Assembly (NCBI GenBank): GCA_903825395.1
Contig: CAIKAF010000010.1
Coordinates: forward strand, 16,700-80,699
Origin: an uncultured Flavobacteriales bacterium
Lineage (GTDB): Bacteria > Bacteroidota > Bacteroidia > CAIKAF01
Length of the DNA stretch: 64,000 bases
Direction of reading: 5' to 3'
Part shown: one piece after another, positions 1 to 64,000 of the stretch
Layout of the letters: each line of letters opens with the position of its first letter
Position numbering within the stretch: the first letter of the stretch is position 1
Program-made: the position numbers and the translations under genes
Notes under the pieces: generated by a model
Database searches by the model: none
What the model saw: the letters and a program-made list of their open reading frames with translations, nothing else
What the model was told of the DNA's origin: nothing

Positions 1-367
1 CGTTGGATTGAACCCCAATCCTCAATCCTTTGACCCTTCATTGGAGTGGGATTCTATTCCTGAGGATGCATTTGACAGCTTGGGATTTCATGCCTGCGAC
101 TGCAATTTCATGAGCTTAGAGAATGCGCCAGAGGCCTTTACCAAGATTTCTCCAAATCCAACCGACAAAGTATTGAATGTGCGTTCTGAGTTGACCATGC
201 AAACGATTTTGGTGAAAAACCTGGCGGGACAAGTGGTGCTGCAACCGCAGACAGTAAACGGGCTGCAAAGTCAAATTCAATTGGGCAATCTGCCTCCGGC
301 GATGTACCTGCTTGAAATATACTATCAAGGTGGCTTGGTGCGGAGTCAGCGGTTTTCCAAACGGTAA
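1..367 (+). CDS. 3' fragment of a secreted protein ending in a T9SS (Por) C-terminal sorting domain; 5' end lies outside the window
   Basis: The ORF is open to the window edge. The C-terminal ~70 aa (KVLNVRSEL...ILVKNLAGQVV...MYLLEIYYQGGLVRSQRFSK) has the typical beta-sandwich T9SS CTD pattern. Confidence 0.5.
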   Translation, partial: VGLNPNPQSFDPSLEWDSIPEDAFDSLGFHACDCNFMSLENAPEAFTKISPNPTDKVLNVRSELTMQTILVKNLAGQVVLQPQTVNGLQSQIQLGNLPPAMYLLEIYYQGGLVRSQRFSKR

Positions 368-373
368 TCGAAG

Positions 374-3178
374 ATGCGGCAATTTGCCCTCTGTTTGGTC
401 CTGATTCTTGCGGGAGCCCCGCCGGCTTCGCTTAAGGCCCAACAGCATGTGCTGAGTGGTCTGATTACAGATTCCATTTCGGGAGAGCCCCTGTTGGGTG
501 CGGCGGTGATGTATGCGCCAGGAAAAGGCGTTACAGCCGATTTGGAAGGCCGATTTTGGTTGAGTTTGCCGGCAGGAACCCATACCTTGGAAATTCGATT
601 TTTGGGCTATGATTCCAAAGAAATAAAGGTGCAAGTTCCAAGAGCCGCCGAATTGCACCTGCGCATGTCGGAATCAAAAGGCCATTCCTTACAGGAGTTT
701 CAACTGGTTTCTGATTTGGCGAAGCCGCGGGAAACGCCGGTGGCATACAGCAATGTATCTGCTCAACAGATTACAGAAAAATTAGGAGGACAGGACCTGC
801 CCATGCTGTTAAACGCCACGCCCGGTGTCTATGCTACCCAACAGGGCGGAGGCGATGGAGATGCTCGAATCAGCATCCGTGGATTCAGCGCCCAGAATGT
901 ACTGGTGATGGTGGACGGAGTGCCCATGAACGACATGTTCAATGGGCGAGTGTATTGGACCAATTGGTTTGGCTTGGATCAAATGACCCAAACCGTGCAG
1001 GTGCAACGTGGATTGGGGGCATCAAAACTCGCTATCCCGGCCATTGGTGGCACCATGAATATCATGACCAGGGGCATTCAGATGAATAAAAGCCTAAGCA
1101 TCAAGCAAGAACTGGGCAACGATCAGAATTTACGCACGGTTGTTTCCGGCTCTACAGGAAGGCTGAACGGCGATTGGAGCCTTCAGGCTGCCCTTTCTTA
1201 CAAAAACAACCGGGGATGGGTTGAAGGCCTGTCTTCGCAGATGTTTTTCTATTTCCTGAAAATCAACAAGGAAGTGAAAAACCATGCTTTTTCCTTTTCT
1301 GCTTTTGGGGCTCCACAGGAAAGTGGGCAACGGAGTTTTTTGTATGCACAACAAATTCAAGATTTAGATGCCAATCTGGCCCATTCCTTGGGCATTGACA
1401 CCAGCAATTCAATAGCAAGGGGGAATCGGTTTTATTCCGGTTGGAATGAGTTTGTGCGGACCCGTTCCGGCAACCGCCAACAGGATTCACTTTACGCAAG
1501 CGGAGCCATTACGCTGGAGCAGCACATGGCTCAAAACAACCTGCAGCGGGAACGCATGACCACCACGGTGAATGGATTTCATAAGCCGGTCATGACCTTT
1601 CAACACAGCTGGAAAGCCAGCAAAAACTGGTACCTAAAGAACATCGCCTATGCCAGCTTTGGATCGGGAGGAGGAAGCAGCATGGTGAACGATGGGGGGA
1701 GTACGATATCCGTAAACGACAGTACCGGCAAGATTAAATTACAGGAGCTGTATGACTTTAACATTTCTGGCCTGAAGACCGGTCAAGAAACCTTAGTCAG
1801 CAGGTATATTCTACGTAAAGACCATAACGACCATTCTTGGTATGGATTTTTAAGCACCGTAGAGGGGAAATTGCCCTTGGGGTTAACATTTTCAGGTGGT
1901 ATTGACGGCCGATACTACAATGGTCGAGTGTACAGCACCGTTTTAGATTTAATGGGCGGAGACGTTTTCAAAGTGCAAGGCCAACCCAATCAAAACCGGG
2001 CGGCAGAACCCTTGATTCGCGTGGGCGACACATTGCGTCAGCACATTGAACGCGATATTTTGTGGGGAGGAGCATTTGGTATGCTCGAATTTAAAGGAGA
2101 AAAACTAACGGCATTTGTAAACCTGAGCGGATCGGTAAGCGGATACAAACAATACAATCATTTTTTAAAACGTCAGCTGACGGTTGGCGACACGGTTTTA
2201 AATATTGGATTTTCCGACACCTTGCAGTTCCAGGGAAACATCTACACCCGAAGCAGCCCCGGTTTGCGCTCCAATTCTTCCGACCAAGTTTGGGCCTTTG
2301 GATATACCGTAAAGGGAGGAGCCAACTACAATCTGACCAAACGGCACAACGTGTATGCCAATGTAGGGTATTTTAGTCGGGTTCCCTATTTCACCTTTTT
2401 AATCACCACCGCCAACCGTTTGGTCAAAGAAACACTGAACGAGGAATTGTACAGTGCCGAACTGGGATATGGATATAGAAGCAAGAAATTTGCCCTGCAA
2501 GCGAATGCCTACTACACTCTTTGGAACAACAAGCCAACCGCTGTTTCATTTACCATAGACGGAGAAGCCGTTCGGGCCTTGGCCGGCGATATGGGAGCAC
2601 GGCACATGGGGCTGGAACTTGATTTCACTTGGAAGCCCTGGAAGTTTTTAAGCGTTGAAGGGATGGCTTCGTTGGGCGACTGGATTTGGAACAAGCAAGC
2701 TCGTGCTCAAATTATAGACGAAAGCGACGCCATCGTTGACGAAGTTGTATTTGATCCCAGAGGAGTAAAGGTCGGAGATGCCGCCCAGCATACCTACTCT
2801 CTGAGTACCCGCTGGATGCCCATAAAGCGCCTGTACATCATGCCTGAATTCCAGTATTTTAGTCAAAACTACGCCAACTTCGACCCATCGGTGTATCAGG
2901 TTACAGACATCCCCTCTGGTTTTGGGCCCAACTTGGGGCGACAAGCCTGGCGGATGCCCGATTATTATTTGTTGAATCTGTATGCGGGCTATCATTTTTA
3001 TATAAAAGACCGCAGAATTGATCTTCGGGGCAGCCTGTACAACATCACCGATTTGTCCTACATCAGCGATGCGAGCGACAACAATGCGGGCTCTGTTGAC
3101 ACCTTCAATGCCGCCTCGGCAACCGTATATGCCGGACTTGGATTTCGCTGGATGTTTTCTGTAACTGCTACATTTTAA
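374..3178 (+). CDS. TonB-dependent outer-membrane receptor (CarbopepD_reg N-terminal domain + plug + 22-strand barrel)
   Basis: Signal peptide MRQFALCLVLILAG. The LSGLITDSISGEPLLGAAVMY carboxypeptidase-regulatory-like motif, a plug region (DGVPMND) and a C-terminal aromatic barrel end (WMFSVTATF). 934 aa. Confidence 0.8.
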   Translation: MRQFALCLVLILAGAPPASLKAQQHVLSGLITDSISGEPLLGAAVMYAPGKGVTADLEGRFWLSLPAGTHTLEIRFLGYDSKEIKVQVPRAAELHLRMSESKGHSLQEFQLVSDLAKPRETPVAYSNVSAQQITEKLGGQDLPMLLNATPGVYATQQGGGDGDARISIRGFSAQNVLVMVDGVPMNDMFNGRVYWTNWFGLDQMTQTVQVQRGLGASKLAIPAIGGTMNIMTRGIQMNKSLSIKQELGNDQNLRTVVSGSTGRLNGDWSLQAALSYKNNRGWVEGLSSQMFFYFLKINKEVKNHAFSFSAFGAPQESGQRSFLYAQQIQDLDANLAHSLGIDTSNSIARGNRFYSGWNEFVRTRSGNRQQDSLYASGAITLEQHMAQNNLQRERMTTTVNGFHKPVMTFQHSWKASKNWYLKNIAYASFGSGGGSSMVNDGGSTISVNDSTGKIKLQELYDFNISGLKTGQETLVSRYILRKDHNDHSWYGFLSTVEGKLPLGLTFSGGIDGRYYNGRVYSTVLDLMGGDVFKVQGQPNQNRAAEPLIRVGDTLRQHIERDILWGGAFGMLEFKGEKLTAFVNLSGSVSGYKQYNHFLKRQLTVGDTVLNIGFSDTLQFQGNIYTRSSPGLRSNSSDQVWAFGYTVKGGANYNLTKRHNVYANVGYFSRVPYFTFLITTANRLVKETLNEELYSAELGYGYRSKKFALQANAYYTLWNNKPTAVSFTIDGEAVRALAGDMGARHMGLELDFTWKPWKFLSVEGMASLGDWIWNKQARAQIIDESDAIVDEVVFDPRGVKVGDAAQHTYSLSTRWMPIKRLYIMPEFQYFSQNYANFDPSVYQVTDIPSGFGPNLGRQAWRMPDYYLLNLYAGYHFYIKDRRIDLRGSLYNITDLSYISDASDNNAGSVDTFNAASATVYAGLGFRWMFSVTATF

Positions 3179-3181
3179 TGT

Positions 3182-3616
3182 ATGAGAATTTTCTTCGTTG
3201 TTGGCCTTCTGTTCTCCTTGTTTTCGGGGTGTGCCGAGGAAGTCGCCATGGAAAAATTACAAGGCCGCTGGGGGGCTCAATCGGTGGTACATCCCGATTC
3301 AAGCTGGACATTGAAGCTGGATACCTGTGGATTGGAAATCATGTTTTTTCCTTGCAGTCAGCCCTATACCGCCACGTGTTTCCTTGAAATGCGGGAGCAA
3401 GGTATGGGGGGGCATGTTTGGGTTGACACCCTTGGGTACACCATTAAAGGGGATGAATTGGCCTTTGTAGATGGGTCGGTGAAATCAAAATCTGTTTTTT
3501 CAAATACGCTTTTTAGGCTGCGGCGTTTTCGCTGGAGCATCCACGAGGAAATGCATTTGGATTTAAAGCGCATAGACACGTCGATTATCGAATTTCGCTT
3601 TTCAAAATTGGAATAG
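3182..3616 (+). CDS. hypothetical lipoprotein
   Basis: Lipoprotein-type signal (LLFSLFSGC). No recognisable domain. Starts 4 nt after the receptor stop. Confidence 0.4.
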   Translation: MRIFFVVGLLFSLFSGCAEEVAMEKLQGRWGAQSVVHPDSSWTLKLDTCGLEIMFFPCSQPYTATCFLEMREQGMGGHVWVDTLGYTIKGDELAFVDGSVKSKSVFSNTLFRLRRFRWSIHEEMHLDLKRIDTSIIEFRFSKLE

Positions 3617-3728
3617 TGTTTGTGCGGCAGGAATCTTCGGTAGCGTTCCAAGATTGGTTCCGGATTCTTCTTGCCGCTCTTGAGCAGGATCAATACAACC
3701 CATAAATTGCAGGTACTTTAATAGGCAT

Positions 3729-4421
3729 ATGTTGGCGAAGATGTTTTTGGACGTATTTAGGCTGTTTTTCTGCGGAGCTTGGCGAAGGGGGTTTGCCAAA
3801 TCTGTTTTTGCTTTCAGTTTACTGATGGTGGCGGGGCTGCCTCCGTTGAGGGCTCAGCCAATGAACGAGTCCTTTTTGCGGCAGGCCAAAGCCTATCCGG
3901 CAGAGGGAGGCTATGTTTGGTCAAGCACAGGATGTCCAGAGGCCCTGGTTCGGGGAACCGATACCTTGCTGCGCAAAAGCAAGGCGGGCACCTATTGCTC
4001 GGGGTTTACCTTTGCGGTTTTTTTCAAGGTCATGAACGACCGCGGCTCCTTCGATTCATTGAACATGGCCGATTTAAAAAGCATACAACAAGATTGGTAT
4101 GGGAATACGGCTCCTTCTGCCGAGCGGCAATGTGTATATGTTATGGAAAAATGGAATCTGGGATCGCAAATAGAAATGGAACATGCGCGCCCGGGAGATT
4201 TCATTCAATTTTGGAGGAACAACAATACCGGACATTCTGCCTTGTTTTTGGGCTGGATCAGGGATGAATCCGGCACAATTACCGGGTTAAAATATCGAAG
4301 TTCACAACGGCCTACCAATGGCATTGGGGAACGAACAGAACCGATAGGTTCCGCAAGCCGATCCCTAAACCCCAAACGAATTTATTTGGGTCGAATCGGG
4401 GCAGGGTTCCCGGCCCCGTAG
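3729..4421 (+). CDS. putative NlpC/P60-like (papain-fold) cysteine peptidase/amidase, secreted
   Basis: N-terminal hydrophobic segment. Cys motif TYCSGFTFAVF and a downstream GDFIQFW...GHSALFLGW resemble the NlpC/P60 Cys and His signature blocks. Motif-level only. Confidence 0.35.
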   Translation: MLAKMFLDVFRLFFCGAWRRGFAKSVFAFSLLMVAGLPPLRAQPMNESFLRQAKAYPAEGGYVWSSTGCPEALVRGTDTLLRKSKAGTYCSGFTFAVFFKVMNDRGSFDSLNMADLKSIQQDWYGNTAPSAERQCVYVMEKWNLGSQIEMEHARPGDFIQFWRNNNTGHSALFLGWIRDESGTITGLKYRSSQRPTNGIGERTEPIGSASRSLNPKRIYLGRIGAGFPAP

Positions 4422-4704
4422 AGCCAAGGCACGCCGTGGTTCTGCAAAAACGACGAATGGGGGAGGGGGCCCGTAGAGCCAAGGCACGCCTTGGCTCCCC
4501 CAAAAAACAACGAATGTGGCGGATCAGCAGAGCCAAGGCACGCCGTGGTTCTACAAAAACGACGAATGGGGGAGGGGGCCCGTAGAGCCAAGGCACGCCG
4601 TGGTTCCACAATGGCGGATTTTGTATTTCCGGTGAGCCAAGGCGCGCCGTGGTTCCACAATGGCGGATTTTGTATTTCCGGTGAGCCAAGGCATGCCTTG
4701 GCTC
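4421..4704. repeat. tandem array of 6 copies of a 22-bp (near-)palindromic unit GAGCCAAGGCACGCC(G/T)TGG(T/C)TC, spaced 49-55 bp
   Basis: Units start at 4421, 4476, 4530, 4585, 4634 and 4683. Units 2 and 6 are perfect 9+4+9 palindromes. The inter-unit spacers themselves repeat (spacer 1 = 3, spacer 4 = 5). Confidence 0.85.
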
Positions 4705-4730
4705 TACAAACGTTTCAATTTGTACCTTCA

Positions 4731-5294
4731 ATGCCTCAATTCATCCAAATGCTACGATGCATCCCTTTTGTTTTATTCAGCCTAATTACGGGGACGAGTG
4801 TTGCTCAAGGAAGCCTTCAGTTCAACCAGGTTTTGTGGCTCGATAACAGCAATAGCCCATATACCGTACCCGCGGGTAAGGTGTGGAAGATTACCCAAAA
4901 CAGCTATGGTACGCGTCATTTTTTGTCATCAACAAGCACGTTTTCTGTAACCTGGTCAAACACCAACCCCAACCCCTGCACAGGGGCCACTTCTGGAAGC
5001 TCTACGGCAATCGCAGTCAATTACAGCTCCTGCGGCGGAGTTAATTGGCCAACGGCGAATGGACACCAACTGGGGCAAGGTTCCGGACTTGTAACTTGGC
5101 TGCCCGCAGGAACCACAGTGGAGGTGCCCGCCACCCCTTGTTTTCATTCTGCTTCGGCAAACATTGGCTCAAATGTGGTGTACAGAGACAACCGCACCTC
5201 CTCATATATTTGCCAACCCCTTCAAATCAGCTCGGGTTCGTCGGTGCTGAATTCCAATGTGTTGTCTATTGTCGAATTTAACATTATCCCCTAA
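4731..5294 (+). CDS. hypothetical secreted protein (Ser/Thr/Asn-rich, beta-rich)
   Basis: Signal peptide (MLRCIPFVLFSLITGTSVAQG). Its stop overlaps the ATG of the next gene (TAATG), implying co-transcription. Confidence 0.45.
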   Translation: MPQFIQMLRCIPFVLFSLITGTSVAQGSLQFNQVLWLDNSNSPYTVPAGKVWKITQNSYGTRHFLSSTSTFSVTWSNTNPNPCTGATSGSSTAIAVNYSSCGGVNWPTANGHQLGQGSGLVTWLPAGTTVEVPATPCFHSASANIGSNVVYRDNRTSSYICQPLQISSGSSVLNSNVLSIVEFNIIP

Positions 5295-6085
5295 TGCGCA
5301 TCCTTTTCATTTGTGTTCTCACCGTTTTAAATTTGTCCGTATTTGCACAAGGCGTACGGATTGGGCCCAACCCTGCGCCAGCGGATTCCAGTGCCGGCCT
5401 TGATGTGGATTTTCCGGATCGGGGATTTTTACCCCCGCGCCTTAGCACCCAACAGCGCAATGCCATTGTGAACCCGGCGGCGGGATTGTTGGTATACAAT
5501 ACCAGTACGCAGTGCTTGGAATTGCATCTTCCACAGGGAGGTTGGCAGGCGGTATTGTGCGATTGCCAAAATCCTCCAAATCCAACCATTTCTGTCAACA
5601 GCACCTCGGCGGGCACCAACTCTTCCGTTGCATTTGCTGCGGCTCAGCCCGGAACCATCGCCTCGTATTCTTGGTCGTTCCAAAGCGGCAATCCCTCTAC
5701 TTCCAGTTCGGCCAATCCCAGTGTGTCTTGGTCGCAAGCCGGAACCTATTGGGTGTACCTTACCGCCTACAACAGCATTGGCTGCAGCGAAAAGGATTCC
5801 CTCCAAATGACCATCAGTGCCGGAATTACCGTGAATACCTTCAATTATTTTCAGCCCGGACAAGAGTACCTAATACGCACCAGTCAGTACGGTTGGCCCA
5901 TGACCGACCAGCAAACCGCCGATTGTTTTTGTCAGGCGATTGGCTACGCTTCGGCTCAGAGTTTTCAGATTGCCTATCCATCAACCACCAATTGTTTTGG
6001 ATACGAACCCAATTGCAATTACCATTCTACCTGGTGTAGCGGCACAACAAATCGCCACGTCATAACCACGGTAACCTGTCAATAA
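5294..6085 (+). CDS. secreted protein of a paralogous family: shared ~75-aa N-terminal module + PKD-like domain + Cys-rich C-terminus
   Basis: Signal peptide. The N-terminal block PAPADSSAGLDV...GFLPPRLSTQQRNAIVNPAAGLLVYNTSTQCLE is shared with the proteins at 49099 and 50419. It also has a PKD-like SYSWSF...SVSWSQAGTYWVYLTAYNSIGC block. Confidence 0.55.
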   Translation: MRILFICVLTVLNLSVFAQGVRIGPNPAPADSSAGLDVDFPDRGFLPPRLSTQQRNAIVNPAAGLLVYNTSTQCLELHLPQGGWQAVLCDCQNPPNPTISVNSTSAGTNSSVAFAAAQPGTIASYSWSFQSGNPSTSSSANPSVSWSQAGTYWVYLTAYNSIGCSEKDSLQMTISAGITVNTFNYFQPGQEYLIRTSQYGWPMTDQQTADCFCQAIGYASAQSFQIAYPSTTNCFGYEPNCNYHSTWCSGTTNRHVITTVTCQ

Positions 6086-6104
6086 AATTCAGATATTCCA
6101 AGGT

Positions 6105-7469
6105 ATGCACATTCATTTTATAGCCATCGGTGGAGCCGCTATGCACACCTTGGCTCTGGCACTCAAAAAAGAAGGCCATGAAATTTCCGGGTCGGACGAT
6201 GAAATTTTTGAGCCCTCTCGCTCTCGATTGGCGGCCGCCAACCTGCTTCCCGAGCAAGAAGGGTGGTTCCCGGAACGGATACATGCCGGCATTGATGTTG
6301 TGGTGTTGGGGATGCATGCCAAGGCCGACAATCCGGAGTTGATTCGGGCGGAAGCCTTAGGTTTGACCATTCAATCGTATCCGGCCTTTTTTAAAGAATA
6401 TACCAAACATAAAACCAGAGTGGTAGTGGGCGGTAGCCATGGAAAAACCACCACCACATCCATGATCATACATGGTCTGCAGGCGCAAGGGGTTCCGTTT
6501 GACTGTCTGGTTGGAGCAAGCATTCCCGGTATTGAGTCTCCGGTGATGTTCGACCCCAACGCCACCTTGGCCATCATTGAAGGAGATGAATATTTGGCTT
6601 CTGCTCGTCAGCCCATTCCGAAGTTTCATGTCTATCAAGGTCATATTGGTGTCATTACCGGAATCGCCTGGGATCATGTAAATGTGTTTAAAACCATGGC
6701 CGATTACCAACGGCAGTTCGAATTGTTCATTGATACCTTGGTGCCCAACGGCCATCTTATTTATTGCCTGGAAGATTCGATTTTAAAAGAAATGGTGGAA
6801 CAGCATCCCCGAACCGACATACAGCGGCACGGATATTCTACCTTGGCCTACACCTACCAACAGCATACGGCCATCGTTCAGCATCAGGGCAGAGAATATC
6901 CGGTTGGAATTCAAGGTCGCCACAACATGCAAAATCTAGCGGCAGCATGCGTGGTGAATCGATTGCTGGGGGGCTCGGAAGAGAAATTTTTGCAATCCAT
7001 GGTGAATTTTCGTGGCGCCTCAAAGCGAATGGAAGTTTGGGGGCAAAAGCCACAGCACAACTTCTTGGCCATCAAGGATTTTGCCCATAGTCCTTCCAAG
7101 GTGAAAGCAACAGTGCAGGCGGTGCGCGAGGCCTACCCGAACCACCGTTTGCTCGCCATGCTCGAATTGCACACCTACAGCAGTCTGAGTCGGGATTTTT
7201 TGCCGGAATATCAGGGGGTGTTTCAGGGGGCCGACGACTTGGCTGTATTGTATGATCCACATGCCTTGGTCATCAAGCGACTGCCCGTCTTAAATGCGCA
7301 GGAAGTGGCAGATTCTATGGGGATTTCGAGCGGGAAGGTGTTTTCCGATCCCACCGTTTGGGCCAAATTTGTGCAGAGCCAGCCACGGGAAGACTCGGTT
7401 TTTCTGTGCATGAGCAGTGGAAATTGGGGCGCGGTTGATATGGCGGGGTGTATGGATATTGATGGTTGA
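6105..7469 (+). CDS. mpl: Mur-ligase family enzyme, Mpl-like (UDP-N-acetylmuramate:L-Ala-gamma-D-Glu-meso-DAP ligase) or MurC-like
   Basis: N-terminus IHFIAIGGAAMHTLALAL. The GGSHGKTTTTSMI P-loop is typical of Mur ligases. ~454 aa fits Mpl. Confidence 0.65.
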   Translation: MHIHFIAIGGAAMHTLALALKKEGHEISGSDDEIFEPSRSRLAAANLLPEQEGWFPERIHAGIDVVVLGMHAKADNPELIRAEALGLTIQSYPAFFKEYTKHKTRVVVGGSHGKTTTTSMIIHGLQAQGVPFDCLVGASIPGIESPVMFDPNATLAIIEGDEYLASARQPIPKFHVYQGHIGVITGIAWDHVNVFKTMADYQRQFELFIDTLVPNGHLIYCLEDSILKEMVEQHPRTDIQRHGYSTLAYTYQQHTAIVQHQGREYPVGIQGRHNMQNLAAACVVNRLLGGSEEKFLQSMVNFRGASKRMEVWGQKPQHNFLAIKDFAHSPSKVKATVQAVREAYPNHRLLAMLELHTYSSLSRDFLPEYQGVFQGADDLAVLYDPHALVIKRLPVLNAQEVADSMGISSGKVFSDPTVWAKFVQSQPREDSVFLCMSSGNWGAVDMAGCMDIDG

Positions 7470-7475
7470 GGGGTT

Positions 7476-7796
7476 GCAGCCCTTTGCGGTAAAAAACAGG
7501 TTCAGGCATTACTGCCAACTTTTACCACAGAGGCCGCCAAGGGAGCCGCAAAGTTTCACAAAGGTTTGGGGCGGAATGAGGGCGCACGCGTTTTGACTAC
7601 ATCCCCTCTGCGCCCTTTGCGCCGACATTGCGCCCTTTGCGGTAAAAATCCCTGGTTCAGGAATTTCTGCCAATTTTTACCACAGAGGCCGCCACGGCAG
7701 CCGCAAAGTTTCACAAAGGTTTGGGGTGGAACGAGAGCGCCCTCGTTTTGCCCACATCCCCTCTGCGCACTTTGCGCCGACATTGCGCCCTTTGCG
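7476..7796 (+). repeat. dispersed repeat family 1: two tandem ~155-bp units (7489-7641, 7642-7796) plus a partial leading fragment
   Basis: Unit ...ccacagaggccgccaagggagccgcaaagtttcacaaaggtttgggg...ctctgcgccctttgcgccgacattgcgccctttgcggtaaaaa. Recurs at 8555, 27355(-), 27915(-) and 37783. Confidence 0.8.
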
Positions 7797-7858
7797 GTAA
7801 AAAACGAAAGACCCCCAATTTTTGGTCTCAAGAGGATTTTTACTCTAGGAACTTCAGA

Positions 7859-8242
7859 TTACCAAAATAAAGGGATATTGTATTTCCCAATTATTTCATC
7901 TTTCGACACCAGAGTTAAACCATCGCTCTTACTCTGTGCAATTAGCAACCGGTCAAAGGGGTCCCGATGAATGAAATCTAAATTTGACACAATCATGGCA
8001 TGTTCAAATCGGATAGGAAGAACCTCAAATCCATTGCCCTCAATAAGTTGAATGAACGTATTAAAACCCGAAACAAATTTTATCCTTTCCAAGCTTACTT
8101 TAATAGCGATTTCCCAAATTGAGGCGATACTAACAAGTTTAATGTTTGTGTCTGACTCAATGGCCCTTCTTGCCGGAGTTGAAAGTTGCTCATCTCCATT
8201 TAAAAACCAGATAAGCGCGTGGGTATCAAGAAGTAGATTCAC
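7859..8242 (-). CDS. vapC: PIN-domain toxin, VapC family
   Basis: MNLLLDTHALIWFLNGDEQLS...LVSIASIWEIAIK, a classic VapC PIN N-terminus with acidic residues. 127 aa. 4-nt overlap with the upstream small ORF. Confidence 0.8.
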   Translation of the reverse strand: MNLLLDTHALIWFLNGDEQLSTPARRAIESDTNIKLVSIASIWEIAIKVSLERIKFVSGFNTFIQLIEGNGFEVLPIRFEHAMIVSNLDFIHRDPFDRLLIAQSKSDGLTLVSKDEIIGKYNIPLFW

Positions 8243-8445
8243 CCAATATGCTCTTTGAAATCATCGAGGGGAGCATCAAAATCGGGTGACATATAAATCT
8301 GGCCTTTTGCACAACCAAATTTTGGGGACTTCTGCTTTTTCCCTTTCTCGCCCCGTTTAAGCAAAGAGTCGATGAAATCTACAACTTCCAATTTTAATTC
8401 TTCTGGAAGAATGCTAACTTTTCTATACCACTGAGCATAATTCAT
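8239..8445 (-). CDS. antitoxin (DUF2281-like) partnered with VapC
   Basis: 68-aa ORF immediately upstream of vapC with overlap. MNYAQWYRKVSILPEELKLEVVDFIDSLLKR resembles DUF2281-type antitoxins. Confidence 0.6.
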   Translation of the reverse strand: MNYAQWYRKVSILPEELKLEVVDFIDSLLKRGEKGKKQKSPKFGCAKGQIYMSPDFDAPLDDFKEHIG

Positions 8446-8554
8446 GGCATTGTTTTAAACAAAGATACGAAACCTTTATGGGCTTTTCCAGGAGGGTTTT
8501 AATAGGATTCGGCATCCTATTCAGGGTGAAACTAAATCAAGGCATTCAGGTTTG

Positions 8555-8752
8555 TTTTACCACAAAGCCCACCAAGGGAGCCGCAAAGTTTCACAAAGGT
8601 TTGGGGTGGAATGAGGGCGCACGCGTTTTGACTACATCCCCTCTGCGCCCTTTGCGCCGACATTGCGCCCGTTGCGGTAAAAAAACCTGGTTCAGGAATT
8701 TCTGCCAATTTTTACCACAGAGGCAGCCAAGGCAGCCGCAAAGTTTCACAAA
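8555..8752 (+). repeat. dispersed repeat family 1, ~1.3 units
   Basis: Near-identical to 7489-7796 (accaagggagccgcaaagtttcacaaaggtttggggtggaatgagggcgcacgcg...). With 7476-7796 it forms direct repeats that flank the vapBC cassette. Confidence 0.8.
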
Positions 8753-8771
8753 GAGAGAATTGAAATCCCCC

Positions 8772-11228
8772 TCAATCCCCCACCTGATACCTCTGCTTCA
8801 TTTTCATTATCCGATCTTCCAACTGTTCCGTACTGAACTTTTCCCGAATCCGCTCCACCATAATCGGAAAAGCAAAAGGCGATGGCCGGCGGGTCTTACA
8901 AATCTGCCATTCCAAGCCCGAAAGCCGCTGCAAAGCCTCATGCAACCGCTGATGCTCCAACTGAAAATCCAACACCTCCTGCCGAGCCTGCCTCAACAAA
9001 ATATGATTGGGTTCCGATTCCCGAAACACATCAAAAAACAGCCGAGAACTGGCCTGCAAATGCCGATCCTTCTTGAATTTCCCGGGGTATCCCTGAAACA
9101 CCAAGCCCGCAATCCGTGCAATATCCCGAAACCGCCGACTGGCCAATTCTGTGGTGTTTAACCCGGCTTCAATATCTCCCAACAGCCCCGCCACCGACAA
9201 CAAGCCCTGCTCCCGAATCCATTCCGCCGAAATGTAGGTGTCGCTCAACAGCTCAAACCCGTAATCGTTCATCGAAATCGAAAACGACACCGGAAAATGC
9301 CGCGAAATTCGGTGGGCCAGCACCTGCGACATGCCCTCGTGCACAAAGCGGCCTTCAAAAGGAAAGAAGAACAAATGATGCCCCTCACGCGAGGCAAACT
9401 CCTCCACCAAAAACCGATGAGCCACCGGCAGGGCGCTGATGTTGGCCTGCACCTCCAGCAAAGGCTGAAGCTTTTCCCGTTCTGCCGAAGGCGTTTCCGA
9501 AGCGGGCAGAGACAACTCCCGCCGCAATCCCGCGCCCAATTCCGACGACAAAGGCATGCGGCCCCCTTGCCAGGAAGGCACGGCCCCCTTGCTGCCCTTT
9601 GCTGCCCGCACCTGCACCGCCATATCGCGGATGCGCAGCAGCTCCAGCAAGCGCCCCGCCAGCCAAAACGCATCGCCGGGCACCAGTTTCGCCACAAACC
9701 ATTCCTCCACATGCCCAATCAAGCCTCCGCCCTGATACGAAACCGGCAGCATGGCCTCGCTTTGAATCGTGCCAATGTTCATGCGGTGGCGCTGGGCAAT
9801 TCCTTTCCGCAGAATCCTCAACTTCCCATCTTCCCACTCGGCCTTTTGAAACTCCTCGTAATGCTGAAGGCTGGGGCCGCCGCTTAAAATAAACTGAATG
9901 CACTCCGCAAAGGCCTCCTCTTCCATGTGTTCAAAACAGGCGGTTTGCCGAATTTCCTGCCAAATGTGCTGCGGCACAAAGCCTTCCGACACCGCCAGGC
10001 TGCACAAGTATTGAATCAGCACATCGTAGCACAGGCGGTAGGGCTCAATGGGTTCCAGCGCACCTTGGTTCATGGCTTCGCGCAAGGCCGCCCCTTCCAG
10101 AATTTCAAGGGCATGGGTGGGCACAAAGAAAATGCGCGAGGCCTTTCCGGGTTGGTGTCCGGAGCGGCCGGCGCGCTGCACAAAGCGGGCAATCCCTTTC
10201 GGACCGCCCACCTGAATCACCACATCTACCGGCCTAAAATCCACGCCCAGATCCAGGCTGCTGGTGCACACCACCACCTTTAATTTCCCTTCGTGCAGGG
10301 CATCTTCCACCCAGAATCGGAGTTCTTTTGAAATTGAGCCGTGGTGCATGGCCATTTGGCCCGCCAAATCGGGTTGGCGCAGCAGCAATTCCCGGTACCA
10401 GATTTCGGCTTGAGCCCGGGTATTGGTAAACAGCAGGCAGCTGTTGGCCTGATGAATCACGGGCAGAACCAGGTCCAGAAGCCGAATGCCTAAGTGTCCG
10501 GCCCAGGGGAAGGAATCAATCTGTTCCGGCAGAATGCTGATCACTTCCCAGGATTTTTTCAGGTCGGCATGGATGAGTCGGGCGCTGGGAAACAGTTCAG
10601 GGCCCAGCAGAAAATAGGCCGCATCGCTGGGGGCGCTCAGCGTTGCCGAAATGCCCCAGACCTGCAGGTTTGGCAGCAGCGCCCGCAGGCGGCTGTGCGC
10701 CAGTTCCCAGAGCACGGCGCGCTTGGTACCCAGCAGGGCATGCCATTCGTCCACCACCACCGTTTGCAGGGCCGCGAAAAAGTCCGGATAGCCGGGGGTG
10801 GCCAGGAGCAGGTGCAGGCTTTCGGGGGTAGTAATCAGCACATCGGGTGGCGATTTCCAGAGTTTCCGGCGTTCGGCGGGACTGCTATCGCCGGTGCGCA
10901 GGCCCACGCTCAGCTGGGGAGCCAAATCCGGCAGCAGCGCCAGCACGGCGGCTTCCATTTCGCGGGCCAGGGCCCGTACGGGGCTAATCCAAATCACCTT
11001 AAGGCCAGATTTGGGCGATTGTGCGGCTTGAAGCAGGGCGGGAATAAACAGCGCATACGTCTTGCCGCTTCCGGTGGGGGCGGTCAGCAGGCCGTTGCAG
11101 CCCTCGTACACCGCTTGCCAGGCATCAAGTTGAAAGGCTTGGGGCTGCCAGCCGCGTTGGGCCATCCATGCCCGGCCCAGGTCCAGGGCCGAGGCAGAGC
11201 TGCTGAGTACATGGCCGCGGTCGCGCAT
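8772..11228 (-). CDS. DEAD/DEAH-box ATP-dependent helicase, Lhr-like (ligase-associated DNA-damage-response DEXH helicase family)
   Basis: Walker A LLTAPTGSGKTYA and a DEWH box (VVVDEWHALLG). 818 aa with a long C-terminal extension typical of Lhr-core helicases. The gene is markedly GC-rich. Confidence 0.6.
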   Translation of the reverse strand: MRDRGHVLSSSASALDLGRAWMAQRGWQPQAFQLDAWQAVYEGCNGLLTAPTGSGKTYALFIPALLQAAQSPKSGLKVIWISPVRALAREMEAAVLALLPDLAPQLSVGLRTGDSSPAERRKLWKSPPDVLITTPESLHLLLATPGYPDFFAALQTVVVDEWHALLGTKRAVLWELAHSRLRALLPNLQVWGISATLSAPSDAAYFLLGPELFPSARLIHADLKKSWEVISILPEQIDSFPWAGHLGIRLLDLVLPVIHQANSCLLFTNTRAQAEIWYRELLLRQPDLAGQMAMHHGSISKELRFWVEDALHEGKLKVVVCTSSLDLGVDFRPVDVVIQVGGPKGIARFVQRAGRSGHQPGKASRIFFVPTHALEILEGAALREAMNQGALEPIEPYRLCYDVLIQYLCSLAVSEGFVPQHIWQEIRQTACFEHMEEEAFAECIQFILSGGPSLQHYEEFQKAEWEDGKLRILRKGIAQRHRMNIGTIQSEAMLPVSYQGGGLIGHVEEWFVAKLVPGDAFWLAGRLLELLRIRDMAVQVRAAKGSKGAVPSWQGGRMPLSSELGAGLRRELSLPASETPSAEREKLQPLLEVQANISALPVAHRFLVEEFASREGHHLFFFPFEGRFVHEGMSQVLAHRISRHFPVSFSISMNDYGFELLSDTYISAEWIREQGLLSVAGLLGDIEAGLNTTELASRRFRDIARIAGLVFQGYPGKFKKDRHLQASSRLFFDVFRESEPNHILLRQARQEVLDFQLEHQRLHEALQRLSGLEWQICKTRRPSPFAFPIMVERIREKFSTEQLEDRIMKMKQRYQVGD

Positions 11229-11312
11229 GCAAACTAAACGAGGAAACAGGGGATTTGGTTTTAACCTCCCAGAGAATGGTCATCGCGGAAAGGAGAAGAC
11301 GTTGGATAATTT

Positions 11313-11460
11313 GGGCGGCTGCGGGCTTTCACCGGTAGTCCGCGGTGGCCGGGCGGGCTGTTGCCGGGCTGCGGTGGCTCCCAAGGTCGCCTCCTCGCCG
11401 CGGCACAGCTGCCGCCGGCCCCCTTGCGGGCAACCGGGTTCAATCCCTGCCGCGGGCGGC
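11313..11460 (+). repeat. GC-rich dispersed element, copy A (somewhat diverged)
   Basis: gggcggctgcgggctttcaccggtagtccgcggtggcc...ctcccaaggtcgcctcc...gggcaaccgggttcaatccctgccgcgggc. Homologous to the copies at 39831, 44437, 56876, 58428, 62991 and 63271. Confidence 0.8.
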
Positions 11461-11683
11461 GTGGATAGAAAAGGTAAGGGAAAGGGCCTTTGGAGCCCCA
11501 TTTTTAATTCCAACAAAATCAAGTATTTATACTTTAAACTGAAAATCATTTTCAGTATAATAGCCTGTATATCAAAATGTTGTTAAAAAAATCTTGCTTT
11601 TGAATCGAAAATTTGGATATCTTTAAATGCCGCATTGAGTTGGTTGATGCTTAAAGTACAACTACATATATCTAAACCCTTGC

Positions 11684-11812
11684 GATACAGGCCTTGAACT
11701 CTTTGAAGGAGTTCAGGCCTATATCGAGTACTACCACAGTAAAAAGCATCAGGGTACCAGGAGCACTCCTAATGAGGCATATTCTAAATTCAAAAAACTC
11801 TCAGCCGCTTGA
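11684..11812 (+). pseudogene. 3'-terminal remnant of an IS3-family (rve integrase) transposase orfB
   Basis: Translation ...ELFEGVQAYIEYYHSKKHQGTRSTPNEAYSKFKKLSAA* matches the conserved C-terminal tail of rve integrases (yIeyYNxxRxHxxLgyxTPxEay). Upstream homology is lost and a stop sits at 11645, so it is truncated. Confidence 0.5.
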
Positions 11813-11841
11813 TAAAAATCTTAACTTAGCAATGCCAACTT

Positions 11842-12420
11842 TTGGTCCAACAATTAGGGAGTATTACAGTTTTATTTGTATTGGTTTATACCTTGCAAAA
11901 CAAGATGATTGGAGAACTTGGAGAAAAAGGCAGGGAACTAGACCGAATTAAGGAAATTGAAAAAACAGTTAACAATATTGATACTGCTTATTTTAAGTAT
12001 GATGCAGAGAACAAAAAGCATATTCTAAATATGCATTTCTTGTTTCCAAAAGGCAGCTATGATATCTCTAAAATCGTGCCTGACAAACGGGCTGACTTGC
12101 TTAAAGCGGGTAACGTAATTAAACAACTCATTTTAAAATATCCGGAGGAAGAAAACATTAAATATCTAATAGTAGTAGAAGGACAAGCATCAAAAGACAA
12201 TTGGGTGGGTAATGACGACCTGAGTTACCACAGAGCGCAATCGCTAATTAAGTTATGGGAGCAAAACAATATTGGACTTGACAAATTAAAGAACTGTGAA
12301 ATAATTGTTGCAGGAAGTGGCGAGAAAGGTATTCCAAGGACACAACCAGACATTGGTAACGCTAACCAAAGATTTTTAATAACTATCGTTCCTAAAATCG
12401 GCCAAATGAAAAATAAATAG
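11842..12420 (+). CDS. OmpA/MotB-like peptidoglycan-binding protein with N-terminal TM helix and coiled coil, in an AT-rich islet
   Basis: TM segment ITVLFVLVYTL. The C-terminal YLIVVEGQASKDNWVGNDDLSYHRAQSLIKLW...GLDKL...IIVAGSGEKGIPRT fits the OmpA_C pattern (N..LS..RA ... G.GE..P). GC is about 33% against roughly 50% for the window. Confidence 0.55.
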   Translation: MVQQLGSITVLFVLVYTLQNKMIGELGEKGRELDRIKEIEKTVNNIDTAYFKYDAENKKHILNMHFLFPKGSYDISKIVPDKRADLLKAGNVIKQLILKYPEEENIKYLIVVEGQASKDNWVGNDDLSYHRAQSLIKLWEQNNIGLDKLKNCEIIVAGSGEKGIPRTQPDIGNANQRFLITIVPKIGQMKNK

Positions 12421-12431
12421 CCAACACATTT

Positions 12432-12494
12432 GGTGGCACTTTTTCAAAATAGGACAAGCCCAACTCTAAAGCCCAGTTTTGAAAAAGTGCCACC
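12432..12494. terminator. perfect 18-bp inverted repeat (ggtggcactttttcaaaa ... ttttgaaaaagtgccacc) between convergent genes; candidate bidirectional terminator
   Basis: Arms at 12432-12449 and 12477-12494 with a 27-nt loop. It is flanked by A/T runs on both strands and sits between the ompA-like gene (+) and the beta-barrel gene (-). Confidence 0.4.
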
Positions 12495-12531
12495 TAGCCA
12501 ACGCACCAATACAGAGCAACATGTGCCCCCC

Positions 12532-13626
12532 CTAAGGACTCACCAAACTAAACACCACCGACACAAACCACGTGTGCTGAAGGCTGTTCTCCAACAAATA
12601 CCCCTGATCCCCGAAAAAGCCCCGGAAAAATTCACGGTTGTCCGCGCCGAAGGTGTCCAGCTCAAAGGCATAGTTGTAGCGCAAGCCGGCCTGTATGCCA
12701 ATCCAATAAAAGCCGGAGAGGGAACGCTGATACTCCAAGCGCAAACGGAGCTCGCTGCGGCGCAGTTCTAGGTTGGTTTGAGACACCAAAATGTCGCTGT
12801 CTACATTCTCCAGCCGGTAACTCTGCCCTTCCAATTCAAAGCCCAAGGTGGCCAGGCTTCGAGGACTAAAGGTGCGGCGCAAACTGCCCCGGGCCGGCAA
12901 TAGACACTCTACTCCCCATTTGCCACTCGCCGAAGTCCAGTTCAACAAAACCACCGGAACGTAGTTCAATTCACCCACCCGATAGGTGCGGCTAATCCCC
13001 GCCCCCCACATAAACCGGTCGCTGACCTTGCGGCCATACAACAAGGCCGCAGAATAACGCAGGTTGCCCAAGGAGGGCAGCCGCTTCCAACCATAATCTC
13101 CACTGGCATCGGCCGAGGCCTGCAGCAATACAAAGTTCTTTTCATCAAAGGGCTTGAATACGGTAAATCCTACGCCCGCACTGCGAAGACCATTGCGCGA
13201 AAGCCATCGGTGCAACGGATGAGTCAGGGCCGTGGCATCTTCAAACACATAATTCTGATCCTGATAGTTCAGGTTCATTTGCCAGATGATGTTGTTGCGC
13301 GAAATCAAGGGGATGTTGGCCTGAAGACGCAAGCCATGCGATAATCCAATGCGGGAAGCAGAGGTGTCGGCAGGCGTGTTGGAATTGGTCATGGCGGGCG
13401 AACTTAGCCCCGCTCCGCCCACAACCTCATACCCAACACCAATGAGCCGCGCCGGACTCAAATTCAACACCTTAGAGCTGGCAAACCGCTTGGCGCCCTT
13501 GTCGGCAAAATCCAAATTGCCATACATGTCCCAGTCTTCATCGGTTGAACTGCTGTCGGTCTGTGCCGAAGCAATCAGTGGGCACAGGAACAACAAGCCC
13601 AAGGCATAGTGCTTCAGCCGCAACAT
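12532..13626 (-). CDS. putative outer-membrane beta-barrel (porin-like) protein
   Basis: Signal peptide (MLRLKHYALGLLFLCPLIASAQT) and an alternating hydrophobic beta-strand pattern with many Y/F/W/G. The start was chosen at the Met that abuts the upstream gene's stop. Confidence 0.4.
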   Translation of the reverse strand: MLRLKHYALGLLFLCPLIASAQTDSSSTDEDWDMYGNLDFADKGAKRFASSKVLNLSPARLIGVGYEVVGGAGLSSPAMTNSNTPADTSASRIGLSHGLRLQANIPLISRNNIIWQMNLNYQDQNYVFEDATALTHPLHRWLSRNGLRSAGVGFTVFKPFDEKNFVLLQASADASGDYGWKRLPSLGNLRYSAALLYGRKVSDRFMWGAGISRTYRVGELNYVPVVLLNWTSASGKWGVECLLPARGSLRRTFSPRSLATLGFELEGQSYRLENVDSDILVSQTNLELRRSELRLRLEYQRSLSGFYWIGIQAGLRYNYAFELDTFGADNREFFRGFFGDQGYLLENSLQHTWFVSVVFSLVSP

Positions 13627-14087
13627 TATTTCGCCGGGATTTGAAGCCGCTTCCATACATCGGTGCGGCCAAAGGTAGAGATGCCAATGTAACCCCGAAT
13701 GTCAAGGGTATTGGGGTCCTTCATGGAAATGGTGCAACTGTAGGTGCTGCCGTTCTCCGGATCGTAGATGGTGCCTTCACTCCAACTGTTGTTGCCGGCA
13801 TAGCTAAAATCCTTGAGCAGGCGGTAGCCTTTTAAGGGCACCGTGCGCAGGGATTCGTCGGGGTTGTTTTTATCGGTTTTCGGCTGCTTGGTTTTGGGAT
13901 CTACCGGCTCTTTAAGCCACACGATTTTTCCATAGTATTTGGGTCCGATTTTCTCGATTTTTACCCGGGCTTTGCCGTTGCTGGGCTCCCAAACGCCAAG
14001 CAGACGGTCGGCATCGGCCTGGGCAGAAAGCAAGAGGGTTGAGGCCCAGAAAAGCAGGGCCGAAGAGGTCTTTAGAACTAGGTTCAT
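13626..14087 (-). CDS. DUF2147 domain-containing periplasmic protein
   Basis: Signal peptide. GVWEPSNGKARVKIEKIG..YYGKIVWL...GTIYDPENGSTYSCTISMKD.NTLDIRGY matches the DUF2147 signature. Confidence 0.6.
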   Translation of the reverse strand: MNLVLKTSSALLFWASTLLLSAQADADRLLGVWEPSNGKARVKIEKIGPKYYGKIVWLKEPVDPKTKQPKTDKNNPDESLRTVPLKGYRLLKDFSYAGNNSWSEGTIYDPENGSTYSCTISMKDPNTLDIRGYIGISTFGRTDVWKRLQIPAK

Positions 14088-14097
14088 GGCTGCAGGA

Positions 14098-14598
14098 TTA
14101 ATAGGTTATTTCAAAAACTAAGTCGCCCAAAAAGCGAATGTTTTCTTCTACATCGGTTTTAAAATCGGTGTCGAGAACCAGGTAAAAGGTTCCTTCTTTA
14201 AAGAATGCGGAGGCATCGGTTTCGGCCGATACACCCAAGGCCGCCGTTGCGCTGTTTTCGGGCAGGGGATTGAGGACCGCCGCCGAAATCGACTCGCTGG
14301 TATTGCCCATAAAGGCCAGGGCAAAACTGCGGTAGCCTTGCAGAGACTGACCTTCGGCAGGCTTGATGTTCACGGATTTAAGCCGTACGGAACGGATTTT
14401 TTCCAAGGAGAATCCCAGGGAATCGGACAGCAGGGCGGGGTCAACCGTATGGCTGAAGGTGAAGGTGTTGGCGCCTTCGAAATAGGGCCCTGCCGATTCA
14501 AACGTAGCGTTTTGAATGGTGTAACTGCTGGTTTTTGTGCCTGAACCGCAGGCCCAGAGCAACAGCATGGCTGAAAAGTAGATGAACAATCGTTTCAT
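14098..14598 (-). CDS. hypothetical lipoprotein
   Basis: LLLWACGSG lipobox-like signal. No recognisable domain. Confidence 0.4.
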   Translation of the reverse strand: MKRLFIYFSAMLLLWACGSGTKTSSYTIQNATFESAGPYFEGANTFTFSHTVDPALLSDSLGFSLEKIRSVRLKSVNIKPAEGQSLQGYRSFALAFMGNTSESISAAVLNPLPENSATAALGVSAETDASAFFKEGTFYLVLDTDFKTDVEENIRFLGDLVFEITY

Positions 14599-14777
14599 AG
14601 CTGAAAGATAAACAATCCAATAGAATCAAGACAAAATCAAATTGAAAATGACTGAAAAAAGAAAGGAGAAAGGGCTATAAATTGTTTAAACTTCAAACGC
14701 CAAGGTTGGAACATCCGTTGATGCGCCTTGTGCGGTAAGAGGGAAAAACCGAGCAGAGCAACCGGATAAATGGCCAT

Positions 14778-14930
14778 GAGGCGCTGCGGCCCGGATTGCG
14801 GCGGCAGACGCGCCGGGGCAGGGCCTGGGCGGCCGGCTGCGGAGGCGACCAGGGGGAGCCCCACGCAAGCGGCTGCCGCCCAAGCCCTGCCACCAGCGGC
14901 TACAGCCAAAAGCCGGATAAGCCGCCCTAA
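14778..14930 (-). repeat. GC-rich dispersed element, degenerate copy
   Basis: ...ggctgcggaggcgaccagggggagccccacgcaagcggctgccgcc... aligns with the reverse-orientation copies (gcggaggcgaccttgggagccaccgcaagcccgctggg). Confidence 0.5.
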
Positions 14931-14964
14931 AAAACATAAAAACGAAGAGGGAAAAGAGGCGGTT

Positions 14965-16359
14965 TTAGCGCATTAGCTCGCCCAGCAGGGCCCGGAATTC
15001 GGCCTGTTTTTGATGCAGCTTGCGGCGAACGTCCGTTTCTTTGATTTTGTATTCTATGAACTTCTGCTGCCGCTGATTGAGTAGGAAAACGGAAGATTCG
15101 CCCAGTTCAAAGCGGCGCTGCTCGGCCCGGAATAAGGCATCCAACTGCCCGGTCATGCGCTGCAATAAGTCCAGCTGCTGCCCCAAGTTCCGCCAATCGT
15201 TGTACAGGGTAAGCAATTGGTTGCGAACGCCCAACCGCTGAAACTGATAGTCCATCTGGGCCTTGGTCAACTTGGCCTCGACTTCCTGACGCTTACCACG
15301 CTCTTTGCGCAGCAGCAAGGGCATATAAAAGTCGAGCCCGATTTTGTAGTTGTTTCTGAACCAAGACGGCTGAGATTCCTGATACAGGGCATTCCAGCGG
15401 GCATTCAGGACGGGAAGCTGATTCCAAACGGCCAGCTTGCGTTCCACTTCAAGTTCGGCCAGCTGGAATTGCTGCCGCAGCAACAGCGGCGAGCTTTGAT
15501 CGGCCTGAGGCAAAATGCTCGACAAGGAATCGACCGAAGGCAAGGCGGGACTGACATCAAACCGGATTTCATCGGGAATGACCGAAGCCGGAACTTCCAT
15601 AGGGGTTTGACGGTCGCGCCACAAAAAGGTGCTGAGCAGCAGCCGCGAGCGCAGCAATTCCTGCCCGGCCACCAGCTGCCCGGTTTGCCGTTCCTGATAC
15701 AAAACAAAGGCATCTAGAGTATCAATGCCGGGGATTTCGCCCAGCTCGAAGGCGGCTTTAATGGAATTGTACTGCCGCTCGGCCACCTGAACCGAGGTGG
15801 CAAACACCTGCACGTTCCGGTAGGCCGCCGACCAATCCCAATAGGCTTTTATGGCTTTGAGCATCAGTTCGTTCCAGGCTTCAATGCGCTCTTGCTCGGC
15901 GGCAAGCAGACCCTGCTGTGCCTGGCGCAACATGGCCCTTCGTTCATCAAAAATGAGTCCGCGCAGCAAGCTGGCTTCTATTCCCACAGCGGGAAGCCCC
16001 ATTTCGGGAATGGTGCGCGAGGGATCGATGAAGGAGCCGCGCATCCAATCAAAGGAGGCGTAACCGGACAGGCCAAACCAGGTCGGCACCTTCAGCTTGG
16101 TTTCCCACCATTGCCAGTAGTTTTTTTGGTCGAAGTCTTTTTGTTCAAAGTTGCTTTGCAACAGGGGGTCGAATCCGCCGCGGGCCGAAAGCAATTGGCC
16201 TTTGGCTTGTTCTGATATTTGATCGATGGCCGCTCCGTACGGATGGTGCTTGGCCACATACTCCAGGTAGGTGTTGAATTGAAGCACCGCCGTCGTGTCT
16301 TGAGCAGAGCAGAACAGGGCCCATGCCCAGCCAATCCATACCAAGCTCTTCAGCCTCAT
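14965..16359 (-). CDS. TolC-like outer-membrane efflux protein
   Basis: Signal peptide. Two repeated coiled-coil/beta halves. The stop overlaps the HlyD gene start (ATGA). 464 aa. Confidence 0.7.
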   Translation of the reverse strand: MRLKSLVWIGWAWALFCSAQDTTAVLQFNTYLEYVAKHHPYGAAIDQISEQAKGQLLSARGGFDPLLQSNFEQKDFDQKNYWQWWETKLKVPTWFGLSGYASFDWMRGSFIDPSRTIPEMGLPAVGIEASLLRGLIFDERRAMLRQAQQGLLAAEQERIEAWNELMLKAIKAYWDWSAAYRNVQVFATSVQVAERQYNSIKAAFELGEIPGIDTLDAFVLYQERQTGQLVAGQELLRSRLLLSTFLWRDRQTPMEVPASVIPDEIRFDVSPALPSVDSLSSILPQADQSSPLLLRQQFQLAELEVERKLAVWNQLPVLNARWNALYQESQPSWFRNNYKIGLDFYMPLLLRKERGKRQEVEAKLTKAQMDYQFQRLGVRNQLLTLYNDWRNLGQQLDLLQRMTGQLDALFRAEQRRFELGESSVFLLNQRQQKFIEYKIKETDVRRKLHQKQAEFRALLGELMR

Positions 16360-17723
16360 TTTTTCGGTTTAGGGGTAGTGGTGCTTGCTTTTTCGGGCAG
16401 AGCAGAATAGAAATTGGGCGGGAATCCGTTGATTTGCCGCCACAGTTCATACCAAATGGGGACGTCTTGAAGCAGGGCAAAGCCTTGGGCTCCGGCACCC
16501 ACTCGAATTTGCTGAGGCCATCCTCCTTCTTCGATATCGGGAGCTACCAGCATTCGATACATCCCATTTTCAGAAATGTCGGAATCGATGGAAGAGATTT
16601 TTCCGCCGAAGGTGCCGAAGGAAACTCCGGGCCAGCCGGAAAAGACGATGGTGGGCCATCCGTCGAACATGATGCGAACGGTTTCGCCGCGTTGCATCAA
16701 AGGGAGGTCAACGGGCTTGACGTACATTTCAATGGCCAGTCGGGGCTTCAGCGCCGTGATGGTAAGAACGGGTTCTCCGACCGATACGTTTTCGCCCAAA
16801 CCTGACTTTAAGATTTTAACCACTTGCCCGTCTTTTGGGGCGGTGATGTGCCAGAACCGACTGCGGATGCTGTAGTTGGCGTAGGTGTTGTTCAGCTTGG
16901 CAATGTCTTCGTCGGTCTTAAACAGTTCGGTATTGGCGGTTTGAATTTCCGACTCGATTTTAAAGATTTTCGAGAGGTATTCGGTTTCGATGCCGTTTAG
17001 GTCGATGGTGGCGTTGATGAGTTCTCGGTTGGCATTGTCCAGTTTGTTTTCGGCGGCAACGAGTTTCCCGGCGGTTTCCTGCATTTTATTCCGGCGGTTT
17101 TCCAATTCGCGCAAGGACAAGATGCCTTCTTGCTTGTACATGATTTCGGCGCGTTTAACCTGATCTTCGGCAATTTTATAGGCCGTTTTAGCCACTTCCA
17201 CCTCGGCACTGTCAATGCCGACCTTGCGGCGGGCAATGCTGATTTTGTTGCGGGCCTGTTGCAAGCTGATGCGCAGGTTGTTGCGCTCGGCAGCAATCTG
17301 CCGTTCCAGCTGCATGATTTTGTCTTGATAGGCGCCCCCCGATTTCTCGCGGGCGGTGAGTTGTTCCTGGGTGCGGCGCAACAGGTTGGGATCAAAGTAT
17401 TGGTCTTTGATTTCGCTGATGAAAACGATGGTATCGCCGGCACGAACGGTATCGCCTTCTTGAACGTACCAGCGTTCAATGCGGCCGTCGATGCGGCTTT
17501 GAAGGGTTTGTGGCCGGTCTTCGGGAGTCAGCGTGGTCACTTTTCCATACCCGCGAATGTTCTGAGTCCAAGGCAGAAACAACAATAAAAAGCCCAAAAA
17601 GGCAAAGCCGACCAGCCAGTAGGCCAACATGCGGGGAGTCCGCGGATTGGTCATCGCCCGAAAGGCTCCAAATTGGTCTTGCTCCATTTCCAGCGGAGCC
17701 TGGTATTTTGACATATCAAGCAT
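16356..17723 (-). CDS. HlyD-family membrane-fusion (type I secretion periplasmic adaptor) protein
   Basis: Single N-terminal TM (LVGFAFLGFLLLFLPW), a long coiled coil, and lipoyl/beta-barrel segments (GDTIVFISE...). 455 aa. Confidence 0.8.
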   Translation of the reverse strand: MLDMSKYQAPLEMEQDQFGAFRAMTNPRTPRMLAYWLVGFAFLGFLLLFLPWTQNIRGYGKVTTLTPEDRPQTLQSRIDGRIERWYVQEGDTVRAGDTIVFISEIKDQYFDPNLLRRTQEQLTAREKSGGAYQDKIMQLERQIAAERNNLRISLQQARNKISIARRKVGIDSAEVEVAKTAYKIAEDQVKRAEIMYKQEGILSLRELENRRNKMQETAGKLVAAENKLDNANRELINATIDLNGIETEYLSKIFKIESEIQTANTELFKTDEDIAKLNNTYANYSIRSRFWHITAPKDGQVVKILKSGLGENVSVGEPVLTITALKPRLAIEMYVKPVDLPLMQRGETVRIMFDGWPTIVFSGWPGVSFGTFGGKISSIDSDISENGMYRMLVAPDIEEGGWPQQIRVGAGAQGFALLQDVPIWYELWRQINGFPPNFYSALPEKASTTTPKPKK

Positions 17724-17726
17724 AGC

Positions 17727-19895
17727 CTATTCCAAAACCTGGTTGAAGGGAGAGCCGGCTGGCAATTCAGATGGTTTTCCATCGTACACCAAGCTGCCTT
17801 GGTCTAAAATAACCAAGCGCTTGCAGGCCATAGCCATATCCCTGTTTTTACTAACAATCAATAAGGTGGTTTCACTCATGTCGTCAATGAGCAGCCGCCG
17901 TAAGTCGGCCCGTTGTTCCGGTCCCAAGCCCAGTCCCAAATCTTCCAACAGCAAAATCCTGGGCTTTTCAATCAAGGCCCGGGCCAATGAAATTTTCCGA
18001 AGGGTTGAGGTTGAAATGCCTTTTTTATCGGGAATCAACACCGTATCGTATCCTTTTTTCAAGGCTTGAATTTCTTGGGTTAAGCCGACCGCTTTCACCA
18101 CCTCATTCACTTCTGAAAAGCCAATACCGGGTCGCCCCATGCTAATGTTTTCAAATACAGTGCCCCAAAAAATGGTGTCTTGCGATACGGTTTCGCCAAT
18201 CAGGGTATGTACGTCTTGGGCGTCCAGGTTCCGCAAGGGAACGTCATCCAGCAGCACCAATCCGGCCGAGGGCTGGTACAGGCCGCTCAACAAACTCAAC
18301 AGGGTAGATTTTCCAGCCCCTTCTCCTCCGGTTAAGCATACTTTTTCGCCCGATACAATGCGCAGCTGCACCTGCTTCAATACGCTTTTTCCGGAATGCG
18401 GAGAAACATAGCTCAATCCCCTTGCCTCAATTCCAATGCCCCCTTGCTGCAATTGGGTAGAAAGGCGCCGCCCAGAATGCTGTTCCAGGGGAATGTCGGT
18501 TACTTTGCCCAGTTTTTCGGCCGCGGTCAGCACATCGTACACCGTTTCCAAACCTTGAATGAATTTTTCAACCGAGTTGATGATTAGGATGATGACAATT
18601 TCTCCGGCCACAAATTGCCCGATGTTGATTTGCTGGTTCACCACCAAAGCCCCGCCCAACACCAGCAAACCTGCCGTCAAAATGACTTTGAAGGCCACCA
18701 TGAACCAGTTTTGCGACACAATGATTCGGAAGCGTTCTCGGCGGTGTCGAATGTAGCCTGCCACCAGTTTGTCGGTGGTTTCTAAGGGCAGGCTGCTGTT
18801 CCCGGTCAGCTTAAACAGCTCAATGTGCCGCCCAAGTTCCTGCAGCCAATTGGCGGTTTTGTATTTGTAGTCTGATTCCAGTAAGCTGGCATCCATAGCC
18901 TTGGGACTGGTGAGTCGAAACATGACATACACCACACCAATAACGACCAGGCCAAACACCAAAAACGTAAAATGGTAGAAGGAGAGCAGAATAATTCCAA
19001 ACAAAATTTGGAGCACCGAGCTGCTGAGGTCAATCAACAACTTTGGAAGTCCTTTTTGAATGGTAAGAATATCAAAAAAGCGGTTGGCGAGCTCAGGAGG
19101 AGATTTTTCTGAGAGGGCATCCATGCGCATTCGGGGGAAGCGATAGGCAAATTCCAGCGAAGCTCGCGCAAACAGGCGCTGTTGCATGGCTTCTACCACC
19201 CAAATTTGCATGATGTGCAGGGCGCCGGTTAAGAAGGCCCCCAGCAGTACCAGCACAATGAGCAGCACCAATGAGGTGGAAACCTGAGCTCCCATTAAAA
19301 ACCCGATAATGGCCTGAATTCCCAGGGGCAGCGACAGCGCCATTACCCCGGTAAACAGGGCATATACATACAGCAGGATGACTTCCTTCCGTTCCTGGTG
19401 CATCAATCGGAAAAATCGACTCAAAGGGCCTTTCAGGCGCTTGTACTCGTCAGATTCAACCCCAAAAATCCAGTCTAAGGGTTCGAAGAGCAGCACCCGA
19501 AATCCGCCCTCGCCCGATTCAAACGCAGTCCAAGGCAATTCTCCTTTGATGCTTTTCTGCTGTACATTTCCGTCTTGAATGTGCCTTAAGTCAAAGGATT
19601 TGCCGGGATTGGTGCTGATGTAGGCTCCCGATTGGTTTTTGCCAAAAAAGACCAAGGGGAGGGCTTGTTTGGCGCAATGGGTCATCACTTTCTCGGCCGA
19701 GATGTTTCGTTCTTGAACCATGAGTTTCAAGAAGGGCGCAGCACTGCGTAAAATTTCGATGCAGTCTTCGGAGCCGTAATTCCGGTTCGATTCGATGTGC
19801 CCCAAATATTCCTGCAGCTCGGTATTGTTCCGTGTCTCTCGACGGAAAACGACCCCAAGTTCTTCAATTAACTTTTTTATATCAATTCCCAGCAT
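17727..19895 (-). CDS. ABC exporter with N-terminal C39-like peptidase domain, 6-TM permease and C-terminal ATPase (PCAT / T1SS-type ABC)
   Basis: N-terminal ~150 aa with the Cys motif GSEDCIEILRSAAPFL (cf. C39 Q..DCG.ACL). Walker A GGEGAGKSTLLSLL, signature ISTSTLRKISLARAL, Walker B ILLLED. 722 aa. Confidence 0.8.
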   Translation of the reverse strand: MLGIDIKKLIEELGVVFRRETRNNTELQEYLGHIESNRNYGSEDCIEILRSAAPFLKLMVQERNISAEKVMTHCAKQALPLVFFGKNQSGAYISTNPGKSFDLRHIQDGNVQQKSIKGELPWTAFESGEGGFRVLLFEPLDWIFGVESDEYKRLKGPLSRFFRLMHQERKEVILLYVYALFTGVMALSLPLGIQAIIGFLMGAQVSTSLVLLIVLVLLGAFLTGALHIMQIWVVEAMQQRLFARASLEFAYRFPRMRMDALSEKSPPELANRFFDILTIQKGLPKLLIDLSSSVLQILFGIILLSFYHFTFLVFGLVVIGVVYVMFRLTSPKAMDASLLESDYKYKTANWLQELGRHIELFKLTGNSSLPLETTDKLVAGYIRHRRERFRIIVSQNWFMVAFKVILTAGLLVLGGALVVNQQINIGQFVAGEIVIILIINSVEKFIQGLETVYDVLTAAEKLGKVTDIPLEQHSGRRLSTQLQQGGIGIEARGLSYVSPHSGKSVLKQVQLRIVSGEKVCLTGGEGAGKSTLLSLLSGLYQPSAGLVLLDDVPLRNLDAQDVHTLIGETVSQDTIFWGTVFENISMGRPGIGFSEVNEVVKAVGLTQEIQALKKGYDTVLIPDKKGISTSTLRKISLARALIEKPRILLLEDLGLGLGPEQRADLRRLLIDDMSETTLLIVSKNRDMAMACKRLVILDQGSLVYDGKPSELPAGSPFNQVLE

Positions 19896-19972
19896 GGAGA
19901 AGGTAGTACTTTAATTTAAATCAGAAACACAAAAGGTGGCAATAAGGTTGAGTGAGGTCTGAAAATCAGAGG

Positions 19973-21130
19973 TTAACGCCGCTCTTGCCATTGCTTTTTT
20001 ACCTCTTTTGTTAGGGCGTCTTTATGCATTAGAAAATTAATGGTATGAAGACGAACAAAGGCTTCAGAAGCGTAAAAATATCCTCCGCAATCGTTGCTTT
20101 TATCTCCCCAGGAGTTCTTCACTTTGTAGTACACGGTTCCGGCTGGATCGCGGAACATGCCGGTAATCAACATGCCGTGGTCGTCGGTCACTTCATACCG
20201 GTCAAAGGCTTCTTGCCGGGCTTCTTGGCCGATGGTTTGTTGAGGTTGCGGCGACAAAAACAGGGCTTCTTTTTCTTCGCGTGAGCGGCCGGAAAATCCG
20301 CCTTCCGGCTTAATGGCCAAGCCCATTTTATGATTAAAGCCGGGGTCGGAAACATCGGCACCCCAAGCCACAGAATATCCGTTTTTCAAGGCATTGTTCA
20401 GGCAGGCCATCAAATCGTCAAGGGGCAGATTGTAGGCTGGCTCCCAGCTCCAGTTGTCGGGAATTTCGATGGGGAAAGACTGGTAAAAGGGATGGTGATT
20501 GAACGAGGTCAAATCGGCATAATCGTTGGCATTTAGGCCAAGGCTACTGGCGTAGCTTTTCGGAGTGTAGGATTTTCCTTGCAGTTCGAAGGATCCGGGC
20601 AAAGGCCCCAAATAGGCATCCAAAACGCCGCTAAAGGCTGTTTTCCAGGCCGTAGAAAGCCGTTGGTTTGGGTTTTTAACGACGGCATCTACAAGGCTCC
20701 GCGTTACAGCATCCAGTTCATTGTGCTTCACCGTTTCCTCTCCGTACGCATTTCCGGGGTAGGCCGATTCGGGCATTAAACCAAAGGTGCGAAGCACAAA
20801 CAGCGGGTCATGAAAGGCTCCCCCGGGACCAAAATTGGCATTGCCATGCAGGCGCACGAATTTTTCCGCCTTGGCTTGGTACACGTGCCGCACCACAAAC
20901 ATTTCAGACAAATTAACATTCGGCCGCTTCATGCGCAGCAGTTCCGACTCAAAAAAGGCCAACGAAGAAAAGCTCCAGCAGGTGCTGCTTTGGTGTTGGT
21001 TTTGCACCGGACTGGCTTCCAAATCAACCTCGGCACTGAGCGAAAAAGTGGCTTTTTCCGAGGGCTTAACCGCTTGAGCAAAGCCAGCCGTGCTGGTCAA
21101 TAACAGAGATATAAATGTAAAATACCGCAT
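19973..21130 (-). CDS. secreted papain-family (C1, aminopeptidase C/bleomycin-hydrolase-like) cysteine peptidase
   Basis: Signal peptide. Catalytic Cys block QSSTCWSFSSLAFFESE, His block VTDDHGMLITG, and the NSWG motif (YKVKNSWGD). Confidence 0.65.
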   Translation of the reverse strand: MRYFTFISLLLTSTAGFAQAVKPSEKATFSLSAEVDLEASPVQNQHQSSTCWSFSSLAFFESELLRMKRPNVNLSEMFVVRHVYQAKAEKFVRLHGNANFGPGGAFHDPLFVLRTFGLMPESAYPGNAYGEETVKHNELDAVTRSLVDAVVKNPNQRLSTAWKTAFSGVLDAYLGPLPGSFELQGKSYTPKSYASSLGLNANDYADLTSFNHHPFYQSFPIEIPDNWSWEPAYNLPLDDLMACLNNALKNGYSVAWGADVSDPGFNHKMGLAIKPEGGFSGRSREEKEALFLSPQPQQTIGQEARQEAFDRYEVTDDHGMLITGMFRDPAGTVYYKVKNSWGDKSNDCGGYFYASEAFVRLHTINFLMHKDALTKEVKKQWQERR

Positions 21131-21202
21131 TTCAATTTTCTTCTTTGTCGTGAAGATACAAAATGAATTTGACTGGGGCCATTTCCGGCTTTCCGTTGTA
21201 GG

Positions 21203-21330
21203 TGAGCGGCGGCGGCGGCAAACGGGCTGGGCGGTGCGTGGGCTTCCTTTGGTCGCCTCCGCCCGCCGGCCCGTTTAAGCCGCCCCCATCCGCTCCCCTG
21301 CCACTGCAATCCGGGGCCCGGCCCCCTCAA
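21203..21330 (+). repeat. GC-rich dispersed element, degenerate copy in a divergent promoter region
   Basis: ...gggctgggcggtgcgtgggcttcctttggtcgcctccgcccgccggccc...ccactgcaatccggggcc is weakly alignable to the family consensus. Confidence 0.35.
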
Positions 21331-21448
21331 ACGAACAGGCCGTTTTAAACAAGAACCGCAACTCAATCCGCAGGAAGACGGCTTCCTTTTCCGAACACGC
21401 TGTGTACCTTTACCCCGAACTTTTTCCTGCAACTGAACTTTTATTGAC

Positions 21449-22237
21449 ATGACAGAAGAATTGAAAGGCAAGCATGCCTTAGTATGTGGAGGCTCTGAAG
21501 GCATAGGAAAGGCGGCCGCAATGGCCTTGGCGGCCATGGGGGCTCAGGTGACATTGTTGGCCAGAGACCCCGAAAAATTAATGGAAGTCCGAGATGCATT
21601 ACCGGCTTTTTCCGGCCAAAAGCACCGCACAATCGCCGCCGATATGTCCGACGCCAATGCCCTTCGGGAAGCGGTGGGTCAGTCCGTAGCCGCCTCAGGC
21701 GAGGTGCATATTTTAATCAACAATTCCGGGGGACCGGCATCCGGGCCGCTCATCCACGAGCCCATTGAAAAATTCGAACAGGTGTTCCGGCAGCATGTGC
21801 TCTCGGCCCAAACGTTAACCCAATTGCTGTTGGACGGAATGATTGGTGCCGGATATGGACGCATAATCAATGTGATTTCCACCAGCGTTAAGGCCCCTTT
21901 ACCCGGACTTGGCGTTTCCAATACCGTTCGCGGAGCTATGGGCAGCTGGGCCAAAACCCTATCGGCCGAAGTTGCCCCTTGGGGAATTACCGTGAACAAT
22001 GTGTTGCCCGGAGCCACAGATACAGCCCGGTTGAGAAATTTAATTTCCGCCAAAGCGCTAAAAACAAACCGTACAGAAGAGGATGTTGCTCAGGAAATGA
22101 TGGATGAAATTCCACTTGGTCGCTTTGCCCAGCCCGAAGAAATTGCGCATGCCATCGCCTTTCTGGCCTCGCCTCGGGCCGGGTACATTTCAGGCATCAA
22201 CCTTCCGGTGGACGGTGGCCGCCTAAAAAATCTATAA
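21449..22237 (+). CDS. short-chain dehydrogenase/reductase (SDR) family oxidoreductase
   Basis: ALVCGGSEGIGKAAA Rossmann motif, NNSG motif, ~262 aa. Confidence 0.8.
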   Translation: MTEELKGKHALVCGGSEGIGKAAAMALAAMGAQVTLLARDPEKLMEVRDALPAFSGQKHRTIAADMSDANALREAVGQSVAASGEVHILINNSGGPASGPLIHEPIEKFEQVFRQHVLSAQTLTQLLLDGMIGAGYGRIINVISTSVKAPLPGLGVSNTVRGAMGSWAKTLSAEVAPWGITVNNVLPGATDTARLRNLISAKALKTNRTEEDVAQEMMDEIPLGRFAQPEEIAHAIAFLASPRAGYISGINLPVDGGRLKNL

Positions 22238-22336
22238 ATGTGACCGCTGGGAATCGGTTTGGCGCACATTATTGCTAAAAAGCACCTTACTTTGCACCAT
22301 AATCCAACACCAACTTTTCTACCAAACCAAACCTTT

Positions 22337-24652
22337 ATGAAGCGTTTCTTTCTCCTGTTTTCTCTTTTACTGTCAATAAATGTACTCGGGCAGCTGGCTC
22401 CGGTTCCTACCTCATGGGATGCCAGCCCCCCCATGCCCAATGGTTTCACTACCAATATGGCCTCAGGTTCTGAATATTACATCAGCTCTACTTGCAGTTC
22501 CATCATTCAAAACCCATCGTCCTTTAAATTGGATTTCGGTGGCCGGTTCCTTCAAATGCAATTTGCCTCTCAACCGGGCAAGATTAGGTACGAGATCGGA
22601 GGTCAAACCGGTTCGGCGCCATATTGGAATGGAACATTCATCGTGCAATCTTCAGTGGATGGACTAAGCTGGACCGACCTGAAAACCTACACCGGAGCGC
22701 AGGCTATCCCTTCTCAAAACGATGCCACAAACTGCCTGTTGGACTCGGTCACGCCTACCGACCCGTTAACACGGTATGTACGTTTCTTCTTTCAAACCAA
22801 AATGAGCGGCAACGACCCCAATGGGGGAGGCAACATCAAAGTAGACAACATTTCTGTTTTTACACCGCCGTACACGGTTCAAAAGCTGAAGGTGTACCAA
22901 TCCAATGCAGAGCTATTTAATCCGGGCTTAACCCAGCCCGTTCAATCTGCTGTAAATGCGACCACGGCACTGCCTTTGGATTTAAGGCACGTGGGCCTTT
23001 CCGGAAATCTGACCATTTATTCCATGACCTTGAGCGGGCCGGCTGCCGGCAGCTATGCGGTAACCTCGCCCAATTTTCCACTCACTCTAACAGCCGGCAA
23101 CAGCCAAATAGCCAACATTGATTTTACGCCCAATCAGCCGGGAACCCACCAAGCCCTACTGACCATCAAAAGCAACGATCCTACAGTAGATAGTGTGTAC
23201 AGCATTCAGCTGTATGGAATTGGAGGCAATTTGGCCAGCGCTCCCGCCTTCGCGCCCAGCAATGTTTCCATTTCGAATGTTAAAACTTTCCGGTACACGG
23301 TTGGAATGACTCTTCCCATAAACGGCCCGGACGCCTATGGCGGGTATTTGGTGTTGCGCAGCGAAGGCAGTCCAATCAATGCCGTACCTCAAAACGGACA
23401 AAACTACCAGCGGGGCATGAGCATTGGCAATGCCAAAGTGGTGTACGTAGGCAAACCCGCTCCCGGACCTTTTGCCTTTATTCCCAATTGGATTTTGGCC
23501 GGTAGAACCGATGAAATATCCGTTTACGGATTCAATGGAACCGGCAGTTACACCAACTATGCGGCGACTCCGGTTAATGCATCCATTACTACGCCGTCCA
23601 CCATGGAAGCGCCCAACGAGTACAGCGGAATAGACCCCTCCCTGAACACCTTCCCTGCCGATTTGCAGGCTTTGATTAATCCGCATACAGCCATTTTTTA
23701 CAGCGATTACATTGAAACAATGATTCAAGGGTTTCAAGCTAGAGACACCTTTATTGTCAGCGGACCCAACATCAAAGATCGGGTGCTGGATTGCCCATAT
23801 TCCGGCGCCCCCATCTTATATCAAGAGCCGTTTCAGTTCGGAGCCACCGGAACCAGCCGTGAGCACAGCTGGCCACACACCTGGATGCCAACCCACCCTG
23901 CAGATTCGCCAGAAAAACCAGAGTACAACGACCAACACAATTTATTCCCGACCTTTCAAAATGCCAACGGCGTCCGCTGCAACTACCCCTTGGGAGAAGT
24001 AGTGAATCCTTTGGTTTCAACCGGAGTAGGAGTACTTGGATTGGATGCGGTTGGAAACCGGGTGTACGAGCCCGCCGATTACCACAAGGGGCGCGCCGCG
24101 CGTGCTTTGATGTACATGGCCGCATGCTACAACAGTGTGAGTGGAAATGGCTGGAATTTCAATGCCCCCATGGGCGAGAATTGCAACGGAACTCCCCTCA
24201 ATGCAATTCAAAACCAAGAGGTAATAAAAAACTGGCACTTCAATTATCCCCCAACCTCCTTTGACATTGCCCGCAACGACTTCTTGGATAGCCTGCAAGG
24301 CAATCGGAATCCGTTTGTAGATCGGCCGGATTATGCCTGCTACATTGATTTCTTAACCATGACGTACATTCCAAATCCCAGCATCCCCTGTTTTGTGACG
24401 GGCTTGGACAACATGGCGGCATTGCCATCCAAGGTATGGCCAAATCCGGCGCATGAAGTTGTTCATGTTGCCCTGGCCGGAGCTAAAGCATTTCAGTTCC
24501 GCATCAGCGATCTGATGGGGCGCCGAGTGTTGTCGGGAGCTTCTTCGTCAGAGGTAGAACAAATCAACATTCAAGGCCTGAGTTCAGGGACCTACATGGT
24601 TGAAATTGAACATCAGGGAAGCCGGGCACTGCACCGCCTAGTGATTCCCTAA
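22337..24652 (+). CDS. secreted endonuclease I (EndA/NucM-type) family nuclease with N-terminal beta-domains and T9SS C-terminal sorting domain
   Basis: Signal peptide MKRFFLLFSLLLSINVLG. The DYHKGRAARALMYMAACYN and GNRNPFVDRPDY blocks match the Endonuclease_1 signature. The C-terminal VWPNP...QINIQGLSSGTYMVEIEHQG is T9SS-CTD-like. The start is moved to the 22337 ATG. Confidence 0.65.
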   Translation: MKRFFLLFSLLLSINVLGQLAPVPTSWDASPPMPNGFTTNMASGSEYYISSTCSSIIQNPSSFKLDFGGRFLQMQFASQPGKIRYEIGGQTGSAPYWNGTFIVQSSVDGLSWTDLKTYTGAQAIPSQNDATNCLLDSVTPTDPLTRYVRFFFQTKMSGNDPNGGGNIKVDNISVFTPPYTVQKLKVYQSNAELFNPGLTQPVQSAVNATTALPLDLRHVGLSGNLTIYSMTLSGPAAGSYAVTSPNFPLTLTAGNSQIANIDFTPNQPGTHQALLTIKSNDPTVDSVYSIQLYGIGGNLASAPAFAPSNVSISNVKTFRYTVGMTLPINGPDAYGGYLVLRSEGSPINAVPQNGQNYQRGMSIGNAKVVYVGKPAPGPFAFIPNWILAGRTDEISVYGFNGTGSYTNYAATPVNASITTPSTMEAPNEYSGIDPSLNTFPADLQALINPHTAIFYSDYIETMIQGFQARDTFIVSGPNIKDRVLDCPYSGAPILYQEPFQFGATGTSREHSWPHTWMPTHPADSPEKPEYNDQHNLFPTFQNANGVRCNYPLGEVVNPLVSTGVGVLGLDAVGNRVYEPADYHKGRAARALMYMAACYNSVSGNGWNFNAPMGENCNGTPLNAIQNQEVIKNWHFNYPPTSFDIARNDFLDSLQGNRNPFVDRPDYACYIDFLTMTYIPNPSIPCFVTGLDNMAALPSKVWPNPAHEVVHVALAGAKAFQFRISDLMGRRVLSGASSSEVEQINIQGLSSGTYMVEIEHQGSRALHRLVIP

Positions 24653-24676
24653 GTCCAAACTGCTAGAACATGGGCA

Positions 24677-25468
24677 ATGGAAGAGGCCCATTTTCATGCC
24701 GCCTTTCTTACCTTTGAATCAATGCAAAGCCAGAATAACGGTGTGTTGAATATTGATGCGGTGTTTGTTGTGCATGTAAAGCACGACCTTGAGCGTGAAA
24801 CCTGGATGCAGCAGCAATTGAATCGGTTGGGTATTGCCTTTCGTTGGATGTTGGAAGCAGACCTTCAAGAGCTAAGCCCCGAAATCATAGAGCAGTACTT
24901 TTCCGGAGATGAGATGGCCGGAGCCCCTAGGCCTGCCCATTCCTGTGCCTTAAAGCACCTGTTCATTTATCGAACTATGGTGCAAGAAAACATAGGGTCG
25001 GCCCTTATTTTAGAAGACGATGCCATTTTATCGAACAACTTTGTGCCGCTGTTCAATCAAATGGTAGAGGAATGGAAATCGTTGCCCGAGGCGGAACGCG
25101 ATATGGCCTTGATTAATCTTGAAAACAGCCTTCAGGTCTGGGTGCCGCGGAAGCAAAGAAAAAAAAATCAATTGCTCTATGCCATGCCCAAAGGCCGGGC
25201 AACCGGGGGGTATATGTTGAGCAAGCCCTTGGCCAAACGCATTTGGAATCATGCTCAGGAAAAGGGTTGCCATCGTCCAATAGACTGGTACCACAACGAC
25301 TTAAGCGGCATGATTGGGTTGAAGCATTACTGGGCGCATCCAACCTGCGTAGAGCAAGGCAGCCACAACGGCAGGTGGAAATCGTTGGTGGACCATAAGC
25401 CGGCGGGCTGGTTTCGGCAAATCACCTGGCAAGTTCAATTGAGAATAAAATCCCTTTTTGCTCCGTAA
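24677..25468 (+). CDS. glycosyltransferase family 25 (LPS/LOS biosynthesis, Lic2B/LgtB-like)
   Basis: IDAVFVVHVKHDLERETWMQQQL...ALKHLFIYRTMV...ALILEDDAIL is typical of GT25. Contains an A9 run in the coding sequence (25159-25167). Confidence 0.6.
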   Translation: MEEAHFHAAFLTFESMQSQNNGVLNIDAVFVVHVKHDLERETWMQQQLNRLGIAFRWMLEADLQELSPEIIEQYFSGDEMAGAPRPAHSCALKHLFIYRTMVQENIGSALILEDDAILSNNFVPLFNQMVEEWKSLPEAERDMALINLENSLQVWVPRKQRKKNQLLYAMPKGRATGGYMLSKPLAKRIWNHAQEKGCHRPIDWYHNDLSGMIGLKHYWAHPTCVEQGSHNGRWKSLVDHKPAGWFRQITWQVQLRIKSLFAP

Positions 25469-27296
25469 CTTGCATCCGGTGAATCGATTGTTGCGCATAT
25501 TTCATTTAACCCGAGGGCTCCGTAAAAACCTTTGGTTTTATCTTGTTTTTGGTTGGATAAGCACTTTTTTTGGCTTGTTTTCCTTGGTGTTGATTGCTCC
25601 CCTCCTGGAACTTATTTTTTATCCCTCGGCGCAGGTCAACAATGTAGCACCAAGCTGGGAATGGAGCAAACAAGGCATGTTGGACTCGGCCGAATATGCC
25701 CTTCACCACATTGGAGTCATACATGGACCTCAATTCGCCTTGCTGATGGTCTGCCTGTTTGTAGTAGCCGCCATTGGACTGAAAAACGGGTTTCATTATT
25801 GGGCAACCCGGCATTCCTCGCTGGTGGTAAATAAAAGCACAGAAACCCTTCGCAACCAGCTGTTTCGTCGGGTGTTAAATTTGCCTCAAGCCTACCTGAC
25901 CGATAGCCGCAAGGGAGAATTGGTGTCGCGCTTAACCAACGATGTGCAGGACATCGAGTTTTCAATATTGTCGGTGGTTACGGCCTTTTTTCGGCACCCA
26001 CTTCACATTGTTACCTACGTAGTTGCCTTGCTTCTGCTGAGTCCTCAGCTCACCTTATTTTTGCTTTTGTTTTTGCCCATCACCGGCGGCGTTATAGGCC
26101 TGGTTAGTCGCGCGCTGCGTAAAAACACCAGAATGGCACAACAGCATTTTGGTCGCCTGGTGGCCCACCTGGAAGAAAGCCTTAGCGTGTTGAAAATGAT
26201 TCGCTCCTTTGGTGCCGCCCCTTTTTTTACCGCCCGCTTTGAATCAGAAAATCGGGAATATACCCAGCGAAGAATTCGGATGTTTCGTCAGGCCGACCTT
26301 GCTGTTCCTTTGGGAGAGGTGCTTGGGGTTGCTGCTGTTGCCGCAGTGCTTTGGTGGGGCGGGTCACTGGTGTTTTCTGCTCAACTTTCGGCAGCTGCAT
26401 TTATTACTTACATCGTTGTTTTTGCTCAGCTTATCGAGCCATTTAAAGGGCTATCCAGATCCATTTACGATGCGCAAAAAGGAGTGGCGGCATTGGATGG
26501 AATCGAAGAAATGATTCGGCAGGCCAAGCCTCATGCCCTTAGCGAAGGCCAAGCGACCATGACTTCTTTTCAACACCACATTGAAATCCAAAACCTAGGA
26601 TTTCAGTTCGGCGAAGAGTGGATTTTGCGTGGAATGAACTTCAGCATTCCCAAAGGAAAAACAGTAGCCGTGGTGGGGCCATCCGGTTCTGGAAAAACAA
26701 CCCTAATCAATCTGTTGGCTCGGTTTTATGACCCCCTTGAAGGGCAAATCAGGGTTGATGGCGTCAATTTAAAGGAAATACGCCCCGAGGATTGGAGGAA
26801 GGTGTTGGCCTTGGTGAGCCAGGAAGCCCTGTTGTTCAACGACAGCATTGAAAGCAACATTCGGCTTGGGGAGCAGGATAGAACCGAAGACCACTTAATT
26901 CAGGCGGCTCAACAGGCCAATGCCTTGGAATTTATTCTGCAACAACCTCAGGGCTTTCAAACTCAGGTGGGCGACGGAGGCAATCGATTGTCTGGAGGTC
27001 AAAAGCAACGGATTGGATTGGCTCGGGCCTTGTACCATGGAGCAGAAATTTTGCTTTTGGATGAAGCGACGTCTGCCTTAGACTCGGAATCTGAGCGCGC
27101 GGTGCAGGCGGCATTGGCTCAATTGTCGGGGTGCCACACCTTGGTGGTTGTGGCCCATCGACTAAGTACGGTGCGGTCTGCCGACCTTATTTTGGTGTTG
27201 AAGGGCGGGAGGATACAAGAGGCAGGAACGCATCAGGAATTGATGGAACAGGGAGGCATGTACAAGTCAATGGTTGAGCTTCAGGCGTTTAGGTAG
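25458..27296 (+). CDS. ABC transporter permease/ATPase, MsbA-like lipid exporter
   Basis: 6-TM N-domain, then GPSGSGKTT, LSGGQKQRIGLARAL and LLLDEATSALD. 612 aa. Overlaps the GT25 gene by 11 nt. Confidence 0.8.
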   Translation: MLRNLHPVNRLLRIFHLTRGLRKNLWFYLVFGWISTFFGLFSLVLIAPLLELIFYPSAQVNNVAPSWEWSKQGMLDSAEYALHHIGVIHGPQFALLMVCLFVVAAIGLKNGFHYWATRHSSLVVNKSTETLRNQLFRRVLNLPQAYLTDSRKGELVSRLTNDVQDIEFSILSVVTAFFRHPLHIVTYVVALLLLSPQLTLFLLLFLPITGGVIGLVSRALRKNTRMAQQHFGRLVAHLEESLSVLKMIRSFGAAPFFTARFESENREYTQRRIRMFRQADLAVPLGEVLGVAAVAAVLWWGGSLVFSAQLSAAAFITYIVVFAQLIEPFKGLSRSIYDAQKGVAALDGIEEMIRQAKPHALSEGQATMTSFQHHIEIQNLGFQFGEEWILRGMNFSIPKGKTVAVVGPSGSGKTTLINLLARFYDPLEGQIRVDGVNLKEIRPEDWRKVLALVSQEALLFNDSIESNIRLGEQDRTEDHLIQAAQQANALEFILQQPQGFQTQVGDGGNRLSGGQKQRIGLARALYHGAEILLLDEATSALDSESERAVQAALAQLSGCHTLVVVAHRLSTVRSADLILVLKGGRIQEAGTHQELMEQGGMYKSMVELQAFR

Positions 27297-27354
27297 TCCG
27301 TTTGGGATTTGAAATTGGGGGCGGTTTACTATTACGGTAAAGAACGATTTTAGT

Positions 27355-27509
27355 GACTTGAAGTTTTTTTTGCCGCGAAGGACACCATGTCGGCACAAAG
27401 TGCACAGAGGGAGTGGTGTTATACCGAGAGTGTGCAGGAGTTCCGAGGCTCCTTTGCGAACATTGCGGCTTCCTTTGCGGCCATTGCGGTAAAAAATGGC
27501 GGTTAGGCC
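27355..27509 (-). repeat. dispersed repeat family 1, reverse orientation
   Basis: The reverse complement reads ttttttaccgcaatggccgcaaaggaagccgcaatgttcgcaaaggagcc...ccctctgtgcactttgtgccgacat, matching the 37783-37920 copy. Confidence 0.7.
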
Positions 27510-27602
27510 TTGATGGGTTTTTCACGGAAAAGAACACTTAAGCGACAACATTCAAAAATCCAAACCAGAGAAAGGCCTGTTTCCCCTCATATTTTATATT
27601 TG

Positions 27603-27639
27603 GGCGTAAATTTTACAATAGCATTGTAAAATTTACGCC
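27603..27639. promoter_or_regulatory. perfect 17-bp/3-nt-loop palindrome ggcgtaaattttacaat-agc-attgtaaaatttacgcc in the ~880-bp leader upstream of the pyrimidine-catabolism cluster; operator or terminator
   Basis: Perfect inverted repeat, read directly. Followed by attttatgtg. Sits between the two family-1 repeat copies. Confidence 0.5.
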
Positions 27640-27914
27640 ATTTTATGTGATACAACAAAAATCAGCCTTCTTGCTGGGGGAAATATCTTCATGATTGTAT
27701 TGATCATTGATTGCTATTCCGTAGCTCAAAACACCAGGACCCCGTGGGGGTGATATTATTGTAGGTGGCATTATTGTGGGATACATGATAATATTTGGAA
27801 TAGAAAATTTGCCTCACTCCCCCTCAGCGCCTTTTTCGGCTCCTTCATGGTAAAAATCCCATTAAAATAGCGAGAGTATTTTTTACCATTTCAATTCGGC
27901 GCAACGGGCACGGA

Positions 27915-28004
27915 GGGTGTGTTGTGTCGCTAGAGGGCTCGTGGCTCCTTTGCGAACATTGCGGCTTCCTTTGCGGCCTTTGTGTTAAAAATTGGCGGTT
28001 AGGC
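27915..28004 (-). repeat. dispersed repeat family 1, partial copy (reverse orientation)
   Basis: gctcgtggctcctttgcgaacattgcggcttcctttgcggcc...ggcggttaggcc is near-identical to 27440-27509. Confidence 0.6.
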
Positions 28005-28259
28005 CTATTAATTGCTTTTGATGGAGTCGAGCTGTTAAAACCCGAAAAGCGCTATAAATGGATGTAAACACTCCTACCTCCCCGATTCCCCCCGCCGGGT
28101 AAGATTTCATAGATTTTTGGAAGACCCTAAAAAACACTGATTTACAGATACTTAACCGATTCGCTCCGGCAAAGCCCGTTGCGTTTCAGTTCTTTTGTAA
28201 TAACTTGTCCTTTTAAAACCTTAAACCGCGGCGAAACCCCGCCAAATTTGTACAAAACT

Positions 28260-29729
28260 ATGACGATTGCTGAATTGACTTTGCCCCAAGCTCGACACCT
28301 GATTGCAGGCAAAACGCTGGAATTGAACGGGCCTGCGCTGGAAGTGATTAGCCCCATTGACGGACAGTTGCTGTCGATGGTGCCCATGGGCGGAATGAAT
28401 GAAGTAGATATGGCTGTGGAAGCCGCCAAAACGGCCTACACCGCTTGGTCGGCCAAAACCCTGAAAGAACGCGTTCAGATTTTCTTCCGCTACCGGCAGT
28501 TGCTGGAAACCCATATGGAAGAGCTGACCCGCCTGGTGCACATTGAAAACGGCAAAACCATGGATGAAGCACGGGCCGAAATTGAAAAAAGCATGGAACT
28601 CTGCGAATTCGCCGTTTCTATGCCTCAAATTATTGTGAATGAAGTGCAAGAGGTGAGCCGCGGCGTGGAAGCACGCATTGAGAAAAAACCGCTGGGCGTG
28701 GTGGCCTGCATCAGCCCCTTTAATTTTCCGAATATGGTTCCGCATTGGACGGTGCCCAACGCGATCGTTTTGGGGAACTGCGTGATTTTAAAGCCATCGG
28801 AAGTGGTGCCATTAAGCGCCATGCGCATGGCGGAACTGCTAACAGAAGCAGGCTTGCCCGATGGCGTGTTCCAAGTGGTGCACGGTGGCAAAGACGTGGT
28901 GGAAGCCCTCTGCGATCACCCCGGAATTCAAGCCGTTTCTTTTGTTGGCAGTACGGCTGTAGCCAAACTGGTATATATTCGGGCAACCTCAAACCTGAAG
29001 CGCTGCGTGGCCTTGGGTGGCGCCAAAAACCACCTTCTGGTCTTGCCCGACGCACACCTGGAAATGACGGCCAGCAATGTAGTGGCATCTATGAGCGGAT
29101 GCGCCGGACAGCGCTGCATGGCGGCTTCTGTAATGGTGGCCGTAGATCAGGTGCAGCACATCATTGACCGAATGGTTGATGAAGCCAAGGCCATCGTGCC
29201 CGGAAAAAACCTAGGATCGGTCATTAGTGCAGCCGCCAAAGAACGCATTGAACGATACATTACCGAAGCCGAGCAAGCCGGAGCAAAAATCTTGGTGGAT
29301 GGTCGCGGGGCTACCGTTCCCGGAAAAGAAGGCGGTTTTTATGTAGGCCCCACCATTATTGACTATGTAACGCCCGATATGGCCGTGGCCAAAGAAGAAA
29401 TTTTTGGTCCGGTGATTTCCATTGTCCGTACCAAAACCCTGGACGAAGCCCTAGAGGTGGAAAACAGCTCGAACTATGGAAATGCCGCCGCCGTATTCAC
29501 TCAAAGCGGTTCGATGGCGAAAGTGGTCATGGAGCGCGCCAGCGCCGGGATGATTGGGGTGAACATTGGGGTACCTGTTCCTCGCGAGCCGTTCTCCTTC
29601 GGGGGCTGGAACGACTCAAAATTCGGAATGGGGGATATTACCGGAAAATCGTCCATTGAATTTTGGACTCAAAACAAAAAAACCTCCACCAAATGGAATC
29701 CGGAGGCCCGCACCAATTGGATGAGCTAA
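28260..29729 (+). CDS. mmsA: CoA-acylating malonate/methylmalonate-semialdehyde dehydrogenase (aldehyde dehydrogenase family)
   Basis: ALDH motifs FNFPNMVP, VGSTAVAKLVY and the catalytic Cys region. ~490 aa as for MmsA. Start moved to MTIAELTL. Confidence 0.75.
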   Translation: MTIAELTLPQARHLIAGKTLELNGPALEVISPIDGQLLSMVPMGGMNEVDMAVEAAKTAYTAWSAKTLKERVQIFFRYRQLLETHMEELTRLVHIENGKTMDEARAEIEKSMELCEFAVSMPQIIVNEVQEVSRGVEARIEKKPLGVVACISPFNFPNMVPHWTVPNAIVLGNCVILKPSEVVPLSAMRMAELLTEAGLPDGVFQVVHGGKDVVEALCDHPGIQAVSFVGSTAVAKLVYIRATSNLKRCVALGGAKNHLLVLPDAHLEMTASNVVASMSGCAGQRCMAASVMVAVDQVQHIIDRMVDEAKAIVPGKNLGSVISAAAKERIERYITEAEQAGAKILVDGRGATVPGKEGGFYVGPTIIDYVTPDMAVAKEEIFGPVISIVRTKTLDEALEVENSSNYGNAAAVFTQSGSMAKVVMERASAGMIGVNIGVPVPREPFSFGGWNDSKFGMGDITGKSSIEFWTQNKKTSTKWNPEARTNWMS

Positions 29730-29749
29730 TTACAAAGAACGAAGAGAGT

Positions 29750-31081
29750 ATGATGTCAACGAGTGTAAAAGACAGTTTAGACTACACCTTATTTTCTTGG
29801 TCAAAGCAATCGGGGTTGAATCCGATTGAAATTGATCGTGCAGAAGGGGTGTATTTGTGGGATGCCCAAGGCAAGCGCATTATTGATTTTTCGTCGCAGC
29901 TGATGAATGTGAACATAGGGCACGGGAACCAGCGCGTTACTCAGGCAGTGGCCCGGCAAATGGAAAAAGTCAGTTATGTGTATCCCGGTATGATTACCGA
30001 GGTGCGTGCCCAACTGGGAAAGAAGATGGCCGAAATTACGCCGGGCGATTTAAGCAAGGCTTTTTTCACTTTAGGCGGCGCTGAGGCCATAGAAAACGCG
30101 ATTAAAATTGCCCGGATGTACACCGGCAAGCATAAAATTATTGCGCAATACCGCTCCTACCATGGGGCGACCTACGGGGCCGGTTCGGTAAGTGGAGATC
30201 CGCGCAGGCATCCTATGGACAGTCAGGCCATGCCCAGTGTTACCCACGTAGAAAATCCGTACTTCTATCGCTGCCCCTGGGGAACTCGGACGGCCGAAGA
30301 ATGTGGAGAAATGGCAGCACGCAACCTGGAACAGGTGATTTTGTACGAAAACCCCGGTAACATTGCCGCCATATTAATGGAGGGAGAAAGCGGTTCTTCA
30401 GGCTGCATAAAATACCCGGCAGGGTACTGGAAAAAAGTGCGGGCCATTGCCGACAAATACAATATTCTGCTCATTTGCGATGAAGTTATGAGCGGATTTG
30501 GTCGCACCGGAAAATGGTTTGGCATCGACCACCATGAAGTGGTTCCTGACATCATGTGCATGGCCAAAGGCATCACTTCCGGATATGTGCCCTTAGGTTG
30601 CACCATGGTGAATGCTGCTATTGCCGCCTATTTTGAAGACCGCCCGCTGGCGGCAGGACTCACCTATTCTGCTCATCCCGTGGCGTGTGCCGCGGCCATT
30701 GAGAACCTGAAGGTGATGGAGGAAGGAAATATGATTCAAAATGCGGCCGAAATGGGTAGGTATATGGAGCAGCGGGTGGCCGAACTGGCTCAGCAGCACC
30801 CCAGCATTGGAGATTTTAGAAATACCGGATTGCTGGGTTGCATTGAATTGGTGAAAAACCGAGAAACCAAAGAGCCGACTGTGCCCTGGAATGCGGCCCC
30901 GGCACATATGGAGCCAACCAACCGCATGGCTGCCAAGCTAAAGGAACTGGGTATGTTCACCTTTGTGCGTTGGAACTGGATTTTTGTAGCTCCTCCGCTC
31001 TGCATCACCAAAGACCAAATTGATGAAGGTCTAGATATTGTTCGCGAAGCCTTGCACATTGCCGACGAGTACTGCCATTAA
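29750..31081 (+). CDS. class-III (omega) aminotransferase, beta-alanine/omega-amino-acid:pyruvate type
   Basis: The DEVMSGFGRTGKWFG block (PLP Lys region) and GHGNQRV. ~443 aa. Start at MMSTSVKD. Confidence 0.8.
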   Translation: MMSTSVKDSLDYTLFSWSKQSGLNPIEIDRAEGVYLWDAQGKRIIDFSSQLMNVNIGHGNQRVTQAVARQMEKVSYVYPGMITEVRAQLGKKMAEITPGDLSKAFFTLGGAEAIENAIKIARMYTGKHKIIAQYRSYHGATYGAGSVSGDPRRHPMDSQAMPSVTHVENPYFYRCPWGTRTAEECGEMAARNLEQVILYENPGNIAAILMEGESGSSGCIKYPAGYWKKVRAIADKYNILLICDEVMSGFGRTGKWFGIDHHEVVPDIMCMAKGITSGYVPLGCTMVNAAIAAYFEDRPLAAGLTYSAHPVACAAAIENLKVMEEGNMIQNAAEMGRYMEQRVAELAQQHPSIGDFRNTGLLGCIELVKNRETKEPTVPWNAAPAHMEPTNRMAAKLKELGMFTFVRWNWIFVAPPLCITKDQIDEGLDIVREALHIADEYCH

Positions 31082-31086
31082 GATTC

Positions 31087-32823
31087 ATGGAACAGACCAA
31101 CAGCACCGAATCCTACAAGCACTCTTCGTTGTATAGCGAAGAGCTGGCTCCTGTGCCGGTTTCAGGACGCACTTGGAACCATTGGCATTTGGCCGCTTTG
31201 TGGGTAGGTATGGCGGTCTGCATTCCAACTTGGTTGTTGGCATCCTACATGCTGAAAGCCGGTTTAAATTGGATCGAGGCCTTACTTATTATTGGTTTAG
31301 CCAATGTGGTGATTACGGTCCCCATGGTGCTAAATGGCTATGCCGGCGTAAAGTACGGCTTGTCTTTTCCGGTGATTGGCAGGTCGGCTTTTGGAGTGCA
31401 TGGCATTCATATAGCATCGATGATGCGGGCATTGGTGGCTTGCGGGTGGTTTGGAGTTCAAACTTGGGTGGGAGGCCTAGCCATTGGAGCTATTCTTAGT
31501 TTGCTGCTGGGAGAACCCTATCAAGAGGGAACTACCATGTTGAATTTTGTCGGGTTTGGACTGTTCTGGCTGATTTCCATGTTTTTTGTGGTGAAAGGGT
31601 TTGAGGGAATTAAGTGGCTGGAAGAGTATTCGGCGCCGGTCCTCATTGCCGTTGGGATAGGCTTAATTGCTTGGGGCGTTTTGGTCGGCGGTGGGTTTGG
31701 CCAAGTGCTGAAACAAAGCGAACAGCTTCAAACCGGATCGGCACATCGGGAACTGCAGAACGGACAGGATATGGTATTTTTTCATCCGCTGACCAATTCG
31801 GCCGGGGAATGGAAAGCCGATGTGGTGAAGGTACGTGCCCTAGCCTCAGGAAACGACTCGGAAGTGTTTGAGCTGCCTAGGTCCTACGGTGAACGGCCCT
31901 TTTTCACTTCGGCCTTGGGTGCCGACCATTCTAAAGACACCTTGGCGGTTTGGTTTGAAACCCGCGATGCTCAGGGCAAGTTGCTTAGTGCATCCACGCC
32001 TCAACGTTTGAATCCGTCTCAGGCAGGGGCATCTGCCGGAATTGGCTGGTGGGATTATTTGTTGTGGTTTACCGCTATGGTGGGATTTTGGGCCACAATG
32101 GCCATCAGTATTTCAGACATTACCCGCTACGCCAAAAACCAACGGGCTCAGGTGTCAGGACAGTTTATTGGCTTGCCGGCCACCATGATGTTGTTTTCGT
32201 TTGTCGGCCTGTTTGTTACGAGCGCGGCCGCCATAGCCTTTGCAGATGTATTGACTCAGGAAGGCGCCCCTTGGGATCCCGCCAGTTTGCTATCGCATTT
32301 CAACCAACCTCTGGTGGTAATTGGAACCCAATTGGTGTTGTTGGTAGCCACGCTAAGCACCAATTTAGCGGCCAACGTCATTGCGCCGGCAACGGCCTTC
32401 TCGAACATGTGGCCCCAACGAATTTCGTTCCGAACCGGTGGCTTACTGACCGGCGTTATTGGAATTGCAATTTGTCCATGGTGGCTGTTGAACGAAATTT
32501 CCTCCATTTTACTTTTGGTTAGCGCCTTCCTAGGTCCGGTATTGGGCATTTTATTGGCCGATTATTTCTGGGTTCGGAAGCAGAAACTAGATGTAAATAG
32601 CTTGTTTTCTTTGTCGGGCATCTATCAATACAATTCGTTTGGTATAAATCCGAAAGCCATTCTGGCCCTGTTGCTGGGAATTGGAATGGCCTTGATCGGA
32701 GTTTGGGTAGAAGCCCTAGCCTTTTTATATCAAATTGCCTGGTTCACCGGATTCATTGTTGCCTTTTTGGTGTATGGATTAGGAATGAAACAGAACTTAA
32801 CATCAACCCCATCTGAGCCATGA
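31087..32823 (+). CDS. NCS1-family nucleobase:cation symporter (uracil/thymine/hydantoin/allantoin-type permease) with ~100-aa extra loop
   Basis: 12 hydrophobic helices. N-terminal SEELAPVP.SGRTW..WHLAALWVG is typical of NCS1. A hydrophilic insert lies at about aa 200-300. Confidence 0.7.
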   Translation: MEQTNSTESYKHSSLYSEELAPVPVSGRTWNHWHLAALWVGMAVCIPTWLLASYMLKAGLNWIEALLIIGLANVVITVPMVLNGYAGVKYGLSFPVIGRSAFGVHGIHIASMMRALVACGWFGVQTWVGGLAIGAILSLLLGEPYQEGTTMLNFVGFGLFWLISMFFVVKGFEGIKWLEEYSAPVLIAVGIGLIAWGVLVGGGFGQVLKQSEQLQTGSAHRELQNGQDMVFFHPLTNSAGEWKADVVKVRALASGNDSEVFELPRSYGERPFFTSALGADHSKDTLAVWFETRDAQGKLLSASTPQRLNPSQAGASAGIGWWDYLLWFTAMVGFWATMAISISDITRYAKNQRAQVSGQFIGLPATMMLFSFVGLFVTSAAAIAFADVLTQEGAPWDPASLLSHFNQPLVVIGTQLVLLVATLSTNLAANVIAPATAFSNMWPQRISFRTGGLLTGVIGIAICPWWLLNEISSILLLVSAFLGPVLGILLADYFWVRKQKLDVNSLFSLSGIYQYNSFGINPKAILALLLGIGMALIGVWVEALAFLYQIAWFTGFIVAFLVYGLGMKQNLTSTPSEP

Positions 32824-34205
32824 AAACCTTGATTCAAAATGGAACGCTGGTAACCGCAGAAGCGACATTTGCCGCCGATTTATTGGTAGAAAACGACAAA
32901 ATTGCAGGGATTGGGCATGCCTTACCTACCCAGGGCGTAGATCGGGTGATTGATGCCTCTGGCAAATTGGTGATTCCCGGCGGAATTGACCCCCATGTGC
33001 ATTTGGATATGCCATTTATGGGAACCTATTCCAGCGACGATTATACCACCGGAACTCGTGCAGCCCTGTTTGGCGGTACCACCATGGTGATTGATTTTAT
33101 TCTTCAAACCCAGGGCGATACCTTATACAATGCGCTTCGCACCTGGCAGAAAAAATCGGAAGGAAAAGCAGTGGGCGATTACTCCTACCACATGGCCGTT
33201 ACCGATTTCAATCCCGACGTCGCCAAAGAGGTGGTAGCCATGATTGAAAAAGAAGGCATTAGCTCCTTCAAAACGTTTATGGCCTATAAAGGCGCCCTGA
33301 TGATTGACGACGGGCAGATGATGAACCTGATGCGTGTGGTGCGTGACCACGGGGGCTTGGTTACCGTGCATGCCACCAATGGCGACATGATTGATGCCCT
33401 GATTGCCCGGCATAAGCGGGAAGGGAAGTTAAGCCCCTTATATCACTATTTGTCTCAGCCGGAAATTACGGAAGCCGAAGCTTCTGGTCGTTTTGCCGAC
33501 CTGCTTTATTACACCGGCTGCCCAGGATATATTGTCCACATGACCTGCGAAGGTGCTTTAAATGCCGTTCGGCGAGCCACTTTACGCAACCAGCGGGTGT
33601 TGGTTGAAACCTGCACCCAATATTTGGTCTTGGACGCCTCCCTGTACGAAAAAGGGTTCGAAGCCGCCAAGTGGGTCATGAGCCCGCCCTTGCGCCAACC
33701 CAAAGACCAAGAAGCCTTATGGGCCGGATTAAATCAAGGCTTGGTTCAGGTGGTTGGTACCGACCACTGTCCCTTTATGTGGGAGCAAAAGAAAATGGGA
33801 GAAACCGATTTTAGCAAAATCCCGAACGGGCATCCGGCCATAGAACACCGGGTAGAGCTTTTGTTTTCAGAGGGAGTAGCTAAAAACCGCATTACCCTGA
33901 ACAAATTTGTAGAAGCCAGTTCAACCCGAGCGGCCCAAATTTTTGGGATGCACCCCAGAAAAGGAACCTTGTCGGTGGGTGCCGATGCCGATATCGTCAT
34001 TTTTAATCCCGAAATCAAGCATAAAATTTCGGCGGCCACCCACCACATGCGCTGCGACTATTCCGCCTACGAAGGCATGGAATTGACCGGCAAAACCGAA
34101 ACCGTTTTATTGCGCGGAGAATTGGCTATTCACAACAACGAATGCCTGATTCAGCCCGGTTACGGCCAATTTATTCACCGAGGAAAAACACAACATTTAG
34201 GATAA
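32820..34205 (+). CDS. dihydropyrimidinase / D-hydantoinase (cyclic amidohydrolase)
   Basis: GGIDPHVHLDMPFMGT metal-binding motif. 461 aa. Strong match to the dihydropyrimidinase family. Confidence 0.8.
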   Translation: MKTLIQNGTLVTAEATFAADLLVENDKIAGIGHALPTQGVDRVIDASGKLVIPGGIDPHVHLDMPFMGTYSSDDYTTGTRAALFGGTTMVIDFILQTQGDTLYNALRTWQKKSEGKAVGDYSYHMAVTDFNPDVAKEVVAMIEKEGISSFKTFMAYKGALMIDDGQMMNLMRVVRDHGGLVTVHATNGDMIDALIARHKREGKLSPLYHYLSQPEITEAEASGRFADLLYYTGCPGYIVHMTCEGALNAVRRATLRNQRVLVETCTQYLVLDASLYEKGFEAAKWVMSPPLRQPKDQEALWAGLNQGLVQVVGTDHCPFMWEQKKMGETDFSKIPNGHPAIEHRVELLFSEGVAKNRITLNKFVEASSTRAAQIFGMHPRKGTLSVGADADIVIFNPEIKHKISAATHHMRCDYSAYEGMELTGKTETVLLRGELAIHNNECLIQPGYGQFIHRGKTQHLG

Positions 34206-34224
34206 ACGACAAACAAACACCACT

Positions 34225-35091
34225 ATGCCAAGAAACGTAAAAAGCGGACTTATTCAGTTGTCCCTGCCCATGACCGAAGGCGAAGGCAGCATTCAAGACA
34301 TTTGCGAAGCCATGTACCAAAAACATGTGCCCTATATTGAAGAAGCAGGCAGAAAAGGAGTACAGATTCTGTGCTTCCAAGAGATTTTTAACACGCCCTA
34401 CTTTTGTCCGGGCCAAGACAAACAATGGTACAACTCGGCCGAGCCTGTACCTGGCCCTACCGTAGCCCGCTTGCAAGAGTACGCCAAGAAATACCAAATG
34501 GTGATTATTGCTCCTTTGTATGAGATGGAGATGCCCGGCGTATATTACAACACCGCGGCGGTAATTGATGCCGACGGCACCTACTTGGGCAAATACCGTA
34601 AAAACCACATTCCACACACTTCCGGCTTTTGGGAAAAATTCTTTTTTAAGCCAGGGAACCTAGGATATCCGGTGTTTCAAACCAAGTATGCCAAAGTGGG
34701 CGTGTACATTTGCTACGATCGGCACTTCCCTGACGGAGCACGGATTTTAGGACTGAACGGCGCCGAAATTGTGTACAACCCCAGCGCTACAGTTGCCGGT
34801 CTTTCTCAGTACCTATGGAAATTGGAACAACCTGCACATGCGGCTGCCAATGGATATTTCATGGGCTGCATCAACCGAGTAGGAACCGAAAAACCCTGGA
34901 ATCTGGGCAAGTTTTACGGTAGCTCGTACTTTGTAGATCCCCGCGGACAAATTTTTGCCCAAGCCTCGGAAGACAACGATGAATTGCTGGTGGCTGATTT
35001 TGACTTAGATATGATTGATGAGGTGCGCTCTACCTGGCAGTTCTTCCGCGATCGTCGCCCCGAAACCTATGGCAAACTAACTGAACTTTAA
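34225..35091 (+). CDS. nitrilase-superfamily CN hydrolase, beta-ureidopropionase / N-carbamoyl-amino-acid amidohydrolase-like
   Basis: Glu (FQEIFNTPYF), Lys (YRKNHIP) and Cys (VGVYICYDRHFPD) catalytic-triad blocks. Confidence 0.7.
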   Translation: MPRNVKSGLIQLSLPMTEGEGSIQDICEAMYQKHVPYIEEAGRKGVQILCFQEIFNTPYFCPGQDKQWYNSAEPVPGPTVARLQEYAKKYQMVIIAPLYEMEMPGVYYNTAAVIDADGTYLGKYRKNHIPHTSGFWEKFFFKPGNLGYPVFQTKYAKVGVYICYDRHFPDGARILGLNGAEIVYNPSATVAGLSQYLWKLEQPAHAAANGYFMGCINRVGTEKPWNLGKFYGSSYFVDPRGQIFAQASEDNDELLVADFDLDMIDEVRSTWQFFRDRRPETYGKLTEL

Positions 35092-35096
35092 GGCAG

Positions 35097-36398
35097 ATGG
35101 CTGAATACAAACGACCCGAAACGCCCCAGGAGTATCAGCGGAATTTTCCGCCGAAAAAACCCCTGATGAACACCTCCGAGGCTTATTATGAGAGTGCCCG
35201 ATGCCTATATTGCTACGATGCTCCATGCATGACCGCTTGCCCCACCCACATTGATATTCCTCTGTTTATTAAGCAAATAAATACCGGAAACGTCAAAGGG
35301 GCGGCGGCTACCATTTACGATTCAAATTGGTTGGGGAATGCCTGTGGAAAGGTATGTCCGACAGAACAATTGTGCGAAGGCAGCTGTGTGTACACAGAAC
35401 AAGACATGAAGCCGTTGCAGATTGGTCGGCTTCAGAATTTCGCCACCGAAGCGGTGATGCAAGCAAAAACGCCGTTGTTCAAGCCCGGTCCGGACAATGG
35501 ACGCCGGGTGGCCATCGTGGGCGCCGGCCCCGCCGGAATTGCCTGCGCTTGCGAATTGAGGGTATTGGGCTACAGCGTCGAGATTTTCGAAGCTAAAGCC
35601 CTGCCAACCGGCCTTACCGTGTATGGAACTGCTCCCTACAAAATTACCAATGAAGAGGCCCTCAGGGAAAACGAATACCTACAACAACAGCTGGGCTATA
35701 CCGTACATTACAATCAGCCCATTCAAAATGCCGCTCAATTTGCCGAATTGGAAAAACAGTTTGATGCCGTTTTTCTGGGACTAGGCCTAGGAGCTACAGC
35801 TCAACTCAACATTCCCGGCGAAGAACTGCCCGGTGTGGTTGGTGCCGTTGAATTTGTTGAAGAACTGCGCATGAAACAGCATGCATTTCAGGTTCCGGAA
35901 CGGGTTGTGGTGATTGGCGGTGGAAATACCGCTGTGGATGCCGCCAGTGAATCTGCCCGCATGGGAGCCCAGTCGGTGCATTTGGTGTACCGCCGAACCA
36001 AGGCCGATATGGGAGCCTATGATTTTGAATATGCTACGGCCTTAGCTGCCGGCGTGCAAGGCGTGTTCGAGGCTAGTCCCCTGCGCATTGAAGGCGAAAA
36101 TAAAGCCTCAGGCGTAACGTTTTCCCGCCCCGACGGATCGGAATTTCATTTGCCTGCCGACCTCGTGATTAAGGGAACCGGACAGGCCAAGCAAGGCGCC
36201 CTTTTGGCGCATTTACCCAACATAAGTACCGACGCAAAGGGCCGCGTTGTGGTTGACGCTGCATATCAAACTTCTCGTCCCGGATATTTCGCTGCCGGCG
36301 ACATGGTGAACGGCGGAGCTGAAGTGGTGAATGCCGCTTACGAAGGTAAGCTGGCCGCCCAGGGTATACATCAGTGGATTCAAAATAAAAACGCATGA
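35097..36398 (+). CDS. preT: NAD-dependent dihydropyrimidine dehydrogenase subunit PreT (GltD-like; 4Fe-4S + FAD/NAD)
   Basis: Cys clusters CLYCYDAPCMTACP...CGKVCP...CEGSC. Dinucleotide folds VAIVGAGPAGIACA and VVVIGGGNTAVD. Confidence 0.75.
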   Translation: MAEYKRPETPQEYQRNFPPKKPLMNTSEAYYESARCLYCYDAPCMTACPTHIDIPLFIKQINTGNVKGAAATIYDSNWLGNACGKVCPTEQLCEGSCVYTEQDMKPLQIGRLQNFATEAVMQAKTPLFKPGPDNGRRVAIVGAGPAGIACACELRVLGYSVEIFEAKALPTGLTVYGTAPYKITNEEALRENEYLQQQLGYTVHYNQPIQNAAQFAELEKQFDAVFLGLGLGATAQLNIPGEELPGVVGAVEFVEELRMKQHAFQVPERVVVIGGGNTAVDAASESARMGAQSVHLVYRRTKADMGAYDFEYATALAAGVQGVFEASPLRIEGENKASGVTFSRPDGSEFHLPADLVIKGTGQAKQGALLAHLPNISTDAKGRVVVDAAYQTSRPGYFAAGDMVNGGAEVVNAAYEGKLAAQGIHQWIQNKNA

Positions 36399-37753
36399 GC
36401 AACATCGATCTTTCCATAAATTTTGCCGGAATTAAAGCCCCAAATCCTTTTTGGTTGGCCTCGGCGCCGCCCACCAATACCGGATATCAAATCATGAAAG
36501 CCTTTGAGGCCGGATGGGGTGGTGCCGTTTGGAAAACCTTGGGCGTTCCTGTTCAAAACGTGTCTAGCCGTTACGGCTCCATCAATTACCGCGATACGCG
36601 CATGGCCGGGCTCAATAACATCGAGCTAATTACCGACCGACCCCTGGCCGACAACCTGCGCGAAATTGAGGAAGTCAAAAAATACTTCCCCAATCATGCT
36701 GTGATTGCTTCGTTAATGGTTGAATCCAAAAAAGAGTGGTTTCAAATTGTAAAGGATGTTGAGAATGCCGGGGCCGATGGTATAGAATTGAATTTCGGCT
36801 GCCCACATGGCATGTGCGAACGCGGCATGGGATCGGCCGTAGGCCAAGAACCCGAAGTCTTGAACACCATTGTTCAATGGGTAATGGAAGCGGCAACGGT
36901 TCCGGTCATCACAAAATTGACTCCCAATATTTCCGACATCACTGACCCGGCTTTGGCGGCGGTACGCGGCGGCACCAGCGCCCTGTCGCTCATCAATACA
37001 ATCAAAAGCATCGTTGGAATTGATTTAGACACCTATGCGCCCTATCCTGTAGTGGACGGCAAAGGCACCAATGGCGGATATTGTGGTCCGGCGGTAAAGC
37101 CAATCGCCTTGCACATGCTCAAAGAACTGGCCGGACATCCTGAAATCAGAAATACGCCCATCAGCGGCATTGGGGGCATTGAAACCTGGCGCGATGTGGT
37201 GGAATTTATCTTGCTCGGCGCTACTTCGGTGCAAGTATGCACCGCGGTGATGCACTATGGGTTTGGTATTGTGCGCGAAATGGAAGCTGGTTTGCGCCAG
37301 TTTATGAGCGACAAAGGCTACAGCACCATCTACGATTTTGCCGGGAAGGCTGTGCCAAACGTGGTGGAATGGAAAAACCTAAACTTGCATTACAAGGTGG
37401 TGGCCAGCATCAATGCCGACAAATGCATTGGCTGTCAGCTCTGTCACATTGCATGCGATGACGGTGCTCACCAGGCCATTGCTCTGCCCACCAATGGCAG
37501 TCGTGTGCCTGAAATCATCGACGAAAACTGCGTCGGCTGCAATTTGTGTTCACTGGTTTGCCCTGTCGAAGAGTGCATTACCATGGAACGCCGCGACGAC
37601 GGCAGCCAAACAGAAAGCTGGGCCGAGCGCACCATGGCCGGCAAAGTTCCGGAGCATTTCAATGACCCTAGGGGTGGCGGAGTGGGCCATTTTGTTCCAG
37701 AGCCTTCGGCAGCGCTGCAATACAAGCGTAAAGATCGTTCTGGTCGGAAGTGA
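36395..37753 (+). CDS. preA: dihydropyrimidine dehydrogenase subunit PreA (DHOD-like TIM barrel + C-terminal 2x[4Fe-4S] ferredoxin)
   Basis: ELNFGCPHGM active-site block. Ferredoxin motifs CIGCQLCHIACDD and CVGCNLCSLVCP. Overlaps preT by 4 nt. Confidence 0.8.
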   Translation: MSNIDLSINFAGIKAPNPFWLASAPPTNTGYQIMKAFEAGWGGAVWKTLGVPVQNVSSRYGSINYRDTRMAGLNNIELITDRPLADNLREIEEVKKYFPNHAVIASLMVESKKEWFQIVKDVENAGADGIELNFGCPHGMCERGMGSAVGQEPEVLNTIVQWVMEAATVPVITKLTPNISDITDPALAAVRGGTSALSLINTIKSIVGIDLDTYAPYPVVDGKGTNGGYCGPAVKPIALHMLKELAGHPEIRNTPISGIGGIETWRDVVEFILLGATSVQVCTAVMHYGFGIVREMEAGLRQFMSDKGYSTIYDFAGKAVPNVVEWKNLNLHYKVVASINADKCIGCQLCHIACDDGAHQAIALPTNGSRVPEIIDENCVGCNLCSLVCPVEECITMERRDDGSQTESWAERTMAGKVPEHFNDPRGGGVGHFVPEPSAALQYKRKDRSGRK

Positions 37754-37782
37754 TTTTTGAGTGTGGTTAAGGCTTGACTGCC

Positions 37783-37920
37783 TTTTTTTACCACCAAGGC
37801 CGCCAAGGGAGCCGCAATGTTCCCAAAGGAGCCTCCAAACTCTTGCACACCCTCGCTGTAACTACATTCCCTCTGTGCCCTTTGCGCCGACATTGAGTCC
37901 TTTGTGGTAAAAAACAGGTT
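37783..37920 (+). repeat. dispersed repeat family 1
   Basis: tttttaccaccaaggccgccaagggagccgcaatgttcccaaaggagcc...ctctgtgccctttgcgccgacattgagtcctttgtggtaaaaaacagg. Lies between convergent preA and the PNP gene. Confidence 0.7.
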
Positions 37921-37939
37921 CCGGCTTCAATGCCACTGT

Positions 37940-38767
37940 TTATTTCGCTTCTTGTGCCAAGCGCAAGCCACCCAAAATGATTTCCGACATGGTTTTTCCG
38001 GCGGTTTCGGCCGCATTTAAAACGTCTTGCAATACTACCTTGCGTATTCGGCCCGGCACTCCCAAATCGGTGATGGCAGAAAAACCGGAACACCCTATTC
38101 CCATGTGCCGAGCAGCCAACACTTCGGGTACTGTAGACATGCCCACGGCGTCTGCGCCAATGGTTCGTATCCATCGGTATTCTGCCGGTGTTTCCAGAGC
38201 TGGGCCCTTCAGGGCAGCATACACTCCCTCATGCATTTTTGTGTTTAAGTGTTGGGCCGCCTGTCTGAAATATCCGGCCCAAGTAGCATCATAGGAATCG
38301 TGCATGTCTGGAAACCTGGGGCCCAATTGCTCAATATTGGGTCCCGACAAGGGGGAGTCTCCCAGCAAATTCAAATGGTCGGTAATCATCATCACTTCGC
38401 CCACTTCCATATCTGGATTCACTCCGCCTGCGGCGTTGGTCACCACCAAATGGGTTATCCCCAACATTCCCATCACCCGAATTGGGAATACCACCTGAGC
38501 CAACGAATAGCCTTCATAGTAATGAAAGCGCCCTTTCATTCCCAACACCTTAAACCCTTGGATTGTTCCCGCATGCAATTCGCCGGCATGGCTTTGAACT
38601 GTACTTGTTGGAAAATGGGGTATTGCAGAATAGGGAATTCGTTGGGCGTCTTTCATTTCTTTCATCAGTTGGCCCAAACCGGTTCCTAGAACCAAGCCAA
38701 TTTCGGGCTGAAATCCTTGCAATTCCTTCTTAAGAAAGTTTGCGGCTTCGTTCAATTCTGTCCACAT
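37940..38767 (-). CDS. purine nucleoside phosphorylase (PNP/MTAP family)
   Basis: 275 aa. The GTGLGQL, HFPTSTVQSHAGEL and AVGMSTVPEV blocks are typical of PNP-I. Confidence 0.75.
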   Translation of the reverse strand: MWTELNEAANFLKKELQGFQPEIGLVLGTGLGQLMKEMKDAQRIPYSAIPHFPTSTVQSHAGELHAGTIQGFKVLGMKGRFHYYEGYSLAQVVFPIRVMGMLGITHLVVTNAAGGVNPDMEVGEVMMITDHLNLLGDSPLSGPNIEQLGPRFPDMHDSYDATWAGYFRQAAQHLNTKMHEGVYAALKGPALETPAEYRWIRTIGADAVGMSTVPEVLAARHMGIGCSGFSAITDLGVPGRIRKVVLQDVLNAAETAGKTMSEIILGGLRLAQEAK

Positions 38768-39713
38768 GCTGCATGATTTTTTGAGTTAATTCTGATGCTG
38801 AAGGCCGAAGGATCGACAGGCGCAAAGGTACAAGGGCCAAGCGTGATAGGGTAGCTGCTGCAGGCCCCAATCGAGCCAAATCCTTACCTGTAGTTAGAAT
38901 ATATCGCCCGGCGGCCCGACGCTCCAGTGCCTCTATTTCCTTCGTGTTCATATGGCCATGATCGGGGAGGGCATAGGGTTCCCAACCGGGGAATGCTAGG
39001 CGCAAACTTTGGTTGTCTGCCAGGCCGGTCAGCAAAATTCCCGGAACTTCCGGATTGATTTGATTTCCAGTTCGCAGATCGACTGCCGGACCCATTTCTT
39101 CCAAAAAGCAGGCATCCCAATCGCTGGGGCAATCCATATTGGGCGGACATTTGGTTAAAAAAAGAACATCAAATTGGGTTCGGGTTCGGAAGGGTTGCCT
39201 CCAACGGCCTGCGGGAAGCAGGTCCTTATTCCTCTGATTAAAAGCGGAATGGCTGACCAAACAAATGGAAATGTCGGGTTGCAGGAGGTGGTGTTGTAAG
39301 CCATCGTCCAACAGCACCCATTGTACCTGTGGGTGGTGTTTTTGAATCCATTCCACGCCTTTTCTTCTGTTTTCTGAAACAACAACGGGCAGATGTGGAA
39401 GCGCGCGTTTGAGTTCCAAGGCCTCGTCGCCGGTTTCTGTTGCCAGGCTATTGACAAGGACCTCTACGATACCCTTACTTGTCCTTCCATATCCCCTAGA
39501 AAGGATTCCGATGTTTCGGTGTTGACAAAGCTGTTCTGACAGCCAGCGCACCATGGGCGTTTTTCCGCTGCCTCCAACGGTTAAGTTCCCCACCACCAGG
39601 GTGGGCAAAACGGCCTTTTTCCTCAGGCCCAAACGGAAAATAAGAAAGCGGTGCAGTAAAAACCCAAGCCAATACACGGGCACCAATATCCGAAACCAAG
39701 GGCTTGGGCTCAT
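38730..39713 (-). CDS. lpxK: tetraacyldisaccharide 4'-kinase
   Basis: P-loop VVGNLTVGGSGKTPMV at the characteristic position. 327 aa. Confidence 0.75.
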   Translation of the reverse strand: MSPSPWFRILVPVYWLGFLLHRFLIFRLGLRKKAVLPTLVVGNLTVGGSGKTPMVRWLSEQLCQHRNIGILSRGYGRTSKGIVEVLVNSLATETGDEALELKRALPHLPVVVSENRRKGVEWIQKHHPQVQWVLLDDGLQHHLLQPDISICLVSHSAFNQRNKDLLPAGRWRQPFRTRTQFDVLFLTKCPPNMDCPSDWDACFLEEMGPAVDLRTGNQINPEVPGILLTGLADNQSLRLAFPGWEPYALPDHGHMNTKEIEALERRAAGRYILTTGKDLARLGPAAATLSRLALVPLRLSILRPSASELTQKIMQHVDRIERSRKLS

Positions 39714-39830
39714 GCTTCAAAGGTAGGGGTTGTAGGGGAGGTTTGAAAGGGGAGCACGTATTGGATTTGGAATTTTAGGTTGTCCCCTCGTTTCCAATAC
39801 ATTCTATTACGAATCCCCCCCAAGTCTCAA

Positions 39831-39985
39831 CGCCGCCCGCGGCAGGGATTGAAGAGGGTAGGACGCCAGTGTGCCGGAGCCTGGCCCGCGAGGCGCGGAG
39901 GCGACCTTGGGAGCCCCCGCAAGCCCGCTGGGCCAGCCTTCCGGCACCGGCGGACTAGCCCTGAAAGCCCGCCCGCCGCCCCCCC
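39831..39985 (-). repeat. GC-rich dispersed element, copy B (reverse orientation)
   Basis: cccgcggcagggattgaag...gcggaggcgaccttgggagcccccgcaagcccgctgggccagcc...gaaagcccgcccgccgccccc. Confidence 0.8.
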
Positions 39986-39996
39986 CCAAAAAAAAA
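39979..39996. repeat. homopolymer tract C9 followed by A9
   Basis: cccccccccaaaaaaaaa read directly. Lies 143 nt upstream of the 40139 ORF start, at the edge of repeat copy B. Confidence 0.9.
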
Positions 39997-40138
39997 TCAA
40001 ATACCCCCACAATCTCCGCAATAAAATCGGGGCAGCAGACCCAATCTGCTCAAGCCGTTTGCCTCACGCAGATAAAACCACTTAAAATTTAATTTTCTCG
40101 GTGTATCTTTAACCTAATGTTATCAGGAAACCAACCCT

Positions 40139-42031
40139 ATGAAAAATACTCTTGCTTTTTTATGCATGCTGCTGCTGGGCGGCCTTGCCCACCTTGATGT
40201 TGCGGCTCAAGCCTGCCCCGGATGTGCCGTGAATCCAAGCTGTTATGTGCCCGGCGGCGGACTGTGTCCAGATTCTCTGCCCGCAGCTACGGTTGCCCAA
40301 GCCTACTCACAAGATGTTACATTTTACCTGCCAAGGCAAATCGATGCCGGACCTTTTTCTGGCGGATTGCTGGGCATTGTAGATTTGCTGCAACTCCGCA
40401 TTGATGCCATTTCCGGACTGCCTTTCGGATTGAACTGGTCTTGCAATATGAACAGCAACAACTGCACCTATTTTCCCTCTTCCAACGATACGCTGGGTTG
40501 TGTGCGCATTTGCGGAACTCCCGTCGGAAACCCCGGCGTGTATGCCGTTACCATTTTTGTTACCGCCACTGTCGATGCCGGCATTTTAGGACCTCAACAA
40601 GCCCAAACCTCGTTCCCTAACGTATTGGTATTGCTTCCAGATACCACCTCGAACTTGGGCTTCTCTATGGCCCCCGGAATTGGCTGTGCCCCACTCACCG
40701 TGAATTTCATCAACAACTTTCCCAGCAACGGCTATGTTCCGATTCCCGGACAAACCCAAGGATTTTTATACAATTGGGATTTTGGGAACGGACTGCAATC
40801 CAACATTGAAAATCCCCCGGCCGTCACCTTTTATGCCCCCGGCCAATATCCGGTGAATTATACCGCAACCGTCGACACCTTTGGATTCCAGCTGACCAAT
40901 GTTACAGTTACGGCCGTCAATTGCAGCGATTTTGGCAGCAGTGCCGATGTGTACATCAAAATCTTTGATGGCTCAAACACCGAAATTTTCAACAACGAAA
41001 GCAACCAAACAACAACCTTGCCGTTTAACGTTTCTTTAAGCATTGATGCCACCAATCCGCCCTACCGACTTGAAGTCTGGGACGACGATTCCGGGTTTTT
41101 AGGCACTGCCGACGACAATTGCTTTGACGACACCGAAAACCCCCACCCCCCTGTGGTCATGAATCTGCCACCGGTGAACGTCTTAGGAACTACGACCCAG
41201 TATTTCACGAGCGGAAATACTCCCTTGGCCTTTAATTATACCTACACCAAAAACACCTTCCAGGTTCAGGTGAGCGATACGGTTACGGTATTCCCCGTGC
41301 CGCCTGTCCAAAGCTTGGTGTTGAGTCCGGGGAATAAAGTCTGCAGTCCCGATTCCATTGAAATGCGGGTAAGCCCGGGGTTTGGCTATGAATGGTTTAT
41401 GAACGATACGATGCTGCTGGCCGGGGCCATTACAGAACAGGCTTTTGCCAAACAAACCGGCTCGTACAAAGTACGGGTGTATGACCTCAATACCGGCTGC
41501 TATTCTTTTAGCCACGATACGTTGATTACCGTTGCTCCCGGAATCCCCGGCAATTTTGCCATTCTTCAAAATCCCCCAGGAACGCTGAATTCCTCCATTT
41601 CCGGATTCTACTCTTTCCAATGGATTTTCCAGTCTGGCACGGCCTGGCTGCCCATCCCCGCCCCTCAAGGTCAACAATCCACCTACATTCATCCCATTGG
41701 TGGGTTTTATGGGCTTATTGCCACCAACCCCGAAGGCTGCACCGATACCGCATTCTTTAATTACAACGGAACCTCGTTCGAGGTGTTCGAATCTTCCGTG
41801 CAACTCTACCCAAATCCAGCTAAAAACCAGATTAATATTCATGTGGAGGGATCGGAGATTCTTAAGCTGAGCATACTTGATTTTGCCGGACGCCTCATCT
41901 CAGAACAAAGCTGGACAGAAGGACAGTCGAACATTGAGCTATCGCTGATTGGCTGGCAAAGTGGGTATTATTTTGCTTTGGTAGAAGGCCCATTAGGCCG
42001 CCGGGCCTTGCCCTTTATTAAAATAGAATAA
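40139..42031 (+). CDS. secreted protein with PKD/Ig-like beta domains and T9SS C-terminal sorting domain
   Basis: Signal peptide. Cys-rich N-terminus (CPGCAVNPSCY). C-terminal VQLYPNPAKNQINIHVEG...SGYYFALVEG has T9SS CTD features. Confidence 0.55.
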   Translation: MKNTLAFLCMLLLGGLAHLDVAAQACPGCAVNPSCYVPGGGLCPDSLPAATVAQAYSQDVTFYLPRQIDAGPFSGGLLGIVDLLQLRIDAISGLPFGLNWSCNMNSNNCTYFPSSNDTLGCVRICGTPVGNPGVYAVTIFVTATVDAGILGPQQAQTSFPNVLVLLPDTTSNLGFSMAPGIGCAPLTVNFINNFPSNGYVPIPGQTQGFLYNWDFGNGLQSNIENPPAVTFYAPGQYPVNYTATVDTFGFQLTNVTVTAVNCSDFGSSADVYIKIFDGSNTEIFNNESNQTTTLPFNVSLSIDATNPPYRLEVWDDDSGFLGTADDNCFDDTENPHPPVVMNLPPVNVLGTTTQYFTSGNTPLAFNYTYTKNTFQVQVSDTVTVFPVPPVQSLVLSPGNKVCSPDSIEMRVSPGFGYEWFMNDTMLLAGAITEQAFAKQTGSYKVRVYDLNTGCYSFSHDTLITVAPGIPGNFAILQNPPGTLNSSISGFYSFQWIFQSGTAWLPIPAPQGQQSTYIHPIGGFYGLIATNPEGCTDTAFFNYNGTSFEVFESSVQLYPNPAKNQINIHVEGSEILKLSILDFAGRLISEQSWTEGQSNIELSLIGWQSGYYFALVEGPLGRRALPFIKIE

Positions 42032-42039
42032 ACGGAACC

Positions 42040-44427
42040 TTGGGTCAGCCCAACAAAATAAGAGCGGCCTTTCGATCCGCCCTTTTTCTGGTCTGGACAG
42101 TCTGGATTCCCTTGTGTCTGCAAGGACAAAACCCTACGTTTGTCTTTTCAGGCAAGGTGGTGGATTCTGAAAGCGGAGAAGGCCTGCCGGCAGCGACGCT
42201 TCAGGAAAACGGCAAGGTGCTTTCTGTCTGCAATGCCAAAGGCGAATTCAGCTTTTCCTTCAACTCAGAATCCCTCACTGTTTCGGTTCGATACATGGGC
42301 TATCAGGCCTTTGAAACCAAACTAAATGCGTCAACGGCCTTTCACACCATACCACTGCAGGCATCTTCTACAGCTCTGGCAGCCGTAGTCGTTACAGGAA
42401 GCCGATATGGCAAACGCGCCGCCGAAGAAACCGTCAGCATCGAAGTGATTGGCAAAGAACTGATTAAAAACACGGCTGCGGTTGAAACCGCCGAAATGCT
42501 GAATCGAGTACCCGGAATTCAGGTTTCTGACGGACAAGCCAACATCCGCGGAGGCTCCGGATATGCCTATGGCGTTGGAAGCCGCGTTTCGGTATTGCTC
42601 GATGGACTCCCCATTCTTGCCGCCGACCAAATGAACGCGGAATGGCAATACTTACCCCTAGAAATTACCGATCAAATTGAAGTCATAAAAGGGGCCAGCT
42701 CGGTGCTGTACGGTTCTGGCTCAATGAATGGAATTGTACATGTGCTTACCACCTGGCCCGGCCAAGAACCTGAAACTCGGCTTGCCGTATATTCTGAGGT
42801 GTTCGACCAGCCACGAACTCCCGAGCAACGCTGGTACAGCAGCGGCGAAACACCCAACGCCCATGGCATGTTTTTCAGCCATACGCAAAAAATTGGAGAC
42901 GATGTTGACTTGGTCATCGGAGGCAATTCGCACTTGGAACGCAGCTTCCGACAATTTAACGATGAGCAACGCCTGCGGCTCAACATTAAAACCCGCTATC
43001 GAATTCCCTCTAAACCCGGCATGACTTTGGGCATCAACGCCACGGGCATGTATGAAAACAGCAGCCGTTTTTTGCTTTGGTCGGGCTCAGATGCCAATGC
43101 CTATCGAGCCTTTGCCTACAGCGACGACCGCTATTATTTTTTTAATGTGGATCCTTTTTGGACCTGGAACCGCAGCAAGGCCTCCCACCAGTTAAAAACC
43201 CGATACTTCCGCAAATTAAGATTTGGAACGGGCACCGACATCGATGCCATTGCCAACATTGCTCTGGCCGATTATCAATTCCAACAACGGCTTTGGAAAC
43301 AAAAATTGGTGATGACCGTGGGCGGTACCGGCAGCTATGGCTGGACTCAAAGCAATTTGTTTTTACCTGAACTGCAATTGGACTCCTTGGGAAACCCGGC
43401 CCGCTTCTTTGAATTGTTCTCGGCCGCCGTATTCGGGCAGCTTGAGGGAACCTTTAACCGGTTGAATGTGCTGTTGGGACTGCGCTATGAAGTGAATGGA
43501 GCCGATTTGCTTGTCGAAGGCTCAATCCCTGTACTGCGCTTGGGCGCAAATTACCGCATTTCAGAACAAACCTTTGCCCGCGTTTCCTTCGGTCAGTCGT
43601 ATCGGATGCCCAGTTTGGCCGAACGGTTTTTGCAGAGCAATGTTGGCGGATTGAATATTTTTCCCAATTTCGATTTGTTGCCTGAAACGGGAATCAACAG
43701 CGAACTGGGCATTAAATCTGGATTCAGAATTGGAAAACACTGGACTGGAAGCCTTGACGCAGCGTTGTTTTGGATGGAATACGATCGCATGACAGAATAT
43801 ACTCTGGGCTTTTATCCTCCGGCCGGTACCGACACCGCTCTGTCTTGGCTTGGATGGAAATCGCTGAATACCGGCCGAGCCCGAATGGCAGGGTTTGAAT
43901 GGTCAATACAAGGTTCGGGGAATTTCGGCCGCCTAAAAATTCAGCCTATGCTGGGATACACCTACAGCTTTGGGACAAACTTAGACGACAACCCCGACAT
44001 GATTGCGCCCGGCATATTTCTGGAGCGCATGTTCACTACCCTATTTCAAAATTTAATCAATCAACCCGAAGCGAATTGGCTGCTTCCTATGCGCAGCCGC
44101 CATTTGATTCGGATGGATTTGCAGGCCGATTGGAAACGCTGGGGCTTAGGCATCAACCTTCGCTACCAATCCTTCATCGAACGCTATGATCCCAATTTTG
44201 GAGTCATTTCGCTCGCCATCCCCGATTTCAACGACAGTTATCTGGCAAATCGAACACATCGGAACGGCGACTGCATCATTGATCTTCGGCTTCAGTACCG
44301 CATTCCAAAATGGAATTGCCGCCTTTCCTTCTTGGTCAAAAATATAGGTAGCTTGGAATTCGCCGACCGTCCCGGCATTATGAACGCGCCCCGCAGCTTC
44401 AATCTGCGCTGGGACTTTTCTTGGTAA
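42040..44427 (+). CDS. TonB-dependent outer-membrane receptor (CarbopepD_reg + plug + barrel)
   Basis: FSGKVVDSESGEGLPAATL (CarbopepD_reg), a plug domain and a terminal aromatic (RWDFSW). 795 aa. Confidence 0.75.
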   Translation: MGQPNKIRAAFRSALFLVWTVWIPLCLQGQNPTFVFSGKVVDSESGEGLPAATLQENGKVLSVCNAKGEFSFSFNSESLTVSVRYMGYQAFETKLNASTAFHTIPLQASSTALAAVVVTGSRYGKRAAEETVSIEVIGKELIKNTAAVETAEMLNRVPGIQVSDGQANIRGGSGYAYGVGSRVSVLLDGLPILAADQMNAEWQYLPLEITDQIEVIKGASSVLYGSGSMNGIVHVLTTWPGQEPETRLAVYSEVFDQPRTPEQRWYSSGETPNAHGMFFSHTQKIGDDVDLVIGGNSHLERSFRQFNDEQRLRLNIKTRYRIPSKPGMTLGINATGMYENSSRFLLWSGSDANAYRAFAYSDDRYYFFNVDPFWTWNRSKASHQLKTRYFRKLRFGTGTDIDAIANIALADYQFQQRLWKQKLVMTVGGTGSYGWTQSNLFLPELQLDSLGNPARFFELFSAAVFGQLEGTFNRLNVLLGLRYEVNGADLLVEGSIPVLRLGANYRISEQTFARVSFGQSYRMPSLAERFLQSNVGGLNIFPNFDLLPETGINSELGIKSGFRIGKHWTGSLDAALFWMEYDRMTEYTLGFYPPAGTDTALSWLGWKSLNTGRARMAGFEWSIQGSGNFGRLKIQPMLGYTYSFGTNLDDNPDMIAPGIFLERMFTTLFQNLINQPEANWLLPMRSRHLIRMDLQADWKRWGLGINLRYQSFIERYDPNFGVISLAIPDFNDSYLANRTHRNGDCIIDLRLQYRIPKWNCRLSFLVKNIGSLEFADRPGIMNAPRSFNLRWDFSW

Positions 44428-44436
44428 GAGGGGTAT

Positions 44437-44586
44437 TCGGGCGGCAGCCGGGCTTTCAGGGGTAGTCTGCCCTTGCCGAAAGGCGGGCCCAGCGGGCTTG
44501 CGGGGGCTCCTAAAGTCGCCTCCGCGCCGCGCGGGCCCGGCTTCGGCAACGGGCAGAGCTACCCTCTTCAATCCCTGCCGCGGGCC
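44437..44586 (+). repeat. GC-rich dispersed element, copy C
   Basis: gggcggcagccgggctttcaggggtagtc...gcgggcccagcgggcttgcgggggctcctaaagtcgcctccgcgccgcgcgggcccggc...caatccctgccgcgggcc. Overlaps the last ~6 codons of menD. Confidence 0.8.
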
Positions 44587-46220
44587 ACCTCATTCCATGA
44601 CGCCGCTCGCCGTGCTTGATAGGTGTTCCATGCCGCCGTATTTTCCCGCGCATCGGTTTGCAGTTCAATGACTCCCGTGCGAATTCCATCCCAAATTTTT
44701 AGGCAATCTGCCAACTCCTGAACGCATCCACAACAGGCATACCGAAGCCCAAACCGCTGGGCAAACCAGGCAAAGGTGTCGGTTCGGGCAGCCACAAAAT
44801 GCCGTTCTACATCAGCAGATGCCGCGGGAGGCCCCGGCAGATTTCTAAATATTTGACCCCCAAAATTATTGAGGATCACTACCAATACATTGGTTGGGAA
44901 AGGCTGGCTCAGCAGGGCATTGTTGTCGTAGTTCATGGCCAAATCGCCAATCAAAACCACATGTTGGCGCAGGGGGTCGGCCAAAGCCTGTCCCACTGCA
45001 GTAGATAAGGTGCCGTCAATTCCACTCAAACCTCTGTTGCACCACAGTTCAATTCCCTCAGGCAGCATAGTTTGAAGCGCATCTACATAGCGTACACTCA
45101 TGCTGTTTGCCACATGCATTACCGAGTCGGCCTGCAGTTGCTTCAATATGAAGGCAACCGCGGAAACATCCGACCACGTTTCATCCCATTCTTCAATGTC
45201 GGCCATTGGCAAAACCATGGGCTCAAGGGGTTGGGGTAAGGAGTTGAAAAACGCCGCCACCGAACCCATCCAAAACGGTTGCTGTGGTAAAAATCGATAT
45301 CCCGGCTGTTCAAACAAATCCACATGCAAGGTCTTCTGACCGGGGAACCGAGAAAAGAAGGACTCCCATCGCCGTGGAACCATAGAACCTCCCACTGAAA
45401 CAAGCACGTGGGGAAGACCTTCCTCAGTTGGACGGCTCCACAACCAAAATGGGAAATCGCTGCGCGACGAAAACGACCACAAGTGCGAGGACACATCCCC
45501 CCAAAACGCCCCACCTTTGGCAATAAATTCTCGGATAAAAGGCTGCAGTTCCAGCGCAGATTTTCGATCCATATGGCCGGCCAAAATGGCTATTCTGGGT
45601 CGAGCCGGCACATTCAACTCGGCCAAAGAACGAATGCCTTGGCCAAGATCAATCGCTGGCCCCTCTTGAGTTAAGACCAAAGGTTCAGAGCCCGGATGCA
45701 CCGTACTTCCATCGTCTGCCTCATACAAGGGCTCTTCAAACCGAATGTTCAGGTGTACCGGCCCGGGTTTCCCTTGGCACAACACATCCCAGGTTTGATC
45801 CGGATGGCCGGGATCTAGATTTGAAACCAGAGTCCGACCTTTAATAAATCCCTGAAAAAAAGATTCCTGCCATAGGGTTTGCCCCTCATGTGCAGGCACG
45901 TACCGCGAAGGCCTGTCGGCAGTAATGACCACCAATCCAACTCCCTGATGATAGGCCTCGGCTATTGCTGGGCCATAATTAATTCCAGCCGAACCGCTGC
46001 TGCAAATTAAGCCTACCGGGCGCTGCCATTGCCGGGCAAGCCCAAGGGCAATAAACCCCGCTGAACGCTCATCGGGATGAACAACCATCCGAACACCGGG
46101 CAAGGATTCTAAGGCCAGAATTAAAGGCGCAGAACGAGAACCTGGCGAAACCACAAAATCGCGCAACCCCTTTTCAAAAAGAGCCTGAATCCAAAACCGG
46201 GCCAGTGCTGCTGCGTTCAT
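44568..46220 (-). CDS. menD: 2-succinyl-5-enolpyruvyl-6-hydroxy-3-cyclohexene-1-carboxylate synthase (ThDP enzyme, menaquinone pathway)
   Basis: N-terminus FVVSPGSRSAPL...HPDERSAGFIALG...GPAIAEAY typical of MenD. ThDP-binding GDLA...N motif. 550 aa. Confidence 0.8.
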   Translation of the reverse strand: MNAAALARFWIQALFEKGLRDFVVSPGSRSAPLILALESLPGVRMVVHPDERSAGFIALGLARQWQRPVGLICSSGSAGINYGPAIAEAYHQGVGLVVITADRPSRYVPAHEGQTLWQESFFQGFIKGRTLVSNLDPGHPDQTWDVLCQGKPGPVHLNIRFEEPLYEADDGSTVHPGSEPLVLTQEGPAIDLGQGIRSLAELNVPARPRIAILAGHMDRKSALELQPFIREFIAKGGAFWGDVSSHLWSFSSRSDFPFWLWSRPTEEGLPHVLVSVGGSMVPRRWESFFSRFPGQKTLHVDLFEQPGYRFLPQQPFWMGSVAAFFNSLPQPLEPMVLPMADIEEWDETWSDVSAVAFILKQLQADSVMHVANSMSVRYVDALQTMLPEGIELWCNRGLSGIDGTLSTAVGQALADPLRQHVVLIGDLAMNYDNNALLSQPFPTNVLVVILNNFGGQIFRNLPGPPAASADVERHFVAARTDTFAWFAQRFGLRYACCGCVQELADCLKIWDGIRTGVIELQTDARENTAAWNTYQARRAASWNEVARGRD

Positions 46221-46334
46221 GCAACAAAGTAACGAAAAAGAGGGCTAGATGTTCCCAAGTATAGCCCCAAGGCCCCGGAATGAAGGGACACAACTATCGC
46301 GCAATTTCCAGTCTCAAGACCTATCTTTGCATCT

Positions 46335-49013
46335 ATGTCTGAAACGTTGTCTCCTCTTTCTCCCTTACTTCGGCTTTCGGGCCTTGAAGCCTTGGTGGCG
46401 ACCTCCACCACCAATTTTATCAACATTGGTGAACGGTGCAATGTAACAGGCTCCCGAAAGTTCCTTCGATTGATTCAAGAAAACCAGTACGACGAAGCCG
46501 TAGGAATTGCCTTAGAACAAGTTCGCGGTGGAGCTCAAATTCTGGACGTTAACATGGACGAAGGCATGCTGGACGGGAAACGAGCCATGGTGCGCTTCTT
46601 AAATCTAATTGCTGCCGAACCTGAAATTGCCCGTATTCCCATTATGATTGACAGTTCCCGCTGGGAAATCATTCATGCCGGATTAAAATGCCTGCAAGGA
46701 AAAGGCATGGTAAATTCCATTTCGCTGAAATCGGGAGAAGAAGAATTCCTATACCAAGCAGCGGAAATCCGTAAGTTTGGCGCCGCAGTGGTGGTAATGG
46801 CCTTTGATGAACAGGGACAGGCCGATACCCTTCAACGCCGAATTGATATTTGCCAACGGGCCTACAACCTGCTGGTGAAAAAGGTCGGTTTCTCTCCCAG
46901 TGATATTGTTTTTGATCCCAATATTTTCCCCGTTGCCACTGGGATTGAGGAACACAACAATTACGCCCTCGATTTCTTTGAAGCCACCCGGTGGATTAAA
47001 GCCAATCTGCCCTACGCCAAGGTTTCGGGTGGAGTTTCCAATGTCTCATTTTCTTTTCGCGGCAACGACCGCGTTCGCGAAGCCATGCACTCTGCTTTCT
47101 TATACCACGGCATACAAGCCGGCATGGATATGGGCATTGTGAACCCATCGCAATTGGAAGTGTATGACGACATTCCCGCCACCTTGCTTGAACACGTAGA
47201 AGACGTGCTGCTCAACCGCCGTCCCGATGCCACAGAACGCTTGCTCAACTTGGCCGAAGAGTTTAAAACATCCAGGCAAAAAGAGGTAACTACCGAAGCT
47301 TGGCGGGAAGGCCCAGTTCAAGAACGACTCAGCTATGCCTTGGTAAAGGGGATTGTAGATTTTATTGATGCCGACGTTGAAGAAGCACGGCAATACTACG
47401 ACCGACCCATTCAGGTCATTGAAGGACCGCTAATGGACGGCATGAATCACGTTGGAGATTTGTTTGGTGCCGGAAAAATGTTCCTCCCTCAGGTGGTTAA
47501 ATCCGCCCGAGTTATGAAAAAGGCCGTGGCTCAGCTGATTCCGTACATCGAAGCAGAAGCCCAGGGAGAAGTTCAGAAAAAAGGCCGAATCTTAATGGCT
47601 ACGGTAAAAGGAGATGTTCACGATATTGGCAAAAACATTGTGGGTGTTGTGCTGGGTTGCAACAATTACGACATCATTGACCTTGGAGTAATGGTGCCTG
47701 CCGAGAAAATTCTGGCCGAAGCCAAAGCCCAGGAGGTGGATATTATTGGCCTTAGTGGCTTAATTACTCCTAGCCTAGAAGAAATGGTATTCCTCGCCTC
47801 TGAAATGCAGCGGCAAGGGTTTACAATTCCTCTTCTAATTGGCGGAGCTACTACATCAAAAGCACACACCGCAGTGAAAATAGCTCCGGCATATACCGCA
47901 GGTCCTGTTGTACACGTTTTAGATGCCAGCCGCTCTGTTCCCGTTGCCGAGGCACTGCTTGGCGATAAAAAAGAAGGATTCCTTCAGCAATGGGAAGAAG
48001 AGTATGCCGAGGTGCGTAGCCGATTTGAGCGGCAGCAGGAAGAGAAAAATTTAATCTCCCTGCGCAGCGCCCGCGCCAATGCCGCTCGGTCTACCGCACT
48101 TCTGCCGCCAGCCCCAGCTCCGGCTCAATTGGGCCTGCAACACCTTAAAAATTACCCCCTGGAAAAACTAATTCCATACATCGATTGGACACCTTTTTTC
48201 CAAACCTGGGAACTGGCGGGTCGTTTTCCGGCCATTCTGGAAGATACCGTTGTGGGAGAACAAGCCCGAGAGCTATTTGCCGATGCCCAATTTATGCTGA
48301 ACCAATTGGTGCAAGAGGGTTGGTTAACAGCCAATGCCAGTTTTGGACTTTTCCCCGCCCGGCGCGAGGGCGATAGCGTGGTTGTGTATTCCGACGAAAC
48401 TCGAAAGCAGGAAATCAGCCGATTCCATTTTTTACGGCAGCAAAACCTAAAACAAGCCGGGCAACCAAATTACTGCCTAGCCGATTTCATCTCAGAAGAT
48501 GCCCCCGATTACATCGGCGCCTTCGCCGTCACCACTGGAATCGGCATTGAAAGCCATTTGCAGCGCTTTGAAGCCGACCACGACGACTACCGTTCCATTC
48601 TTTTAAAGGCCCTGGCCGACCGATTGGCAGAGGCGTTTGCTGAACACCTGCATGCCCGTATTCGAAGAGAAATCTGGGGCTATGCCCCAAATGAAAATTT
48701 AGACAACGAAGCGCTAATTAAAGAAAAATACCAAGGCATACGCCCGGCACCCGGATACCCCGCTTGCCCCGACCATACTGAAAAACCCAGGCTGTTTGAG
48801 TTGCTGAATGCCAGCGCAGAATCCGGAATGCACCTGACCGAATCTATGGCCATGATGCCCGCCAGCAGTGTCTGCGGCTGGTATTTTGCTCATCCCGATT
48901 CAAGGTATTTTGGTTTAGGCAAAATAACGGAAGAACAGGGCCGAGACCTTGCCGAGCGAAAGGGAATTCCCTGGGAAGACCTGCGGCGCTGGCTTAGCCC
49001 AAACCTGGCCTAA
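46335..49013 (+). CDS. metH: methionine synthase core: pterin-binding + B12-cap + B12-binding + AdoMet-activation domains (lacks Hcy-binding domain)
   Basis: The pterin-binding block [15 protein letters not shown]...[11 protein letters not shown]12-binding [10 protein letters not shown] and GLSGL, and the C-terminal reactivation domain. 892 aa, i.e. MetH minus the N-terminal ~340 aa. Confidence 0.85.
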
Positions 49014-49098
49014 ATTACCCATGTATTACCCTTTTGGTTCAGCTCCAACCCAACTTGGAGCAATGTTGTACCTTTAATGGAATCAACCTGATCTTTGT

Positions 49099-50382
49099 AT
49101 GACACGTCTTTTGCTTTCTCTTGGCCTGATTTTATTCTCCAAGGCCTTTTCCCAGAACATACATTTGGGCAGCAATACGCCCGCAGACCCTTCCTCTGTT
49201 GTAGAAATTTCCTCTACAACCGGAGGCTTTTTAGTGCCTCGAATGACCACCGTCCAGCGCAATGCCATTCAAAATCCCGCCACGGCACTTCAAATTTTCA
49301 ATACCGATACCGATTGCCTGGAAATGTATTATTCCGGTGGAGGCTGGCGTAGCATTCATTGCGATTGCCAAGCCTTTCCCAACGCCGTTTTTGCCGTTCC
49401 CAACGGCTACATAAATCAGGCCGCATCATTTAGCGCCCCTCCCAATATGACCTACAGCTGGAGTTTTCAAAACGGCACGCCTTCCAGCTCTGTATTGCAA
49501 AACCCACAACCCAGCTGGTCAAGCCCCGGAACCTACGCTGTTTCACTGTCCTTGACCGACAGCGCCGGCTGCTCCTCTTCGCATACCGATTCCATTACGG
49601 TTATCAACTGTGCCCCAGCCACCGGCGGAACCATTACCACCTCTGGCCCCTGGACCATTCATACTTTTACCGGCAATGGAACGTTTAACCCCGGCTGCAG
49701 CCGCACCATAGAATACTTGATTGTGGCTGGTGGCGGTGGCGGCGGAGATGGGAATGCCGGTGGCGGTGGGGGCGGAGCCGGTGGTTTTGTCGAAGGCTCT
49801 GTTCAGCTTTCTCCAGGAAATTACTCCATCGTAGTAGGAAGCGGAGGCGCCGGAAGCACGGTTCAAGATGGTGTTGGTCAATCTGGTAACAATTCCAGCT
49901 TTAACAACATTATAGCCTTTGGCGGCGGCCGCGGTGGTGGATATGTAAGCCCCAACGGCGCCAATGGAGGAAGTGGCGGTGGGGGCAGTGGCCCATCTGG
50001 AAGCGGACAAGGCGGGTCTTCAACCCAAACCTCTCCACAAGGCGGAAATGGGTATGGATTTTCGGGTGCGCCCTATGCCGGCGGCGACGGCGGTGGCGGC
50101 GGTGGAGCCGGTGGGGCAGCCAATAGCAGAAATGGAGGGCCCGGCCGCAACAGTTCTATATCTGGCAACACGGTAACCTATGCCGGAGGTGGCGGCGGAG
50201 CCCGCTACCTAGGTCAAGCGGGCTTAGGTGGTTCCGGAGGTGGCGGAAATGGAGGATATTACCCCGGAAATGGAAACGGACAAAATGGCCAAGCCAACAC
50301 CGGGGGCGGAGGCGGAGGTTCCGGCGATGGCCCCATCGGGGGCAATGGCGGCTCTGGTATTGTTATTCTTCGGTACCAATAA
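49099..50382 (+). CDS. secreted protein of paralogous family: shared N-terminal module + PKD-like domain + long glycine-rich C-terminal domain
   Basis: Signal peptide. PADPSSVVEISSTTGGFLVPRMTTVQRNAIQNPATALQIFNTDTDCLE, then TYSWSF...GTYAVSL, then ~230 aa of G-runs ending GSGIVILRY. Confidence 0.6.
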   Translation: MTRLLLSLGLILFSKAFSQNIHLGSNTPADPSSVVEISSTTGGFLVPRMTTVQRNAIQNPATALQIFNTDTDCLEMYYSGGGWRSIHCDCQAFPNAVFAVPNGYINQAASFSAPPNMTYSWSFQNGTPSSSVLQNPQPSWSSPGTYAVSLSLTDSAGCSSSHTDSITVINCAPATGGTITTSGPWTIHTFTGNGTFNPGCSRTIEYLIVAGGGGGGDGNAGGGGGGAGGFVEGSVQLSPGNYSIVVGSGGAGSTVQDGVGQSGNNSSFNNIIAFGGGRGGGYVSPNGANGGSGGGGSGPSGSGQGGSSTQTSPQGGNGYGFSGAPYAGGDGGGGGGAGGAANSRNGGPGRNSSISGNTVTYAGGGGGARYLGQAGLGGSGGGGNGGYYPGNGNGQNGQANTGGGGGGSGDGPIGGNGGSGIVILRYQ

Positions 50383-50418
50383 ATTCCCAAGCTCTAAAAC
50401 CAACCAAACCTCTCTCCC

Positions 50419-51990
50419 ATGAAACAATTGCTCGGCCTTATCTTGCTGATTTTCTCGGCCAATCTTAGCGCCCAAGGGGTAAAAATCAACCATGGAACAC
50501 CAAGTCCGGCAGACAGTTCGGCCATTTTGGAATTGGAATCGACCCAAAAAGGATTTCTGCTGCCTAGGCTCACTACAGCACAGCGAAATGCCATCGCTTC
50601 TCCTGCAGTAGGATTGCAAATTTACAACACTTCAACCCGCTGCGTAGAAACCTTTTTTCCTGTAGGTTGGAGGCCAACAGGATGTCAATGTACCGCGTTC
50701 CCCAATGCTGGATTCACCCTTCAACCCGCTTTCCCATCGGCGGGCTTCCCAATCCAGTTTATGGCCAACGATTCCTCCAATGCCCTTTCCTGGACTTTCC
50801 AAAACGGAAGCCCCGCTAACGATACCGTCGGAGCCCCCATTGTAATATTTTCCAACCCAGATACCGTTTCGGTAGTGCTTCGTGCTACCGATTCTCAAGG
50901 CTGCCAAGATTCAACAACTCAAACCATTGTTATTCAAAATTGCCCCCTGAATACCCCAAACCCGGCCTTTACCGCTTCACCCGCAAGTCCGGGAACAAAT
51001 CAAGCGGTAACGTTTAACCCAAGTAGCCTAGTGGGGGTGTCTCACAGTTGGTCTTTTGCCAGTGGTAACCCAGGGAGTTCTTCGGCTACAAATCCAACCT
51101 CCACCTGGTCAAGCGCAGGAACTTATTCTGTCATTCATCAAGTTACCGATTCTAGCACCGGCTGCGTTCAAGCCGATACCTTGGCTCTGGTTGTAAGCTC
51201 CTGCATTACAGGAGGCAATGCCAATTTTATTTTCACGGGTAACCTTCAGCTTTGGACAGCTCCGGCTGGGGTATGTACGATTCAAGTAGAAGGCTGGGGC
51301 GCCCGCGGAGGAGATGGCGGTGGCTATGGGGCCTACGTGGTAGGAACCTTTTCCGTTACCCCTGGGCAGCAATATAAAATTTTAGTTGGCCGGAAAGGAA
51401 ACAATGGCAACGGCGGTGGCGGCGGTGGCGGGACATGGTTTACCGATGCCAACAACAATCCATTGTTGGTAGCTGGGGGCGGAGGCGGTAAAGGCTATGG
51501 CAATTCCAACCTGCCTTCCTCAGTAAATGGCGGCGCTTGCGGAGGCTCAGGCTGCTCGGGAACCCAAGGCTCATGCGGAAGCCCTGGCACCGGCGGAAGC
51601 AACGGCGCCGGGGGACTTGGGGCCACCTGCACTCAAAATGGAACCGGAGGCGGTGGCGGCGCCGGAACACTAACCGGCGGGGGAACAGCAAACGGCTGTT
51701 CCTATTCCCAAAGCACAGGCGGAGCCGCATTTGTGAATGGGGGTGCCGGGGGCTTAGGGGGCTGTGGAGTGGCAGGAGGATTCGGCGGCGGTGGTGGTGG
51801 CGGTTGCAACGGCGGTGGAGGTGGCGGCGGAGGAGGATATTCTGGCGGCGGCGGCGGAAATCCCTGGTGCAACAACGGAGGAATTGGAGGCCATGGCGGC
51901 GGCGGTGGCTGCTACAACACCGGAACCAACACATCTTTAACGGTGGGCGGCAACCTCAACGACGACGGCAGGTTGTACATCACCTGGTAA
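50419..51990 (+). CDS. secreted protein of the same paralogous family (N-terminal module + PKD-like repeats + glycine-rich C-terminal domain)
   Basis: PSPADSSAILELESTQKGFLLPRLTTAQRNAIASPAVGLQIYNTSTRCVE. Two PKD-like blocks (ALSWTFQNGSP..., SHSWSFASGNP...). A Gly-rich tail ending GRLYITW. Confidence 0.6.
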   Translation: MKQLLGLILLIFSANLSAQGVKINHGTPSPADSSAILELESTQKGFLLPRLTTAQRNAIASPAVGLQIYNTSTRCVETFFPVGWRPTGCQCTAFPNAGFTLQPAFPSAGFPIQFMANDSSNALSWTFQNGSPANDTVGAPIVIFSNPDTVSVVLRATDSQGCQDSTTQTIVIQNCPLNTPNPAFTASPASPGTNQAVTFNPSSLVGVSHSWSFASGNPGSSSATNPTSTWSSAGTYSVIHQVTDSSTGCVQADTLALVVSSCITGGNANFIFTGNLQLWTAPAGVCTIQVEGWGARGGDGGGYGAYVVGTFSVTPGQQYKILVGRKGNNGNGGGGGGGTWFTDANNNPLLVAGGGGGKGYGNSNLPSSVNGGACGGSGCSGTQGSCGSPGTGGSNGAGGLGATCTQNGTGGGGGAGTLTGGGTANGCSYSQSTGGAAFVNGGAGGLGGCGVAGGFGGGGGGGCNGGGGGGGGGYSGGGGGNPWCNNGGIGGHGGGGGCYNTGTNTSLTVGGNLNDDGRLYITW

Positions 51991-52059
51991 TCAATGCCCC
52001 AAAACCCTTCCAAAACCTTTCGCCCCATGCCCTGTTTTCTTATGTAGATTCCAAGGCCG

Positions 52060-52494
52060 ATGAAATTGTATGATGTTTCCTTGTTTCCTCCTGCTCTGCT
52101 TCGAGAAATCAATCAACACTATGGAGCACCCGTCTCGTTAAAAGAACGCCTATTCGGTCCCCCAACCGGCAGCCCAGGCATGGATTGGATCTCCGGCCCT
52201 CCCGAGATTTCTGACATCATCACCCCTTTAGGCCCACGCATCCGATTGAACGCAGAACGCCGCCCAAAAGGCTGGTTGCTGCACATCAACGGCAGCCTGA
52301 GGCGATTTTATCTGGTAGGCTTTGAACCGGGAGAACTCCAACATTGGACGTTTGAACCTATGCCCGGAGAACGATTTATGCACGTATCCATTTGCACCTC
52401 TGGGGTAGATTGGACCTTCCGCCTACGCGATTCCGCGCAAAAAAATGCATTGAATCGGTTTTTTCAGGCCTTGGACTCTCCCAACCACTCATAA
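52060..52494 (+). CDS. hypothetical protein
   Basis: 144-aa ORF with no recognisable motif. Its 3' end overlaps the purD 3' end on the opposite strand. Confidence 0.3.
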   Translation: MKLYDVSLFPPALLREINQHYGAPVSLKERLFGPPTGSPGMDWISGPPEISDIITPLGPRIRLNAERRPKGWLLHINGSLRRFYLVGFEPGELQHWTFEPMPGERFMHVSICTSGVDWTFRLRDSAQKNALNRFFQALDSPNHS

Positions 52495-53741
52495 CCAATA
52501 TCTCTGCGGTAAAATCCGGCCGACCAAGGATTCTCTGATAAATATCCATACGCCACCTCTAAGGCCTCTTCCAAATCCGCTCCCAGTCCGGTAACCGCCA
52601 ATACACGGCCCCCTTGGCTCAATAAATGTTCTCCCGACCGCCGCGTTCCGGCCTGAAATACCAAGGCCCGATTTGATTCCGATAACCGCAACGGCATTCC
52701 CGTTTCATAGGTTCCCGGATATCCATTGGCACACAATACCACCGTAGCCGCCACACCCTCCTCAGATTCCAACATGTCCTCCGGCCAATTTCCACCGGCA
52801 CTTCCCTCCAACCAAGGCAGCAAATCGCTTTTAATTAAAGGCATAACCGCTTGAGTTTCCGGATCACCCATCCTGCAATTGTACTCGATCACATAGGGTT
52901 TGCCCTCTACTACCATTAATCCCACATACAAAAATCCGGTGTAGGGCTGCCCTTCTTCGGCCATACCCAGCAAGGTGGGCCTTACAATATCACGTTCTAC
53001 CTCGGCTAAAAATTCCGGACTGCTGTGCGGCCAGGGCGCCACTACGCCCATGCCTCCTGTATTCGGGCCCTGATCACCCTCACCCACACGCTTATAGTCT
53101 TTGGCCGTAGGCAAAAAAACAAAGTCCTTCCCATTGCTCAACACAAAGACCGAACATTCCTTCCCCGGCAAAAATTCCTCAATCACAACCTTTGGGGAAG
53201 CCTCACTGTGCTTCTCGGTTTTCAGCATCAAACTCAATTCGCGCTTAGCAGTATCGGCATCCGGTAAAATCAAAACGCCCTTGCCCCCCGCCAAGCCATC
53301 GGCCTTTAACACATAAGGAGGCCGAAGCGAATCAATAAACCGATAGCCTTCTACCAGCTCCTGTTTGGTAAAGGTTTTATGCTTGGCTGTTGGAATGCCA
53401 TGCCGCACCATAAACGACTTGGCAAAGTCCTTGCTCGACTCCAACATGGCCGCAGCGCGGCGGGGACCAACTACCTTTAGCGGCCCCAAATCTCTGCGTT
53501 CCCGCAAAAAATCCACAAGACCTTCTGCCAAAGGCTGCTCTGGCCCCACTACCACCAAACCAATCGCATGTGTTTTTATGGCCTTGGCTAGGGCTTCAAA
53601 ATCCAGCGGATCTATGGGCAAGGTGTTCGGGCTTCCTCCGTTCCCCGGAGCTATAAATAAAGCATCACAGTGGGGACTTTGAGCCAGTTTCCAAGCCAAG
53701 GCATTTTCTCTGCCTCCGGAACCGACAACCAGGATATTCAT
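52464..53741 (-). CDS. purD: phosphoribosylamine--glycine ligase
   Basis: [20 protein letters not shown]-terminus and an ATP-grasp core. About 425 aa. Confidence 0.85.
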   Translation of the reverse strand: MNILVVGSGGRENALAWKLAQSPHCDALFIAPGNGGSPNTLPIDPLDFEALAKAIKTHAIGLVVVGPEQPLAEGLVDFLRERRDLGPLKVVGPRRAAAMLESSKDFAKSFMVRHGIPTAKHKTFTKQELVEGYRFIDSLRPPYVLKADGLAGGKGVLILPDADTAKRELSLMLKTEKHSEASPKVVIEEFLPGKECSVFVLSNGKDFVFLPTAKDYKRVGEGDQGPNTGGMGVVAPWPHSSPEFLAEVERDIVRPTLLGMAEEGQPYTGFLYVGLMVVEGKPYVIEYNCRMGDPETQAVMPLIKSDLLPWLEGSAGGNWPEDMLESEEGVAATVVLCANGYPGTYETGMPLRLSESNRALVFQAGTRRSGEHLLSQGGRVLAVTGLGADLEEALEVAYGYLSENPWSAGFYRRDIGYEWLGESKA

Positions 53742-55315
53742 TATAAGGGTATATTTCCGTGTTTCTTTCTGGGAAGCCATTCTACCTTATTCGACAGCAT
53801 CGAATAGGCCTTCATCAATTTCTCACGCGTTTGTTCGGGCAATATTACTTCATCAATGTAGCCGCGCGCCGCTGCTTCATACGGATTAGCAAAGCGCTCG
53901 GCATACTCCTGTTCCTTTTCTTTCCATTTGGCTTGCGGATCTTCGGCCGAGGCGATTTCGGCACGAAAGATGATTTCGGCGGCGCCTTTTGCTCCCATCA
54001 CTGCAATTTCAGCTGTGGGCCAAGCATAATTCATATCTGCCCCAATGTGCTTGGAGTTCATCACATCGTAAGCCCCTCCATATGCTTTTCGCGTAATAAC
54101 TGTAATTCTTGGTACGGTGGCTTCGCTAAAGGCATAGAGCAACTTAGCCCCATGCGTAATGATTCCGTTCCATTCTTGATCGGTTCCTGGTAAAAAACCC
54201 GGAACGTCTTCCAATACCAATAAGGGAATGTTGAAAGCATCACAAAACCGAACAAAACGTGCAGCCTTGGTGCTGGATTTTATATCCAAAACTCCAGCCA
54301 AAAACGCAGGCTGATTCGCCACCACACCCAAGCATCTACCTCCTAAGCGCCCAAATCCCACCACCATGTTTTCGGCAAATTCTTTGTGCACTTCCATAAA
54401 CGAATCGGCATCCAGAATCTCCCGAATCACTTCCTTCATATCGTAGGGCTGGTTTGGATTCTCTGGCAATAAGGAATTTAAGGCCGGGCGGCTTTCATCT
54501 CCCGATTCATAGGGCAAATGCGGGGGTTTTTCTTCGCAGTTTTGAGGCAAATACGACAATAATCTGCGGATATGCCGAACGGCATCCGTTTCTGTAGTGC
54601 AGGTAAAATGCGTTACTCCGCTTTTGCTGGCATGGGTAGAAGCGCCCCCAAGCTCTTCGCTGCTTACCTCTTCATGCGTTACTGTTTTCACCACGTTCGG
54701 ACCAGTAACAAACATGTAAGAGGTATCTTCCACCATTAAAATAAAGTCGGTAATGGCCGGCGAATAAACAGCGCCTCCGGCACAAGGCCCCATAATGGCT
54801 GATATTTGAGGAATAACCCCCGAGGCCTTGGTGTTCCGGTAAAAAATATCGGCATAGCCTCCCAGCGAAACCACCCCTTCTTGGATGCGGGCTCCCCCCG
54901 AATCGTTTAATCCAATCACCGGCGCTCCGTTTTTAAGAGCCATGTCCATCAAACGGCAAATTTTTTCAGCATGGGCTTCGGCCAAAGAGCCCCCCAAAAC
55001 GGTAAAGTCTTGAGAAAACACATACACCCGTCGGCCATGAATGCTGCCATAGCCGGTCACTACACCATCTCCTAAAAACTGCTGTTTATCCAATCCAAAA
55101 TGCCGGGAGCGGTGCATCACCAACATTCCGATTTCTTCAAATGACCCTGGGTCTAAGAGCAAATCAATGCGTTCTCGAGCCGTTAATTTTCCCTTTTTAT
55201 GTTGTGCCTCCTGACGAGTTAGGCCTCCACCCAAAAGGGCTTCTGCCTGTTTGGCCTGTAGTTCGGCCACCTTTTTCGCATGTTTCATACCCAATCTGGC
55301 TTGGTTGCGCTTCAA
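53741..55315 (-). CDS. acyl-CoA carboxylase carboxyltransferase subunit (propionyl-CoA carboxylase beta / methylmalonyl-CoA carboxyltransferase family)
   Basis: [19 protein letters not shown] and two carboxyltransferase halves. 524 aa. Confidence 0.8.
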
Positions 55316-55353
55316 AAGTAACCAAACCCAACGGAATTAGCCGAAGAAAGAAG

Positions 55354-56751
55354 CTATTGCTTCATCCATTTTTTTACCCAAGTTTTTCCTTGCGCATCTT
55401 GAATCCGTACTTGGTAGATTCCGGCCGGCAATTCCTGCACATTCAGTACAAAGCCCGCACTTGAGCCAACCTTTCTAATCACCTGCCCTTGCGCATTGGT
55501 AACCGTCAATTCTGCCGTCAATCCTTGGGGCAATTCGACCTTCAGCCAATCGCTGCTTGGGTTTGGGTACACCTTCCAACTGAACGAAGCCGAGGCTTGT
55601 GTAGATAAAGGCAAACCAATAAAATCAATGTTGCCGTTGGCATCAAAGGGGTTCGACCATTGCTCGGCCGTATATACTGCCGTCCCGCTGAGGGTCCGTA
55701 AAAAGGCTATTAGGGCAGTTTTATCGGCATTGCTAAGGTTCAGGTTTTGGCCCTGGTTTTGTGGACCGGCCAGTCGTGGATCTAAATTGGTATTCCCCGG
55801 CACAGGAACAATCAGGTTGTAATGGTCAATCACCTGCATCAGCGAGGTTTTGCTGCCATCGTGCATCAATGGCCCATTCAGCTGCCCCGCAGGGTTCACC
55901 AAATCGCGCAACGAAGGCGAACGGGTGTTGCCCAAATCCAATTGTCCCGGCTGTCCACCCGCTACGGCCACAATGTTGTTGTTGCGGCTGTTGGGGTCTA
56001 TGTCAAACTCTGGGCCACGGTGGCAACCTTGGCAACCGGCACCGGCCGGCGGGGGAGTCAAAAACAGGTTTTTCCCGTTGTTCTCTTGGGCGCTGAAATT
56101 CGGAAAGGGAGCACCCAGGTTCGGCGCCTGCGCCAGGCCCACATCAAATTTCGAATCAAACGATGCAATGCTCCTTAAAAAAGTCGATAAGGCACGCTGA
56201 ATGTACATTTCTGAAATGTCAGGACTTCCAAAGGCCAACTGAAACAAGGCCGGATACTCCGGTATGGACTCCAACTTACGGATTAGAGAATCGATGCCCG
56301 GCTGTCCTCCTTGCCCCGAAAAGCCCATCTCAACCGCATCTTGAATGGGTTGACTGGTTTGGTCGTCCAAAGAGCTGGCGCGTTCATTCCAAAAAAACCG
56401 GGTTTCTGTGGCAAATCGAGCATTGATAAGGCGCATGGAGTGCCGCCCGGTAAGTCCTCCTGTATGCCCTACCGACCGTACGGCGGTATCGCCAAAGGCA
56501 AACTCCTGCTTGTGGCAAGAAGCACAAGAAATGGCATTGTTTACCGATAAGCGGGCATCATAAAACAGCACCCGACCCAGCGTTGCCCGCATATTGTCTG
56601 CGGCATTGGGCGCCGGCGCATTGTCTTTCGTAATGTAAGCCGGAACGGCAAGTCCGTAATAATTGAACAGATTGCCCAGGTCAATGCTGCCCGCTGTAAG
56701 CAGCAGCAAAAAAGCAAATCCCAAAAAAACTGAAGTCGTTTTACGCATCAT
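55354..56751 (-). CDS. di-haem cytochrome c peroxidase (CCP/MauG family) carrying a T9SS C-terminal sorting domain
   Basis: Two CxxCH motifs (CASCHKQ, CQGCHRG). The C-terminal ~80 aa (VYPNPSSDWLKVELP...GIYQVRIQDAQGKTWVKK) is T9SS-CTD-like. Confidence 0.7.
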   Translation of the reverse strand: MMRKTTSVFLGFAFLLLLTAGSIDLGNLFNYYGLAVPAYITKDNAPAPNAADNMRATLGRVLFYDARLSVNNAISCASCHKQEFAFGDTAVRSVGHTGGLTGRHSMRLINARFATETRFFWNERASSLDDQTSQPIQDAVEMGFSGQGGQPGIDSLIRKLESIPEYPALFQLAFGSPDISEMYIQRALSTFLRSIASFDSKFDVGLAQAPNLGAPFPNFSAQENNGKNLFLTPPPAGAGCQGCHRGPEFDIDPNSRNNNIVAVAGGQPGQLDLGNTRSPSLRDLVNPAGQLNGPLMHDGSKTSLMQVIDHYNLIVPVPGNTNLDPRLAGPQNQGQNLNLSNADKTALIAFLRTLSGTAVYTAEQWSNPFDANGNIDFIGLPLSTQASASFSWKVYPNPSSDWLKVELPQGLTAELTVTNAQGQVIRKVGSSAGFVLNVQELPAGIYQVRIQDAQGKTWVKKWMKQ

Positions 56752-56875
56752 AGGGTTGGCAGGTTAGTGAGGTCGATTTCCATCTAGGTCGCAAAATATT
56801 GATTTTTCCTTTCTTATCCCCCTCCATTTTTTAGGGTGAATCATTGATTTGGATAGGTTCTTTTCTGTTTTTTCT

Positions 56876-57025
56876 TGGGCGGCTGCGGGCTTTCGTGGGT
56901 AGTCCGCGGTGGGCGGAAGTCTGGCCCAGCGGGCTTGCGGGGGCTCCCAAGGTCGCCTCCGCGCCACGCGGGCCAGGCTCCGCCCACCTTGCGGGCAACC
57001 CTACTCAATCCCTGCCGCAGGGCCC
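56876..57025 (+). repeat. GC-rich dispersed element, copy D
   Basis: gggcggctgcgggctttcgtgggtagtccgcggtgggcggaagtctggcccagcgggcttgcgggggctcccaaggtcgcctccgcgccacgcgggccaggctcc...caatccctgccgcagggcc. Confidence 0.8.
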
Positions 57026-57114
57026 CCTCCTACCTAGGCTCTCCATATTGATTTTTCATCCACAACAGCGAATTTCAGCTTAGCCTACTCAGCCAACCCG
57101 CCTATGGCCTATCT

Positions 57115-57360
57115 TTGGGTGTGATTTTCATTGGCAACCTTCCTTATGCCTTCACTGAACAGGAGCTTAAAGACCTGTTTAGTCCGTTTGGCGAGGCCCA
57201 ATCGGTTCAGTTGATTCGGGACCGAATTTCGGGCCGAAGCCGCGGATTTGGGTTTGTAGACCTGAGCAATTCACAGCAAGAAATTGCTGCCATCGAGGCC
57301 CTGCAGGGCCTCGAATTGGAAGGAAGAACCATTCGAATAAGCAAGAAGCACCATGAATAG
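57115..57360 (+). CDS. RRM-type RNA-binding protein
   Basis: RNP-2 (IFIGNLPY) and RNP-1 (RGFGFVDL) motifs. 81 aa. Confidence 0.7.
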   Translation: MGVIFIGNLPYAFTEQELKDLFSPFGEAQSVQLIRDRISGRSRGFGFVDLSNSQQEIAAIEALQGLELEGRTIRISKKHHE

Positions 57361-58381
57361 AGAACAACGCATTGAGGCCCTGCGCCTAGCCATGAAAACC
57401 CGGGTGGTCGTTTTAGACGGTGCCATGGGAACCATGATTCAACGGCATAATCTGCAAGAAGAAGATTACCGCGGACAGCGCTTTGCCGATTGGCCCCACC
57501 CCGTAAAAGGCAACAATGAATTGCTTAGCCTTACTCGGCCAGATGTTATTCAGGGTATCCACCAAGCGTATTTTGAGGCCGGCGCTGATATTGCTGAAAC
57601 CAATACGTTCGGAGCCAACCGAATTTCTCAGGCCGACTACCACATGGAAGCCCTGGCCGAAGAAATGAATCTGGCTTCGGTAGCCTGTGCTCGAGCCGCT
57701 GCCGATGCCTGCATGGAAAAAGAACCCGGACGGTTGTGCTGGGTAGCCGGAGCGATTGGACCCACCAATAAAACCGCGTCCTTGTCACCCGACGTCAACG
57801 ATCCCGGATTCCGAGCCATTGACTTCGACGAACTGGTAGAGGCATACCTAGAACAGGCTCGAGCCCTTTGGTCTGCCGGAGCCGACGCCCTTCTGGTTGA
57901 AACCATTTTCGACACCTTAAACGCCAAGGCCGCTCTGTACGCCATTCAACAGCTGCGCGAGGAAACCGGAGCCGCCATTCCCATTATGGTGAGTGGAACC
58001 ATCACCGACGCCTCGGGAAGAACCCTTAGCGGACAAACCGTAGAGGCCTTTATGATTTCATTGCTGCATGCCGACCTTCTGAGCATCGGCCTGAACTGCG
58101 CCCTAGGCGCCAAAGACATGGCCCCCTACATTCAGGAATTGGCAAAAAAATCTCCGGTCATGGTAACGGCCTACCCCAATGCCGGCCTTCCCAATGCTTT
58201 TGGAGCCTACGATCAAACTCCCGATGAAATGGCCGATTTGGTGGCTGAATTTATGAACAACCGCTGGATTAATTTGATTGGTGGCTGCTGTGGCAGTACC
58301 CCCGACCACATTGCCGCTATTGCCCGTGTGGCAAAACAAGCTCAGCCTAGACCTCTACCCGAGTTAAATAAAGAGTCGTAA
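57353..58381 (+). CDS. homocysteine S-methyltransferase domain protein (stand-alone Hcy-binding module of cobalamin-dependent methionine synthase)
   Basis: [11 protein letters not shown], the [10 protein letters not shown] barrel motifs, and the Zn-ligand Cys pair [10 protein letters not shown]. 342 aa, matching the MetH N-terminal module missing from 46335-49013. Confidence 0.8.
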
Positions 58382-58427
58382 CCCCCAATCTGCAGTTTTT
58401 CCCTACTCAGTATTAGGCATGATGTGG

Positions 58428-58573
58428 CCCGCGGCAGGGATTGAACCGGGTAGCACGCCAACGGGGCGGAGCCTGGCCCGCGTGGTGCGGAGGCGACTTT
58501 AGGAGCCACCGCAAGCCCGCTGGGCCAGCCTTCCGCCCTGTGCGGACTACCGGTGAAAGCCCGCAGCCGCCCC
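58428..58573 (-). repeat. GC-rich dispersed element, copy E (reverse orientation)
   Basis: cccgcggcagggattgaaccgggtagc...ggcgcggaggcgactttaggagccaccgcaagcccgctgggccagcc...ggtgaaagcccgcagccgccccc. Confidence 0.8.
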
Positions 58574-58592
58574 CATAAAAAACCAAATCCAT

Positions 58593-60431
58593 TTAGCCCT
58601 GAACCCGCCCCGTTTCTCCCTGGGCGAATTTCAAAAATGCCTGATTTACAAAGGCGTAGCCCCCCGGCGTAGGGTAATTTCCGCTGAAGTACCAATCGCC
58701 CGTATGCTCAGGACAGGCCGAGTGCAGCCCCTGCAACGACTGAAACACCAGCTGCACTTGAGCCTGTATGCCCGCCGGACTAAGCTGTTCTGCCATTTTA
58801 TCGGCCAACTGCGCATCGCTGAACCGGGCATACAATTCTGCCACCCAGTTTTTTTCTCCGTCTGTTCTCTGCTCTCTAGCGCGTAAGATATTGGCCTCGG
58901 TTTGCTTTAATTCCGAGTTCAAACCGGCTTCGGCGAGCAAGGCCAGCAGCGCCCGAAAGGCCGCCAAGTCTTCCAGCCGAGCCATATCAATGCCATAGCA
59001 ATCGGGGTACTTGATGATGGGTGCCGAGCTGACTACCACGATGCGCCGCGGTTGCAAGCGATCCAGCATTTTCAGGATGCTTTCGCGCAGGGTGGTGCCC
59101 CGCACAATGCTGTCGTCCACCACCACCAGGGTGTCTTGGCCAGGCCGCACAGAGCCGTAGGTGATGTCGTACACGTGCTGCACCAGGTCGTCCCGGTGCC
59201 GGTCGTCGGTAATGAAGGTGCGCAATTTAGCGTCCTTCACCGCCACCTTTTCTACCCGCACCTTGCGGCGCAGCAAGGCTAAAATCTCTTCTTCCGTGGC
59301 CGGACAATGTTCCATGATCTGCCGGGCGGTTCGCGCCTCTTGCTCGGCCTCCAAGCCCTTTACCAATCCATAAAACGCCAGTTCTGCCGTGTTGGGAATA
59401 AAAGAAAATACAGCCTCTTCAAGCTGTCCATTCAGGGCCTGCAACACCGGCTCGGCCAGCTGCTCGCCCAAGGCTTTGCGTTCGGTATATACTGAGGCGT
59501 CGGTGCCCCGAGAAAAATAAATGCGCTCAAACGAACAGGCTAGGGTGGGCTGAGCCTCGAGCACCTGCACCGTTTCCGCCTGCCCCTGAGCGGAAATCAA
59601 CAGCGCACTACCGGGCTTTAGCTCTTGAATGTCTTGCACATCGGCATGAAACACAGTTTGCAGGACCGGCCGCTCAGAAGCCACCGCAATCAGTTCTTCG
59701 TTTTCGTACCAAAAGCAAGGGCGAATGCCCCGCGGGTCTCGAATGGCAAAGGCATGTCCATCGCCTGTAAAACCGCCAATGGCATAGCCTCCGTCTAGTT
59801 TTTGAAAGGTGTTGCGGAGCACCTGCCCCAAATCGGGCGGCCCCACCGGACGGCCTTGATTTTCATGTTGCCCAAGGGCGCGGTCTAAAAAATGCCCCAT
59901 GCGCTCCATCACCGTTACGGTATCGGCCGTTTGCGTAGGGTGTTGACCTAGTTCTACCAACTGCTGAAACAACTCGGCCGTATTGGTCAAATTGAAATTC
60001 CCGGCAAGGCAGAGCATTTTTTCTTTCCATGGACTGTCCCGTAAAAATGGGTGGCATGAATCAATGCCGTTCGCTCCATACGTGCCATAACGCACATGGC
60101 CCAAATAAATATCGCCTTCAAATCGGTTGGCCTGAGGTTCGCGCTGCCGCTGCTCCTCAATTTGCCGAATGACATGCAAAATGGGCTGCGCCTGCACCGA
60201 GCGCTCCCGAAGAATGGGGGGCTTGCCGGGCAAGGTATCAACCGACAGGCAGGCCAAACCGGCACCGTCTTGCCCGCGGTTGTGCATTTTTTCCAGCAAC
60301 AGGTACATGTGGCGCAAGGCCTGTCCATAGGGCAAAGAAGAGGGCTTTCCGGCTTGCCGCTTCAACCGGATTAAGGCCAATCCACATTCGTGTTTTAATG
60401 GGTCGCTCATGCATGGGGTTTCCAGGCACAA
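58593..60431 (-). CDS. purF: amidophosphoribosyltransferase (class-II glutamine amidotransferase + PRTase)
   Basis: N-terminal nucleophile context HECGLALIRL, Ntn-GATase domain, PRPP-binding VVVDDSIVRGTT. 612 aa long form. The true start is possibly the MSDPLKHEC Met at 60410. Confidence 0.8.
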   Translation of the reverse strand: MCLETPCMSDPLKHECGLALIRLKRQAGKPSSLPYGQALRHMYLLLEKMHNRGQDGAGLACLSVDTLPGKPPILRERSVQAQPILHVIRQIEEQRQREPQANRFEGDIYLGHVRYGTYGANGIDSCHPFLRDSPWKEKMLCLAGNFNLTNTAELFQQLVELGQHPTQTADTVTVMERMGHFLDRALGQHENQGRPVGPPDLGQVLRNTFQKLDGGYAIGGFTGDGHAFAIRDPRGIRPCFWYENEELIAVASERPVLQTVFHADVQDIQELKPGSALLISAQGQAETVQVLEAQPTLACSFERIYFSRGTDASVYTERKALGEQLAEPVLQALNGQLEEAVFSFIPNTAELAFYGLVKGLEAEQEARTARQIMEHCPATEEEILALLRRKVRVEKVAVKDAKLRTFITDDRHRDDLVQHVYDITYGSVRPGQDTLVVVDDSIVRGTTLRESILKMLDRLQPRRIVVVSSAPIIKYPDCYGIDMARLEDLAAFRALLALLAEAGLNSELKQTEANILRAREQRTDGEKNWVAELYARFSDAQLADKMAEQLSPAGIQAQVQLVFQSLQGLHSACPEHTGDWYFSGNYPTPGGYAFVNQAFLKFAQGETGRVQG

Positions 60432-60484
60432 AGGTAAAAACCCATGTAAGATTTAAGGCGGTTTTGGGAAATAAATTGTTGGGG

Positions 60485-60720
60485 CAGACCTACGTGTCTG
60501 CCCCAAACGAGTCGAGGCCGCCAGGCCAGACCTACGTGTCTGCCCCAAACGAGTCGGGGCCGTCAGGGCACACCTAGGTGTCTGCCCCAAACGAGTCGAG
60601 GCCGCCAGGCCAGACCTACGTGTCTGCCCCAAACATGTCGAGGCCGCCGGGGCACACCTACGTGTCTGCCCCAAACCAAACGGGTGCCGTAGGCATACAC
60701 GGATTGGAGGGGCATATAAG
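60485..60720. repeat. tandem repeat, ~4.5 copies of a 40-44-bp unit with palindromic core cagacctacgtgtctg
   Basis: Units at 60485, 60527, 60571, 60611 and 60655 (partial), e.g. cagacctacgtgtctgccccaaacgagtcgaggccgccaggc. Lies between the fabD 3' end and the purF 5' end. Confidence 0.85.
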
Positions 60721-60743
60721 GCAGGGGGCATATACGGTGGACG

Positions 60744-60767
60744 GGGCACACACGAAGGTGTGCCCCT
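60744..60767 (-). terminator. GC-rich hairpin ggggcacacacgaaggtgtgcccc overlapping the fabD stop codon; possible terminator or structural element
   Basis: Perfect 9-bp stem with a 5-nt loop. There is no clean U-tract downstream on the minus strand. Confidence 0.3.
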
Positions 60768-61641
60768 AGCCGGAAACCAAATCGGCCTCGGGGGCCACTT
60801 TGCGGATTAATCCCTGCAACACATTCCCCGGTCCGGCTTCGACAAAACGATGAATGCCATCGTTCCACATGGCCTGCACCGATTGGGTCCAGCGCACCGG
60901 ACCGGTGAGTTGTGCAATCAAATTGCTGCGAATTTCCTCCGGATCCGTTACGGCACAGGCCACCACATTCTGATAAACAGGACATCGGGGTGCCGAGAGT
61001 TCAGTACGGCGAATGGCTGCTTCCAGGCGCTGCCGCGCGGGTTCCATCAATGGCGAATGGAAGGCTCCGCCCACTTTTAGGGGCAAGGCCCTTTTGGCTC
61101 CGGCCTCTTTCAAGCGAATGCAGGCCTCTTCAATGCCTGCATGGCTGCCCGATATCACCAGCTGACCCGGACAATTGTAGTTGGCCGGCACCACCACCAG
61201 GGTCGAAATCCCTGCACAGACGGATTCTACCGATGCGTCATCCAGGCCGAGCACGGCGGCCATGGTTCCTGGCTCCGACTCGCACGCTTCCTGCATGGCC
61301 AAAGCACGTTCCTGAACCAAGGCCAGTCCGGCCTCAAAGGGAAATACTCCTGCCACTACCAGGGCCGAGAACTCGCCTAGAGAATGGCCCGCCACCGCAT
61401 CGGGACTAAATGATTGCTGCATTGCCACCGCCACCGAATGCACAAAAATGGCCGGTTGGGCATAGCGGGTTTCGGTTAAATCTTCGGCCGAGCCATCAAA
61501 CATAATGTCAGTAAGGCGAAAACCCAATATATCATTGGCCTGTTCAAACACGGCTTTTACTCGGGCGTCGCGCTCGTACAAATCTTTCCCCATTCCGGGA
61601 GTTTGGGCCCCTTGACCGGGAAATACCAAGGCTGTTTTCAT
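60766..61641 (-). CDS. fabD: malonyl-CoA:ACP transacylase
   Basis: ALVFPGQGAQTPGMGKDLY and the GHSLGEFSALVVAG active-site Ser motif. 291 aa. Confidence 0.85.
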   Translation of the reverse strand: MKTALVFPGQGAQTPGMGKDLYERDARVKAVFEQANDILGFRLTDIMFDGSAEDLTETRYAQPAIFVHSVAVAMQQSFSPDAVAGHSLGEFSALVVAGVFPFEAGLALVQERALAMQEACESEPGTMAAVLGLDDASVESVCAGISTLVVVPANYNCPGQLVISGSHAGIEEACIRLKEAGAKRALPLKVGGAFHSPLMEPARQRLEAAIRRTELSAPRCPVYQNVVACAVTDPEEIRSNLIAQLTGPVRWTQSVQAMWNDGIHRFVEAGPGNVLQGLIRKVAPEADLVSG

Positions 61642-61754
61642 GGTAAATTTTACATTAAGATTAGCGAAGATAACCCATTTGCTGCATCACACCCAAATGG
61701 ACCAATGTGGGGTTCTATGTAAAAAGGTTGTAGTTTCGTACAACACCGAAGCCC

Positions 61755-62966
61755 ATGGCAAGAACAGAACCGGCTAAGCATGCGTCCGATACCAAAGCTC
61801 CCTTGGCGCACTTTCTCATTTTGGGCGAGCCCAAGGCCTTGCGATCGGGCATGTTGGCCTTGGTGGAGGCGCTTAATCGTCAGGGCAAGCGGGTGGTATT
61901 GGCCAATCCAAATGTGGTTGAATTTCACGCCGCCATCAACGGAGGAGGAATGCTCCTCGGCGCCTCAGAACCGTATTCCCTACGCCCAAAAAAAACCTGC
62001 ATTATTCCTTGTTTGGAAAGCCTGGATGAGCAAGGATGGCAGCTGTGGATGCGCATGGAACAAGCCAAGCTGGCCTCGCTCAACGCCTCGGCTGCAGTTC
62101 GCCTTTGTTTGGATCGACCTAGCTTAAGTGCCGTTTTGCAGCAGCAGGGAATTGGTCATTCTGAGGCTCCGCTCAGCGGAGGAATTGCTCGGTTTTGGTT
62201 GTTTGCCCAGCGTCAAGGCTTGGTGCGCCGCGACCTTCTGACCTTGCATTCCCGGTGGCCCGAGGACTGGACCGACAATCAGGTCCAAGAGGCTCAGCGT
62301 CTGGCTGTTGAGGCCGCCAAGCGGTCGGGGTGCCTGTGGGCCGAAGTGCTTGTATCGCATGATCATAGCCGCTTTGCGGTATTGCATATTCAGCCTCAGC
62401 CCGGCATTTTTCCGGCCGAAGCGCCGGGGTTGGCCGGCAATCTGGCCGAGCTGTTGACGCAGCGTTTGCATGCGCCTTTGCCCAAAACCTGCATTGGCTT
62501 TCGCGAGCGCATTTTCATTGCGGGGGTAGGCGAAGTCGTAGCCAAATTTGATACGGGAAATGGCGCCACGGCTTGTTCCTTGCATGCCGACCACATCGAA
62601 GAAGTAGATGGATACTTGGAGTGGAGTTTGGGTTCGCAGCAGCATCGGCACCCGGTGGTGGGGCATTCCTTTGCCGAGGTGGGGCATTCGGTGCAGCGTC
62701 GACCGGTAATTTTACTTACCGTGCAGTTCAATGGAATGGAGTACCGCAAGGTGCGTTTTGCTTTGGTAAACCGCACCAAGAAAAGCACTCCGGTGCTGGC
62801 GAACCGGCAGTTTATGCGCAGGGCGGGGCTGTTGGTCGATCCCGCCGAAGAATTTATGGTTTCATGGCGGCCGGAGGGCTACTGTCCTAAAGATGCCAAG
62901 GGCCAGGCGCGTGCGGGCATTTTGCCGGTGCAGGCCATAGATTTGGGCGAGGGCCGCGGGCGTTAA
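61755..62966 (+). CDS. RimK-like ATP-grasp-related domain fused to a retropepsin-like (PF05618 'putative ATP-dependent zinc protease'/RimB-like) C-terminal domain
   Basis: The N-terminus (FLILGEPKALRSGMLALVEALNRQGKRVVLANP) and AQRLAVEAAKRSGCLWAEVLVSHDHSRFAVLHIQPQPG resemble RimK ends, but the ATP-binding middle is not evident. The C-terminal VVAKFDTGNGATACSL...RPVILLTVQFNG...ANRQFMRRAGLLVDP resembles the retropepsin-like fold. Confidence 0.35.
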   Translation: MARTEPAKHASDTKAPLAHFLILGEPKALRSGMLALVEALNRQGKRVVLANPNVVEFHAAINGGGMLLGASEPYSLRPKKTCIIPCLESLDEQGWQLWMRMEQAKLASLNASAAVRLCLDRPSLSAVLQQQGIGHSEAPLSGGIARFWLFAQRQGLVRRDLLTLHSRWPEDWTDNQVQEAQRLAVEAAKRSGCLWAEVLVSHDHSRFAVLHIQPQPGIFPAEAPGLAGNLAELLTQRLHAPLPKTCIGFRERIFIAGVGEVVAKFDTGNGATACSLHADHIEEVDGYLEWSLGSQQHRHPVVGHSFAEVGHSVQRRPVILLTVQFNGMEYRKVRFALVNRTKKSTPVLANRQFMRRAGLLVDPAEEFMVSWRPEGYCPKDAKGQARAGILPVQAIDLGEGRGR

Positions 62967-62990
62967 GTTGAGGAATCTGGTTTTTTTAAT

Positions 62991-63137
62991 GGGGGCGGCT
63001 ACGGGCTTTCACCGGTAGTCCGCGGTGGCCGGAAGGCTGGCCCAGCGGGCTTGCGTGGGCTCCCAAGGTCGCCTCCGCGCCGCGCGGGCCAGGCTCCGGC
63101 CCCTGGCGGGCTACCCGGTTCAATCCCTGCCGCTGGC
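62991..63137 (+). repeat. GC-rich dispersed element, copy F
   Basis: gggggcggctacgggctttcaccggtagtccgcggtggccggaaggctggcccagcgggcttgcgtgggctcccaaggtcgcctccgcgccgcgcgggccaggctccggcccctggcgggctacccggttcaatccctgccgctggcc. Confidence 0.8.
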
Positions 63138-63270
63138 CAAGAAAATATTAAAGCAATACTAGAGCAGATGGCTCAACAACGTTTCCACCTCAAATATAAT
63201 TTCAAAGGCTGAAATTCCAAACTTTAGGTTGATTTTTTTGTTTCCTGGCCTTTAAAATGGATTCGGGTCG

Positions 63271-63414
63271 CCCGCGGCAGGGATTGAGCCGGGTTGCCCG
63301 CAAGGGGGGCCTGGCGCTGCCCGCGTGGCGCGGAGGCGACCTTGGGAGCCACCGCAAGCCCGCTGGGCAGCCCAGTGCCCACCGCGGACAACCGGTGAAA
63401 GCCCGCAGCCGCCC
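63271..63414 (-). repeat. GC-rich dispersed element, copy G (reverse orientation; forms an inverted pair with copy F across a 133-bp AT-rich spacer)
   Basis: cccgcggcagggattgagccgggttgcccgcaagggggg...gcggaggcgaccttgggagccaccgcaagcccgctgggcagccc...ggtgaaagcccgcagccgccc. Confidence 0.8.
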
Positions 63415-63460
63415 AATTCCTCACCCTATTTATTCTGTTTTTTGCTGCGGCCTACTCGCT

Positions 63461-64000
63461 TCAGCGCGCCGCGGCCGAGGGCAGCGCCAGGGCCGGAAGC
63501 CGCAACTGCTCAAGCTCGCGTAAGATTCGAGGCAGTAAGCGGAGGTTGCGCCGCCCCGCTTCGCCCCAATCGTGCAAGGCCAATATTGCGCCCGGACGCA
63601 AGGCCGATAGCGCGCGCCGTTCCAATTCGTTGTCGCTGATCTTCAGGTTGAAATCGCCGGGCATGTGCGACCAAAATACGACCTGCTGCTGCGCTTGGAT
63701 GGCCCGGCACTGCGCCGGCCACAACCTGCCGTAGGGCGGGCGGTACAAGCCGCTGCGCACGGCCTGCGGCGGCCGCGCGTTTTCAACGTATTCTTTCCGG
63801 CCCCGGCGCCAACCGTTCCAATGCCGATGCCCATGAAAACCAATCTGATGCCCCAGCTCGCCCACGCGTTGAATCAACTGCGGGTGCTGAAGAATTTTTT
63901 CGCCCAGCCAAAAGAAACTGAGGGCCGCGTTCTGCTCGGCCGCAATCCGCGCCAAGGCCAAACTGTACTGAGGGTCGGGGCCGTCGTCATAGCTCAGGTA
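63461..64000 (-). CDS. polysaccharide deacetylase (NodB-homology) family protein, N-terminus beyond window
   Basis: GHQIGFHGHRHW His-His motif and ILALHDWGE. The ORF is open to the window edge (no TFDDGP block is visible, so the N-terminus is outside the window). Confidence 0.45.
   Translation of the reverse strand, partial: YLSYDDGPDPQYSLALARIAAEQNAALSFFWLGEKILQHPQLIQRVGELGHQIGFHGHRHWNGWRRGRKEYVENARPPQAVRSGLYRPPYGRLWPAQCRAIQAQQQVVFWSHMPGDFNLKISDNELERRALSALRPGAILALHDWGEAGRRNLRLLPRILRELEQLRLPALALPSAAAR

Follow-up and report, generated by a model that had tools for sequence, protein, structure and literature searches.

An AT-rich islet in a Flavobacteriales genome carries the 3' end of a zorB-like gene joined to an IS3-family remnant

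The 64,000-nucleotide stretch of DNA analysed here (the window) contains a short AT-rich islet whose features are listed in Table 1. The G+C content falls from 0.62-0.74 at 11050-11465 to 0.30-0.39 over 11466-12420, the same sharp drop after the GC-rich repeat copy that the earlier note on this DNA had described, and since 11466-12523 is 36% G+C versus 52% (0.517) for the whole window, the islet is genuine; just three low-GC patches are present in the 64 kb. The islet is a patchwork of relics. The repeat at its left border has six further copies in the window (71-83% identity, with flanks that differ between copies), and it also lies directly 3' of the DUF6268 gene in two relatives of the host, L018 and L019. 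The islet's right border is the DUF6268 gene, since the stop codon of that gene is 8 nt from the right junction, and no islet follows the stop codon of its orthologues in L018 and L019 (80% identity). Synteny of the helicase is not conserved in relatives at 80% protein identity, and the comparison shows only that there is no islet beside the DUF6268 gene. The low G+C content and this absence in the host's close relatives support the proposal that the islet is foreign; the opposite case, a ubiquitous core-genome OmpA-family lipoprotein at a conserved position, was not seen in those relatives, which lack the islet.

Table 1. Coordinates of features in and around the AT-rich islet (window positions)
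Feature	Position	Strand	Description
GC-rich dispersed repeat copy	11307..11465	+	~150 nt, 74% GC; left border of islet, outside the foreign DNA
AT-rich segment	11466..11648	.	30% GC; small palindrome at 11534-11560
IS3 tail	11649..11868	+	last 220 nt of a 1254-bp IS3-family element
orfB remnant	codons 11651-11809, stop 11810-11812	+	53 C-terminal codons
Right terminal inverted repeat of IS	~11839-11868	+	ends ...GAGTATTACA
192-aa ORF	11842..12420	+	TTG start; chimera of IS end and zorB-like gene
zorB/MotB-like 3' fragment	11869..12420	+	codons 29-211 of 211 plus stop
Cassette 3' UTR	12421..12523	+	includes 18-bp perfect inverted repeat; cassette homology ends at 12523
DUF6268 outer-membrane beta-barrel-type gene	12532..13656	-	native

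The leftmost part of the islet, 11466-11648, matches nothing in the cassette loci (below), the IS loci, the relatives or any other fetched locus, and it matches no Rfam family; an exact-match scan of JGI metagenomes gave 0 matches to its palindrome. A resemblance between this segment and the DNA 3' of the GC-rich repeat in L018 was below significance.

The next 220 nt match, at 98.6-99.1% identity, the 3' ends of full-length insertion sequence copies found in metagenomes (L081, L083, L084 and L087). These copies have 1254 nt in common, beginning with TGCAACACTCCCC..., and their flanks are different. They were assigned to the IS3 family as follows: their OrfA/OrfB score 230 bits on the NCBIfam IS3 model (NF033516, cut-off 160) and 7.5e-27 on Pfam rve, their overlapping orfA (HTH_Tnp_1) and orfB (rve) lie between 5'-TG...CA-3' terminal repeats, and their length is within the 1.2-1.5 kb of such elements. 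The window retains only the right end (...GGGAGTATTACA at 11868), one terminal repeat and 53 orfB codons, so that this copy differs from its intact relatives in being immobile; the orfB remnant alone scores 16 bits on the NCBIfam model (E = 0.005), with only those 53 C-terminal codons to align. An IS3 transposase remnant had been noticed before and is indeed present, but it is not 43 codons ending ...NEAY; it is 53-54 codons (11648/11651-11809) ending ...NEAYSKFKKLSAA and a stop, after which the IS terminal repeat continues as far as 11868. An apparent 1-nt frameshift in the relic is excluded by the intact copies, against which it breaks off cleanly at 11648/11649. Beyond the IS end (...TATTACA) lies unrelated DNA in every one of the more than 10 copies, and codon 29 of a zorB-like gene in the window.

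DNA homology to intact zorB-like genes begins exactly at 11869, with codon 29 directly abutting the IS end. The join between this IS3-family element, 1254 bp when complete and active until recently, and the zorB-like gene falls between codons 28 and 29 of the gene. The fragment is 88-90% identical in nucleotide and 92-94% in amino acid sequence to intact 210-211-aa homologues; more than 500 homologues were collected, nearly all of them 210-211 aa long, and the window copy can be aligned with them only from residue 29. The first nine codons of the 192-aa ORF (MVQQLGSIT), including its TTG start, are IS terminal repeat sequence, and without the in-frame TTG that the IS end provides there would be no such ORF; public gene calls start instead at an internal ATG at 11905 and give a 171-aa product. 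What had been taken for a stand-alone, membrane-anchored MotB/OmpA-like protein is therefore a 5'-truncated fragment with its start codon inside the IS end. None of the more than 500 homologues has the same truncated form, the other short forms being contig-edge or start-codon calls in intact cassettes; two candidates of 170-192 aa (P0028 and P0092) proved to be of this kind, one being called at a contig edge and the other from a late start.

The fragment retains half of a transmembrane helix, a long helix and an OmpA-like peptidoglycan-binding domain. The missing 28 codons encode, in intact homologues, the segment FFWLSYSDLMT with a conserved Asp, which aligns with FWISYADLMT of E. coli ZorB (8QYD) such that D18 occupies the position of ZorB Asp26. 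That residue has been described as "universally conserved and mechanistically essential", and defence is lost in the D26N mutant (PMC11946911). The intact transmembrane segment spans residues 19-37 by hydropathy. The N-terminal transmembrane helix reported earlier for the 192-aa protein is only half a helix preceded by nine IS-encoded residues: the ORF has a 14-residue hydrophobic run and a maximum 19-residue hydropathy of 1.41, versus 2.44 in the intact protein, and neither a complete transmembrane segment nor a signal peptide was found in it by hydropathy. The N-terminal helix with its Asp that marks a B subunit is thus present in intact homologues and absent from the window copy.

How firmly can this protein be placed in the OmpA/MotB family? 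The MotB/OmpA-like nature proposed earlier stands, on the motif and on the predicted fold of an intact homologue. Pfam OmpA (PF00691) gives the window ORF 15.4 bits (E = 0.024) and an intact homologue 17.8, both below the gathering threshold of 27.2. Because this score is sub-threshold (and the ORF's only Pfam hit) and no NCBIfam model matches the ORF, the family assignment is drawn from the homologues. The peptidoglycan-binding motif of OmpA_C-like domains is N-x2-L-S-x2-R-A-x2-(V/L). It is present in the ORF, in the form NxxLSxxRAxxL shared with MotB/PomB, as GNDDLSYHRAQSL, and N143, L146, S147, R150, A151 and L154 show no variation across 26 sequences. An AF2 model of the intact homologue P0020 (pLDDT 78.7; the window ORF itself was not the input) has an OmpA-like alpha/beta fold, and its top 40 Foldseek matches in the PDB are OmpA-like domains (E 1e-4 to 4e-3, probability ~1.0), the predicted fold being that of the OprF, PomB, MotB, Pal and YfiB domains (probability 1.0). 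The family differs from MotB/PomB and OmpA_C proteins in its low Pfam OmpA scores (15-18 bits versus 27.2), in an insignificant MotB_plug match (0.081) and in having no flagellar context. Flagella are not generally known from Bacteroidota.

ZorB of the Zorya defence systems had been offered as a comparison, and it was the right lead: in defence-model profile searches the PADLOC ZorB1 model matches intact homologues at 3e-13 and the window ORF at 1e-4. With ZorB (E. coli type I, 8QYD; Sulfuricurvum type II, 8VVI) the intact homologues share the N-terminal FWxSYxDLMT with the essential Asp, the linker-free succession of transmembrane helix, long helix and OmpA-like peptidoglycan-binding domain, and a position directly after a ZorA-like gene; sequence similarity to the solved ZorB proteins is limited to the N-terminal 55 residues. 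The window copy differs in lacking residues 1-28 and a ZorA partner. The gene table has no MotA/ExbB/TolQ-type gene within ~10 kb, which confirms the missing partner noted before, and homologues of the ZorA-like, DarT and DUF6939 proteins described next are found nowhere in the 64-kb window.

The intact relatives do not bear out the idea of a gene without a partner. In every intact context examined, the ZorB-like gene is directly downstream of a ZorA-like gene (1 nt after it on several shorter contigs) and is the last gene of a four-gene operon in the order DarT-domain protein, DUF6939, 496-aa ZorA-like protein, ZorB-like protein. The intact operon was read in eight assembled loci (L001-L003, L006, L007, L070-L072, L073; 59-97% protein identity). 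The 496-aa protein matches PADLOC ZorA models at 8e-7 and has three transmembrane segments, and its predicted model matches only TolQ, ExbB, ZorA and PomA chains in the PDB. The first gene encodes a 500-aa protein with a C-terminal DarT domain (Pfam 71.6 bits, cut-off 22.5) after a 330-aa N-terminal region of no known type. DUF6939 has sub-threshold similarity to NADAR-DarT1 (18.7 versus 27 bits) and, also sub-threshold, to a Shedu nuclease region. PADLOC finds only DarT (5.8e-9) and SduA (4.5e-6) in these other two genes and no ZorC-G in the cassette, and PDB sequence searches with the ZorA-like, DarT-domain and DUF6939 proteins returned nothing significant. The cassette is ~4.4 kb long and occurs in many freshwater and soil Bacteroidota; ZorB-like homologues 75-100% identical are spread across Paraflavitalea, Pedobacter, Mucilaginibacter, Flavobacterium and Saprospiraceae, always within the four-gene cassette and often in defence-type neighbourhoods. 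The cassettes are 27-34% G+C, compared with 36% for the islet and 52-59% for the host.

Judged from its genes, the parent cassette resembles a Zorya-like variant that has not been described. It differs from Zorya types I-III in having only ZorA and ZorB of their gene sets (the window has only the zorB fragment), with a DarT-domain gene and DUF6939 upstream of the motor genes where Zorya has ZorC/D, ZorE or ZorF/G, and in its shorter, 496-aa ZorA-like protein. With DarTG and DarT1-NADAR the parent cassette alone shares the DarT ssDNA ADP-ribosyltransferase domain that ends its first gene; it lacks the macrodomain protein DarG, the neighbour is DUF6939, and the window has none of this DNA. By its parts the cassette would encode a Zorya-like, proton-driven 5:2 motor plus a soluble effector, the ZorA-like subunit being of MotA/ExbB type with a long helical tail. 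We give about an even chance to the fuller proposal, that it is an undescribed Zorya-like system in which a short-tailed ZorAB proton-driven motor signals to a DarT-type DNA ADP-ribosyltransferase and DUF6939 in place of the ZorC/D, ZorE and ZorF/G nucleases, that the ~4.4-kb cassette is spreading across Bacteroidota families, and that the window holds a dead 3' end of it. None of the papers searched links ZorAB to DarT or DUF6939.

Very probably the islet is not a working system but a remnant, in decay, of DNA acquired horizontally, namely the 3' end of a zorB-like gene cut off by an IS3 element in ordinary gene decay. The source would have been the low-GC four-gene cassette circulating among Bacteroidota. 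After the IS joined the zorB-like gene, one or more later deletions would have removed IS positions 1-1034 and the first 28 codons of zorB, and also zorA, DUF6939, the DarT gene and all DNA downstream of the cassette 3' UTR; the surviving DNA amounts to 220 nt of the IS and 655 nt of the cassette. Among population variants of this genome, none with the cassette intact at this site was found. Most likely the 192-aa ORF is a non-functional pseudogene fragment, as its product would have no plug-like N-terminus, no ion-binding Asp, no complete membrane anchor and no A subunit to assemble with; and since it has neither a complete transmembrane segment nor a signal peptide, its peptidoglycan-binding domain would stay in the cytoplasm, with the periplasm out of reach.

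When might this have happened? The fragment has 183 codons without a stop or frameshift. Its dN/dS against intact copies is 0.025-0.03 (0.017-0.033 between intact copies), and its private changes are 13 synonymous and 3 non-synonymous. A dN/dS of 0.03 together with an IS tail 99% identical to active copies points to a recent truncation, as does the fact that neither the IS nor the cassette piece has begun to decay. These values fit a very recent truncation, but they would also fit continued selection on the fragment. Could it then be a working stand-alone factor, for example a peptidoglycan-binding protein or a dominant-negative or decoy partner of another stator-type complex, its expression driven by a promoter within the IS end or close to it? 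The intact frame, the in-frame TTG, the retained motif, the low dN/dS with only 3 private amino-acid changes, and a relic that is identical across several independent metagenome assemblies are all consistent with this. We nevertheless regard it as unlikely: it lacks a complete membrane segment, the conserved Asp and an A-subunit partner, one of the 3 changes (F157L) alters a nearly invariant residue, and the truncated form is unrepeated among the homologues. The 99% identity of the IS tail to active copies means, moreover, that there has been too little time for dN/dS to record selection after the truncation. A hint against expression is that no Bacteroidota TAnnTTTG promoter motif is present on the + strand of 11466-11910.

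A stronger rival, though a doubtful one beside decay in place, is that the piece was imported already broken, the IS end and 655 nt of zorB DNA arriving together by IS-mediated or illegitimate recombination. The fragment of the cassette has an arbitrary breakpoint at either end; on an unrelated contig (L016/L078) the IS tail is cut within ~3 nt of the same position, which hints at recurring solo tails; and in L016 two inverted IS ends surround a cargo gene in the manner of a composite transposon. Against this, transposition without help is impossible for a 220-nt tail that has a single terminal repeat and lacks a transposase, and the IS::zorB junction occurs in 0 of the 14 metagenome loci that carry this IS end. 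Decay in place and import of a broken piece have the same outcome, a non-functional relic. That the ORF is instead a native, vertically inherited AT-rich envelope gene of the OmpA family is hardly credible; JGI annotates some homologues as [quoted passage not shown], but their high identity across families and constant cassette context, the absence of the gene at this site in the host's nearest relatives, and a G+C content 16 points under the host all speak against it. A chimeric assembly that joined DNA of a low-GC organism to this contig is very improbable as well. The shift in G+C is abrupt, the borders coincide with the GC-rich repeat and the hairpin (below), and other assemblies break there (L014 at 12488, L015 at 11384); yet L015, an independent assembly (Logan, ERR4195123), reproduces 11384-12600 at 100% identity across both junctions, and 70- and 74-kb contigs from two further samples have the same gene order.

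Reading the islet as a truncated cassette end removes a false lead, since the MotB-like protein "without a stator partner" is a truncation product that owes its start codon to the IS end. Automated annotation presents it as a 171-aa hypothetical or OmpA-like protein, and fragments of this type can raise the apparent number of orphan stator or OmpA-like genes. The locus would also be a dated example of the loss of a defence cassette by IS insertion and then deletion, with remains that look selected (dN/dS 0.03) because they are young. Should the parent cassette serve in defence, its Zorya-type envelope sensor would be coupled to DNA ADP-ribosylation.

The inverted repeat in the cassette 3' UTR (12432-12449/12477-12494) is perfect at 18 of 18 positions, as had been reported, although the islet does not end there, since cassette homology continues past it (Table 1). 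Its RNA form has a folding energy of -29.9 kcal/mol (z = -5.5), which 0 of 200 shuffled sequences match. The UTR aligns contiguously with L005, L006, L008, L010 and L013, all of which have the hairpin, with one compensatory pair change, and in which cassette DNA runs on beyond the point equivalent to 12523; the hairpin is missing in L001-L004. A flanking TAGCCAAC direct repeat led us to consider a miniature transposon, which was rejected on the single copy in the window and the conserved position within the cassette 3' UTR. It is not a canonical intrinsic terminator (no T-run follows it), and its look-alike matches among Rfam microRNAs score far below threshold. In one lineage the hairpin region has an indel among repeated AAGCCAACGC motifs.

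Comparison with its relatives demonstrates that the 192-aa MotB/OmpA-like ORF of the islet (11842-12420, + strand, TTG start) is the remnant of a longer gene. It scores 15.4 bits with Pfam OmpA (cut-off 27.2) and 1e-4 with the PADLOC ZorB1 model, and an NCBIfam search gave no match. Homology search found 538 relatives, nearly all of them 210-211 aa long, with identities of 92-95% for the best. The window ORF has nothing that corresponds to their first 28 residues, MAKSNEKKRDFFWLSYSDLMTSLFFVML: it can be aligned only from VLFVLVYT on, the nine residues before that (MVQQLGSIT) being unrelated, and DNA homology to the intact genes starts exactly at 11869. The TTG at 11842 falls within the terminal repeat of an insertion sequence (IS), and public gene callers start at an internal ATG (11905) to give a 171-aa protein with no Pfam match. 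The residues lost are central to the function of a stator B subunit: the intact N-terminus aligns with E. coli ZorB (PDB 8QYD) as FWLSYSDLMT versus FWISYADLMT and places Asp18 on ZorB Asp26, which is described as universally conserved and mechanistically essential, the D26N change abolishing defence (PMC11946911). A hydropathy scan of the intact protein finds a 19-residue transmembrane segment (score 2.44), and in the window ORF it finds no segment above threshold (maximum 1.41 over a 14-residue hydrophobic run).

The retained part is, by a family motif and a homologue's model, a genuine OmpA-like domain. The motif GNDDLSYHRAQSL (NxxLSxxRAxxL), invariant across the family, is kept, and the AlphaFold model of intact homologue P0020 (pLDDT 78.7) consists of a single long helix leading into an alpha/beta domain whose best PDB matches are all OmpA-like peptidoglycan-binding domains (PA0833, FopA, OprF, PomB, MotB and YfiB). 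Type II ZorB (8VVI) aligns with this model over its full length.

The 220 nt preceding 11869 are the 3' end of an IS, in which frame 11648-11809 codes for ...LKYNYIYLNPCDTGLELFEGVQAYIEYYHSKKHQGTRSTPNEAYSKFKKLSAA and a stop. Scanning metagenomes for the last 29 nt of the IS gave 14 loci. In five of them (L081, L083, L084, L087 and L090) a 1254-nt element recurs at 97-99% identity between different flanks; window 11649-11868 is 95.5-99.1% identical to its last 220 nt. The element has overlapping orfA (105 aa, HTH_Tnp_1) and orfB (275 aa, rve), scores 230 bits with NCBIfam IS3 (cut-off 160) and has the ends TGCAACACTCCCC... and ...GGGAGTATTACA; a 71%-identical relative (L017) has the same architecture. 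Because the sequence 3' of ...TTACA differs in every IS copy and in the window is zorB codon 29, the IS end directly abuts the truncated gene. An unrelated contig, L016 (= L078), carries two inverted, inward-facing copies of the same IS3 end (528-748 and 6462-6583) that enclose ~5.7 kb with genes for a 262-aa protein, a 1405-aa AAA_16 (STAND-like) protein and a 127-aa protein, a layout resembling a composite transposon. Its left copy is an isolated tail of this IS cut within ~3 nt of the window breakpoint, a near-identity that fits no simple account. In P0272, a 54-aa protein from an ENA contig, the ORF reads through an IS3 end, MSTFGPTIREYY, straight into a further copy of the transposase tail, NTGLELFEGVQAYIEYYHSKK..., which suggests that relics of this IS lie nested or in tandem elsewhere.

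The earlier note had regarded the gene as an orphan. Its intact relatives, at every locus with enough flank, lie in a four-gene operon in the order DarT-domain protein, DUF6939, 496-aa protein and ZorB-like gene (table). Four lines of evidence mark the 496-aa protein as ZorA-like: hits to PADLOC ZorA models (8e-7 to 6e-5), a Pfam MotA_ExbB match below threshold at residues 126-210, three transmembrane segments (5-23, ~139-164 and 185-203), and a structure model whose top 40 PDB matches are solely TolQ, ExbB, ZorA (8QYD_A, 8QYH_A, 8VVN_C) and PomA chains. Its TolQ/ExbB/ZorA-type domain is followed by ~290 helical residues (low confidence in the monomer prediction), and homologues 70-100% identical occur in Paraflavitalea, Pedobacter, Mucilaginibacter, Flavobacterium and Saprospiraceae. 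The cassette has a GC content of 27-34% and is spread over several Bacteroidota families at 70-100% protein identity. In metagenomes, many 4.5-4.9-kb contigs carry nothing but the cassette, probably a sign of varied contexts within a sample; copies not assembled alone often adjoin restriction-modification and helicase genes. The other three cassette genes and two small ORFs 3' of the Paraflavitalea cassette have no match in the 64-kb window.

In published Zorya a peptidoglycan-anchored, proton-driven ZorA5B2 motor senses envelope perturbation, and its ZorA tail relays the signal to soluble effectors (PMC11946911, PMC11890865). From its parts, the parent cassette would probably work in a similar way, but it falls outside Zorya types I-III: it has none of ZorC-G, its motor genes stand last in the operon, and its putative effector, a DarT-type ADP-ribosyltransferase domain carried by a 500-aa protein, is paired with DUF6939, whose likeness to the DarT1 NADAR antitoxin and to the Shedu nuclease region is sub-threshold only. 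A full-text search of literature outside the subscription journals found no link of Zorya or ZorAB to DarT, NADAR or DUF6939 and no named fourth Zorya type, absences that are suggestive only, and no description of the four-gene cassette, which is a worthwhile lead in its own right.

Positions, sizes and GC contents of the islet, its neighbours and the parent cassette (GC segment bounds are 1-2 nt off the final coordinates; the IS/zorB junction was later set at 11868/11869)
Feature	Position	Strand	Size	GC	Remarks
Helicase, one side of islet	8772-11228	-	818 aa		Lhr-type; WH_Lhr and DEAD_assoc domains
GC-rich repeat	11307-11465			0.74
AT-rich DNA left of IS tail	11466-11647			0.30
IS tail	11648-11866			0.39
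zorB-like fragment	11867-12420			0.35
Whole islet	11466-12523			0.36
Other side of islet					DUF6268, DUF2147, lipoprotein and TolC-type OEP genes
Further GC-rich repeat copies	39827-39981, 44435-44585, 56875-57021, 58427-58572, 62987-63137, 63269-63416
Whole window	1-64000			0.517
Cassette gene 1			484-501 aa		DarT domain at C-terminal end
Cassette gene 2			220-226 aa		DUF6939
Cassette gene 3			496 aa		ZorA-like
Cassette gene 4			210-224 aa		ZorB-like; starts 1 nt after stop of gene 3
Cassette copy	L002 6315-10633
Cassette loci L001-L003					Paraflavitalea and related contigs
Cassette loci L006-L008					Swiss lake metagenomes
Cassette loci L070-L072					75%-identical copy in 287-kb contig, beside helicase, AAA and RecC-type genes
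Cassette locus L073					59%-identical copy

The drop in composition that had been reported at the islet is real: GC in 300-nt windows is 0.62-0.66 across the helicase gene and the GC-rich repeat and falls to 0.32-0.38 from 11500 to 12400 (segment values in the table). The perfect 18-bp inverted repeat (12432-12449/12477-12494), which had been taken as the islet's end, is an internal feature of the cassette 3' UTR, since homology to the closest cassette copies runs unbroken from 11869 through the stop codon and the hairpin to 12523. Beyond the point matching 12523 those copies run on as AGACAACAACACG..., and the window turns to host sequence 8 nt before the DUF6268 gene stop codon; the right side of the fragment, too, is a break. 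As RNA the repeat is much more stable than shuffled versions (-29.9 kcal/mol, z = -5.5). It has no T-run 3' of it, and may be terminator-like or RNA-stabilising. It is carried by L005, L006, L008, L010 and L013 (where one G-C pair is T-A in the window) and is lacking, owing to an indel, in L001-L004; it is an indel polymorphism between cassette lineages (window 12421-12523 versus L002 10630-10660 and L006 4575-4677). It is set among three copies of a AAGCCAACGC-like motif and, in the window, is bracketed by the 8-nt direct repeat TAGCCAAC.

These comparisons show an IS end joined to codon 29, the absence of codons 1-28 and of the three upstream genes, a cassette broken on its right, a foreign composition and, elsewhere, an intact operon. 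A chimeric assembly is unlikely, since an independent Logan assembly reproduces 11384-12600 exactly and two further samples gave 70-74-kb contigs with the window's gene order. The cassette or a larger island would have been acquired, the IS would then have inserted, and one or more deletions would have taken IS positions 1-1034 and flanking DNA; conceivably, an already broken piece was imported. The zorB-like fragment is most likely a non-functional pseudogene piece and so has no working counterpart among known systems. Most of what the earlier note had observed stands, and its orphan stator-like gene is replaced by an ordinary, recent IS-truncated relic.

Against intact copies the fragment (11869-12420) has dS 0.62-0.75 and dN 0.019-0.020 (dN/dS 0.025-0.03), and intact copies against each other have dN/dS 0.017-0.033. 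The window lineage has 13 synonymous and 3 non-synonymous (M37L, Q84H, F157L) private changes, where neutrality predicts a ratio of roughly 1:4, and the IS tail differs from active copies by only ~1%. Together these values suggest that nearly all of the divergence predates the truncation, which would thus be recent. The same numbers could reflect selection on the fragment itself, but we rate this low, as its product has no membrane anchor or signal peptide, lacks the Asp and has no partner.

In the nearest genomes of the species collection, freshwater Bacteroidota MAGs whose DUF6268 protein is 80% identical (L018 and L019), the GC-rich repeat directly follows the DUF6268 stop, with no AT-rich islet and with different genes beyond. 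Within the window this dispersed repeat (~150 nt, ~74% GC) occurs seven times, at 71-83% identity and each time between different flanks, and further copies lie in L080, L086 and L088. Its copy at 11300-11470 shows no folding advantage over shuffled sequence (z = -0.4), and an Rfam scan of 11200-12600 matched it to no family. The helicase scores on PADLOC as BrxHI (5e-68), SngC (7e-65) and DpdJ (7e-60), which may reflect only shared Lhr-core helicase ancestry; no BREX or Dpd partner genes were seen near it. Across the helicase gene from the islet, a second low-GC patch (7800-8600, ~39-43% GC) holds, in public gene calls, a DUF2281/PIN-domain pair that looks like a toxin-antitoxin module, so AT-rich accessory DNA lies on both sides of the helicase. 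A third low-GC patch, with 500-nt windows below 42% GC, lies at 27300-27900.

Follow-up and report, generated by a model that had tools for sequence, protein, structure and literature searches.

The locus examined here raises the question of what a three-gene export pump of an uncultured Flavobacteriales bacterium carries, and whether the N-terminal domain of its ABC protein acts as a peptidase on that cargo. The locus lies in a window of 64,000 nucleotides, by which we mean the whole stretch of DNA analyzed. A first-pass annotation had described a T1SS-style ABC/HlyD/TolC exporter whose C39-like module retained the context of a catalytic cysteine, with no evident cargo. Six co-oriented ORFs are found on the minus strand at the coordinates which that annotation had given, and these genes, their parts and the adjoining features are as follows.

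12532..13656, minus strand: DUF6268 putative outer-membrane beta-barrel protein (Pfam DUF6268), third gene of a trio
13626..14087, minus strand: DUF2147 protein, 153 aa, with signal peptide (Pfam DUF2147, E 5e-36), second gene of the trio
14098..14598, minus strand: lipoprotein, 166 aa, jelly-roll beta-sandwich, first gene of the trio
14771..14925, no strand: GC-rich long-hairpin repeat copy, 82% GC, occupying the greater part of the TolC-lipoprotein intergenic gap and holding no gene
14965..16359, minus strand: TolC-family outer-membrane factor, 464 aa (Pfam OEP, two stretches)
16356..17723, minus strand: HlyD-type membrane-fusion (periplasmic adaptor) protein, 455 aa (Pfam HlyD_3, HlyD_D23, Biotin_lipoyl_2)
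17727..19895, minus strand: ABC half-transporter, 722 aa, with a C39-like N-terminal domain, a six-helix exporter transmembrane domain and a non-canonical nucleotide-binding domain
17727..18458, minus strand: nucleotide-binding domain, about aa 480-722 of the ABC protein, with non-canonical motifs
19461..19895, minus strand: N-terminal domain, about aa 1-145 of the ABC protein, non-catalytic, predicted C39-like papain fold
19761..19763, minus strand: codon of Cys45, the cysteine flagged in the first-pass annotation, away from the catalytic position
19973..21130, minus strand: secreted C1-like (PepC/bleomycin-hydrolase type) cysteine peptidase, 385 aa (Pfam Peptidase_C1_2, Peptidase_C1)
21201..21320, no strand: second GC-rich hairpin repeat copy, just upstream of the C1 peptidase gene

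Judged from its sequence, the locus appears to encode a real three-part export pump comprising an ABC protein, an adaptor and an outer-membrane channel, and the proposed T1SS-style exporter is borne out by Pfam domains, by the coupled spacing of its genes and by conservation at 80-82 of 84 related loci. The ABC protein matches Pfam ABC_membrane and ABC_tran, and its PDB homologues include ComA and HlyB; its best NCBIfam matches (LssB T1SS, NHLM bacteriocin ABC and HlyB) all fall below cutoff and begin at about residue 152-164. The adaptor begins with a cytoplasmic tail and has a single transmembrane helix, and its best NCBIfam match, TIGR01843 type_I_hlyD, is likewise below cutoff. Only 3 nt separate the ABC stop codon from the adaptor start, and a 4-nt overlap joins the adaptor gene to the channel gene. 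An HlyD-family adaptor and a TolC-family factor are both encoded with the ABC protein, as in tripartite ABC exporters. The assembled, envelope-spanning exporter would consist of an ABC half-transporter dimer, the HlyD-type adaptor and a dedicated TolC-type channel.

The pump is a fairly ordinary member of a large uncharacterized family that our searches detected only in Bacteroidota, and the literature yielded no experimental data on any of its members. Among 84 loci from different Bacteroidota species, the adaptor directly follows the ABC gene in 82 and the outer-membrane factor follows the adaptor in 80, where the 4-nt overlap seen here is the most frequent spacing. At least 594 species genomes carry the family intact and in synteny. 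A co-oriented TetR gene (PF00440) stands directly upstream in 53/84 loci, and the median gap between the TetR and ABC genes is about 2 nt (47 pairs measured), which leaves no room for a peptide gene. Most relatives encode the pump as a tightly packed tetR-abc-mfp-omf operon. An HMM built from the 54 TetR neighbors detected no TetR in any frame of the window, where this mark of a TetR-regulated operon is absent. The N-terminal appendix is missing from 148 of 205 sampled family members (~70%).

The N-terminal domain of the window's ABC protein matches a C39-type papain-like fold by fold comparison of a single predicted model, built from a 26-sequence alignment. As modeled, it would share a C39 papain-like fold at the N-terminus with PCAT/AMS exporters and a non-catalytic C39-like domain in the same place with CLD-type T1SS transporters. 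C39 was not detected in this domain by Pfam, by NCBIfam or by searching the family profile against PDB sequences, and hhalign gave no significant alignment that would map it to ComA; residues were mapped by a low-identity MAFFT profile merge with ComA and HlyB. In that merge, the catalytic-Cys position (ComA C17) aligns to Asp5, ComA H96 falls in a gap after Tyr92, and ComA D112 corresponds to Asp108, which is not conserved. The oxyanion Gln (ComA Q11) has no counterpart, as the protein starts four residues before the Cys position, leaving none of the PCAT/AMS catalytic set (Q11/C17/H96/D112) in place. A search of 1.84 billion cluster representatives returned only 84 relatives of the domain, each of them an ABC fusion or a fragment. 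In the domain, neither Cys nor His is conserved among relatives.

The first-pass annotation had read the string GSEDCIEIL, residues 41-49, as a retained catalytic-Cys context. This assignment does not hold: secondary-structure order and the profile merge place Cys45 on the third helix (H42-56 in the model), and its column in 106 relatives is mostly Phe (81 Phe, 11 Leu and 3 Cys). Cysteine occurs at this position only in homologues at least 83% identical, and no alignment column among 109 relatives reaches 15% Cys. We reject Cys45 as a catalytic residue and see in it a buried Phe position, on another helix, that changed to Cys in this lineage; the flagged Cys is a coincidence. The conserved His of C39, which the same annotation could not find, is indeed missing. 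No His is present in residues 85-100 (GKNQSGAYISTNPGKS), and the His-Trp stacking pair (HlyB H83/W77) that is characteristic of CLDs (Chem Rev review PMC8277102) is not found; in the low-identity alignment, the region opposite HlyB W77 holds Phe83/Phe84 (LVFF). The exporter carries a vestigial C39-like domain, which seems to have lost every catalytic residue and so should be unable to cut double-glycine leaders. At most, it may help in docking or regulation, much as a CLD does.

A strict leader regex applied to the whole window in six frames, together with inspection of every ORF of at least 20 aa in 12000-22300, found no double-glycine leader ORF in the locus and thus no substrate gene of the PCAT/AMS kind. 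When 20 of the larger ORFs that lie in the window but not in the locus were searched with Pfam, neither RTX nor other T1SS-type cargo turned up; these ORFs encode housekeeping and T9SS-type proteins, and the visible secreted proteins carry T9SS sorting domains. Across the 84 related loci, no cargo-like gene is conserved beside the pump. The leader and Pfam scans thus agree with the first-pass annotation that cargo is not evident nearby, and the locus appears to hide neither a bacteriocin nor an RTX toxin. With catalytic residues and leader-peptide genes both essentially absent, the system reads as a generic efflux/T1SS pump, the alternative which that annotation had itself named.

The 366-bp gap at 14599-14964 and the 77-bp spacer at 19896-19972 both exist, and both had been suggested as sites for a leader peptide; neither holds one. 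The small ORFs in the gaps lie inside a repeat, and those of the larger gap are artefacts of repeat composition. The repeat is a dispersed GC-rich hairpin of 145 nt with nine copies in the window, found by blastn and all aligned. The copy at 14771-14925 folds at -108.6 kcal/mol (z -4.7). RNAalifold on seven copies, leaving out this diverged one, gave 54 pairs, 12 of which show compensatory changes, and no Rfam family reached its gathering score for the repeat. This same copy separates the pump from the downstream lipoprotein/DUF2147/DUF6268 trio. The copies at 14771-14925 and 21201-21320 bracket the peptidase-ABC-adaptor-TolC block.

The genes downstream had been counted as four, including a lipoprotein, a DUF2147 protein and a porin-like barrel, and proposed as accessory or immunity factors. 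The three named genes are present and co-oriented, and there is no fourth. The lipoprotein has an invariant Cys17 lipobox and matches no Pfam family. The DUF2147 family is reported to be lipocalin-like, and a bioRxiv preprint (10.1101/2025.07.29.667474) cites the HP1028 crystal structure in this sense. The DUF6268 gene probably starts at its second Met, at 13626, since a signal peptide follows that residue in the translation, and it is conserved after DUF2147 in the loci L085 and L087. A role as accessory or immunity factors is not sustained by the comparison of loci: the trio is found elsewhere as a module of its own, beside thrS-infC-rpmI-rplT or different genes and away from any pump, and a trio homologue occurs within 8 kb of the pump at 0/84 related loci, including L004, whose ABC protein is 87% identical. 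On the other side, the C1 peptidase gene lies 77 bp upstream of the ABC gene and is found upstream of the pump also in L004; it is absent at the other 83 loci. The peptidase is linked only in close relatives and stands outside the conserved module, and it and the trio are best seen as neighbors and not as pump components.

The ATP site of the ABC protein departs from that of a canonical transporter. Its motifs were read from a phmmer alignment to ABCB19 and ABCB1 and a pairwise alignment with the MsbA-like ABC protein of the same window, and their frequencies were counted over 205 family proteins. Walker A is intact (GGEGAGKST, residues 523-531, satisfying GxxGxGK[ST]), with Gly in 205/205 and Lys in 201/205 members, and the A-loop aromatic is present as Tyr496, which is nearly invariant. 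The ABC signature is ISTST instead of LSGGQ, and the family consensus for this region is L-[PS]-x-S-[IV]-x-x-K, with the Gln of LSGGQ in 0/205. Walker B and the catalytic pair read LLLED where hhhhDE is expected, and the H-loop reads SKN in place of AHR. Across the 205 members, the Walker B Asp is kept in 38 and replaced by Glu in 109 and by Asn in 27, among others; where the catalytic Glu is expected, 143 members have Asp and 39 have Glu, so that 89% are acidic; and the H-loop His is kept in three. As a control, the window's MsbA-like ABC protein reads ILLLDE and AHR and scores 114.6 bits against Pfam ABC_tran, versus 66.6 (cutoff 25) for the pump protein. The mean top-residue frequency in the family is 0.69 for the transmembrane domain versus 0.50 for the ATPase domain.

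Taken together, these observations are best explained, with a probability of roughly 0.6, by a tripartite exporter of the T1SS/PCAT lineage that carries a dead C39-like domain, moves a substrate encoded outside the locus and has unrelated neighbors. We place almost no credence in an active PCAT/AMS system, with an N-terminal domain that cleaves a double-glycine leader and a pump that exports a bacteriocin-like peptide from a small nearby ORF. The predicted C39-type fold, the presence of a Cys at residue 45 and the label [quoted passage not shown] given by JGI to several homologues speak for it, but the catalytic helix has no Cys, the His strand no His and the protein starts too late for an oxyanion Gln; moreover, Cys45 is not conserved, no leader ORF was found in the locus, most family members lack the domain, and TetR abuts the ABC gene. 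In a classical CLD-type T1SS, the dead domain would tether a large unfolded protein, RTX-like or an adhesin, that bears a C-terminal signal and has its gene at another place in the genome; this is unlikely but deserves consideration. In HlyB-type systems, a non-catalytic CLD accompanies large unprocessed cargo (PMC8277102), curated families place the proteins nearest to T1SS permease/ATPases and HlyD, and the operon has a dedicated outer-membrane factor. Set against this, no such cargo appeared among the 20 larger ORFs searched, no cargo gene is conserved beside the 84 loci, the His-Trp pair is absent with no His in residues 85-100, the family is TetR-linked and mostly without the N-terminal domain, and the secreted proteins visible in the window bear T9SS sorting domains. 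Co-orientation and proximity, a DUF2147 protein that, if lipocalin-like as reported, could in principle carry a hydrophobic substrate, and the upstream peptidase of L004 might be taken to indicate a six- or seven-gene unit with accessory, immunity or processing factors. We consider this very improbable given the 0/84 count, the independent occurrence of the trio, the spacer with its -108 kcal/mol hairpin and the lack of the peptidase at 83/84 loci.

The state of the ATP site permits two further readings. An ABC homodimer without normal ATP hydrolysis, serving as a nucleotide-gated or scaffold component or representing a decaying remnant, would account for the loss of the signature Gln and H-loop His and the replaced Walker B Asp, the weaker conservation of the ATPase domain and its low ABC_tran score. 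We think it quite unlikely, as the substitutions are themselves conserved, and together with the intact Walker A and A-loop (Gly 100%, Lys 98%, Tyr496) and the synteny in at least 594 species genomes they argue for purifying selection on a working, unusual site and not for decay. More speculatively, the pump may belong to a Bacteroidota-wide, apparently housekeeping exporter family with a rewired ATP site (L-P-x-S for LSGGQ, "ED" for "DE" and Asn for the H-loop His, in a presumed homodimer), which would provide new catalysis or a nucleotide-gated, non-hydrolytic conduit for one conserved, TetR-controlled envelope-related or signaling substrate, the C39-like domain, invisible at sequence level, being a relic of a peptidase ancestor; we offer this as a tentative possibility. 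Under the favored reading of a tripartite exporter with a substrate encoded elsewhere, the TetR linkage in relatives, the lack of a conserved cargo gene and the greater conservation of the transmembrane domain suggest that the pump serves one conserved substrate and not a bacteriocin or RTX toxin particular to this locus. It may be a small compound of hydrophobic or amphipathic nature, or else a peptide that is not processed and whose gene lies elsewhere. Counting against this reading, the nearest homologues of the ABC protein and adaptor export peptides and proteins (LssB, NHLM, HlyB, type_I_hlyD) and are not drug pumps, and efflux-style regulation is drawn from the relatives only, since the window lacks a TetR gene. 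The ATPase domain, lacking the signature, the canonical Walker B Asp-Glu pair and the H-loop His, may also be unable to power transport.

What the analysis does for this locus is chiefly to clear the ground: a hidden bacteriocin, an RTX toxin, a catalytic Cys and linked neighbors are all dismissed. Its wider use concerns naming: thousands of Bacteroidota proteins are called "peptidase domain-containing ABC transporter" or "bacteriocin exporter with double-glycine peptidase domain" in databases, and for this family such names are misleading because the N-terminal domain is absent or catalytically dead. If the non-canonical motifs turn out to work, the family would offer a natural test of which parts of the signature, Walker B and H-loop a homodimeric exporter can spare, and the TetR partner of the relatives provides an experimental handle on the substrate.

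Unlike HlyB of the E. coli haemolysin T1SS (HlyB-HlyD-TolC), the window's ABC protein lacks the His83/Trp77 pair, and sequence comparison detects no similarity between its N-terminal domain and the HlyB CLD. The window's locus has no RTX cargo or acyltransferase gene, its outer-membrane factor is encoded inside the operon, its ATPase motifs are non-canonical, and the operons of its relatives carry a TetR gene. Relative to PCAT1, ComA and LahT, it lacks the Gln/Cys/His/Asp catalytic set, no GG-leader substrate gene was found in the locus, and the system is a Gram-negative tripartite one with an adaptor and an outer-membrane factor. PrtDEF and HasDEF resemble the family in their contiguous abc-mfp-omf genes and, for the ~70% of members without an N-terminal appendix, in an ABC protein (PrtD, HasD) that likewise has none. 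The ATPase motifs of PrtD are canonical, unlike those of the pump family. PrtD (5l22) aligns over residues 167-707. PrtDEF and HasDEF also encode their cargo (proteases, HasA) alongside, whereas the pump family has no conserved cargo gene and TetR takes the neighboring position. In this respect, 53/84 of the relatives are organized like TetR-controlled RND/MFS efflux operons, with TetR, transporter, adaptor and outer-membrane factor. The window differs from these in lacking the TetR gene, and the inner-membrane part of its pump is an ABC exporter of the HlyB/PCAT type rather than an RND, MFS or MacB protein.

Between 12532 and 19895 lie six minus-strand ORFs, all in the same orientation, with a peptidase gene immediately upstream. 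The first-pass gene calls at this locus were borne out by the ORF map and Pfam, apart from its count of four co-oriented downstream genes, as three follow the TolC gene. The features are:

19973-21130, secreted C1-like (PepC/bleomycin-hydrolase type) cysteine peptidase with a signal peptide
17727-19895, minus strand, ABC protein, 722 aa (Pfam ABC_membrane and ABC_tran)
16356-17723, minus strand, HlyD-type adaptor, 455 aa (Pfam HlyD_3, HlyD_D23 and Biotin_lipoyl_2)
14965-16359, minus strand, TolC-family outer-membrane factor, 464 aa (Pfam OEP)
14098-14598, minus strand, lipoprotein, 166 aa, without a Pfam family
13626-14087, minus strand, DUF2147 protein (Pfam)
12532-13656, minus strand, DUF6268 protein (Pfam)

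The ABC, HlyD and TolC genes constitute a coupled exporter, with 3 nt between the ABC stop and the adaptor start and a 4-nt overlap of the adaptor and TolC genes. A 77-bp spacer separates the ABC gene from the upstream peptidase gene, which encodes apparently intact Cys/His/Asn motifs (TCWSF, DDHGM and NSWG). Scans for sigma-70 promoters and intrinsic terminators gave only background-level signals, and neither the ABC gene nor the lipoprotein gene is preceded by a Bacteroidetes -7 motif (TAnnTTTG). The NCBIfam families nearest to the ABC protein are the LssB T1SS, NHLM bacteriocin, peptide-cleavage/export and HlyB families, all far below cutoff; every match begins at about residue 152-164, leaving the first ~150 residues unmatched.

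Alignment of the ABC protein to ABCB19, ABCB1 and a canonical MsbA-like ABC protein encoded at window 25458-27296 revealed an intact Walker A motif (GGEGAGKST) alongside substitutions at the other ATPase motifs: ISTST instead of LSGGQ at the ABC signature, LLLED instead of hhhhDE at the Walker B/catalytic position, and SKN instead of AHR at the H-loop. The same positions across the family are tabulated below.

Residues at ATPase motif positions in 205 family members
Walker A Gly: 100%
Walker A Lys: 98%
Signature region: L-[PS]-x-S-[IV]; Gln in 0 of 205
Walker B Asp position: Glu 109, Asp 38, Asn 27
Catalytic Glu position: Asp 143, Glu 39
H-loop His position: Asn 131, His 3

Mean top-residue frequency is 0.69 in the transmembrane domain versus 0.50 in the ATPase domain; a transmembrane domain more conserved than the ATPase domain is the reverse of the expectation for ABC transporters. 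Conservation extends to the replacements themselves, and hundreds of species retain the family in intact, syntenic form; on these grounds we read the ATP site as divergent but probably selected, not decayed.

Scanning one genome per species returned at least 594 matches to the family, and of the 80 loci kept, all except two are labelled Bacteroidota or unclassified, with Flavobacteriales, Cytophagales, Saprospiraceae and Chitinophagales among the labels. The two exceptions, L017 and L081, are MAG contigs with the labels "uncultured Akkermansia sp." and "Variovorax paradoxus"; both have the tetR-abc-mfp-omf operon (mfp, adaptor; omf, outer-membrane factor) that is typical of Bacteroidota, and both are probably mis-binned. 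The order ABC-adaptor-TolC is constant over the 84 loci compared. Directly upstream of the ABC gene and co-oriented with it, 53 of these 84 encode a protein of a ~227-aa cluster identified as a TetR-family regulator (PF00440; for example 7284-7961 in locus L006 and 1651-2334 in locus L008). The median TetR-to-ABC gap is ~2 nt in the 47 pairs measured, indicating four-gene tetR-abc-mfp-omf operons too tightly packed to hold a precursor peptide. In five Saprospiraceae-type loci, TetR is replaced by a nearby ECF sigma factor. No TetR homologue occurs anywhere in the window, and the gene is also absent from its closest relatives, L001-L004. TetR accompanies both the short members of the family (148 of 205, ~555-600 aa, lacking the N-terminal domain) and the 57 long ones. 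A literature search found no paper on this pump family or its ATPase motifs.

The N-terminal domain gave no significant match to C39 in any sequence search. Pfam, at E values up to 10, returned nothing relevant and no C39 for the N-terminal 171 aa; NCBIfam detected no C39; a 26-sequence family profile of the domain had no match among all PDB sequences; and hhalign was not significant either against the HlyB C39-like domain (CLD) or, run globally, against a ComA/HlyB mini-alignment. Among 1.84 billion cluster representatives the domain profile found only 84 relatives, none of them a bridge to canonical C39. With no significant match to work from, residues were mapped by the order of secondary-structure elements and by merging profiles in MAFFT. 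The modeled elements (H3-16, H25-32, H42-56, E58-65, H67-76, then five strands) follow an order that we take to be collinear with the ComA-PEP structure, and merging the family with ComA and HlyB, whose sequences were confirmed against the PDB, gave the same register. The catalytic Cys of C39 domains begins the first helix. GSEDCIEIL, proposed in the first-pass annotation as a catalytic-Cys context, is indeed present at residues 41-49, but its Cys45 belongs to the model's third helix (H42-56), off the catalytic position, and adjoins the "GTTALG" helix in the merge.

The catalytic residues of ComA are Q11, C17, H96 and D112 (PMC8277102). In the merge, Asp5 stands opposite C17 and Asp108 opposite D112, H96 faces a gap that follows Tyr92, and since the protein starts only 4 residues before the Cys-equivalent position, the oxyanion Gln is left without a counterpart. 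Column counts covered 109 N-terminal domains, of which the first search supplied 26 and the scan of cluster representatives 83. The Cys45 column is mostly Phe (81/106, with Cys in 3/106), and the Asp5 column has Gln in 40/94 and Cys in 0/94. No column among the 109 domains reaches 15% Cys, and the single column with at least 15% His, position 19, is away from the active site. Based on these counts and on the retention of Cys45 only in homologues at least 83% identical, we conclude that the domain is non-catalytic across the family. It is predicted to adopt a C39 fold without catalytic residues, and we infer that it serves as a vestigial or docking appendage.

Comparison of gene neighborhoods indicates that the genes flanking the pump are independent of it. 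Searching the 84 loci by phmmer with the window proteins recovered 89 ABC, 82 adaptor and 80 TolC homologues and, in L004, a locus whose ABC protein is 87% identical, one C1 peptidase homologue; the lipoprotein, DUF2147 and DUF6268 proteins had none. L004 keeps the peptidase-ABC-adaptor-TolC block, followed by unrelated opposite-strand genes, and in farther relatives (53% and 42% identical) only ABC-adaptor-TolC remains; a peptidase upstream of the ABC gene is thus common to the window and L004 only. Relatives of the lipoprotein are few (9 clusters), and their contigs carry the lipoprotein-DUF2147-DUF6268 trio without any pump. On contig L087 (lipoprotein identity ~29%) the trio, at 8001-10110, adjoins thrS-infC-rpmI-rplT, and on L085 (62%) it lies at 1283-3363, where the upstream gene is not a TolC homologue. 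The earlier suggestion that the downstream genes act as accessory or immunity factors therefore finds no support, and we regard the trio as an independent conserved envelope module that stands beside the pump here by chance. The lipoprotein model is a generic jelly-roll sandwich, DUF6268 is a putative beta-barrel, and a preprint reports DUF2147 as lipocalin-like (bioRxiv 10.1101/2025.07.29.667474).

A cargo gene is absent from the locus. All ORFs of at least 20 aa in 12000-22300 were listed and read by eye, and a regular-expression search for double-glycine leaders in six frames of the whole window (strict pattern E-[LIVM]-x-x-[LIVM]-x-G-[GAS], at most 30 residues from the start codon) gave no match in or near the locus. 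The two spacers previously proposed as leader-peptide sites contain no leader ORF: 19896-19972 holds only a 26-aa ORF overlapping the end of the peptidase gene, and the sole ORFs in 14599-14964 are of 66-90 aa, on both strands, within an 82% GC segment. This segment is one copy of a dispersed repeat (~145-165 nt, ~75-82% GC in a genome of roughly 50% GC), present nine times in the window:

11311-11460, repeat copy
14771-14900, repeat copy
21201-21320, repeat copy
39831-39990, repeat copy
44471-44560, repeat copy
56901-57000, repeat copy
58431-58530, repeat copy
62991-63140, repeat copy
63261-63390, repeat copy

All nine lie between large ORFs, seven as checked on the ORF map and two (11311-11460 and 63261-63390) by coordinates; the peptidase-ABC-adaptor-TolC block is flanked by one copy on each side. 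The copies are alignable over ~165 nt and differ by indels of 1-2 nt, which precludes a conserved reading frame. We accordingly rejected the 66-90-aa ORFs in 14637-14937 as genes, and the Ala/Gly/Pro/Arg-rich ORFs of 66-146 aa (21097-21537 and 14637-14937) are artefacts of the GC-rich repeat. RNAalifold folded seven copies, omitting the diverged 14771-14900 and 21201-21320, into a single long, imperfect hairpin with 54 base pairs, of which 12 show compensatory double changes; the gap copy has a folding energy of -108.6 kcal/mol (z -4.7). Rfam gave no match at gathering score, and the plant miRNA-precursor models matched at E-value threshold simply mirror the long hairpin. ARAGORN found no tRNA in the repeat despite a T-loop-like GGTTCAATCC. 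A repeat element, and no peptide gene, thus accounts for the 14599-14964 gap.

Outside the locus, 20 of the larger ORFs in the window were scanned against Pfam. They include housekeeping enzymes, TonB-dependent receptors and several proteins that bear a C-terminal sorting domain for T9SS, with no RTX or other T1SS-type cargo among them. One such sorting domain, Por_Secre_tail, occurs in an Endonuclease I fusion (22259-24652), a 630-aa protein (40139-42031) and a di-haem cytochrome c peroxidase (55354-56751), making T9SS the visible protein-secretion route of this genome. Two neighboring PKD-domain proteins are encoded at 49099-51990, one with Gly_rich_2 and long GGxGG runs, and L004 has PTL_trimer/Gly_rich_2 proteins resembling this pair near its pump.

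On balance, the first-pass observation is borne out in part, and its interpretation is likewise supported only in part. An active-peptidase reading is effectively excluded: neither catalytic residues nor leader-peptide genes were found, essentially the outcome that the first-pass annotation had named as making this a generic efflux/T1SS pump. The chief alternative to our reading would be a classical T1SS of the CLD type, exporting a protein encoded away from the locus. Such a system would share the predicted non-catalytic C39 fold, and the His/Trp pair described for HlyB-type CLDs (PMC8277102) is absent from the N-terminal domain in the MAFFT profile merge; we consider this explanation unlikely. 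Across the family, the exporter is linked to TetR and carries non-canonical ATPase motifs, and we favor a substrate conserved across the family, not a locus-specific bacteriocin or RTX toxin. Candidate substrates are a small molecule, hydrophobic or amphipathic, and a peptide that is not processed and whose gene lies elsewhere. The locus itself is of modest interest, the rewired ATP site being one oddity at the level of the family, and it belongs to an uncharacterised variant of the T1SS-like ABC exporters that is specific to Bacteroidota.

Follow-up and report, generated by a model that had tools for sequence, protein, structure and literature searches.

Gene clusters for pyrimidine catabolism (Pyd) are listed in one published account with PydA1/A2, PydB, PydC, PydD and MSDH (PMC7332683, citing Kao & Hsu 2003 and Yin et al. 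2019), and the same account cites Hidese et al. (2012) for control of pyrimidine catabolism by the TetR-family regulator PydR/RutR in Pseudomonas putida and Escherichia coli. The operon in the window (the whole 64-kb stretch of DNA analysed, from a freshwater member of the Bacteroidota) resembles the known bacterial Pyd clusters in enzyme set (PydA1/PydA2 = PreT/PreA, PydB, PydC, PydD and malonic-semialdehyde dehydrogenase) and in logic, and its PreT/PreA dehydrogenase has the two-subunit form known from E. coli. Unlike them, it has as PydC a short CN-hydrolase of the nitrilase superfamily that is close to the eukaryotic enzyme, a permease with an insertion of about 100 amino acids (seen as a gap in the alignment with Mhp1) and no linked regulator. 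In contrast to PydR/RutR systems, which regulate the same pathway, neither the 64-kb window nor the surroundings of the cluster in relatives were found to hold a regulator gene, of the TetR family or any other, and the gap upstream of mmsA has no site resembling the RutR box.

Pfam and NCBIfam matches identify the seven genes at 28260-37753 as mmsA, an aminotransferase, an NCS1 permease, dihydropyrimidinase, a CN-hydrolase, preT and preA (Table 1), with scores above the curated family cutoffs for mmsA, dihydropyrimidinase and PreA; this is a genuine reductive pyrimidine-catabolism operon. The best PDB match of the aminotransferase is a taurine:2-oxoglutarate aminotransferase; alignments of its homologues start at residues 14-19, and its true start is possibly 29750 rather than 29693. 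The best PDB matches of the CN-hydrolase (all about 200 bits) are fly and human beta-ureidopropionase and plant N-carbamoylputrescine amidase, and it is probably a beta-ureidopropionase. The permease would import the base (uracil or thymine), PreT/PreA would reduce it, dihydropyrimidinase would open the ring, the CN-hydrolase would release beta-alanine or beta-aminoisobutyrate with NH3 and CO2, and the aminotransferase followed by the CoA-acylating semialdehyde dehydrogenase would lead to acetyl- or propionyl-CoA. The complete route from uracil and thymine to acyl-CoA with a dedicated NCS1 permease, proposed in an earlier note on this DNA, is thus upheld by the family matches and by dozens of related loci that keep the cluster. 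The genes do not stand in pathway order, as that note had it, but in the reverse order, interrupted midway by the permease, and the 4-nt overlaps it described are confined to two junctions (NCS1/dihydropyrimidinase and preT/preA); the others measure +5, +19 and +5, with mmsA/aminotransferase at -37 (start 29693) or +20 (start 29750). The operon itself is ordinary for aquatic Bacteroidota, because the identical seven-gene order recurs in more than 60 of their loci; it was seen in five genomes and in most of 80 metagenome loci. The order mmsA-AT-NCS1-DHP-bUP-preT-preA appears typical of this group, and a literature search found no paper describing it for Bacteroidota.

Table 1. Features of the operon and its flanks (window coordinates).
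Feature	Position	Strand	Evidence and remarks
MsbA-like ABC exporter	25458-27296	+	ABC_membrane + ABC_tran; last gene of the co-directional block upstream
Family-1 dispersed hairpin repeat, full copy	27350-27524	-	nhmmer 157 bits, E 1e-47; 54 nt after exporter stop
AT-rich spacer	27525-27868	.	38% GC; contains palindrome and one 52-nt unit (~27739-27790)
TATATTTG, exact Bacteroidetes -7 promoter box (TAnnTTTG)	27595-27602	+	abuts palindrome
Perfect palindrome GGCGTAAATTTTACAAT-AGC-ATTGTAAAATTTACGCC, then ATTTTAT	27603-27639	+	17-nt arms, 3-nt loop; candidate intrinsic terminator
Family-1 repeat, copy 2	27869-28007	-	nhmmer 87.6 bits; shorter loop, nearly full length
Conserved promoter/leader block (putative)	28059-28259	+	89% identity to L007 from 28059; 80% to L006 from 28163
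Clade-specific motif GTAAGAT-N9-TTTTTGGAA	28099-28122	+	includes TTTTTGG, a candidate weak -7 box
Imperfect hairpin (CUGA...UCAG), then UUCUUUUGUAAUAACUUG	28137-28207	+	3' half conserved, 5' arm varies
mmsA, CoA-acylating (methyl)malonate-semialdehyde dehydrogenase	28260-29729	+	TIGR01722, 507 bits (cutoff 448.5)
Class-III omega-aminotransferase (PydD-like)	29693-31081	+	PF00202; NF004718, 515 bits
NCS1 nucleobase/hydantoin-type permease	31087-32823	+	PF02133 in two stretches
Dihydropyrimidinase	32820-34205	+	TIGR02033, 566 bits (cutoff 393)
CN-hydrolase, probable beta-ureidopropionase	34225-35091	+	PF00795
PreT-like dihydropyrimidine dehydrogenase subunit	35097-36398	+	Fer4_20 + Pyr_redox_2; PDB 4ylf_B, 259 bits
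PreA dihydropyrimidine dehydrogenase subunit	36395-37753	+	NF006183, 664 bits (cutoff 335)
Family-1 repeat, third full copy	37756-37931	+	nhmmer 171 bits; fills preA/PNP convergent gap
Purine-nucleoside phosphorylase (PNP) and LpxK	37940-39713	-	inverted relative to msbA-lpxK-PNP order of relatives

The intergenic gap between the exporter stop and mmsA measures 963 bp (27297-28259), not the approximately 880 bp given earlier for a single leader, and is read as a rearrangement junction because msbA directly precedes lpxK in genus-level relatives. The homologues of the exporter carry the names MsbA or lipid A export, and relatives with a 73%-identical exporter have the co-directional order adh-endonuclease-GT25-exporter-lpxK-PNP, with 183 nt between exporter and lpxK; in the window lpxK-PNP is inverted and the operon stands between exporter and PNP-lpxK. 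The junction would have arisen as the operon became placed between the exporter and its usual partner lpxK. It contains several copies of a hairpin repeat of mobile type, a 52-nt tandem unit that varies, and AT-rich sequence with one perfect palindrome. When 27200-28300 was compared with relatives by blastn, only 28059-28300 (L007, 89%) and 28163-28300 (L006, 80%) matched. Five related genomes and 80 metagenome loci with the same cluster contain nothing that corresponds to the repeats, spacer or palindrome, and the spacer has no homologue in the loci searched for it. The distal 680-760 bp or so (27297 to about 27976-28058) therefore lack the conservation among relatives carrying the cluster on which the earlier note had staked its leader, and are best read as a lineage-specific rearrangement junction rather than part of one dedicated leader. 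A conserved Pyd operon preceded by this distal junction and by a proximal promoter and 5' UTR, with the palindrome acting mainly as a terminator, is the best joint explanation, with a probability of about 0.68.

Variation among close strains points the same way. Contigs with 100% identical PreA split into two groups by left neighbour. Strains L158-L160 have the exporter upstream and an identical palindrome, and are 156 nt longer owing to extra 52-nt units (TRF period 52, 3.5 copies in L158; one unit in the window). Only loci that have the MsbA-like exporter on their left carry the distal sequence 27297-27976; in L164, which has different left-hand genes, shared sequence begins at 27977, inside repeat copy 2. 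The palindrome is absent from L161-L164, L007 and L006-L010.

The two reverse-orientation repeat copies of the earlier note are real, with spans that a profile HMM redraws as in Table 1. The first also matches on the opposite strand owing to its internally palindromic structure; a weak fragment lies at 27819-27861. The third copy, of which 146 nt are 82% complementary to 27366-27511, opens with a small hairpin and T-run (a terminator-like site at 37769-37784), and strain L159 has two copies in this preA/PNP gap. Further copies lie at 7498-8753; all are intergenic, and 11 of the 17 intergenic gaps of at least 100 nt in the window hold some repeat. Predicted folding is weakly better than that of shuffled sequence (z -0.8 to -2.1). 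Among the relatives compared, family 1 occurs only in the window organism and L007; it is absent from L006 despite pathway proteins 87-98% identical, and the operon of L006 is flanked by another, GC-rich family (family 2). Family 1 is thus classed, from its distribution, as a lineage-specific dispersed hairpin repeat, a generic intergenic element of this genome.

Only the 165-200 bp or so next to mmsA are conserved with relatives, with motifs common to six genomes, and the last 200 bases or so before mmsA are likely to control the operon. The 90 nt before the start codon (28170-28259) are invariant in the window, L158/L159 and L007. Among 156 loci, the motif GTAAGAT-N6-12-TTTTTGRWA is confined to L001-L010, each of which has it a single time and upstream of mmsA (chance expectation in the window, 0.02). 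The operon promoter and 5' UTR probably lie within 28059-28259, where candidate -7 boxes are imperfect; the weak candidate TTTTTGG at 28114-28120 would give a leader of about 130 nt. The hairpin at 28137-28207 folds at z about -2.4 in the window and L007; strain SNPs cluster in its 5' arm, and neither a consensus structure nor covariation support was found for it across the clade. In marine relatives, a -7 box, a hairpin of about 50 nt and a U-tract stand directly before mmsA, a leader that is undescribed.

The perfect palindrome reported earlier, with its 17-nt arms and 3-nt loop, was confirmed; it is the sole perfect hairpin of more than 11 bp in 64 kb (predicted folding -23.8 kcal/mol, z -6.5), and palindrome and repeat copies are far beyond chance. 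No terminator-like site in 20 kb ranks higher, and no other strong one lies on the + strand from the exporter stop to mmsA. The best guess is that, with the AUUUUAU behind it, the palindrome would work mainly by intrinsic termination and so insulate the catabolic operon from read-through of msbA and the exporter block. Wherever the palindrome occurs, a co-directional gene points toward the operon, and in L007 and L006, where it is absent, the left neighbour is on the opposite strand; the independent arrangements are few, and L164 fits poorly, having left-hand genes on the + strand and no palindrome. As in Rho-independent terminators, a stable stem-loop precedes a U-rich tail, here in the orientation of the upstream gene. 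Unlike the textbook form, the palindrome has a perfect, AT-rich stem of unusual length (5 of 17 pairs are G-C) and a short tail (5 T in 7), and it lies 307 nt past the stop codon.

Other readings were weighed. Palindrome and spacer may be functionless by-products of rearrangement or repeat turnover, for example a perfect inverted duplication left by template-switch repair or the remnant of a mobile element, as the demonstrable junction with its variable repeats, the apparently recent origin suggested by the perfect 17/17 match and the lack of a homologue elsewhere would allow. This is unlikely, given that hairpin plus U-rich tail is the layout a terminator needs; the unchanged sequence in contigs of several samples, across two variants of the leader, also speaks against it, but says little because the flanks are nearly identical too.

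Less likely than a terminator, and rather improbable, is a promoter-proximal role: transcription would start from the TATATTTG box, and the hairpin or operator would open a leader of about 650 nt. The box might then belong to a second promoter, peculiar to these strains, that drives either the operon or a short non-coding transcript. Each arm holds an 11-bp sub-palindrome, GTAAAWTTTAC, which is needless for a plain RNA hairpin and could indicate protein binding, and the 20-bp spacing of the two would suit a dimer-of-dimers operator, although a third GTAAATTTTAC site is not significant. The exact -7 box abutting the stem, together with palindrome and U-rich tail, repeats the layout of the marine mmsA leaders, and a covariance model of those leaders (R1) finds its best window match here; however, that match (20.8 bits, E 0.71) is at noise level, with similar ones in coding DNA of L008, and a single -7 box is not significant where TAnnTTTG occurs 39 times in the window against 38.7 expected. 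The element is also missing from sister strains that retain the operon, and a 650-nt leader with a mobile repeat inside would be unusual.

It is doubtful that the operon and its flanking inverted repeats behave as a mobilisable cassette, moved to new places by recombination of the dispersed repeats, an idea that is compatible with the junction explanation and not an alternative to it. Inverted family-1 copies bracket the operon in the window and L007, as family-2 copies do in L006, the left neighbour differs among the window, L007/L164, L006, L008 and L010, and one breakpoint lies inside a repeat; against this, no transposase or integrase was found near the operon, the PNP-lpxK right flank is stable in all close strains, and repeats fill most intergenic gaps anyway. 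The dedicated pyrimidine-responsive module (operator, attenuator or small RNA) that the earlier note saw in the two repeats and the palindrome is very improbable and largely refuted because the distal gap is not conserved: the arrangement is striking, its palindrome unique in the window, and no regulator gene accounts for control otherwise, but it is absent from every relative with the operon, even strains with identical PreA, its repeats are generic elements found also after preA and elsewhere, strains differ in the number of repeat copies and the length of the spacer, and no Rfam family was matched.

Pyrimidine genes elsewhere can be controlled by leader-terminator attenuators, as in the UTP-sensitive attenuation of pyrBI in E. 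coli. In contrast to pyrBI attenuation, neither a leader peptide nor an alternative antiterminator pairing was identified, the hairpin of the window's clade lacks covariation support, and the operon is catabolic, not biosynthetic. The promoter box, hairpin and U-tract of the marine relatives do resemble such attenuators, and in the window a U-rich motif akin to theirs, UUCUUUUGUAAUAACUUG, is retained behind the imperfect hairpin; the likeness is purely hypothetical. For the repeats that fill the junction, we know of no sequence relationship to the REP/BIME, ERIC or Correia-type (MITE-like) families. Family 1 resembles these in its units of about 155 nt, internally palindromic with TTTTTACC...GGTAAAAA ends, which are multicopy, strictly intergenic, often at the 3' ends of genes and sometimes in tandem, and in being lineage-specific with a copy number that varies among strains.

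The seven co-directional pyrimidine-catabolism genes that had been placed in one cluster are borne out by ORF calling and curated-model scores. Their source is a freshwater Bacteroidota MAG, from an organism known from metagenome assemblies only, and genes for T9SS-sorted proteins lie nearby. Domain and family scores identify a two-subunit NAD(P)H dihydropyrimidine dehydrogenase (PreT plus PreA), and both the dihydropyrimidinase and the CoA-acylating (methyl)malonate-semialdehyde dehydrogenase score above the cutoffs of their models. The aminotransferase is a candidate PydD (beta-alanine/beta-aminoisobutyrate), its substrate being more than sequence alone can give. The CN-hydrolase is a putative beta-ureidopropionase by gene context, on which the assignment depends because, among solved structures, plant N-carbamoylputrescine amidase (202 bits) scores equally with the fly and human beta-ureidopropionases (204 and 198 bits); against the NCBIfam aguB model it reaches 243 bits, under the cutoff of 410. 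The genes were also said to run in pathway order with 4-nt overlaps: their order (mmsA, aminotransferase, NCS1 permease, dihydropyrimidinase, CN-hydrolase, preT, preA) is the reverse of the pathway, and overlaps do occur, but the junction distances (-37 or +20, 5, -4, 19, 5 and -4 nt) include only two of 4 nt. Compared with the hydantoin permease Mhp1, the NCS1 permease has an insertion of ~100 amino acids (residues ~196-329), which falls between positions ~184 and 215 of Mhp1; the length of the insertion is kept and its sequence poorly conserved across Bacteroidota homologues, and no domain was identified in it.

When genomes were scanned with the permease, five relatives proved to carry all seven genes in unchanged order, with protein identities to the window operon of 96-100% (L007), 87-98% (L006) and 62-92% (L008-L010); the nearest genomes in the catalogue are MAGs bearing the labels "Bacteroidetes bacterium" and "uncultured Flavobacteriales". 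A metagenome scan added 80 loci with proteins 50-87% identical, most of them long enough to display the same order. The seven window genes are co-directional and tightly spaced, and their order recurs in L006-L010 and in most of the metagenome loci (L072-L151). Across freshwater and marine Bacteroidota this seven-gene Pyd operon, with its unusual permease insertion, is widespread in one fixed form, and this spread bears on the turnover of pyrimidines and dissolved organic nitrogen. Twenty marine loci (L081, L082, L090, L093, L095, L098, L101, L107, L113 and L120 among them) have an extra gene between the NCS1 permease and dihydropyrimidinase genes for a membrane protein of ~440-480 amino acids, which from its sequence looks like a sodium:solute-symporter-type transporter. 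Directly upstream of the operon in seven loci is an adenine-deaminase-like gene (sequence judged by eye).

Features of the window and compared loci (window positions unless a locus is named)
Feature	Position	Assignment or evidence
Pyd operon, seven ORFs	28260-37753	ORF calling and curated models
mmsA		CoA-acylating methylmalonate-semialdehyde dehydrogenase; TIGR01722 507 bits (cutoff 448.5)
Aminotransferase		Class-III; NF004718 515 bits; closest solved structure taurine:2-oxoglutarate aminotransferase, 330 bits
NCS1 permease	31087-32823	
Dihydropyrimidinase		TIGR02033 566 bits (cutoff 393)
CN-hydrolase		CN_hydrolase 222 bits
PreT-like protein		Fer4_20 + Pyr_redox_2; best solved relative 4ylf_B "dihydropyrimidine dehydrogenase subunit A", 259 bits
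PreA		NF006183 664 bits (cutoff 335)
msbA (exporter)	25458-27296	
lpxK-PNP	37940-39713	
Family-1 copies upstream of operon	27350-27524, 27869-28007	HMM
Other family-1 copies	7498-7655, 7652-7813, 8527-8688, 8684-8753, 37756-37931	HMM
Family-1 short fragments	7478-7501, 27819-27861	HMM
GC-rich repeats, window	11304-11465, 39827-40007, 44434-44598, 56868-57026, 58416-58599, 62978-63142, 63257-63416	
GC-rich repeats, elsewhere	L006 2187-2335; L152 ~5850-6000	
Tandem hairpin array (GGGCAGACCTACGTGTCTGCCCC...)	60479-60691	42-bp unit, at least 4 copies
Tandem hairpin array (GAGCCAAGGCACGCCTTGGCTC...)	4411-4707	49-55-bp unit, five copies
Palindrome	27603-27639	Perfect, 17+3+17
52-nt unit ACCCCGTAGGGGTGATATTATTGTAGAAGGTATTGGAGCTCAGGACATCAAA	~27739-27790; L158 1189-1370	Once in window; 3.5 tandem copies in sister strains
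GTAAGAT-N9-TTTTTGGAA	28099-28122	Six-genome alignment
CTGAT	Last ~165 nt before mmsA	Six-genome alignment
TGTAATAACTTG	28196-28207	Six-genome alignment
4-bp hairpin with CAAATTTG	Directly before ATG	Six-genome alignment
Exact TAnnTTTG -7 boxes	39718-39725 (- strand, lpxK); 46322-46329 (+ strand, metH)	End 4-5 nt before start codons
Marine mmsA leaders	L096:4003-4098, L090:4000-4095, L082:2472-2567, L113:223-317	15 more loci
Restriction-modification-like insert	L161 11824-14777	MutH-like endonuclease, DNA methylase and HTH protein genes

To the earlier note, the repeats and palindrome before the operon suggested a pyrimidine-responsive regulatory module. The 963-bp gap between the MsbA-like exporter gene and mmsA is a strain-variable junction and not a dedicated module of that kind: its distal part has no counterpart in relatives that carry the same cluster, and is absent from L164, a sister-strain contig with an identical PreA. 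When 27200-28300 was compared with the relatives by blastn, the only matches were 28059-28300 in L007 (89%) and 28163-28300 in L006 (80%), and the spacer 27512-27880 has no homologue in any compared locus or elsewhere in the window. Three sister-strain contigs with 100% identical PreA (L158-L160) keep the exporter upstream and the palindrome, and their gap measures 1118 bp because the 52-nt unit is repeated 3.5 times, a copy-number polymorphism inside the gap. An AAA_14/DUF4143 gene is the left neighbour in L164, as in L007, and L164 matches the window only from 27977, inside the second upstream family-1 copy. The left-hand gene of L007 is not the peptidase C1 gene of the window, and the small ORFs of the gap are all repeat-derived or unconserved.

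The origin of the junction can be read from relatives with a 73%-identical exporter, in which adh, endonuclease, GT25, exporter, lpxK and PNP genes are all co-directional, the exporter and lpxK are 183 nt apart, and there are no Pyd genes. In the window, lpxK-PNP is inverted and separated from the exporter by the Pyd operon, which makes the gap the junction of a rearrangement that parted msbA from lpxK. When the exporter gene was sought in other contexts, every contig found had this arrangement too. The msbA/lpxK-PNP region is heavily rearranged relative to L154-L156 (exporter-lpxK relatives), and the OEP/HlyD block, next after PNP in L155, occurs in the window ~10 kb upstream. The sister-strain contig L161 has a restriction-modification-like module, not found in the window, between lpxK and a T9SS-sorted protein gene.

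The two repeat copies reported upstream of the operon are real, and the repeats near the operon are generic. The family-1 unit is ~155 nt long, internally palindromic, with ends TTTTTACC...GGTAAAAA (HMM and alignment). Eight copies or fragments occupy three gaps of the window, all intergenic, each matching the HMM on the opposite strand too, and one fills the gap directly after preA. Family-1 occurs in the window organism and L007 only and is absent from L006; after preA there are one or two copies depending on the strain (two in L159). Dispersed intergenic copies, internal inverted symmetry and presence or copy number varying among close relatives are REP/MITE-like features; the window shows no transposase-like gene. 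A second, GC-rich family of ~150 nt, folding as one long hairpin (-106 kcal/mol, z -6.4), occupies at least seven other window gaps, is common to genus-level relatives, and flanks the operon on both sides in L006. Its end GGTTCAATCCCTGCC resembles a tRNA T-arm, a reading rejected with ARAGORN and Rfam, neither of which gave any hit. Of the 17 intergenic gaps of at least 100 nt in the window, 11 hold a repeat. The lesson is a negative one: where most gaps hold hairpin repeats, a long, repeat-rich, palindrome-bearing gap does not count as evidence for a dedicated regulatory leader. The window also has two tandem hairpin arrays; the one at 4411-4707 begins between genes and covers the first ~200 nt of an ORF called at 4491-5294.

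The palindrome is exactly as first described, with perfect 17-bp arms (-23.8 kcal/mol, z -6.5), and is the sole perfect hairpin of more than 11 bp in 64 kb. It lies 307 nt past the exporter stop codon, with a co-directional gene upstream and a U-rich tail (ATTTTATGTG), and is the top terminator-like site in a 20-kb scan; between exporter and mmsA the + strand has no other strong one. Only strains in which a co-directional gene points at the operon have the palindrome. L007 and L006, where the left neighbour is on the opposite strand, lack it, and so does L164, though the different left-hand genes of L164 share the operon strand. The terminator score and this distribution therefore favour the palindrome as a candidate insulating terminator, which would shield the operon from transcription arriving from the exporter gene. 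Counting against a terminator are an exact TATATTTG -7 box adjoining the stem (such boxes are no commoner in the window than chance predicts), an 11-bp sub-palindrome in each arm, and the fact that the best window match of R1, the covariance model of 19 marine mmsA leaders, falls on the palindrome. That match is at noise level, and homology of the palindrome to the marine leaders is therefore rejected. The sub-palindrome GTAAAWTTTAC was likewise rejected as a regulon motif, its only third site, at the fabD start, being not above chance. Around the start codon of fabD, 31 nt (61637-61667, TTCATGGTAAATTTTACATTAAGATTAGCG) resemble spacer 27844-27873 (80.6% identity, E 0.23), probably by chance; they include the one further GTAAATTTTAC of the window. 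The palindrome had no match in viral contigs.

Control of the operon is inferred to reside in ~200 bp proximal to mmsA, which narrows the search. In a six-genome alignment, the motifs that all share fall only within the last ~165 nt before mmsA. Each locus of the window clade (L001-L010) has the motif GTAAGAT-N9-TTTTTGGAA once, upstream of mmsA in every case, and it is absent from all other positions in 156 loci, with a chance expectation of 0.02 in the window. Strains do not differ in 28170-28259; their SNPs concentrate in 28067-28095 and 28146-28168. Candidate operon promoters are imperfect Bacteroidetes -7 boxes. An in-frame TTG extension of mmsA at 28179 was rejected on two grounds: indels in L006 break the frame there, and alignments with homologues start at residue 1 when translation begins at the 28260 ATG. 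Exact -7 boxes stand immediately before lpxK and metH, the former kept in L154 (TACCTTTGACCTATG), which suggests that this lineage has leaderless or nearly leaderless mRNAs.

A riboswitch or other curated cis-regulatory RNA finds no support in the gap. Rfam gave no match at gathering score in the whole window, and only eukaryotic snoRNA/miRNA noise in 27200-28400 at E up to 10; covariation is likewise missing, the distal gap having no homologues and the proximal block no consensus structure by RNAalifold across six window-clade genomes. Before UUCUUUUGU the window, L007 and L006 have an imperfect hairpin that L008-L010 lack; it has no covariation support.

The layout of an attenuator (promoter, hairpin and U-tract) is clear in 19 marine or aquatic loci, whereas the window clade has only the imperfect hairpin before UUCUUUUGU. 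Upstream of mmsA these loci share a TATATTTG box, a hairpin of ~50 nt at a fixed 58-nt spacing, and then UUAUUUUUUGU. The basal stem P1 (AGAGUGC/GCAUUCU) has AU/GC and CG/UA swaps with 80% of cells paired; its covariation score is 0.315, compared with 0.229 after shuffling (none of 500 shuffles attains 0.315) and 0.11-0.21 in slid controls, and the leader has an MFE z of -4.2. RNAalifold on the unrefined alignment gave no consensus structure, a scan of four marine loci found no Rfam family, and in 862 kb R1 recovers nothing beyond the loci on which it was trained. This conserved, un-catalogued leader may act on the Pyd operon as an attenuator. The window has UUCUUUUGU...AAUAAcUUG of 28099-28259 in common with it, and the U-rich motif after the marine hairpin resembles window UUCUUUUGUAAUAACUUG. 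A common, undescribed leader mechanism is conceivable on this ground, though the window itself offers weak evidence for it. It is unlikely that Pyd operons of aquatic Bacteroidota are under cis control by one undescribed leader (box, ~50-nt hairpin, U-tract) of which 28099-28259 is a diverged member. Such a leader could be an attenuator with read-through set by pyrimidine nucleotide supply or by an unknown RNA-binding factor, and would account for no regulator gene ever having been linked to the cluster.

As the earlier note had remarked for the cluster itself, a cognate regulator was found neither in the window, whose 64 kb include no transcription-factor gene, nor recurrently beside the cluster across 85 loci. 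The window differs from systems under PydR/RutR (TetR-family) control in having neither a linked TetR-family regulator gene nor a RutR-like operator in the gap; the only two window sites at up to 3 mismatches from the RutR box are both intragenic and below chance expectation. In gene content the operon is ordinary: clusters that combine PydA1/A2, PydB, PydC and PydD with a semialdehyde dehydrogenase have been described before (PMC7332683), and the window operon therefore belongs to a known kind.
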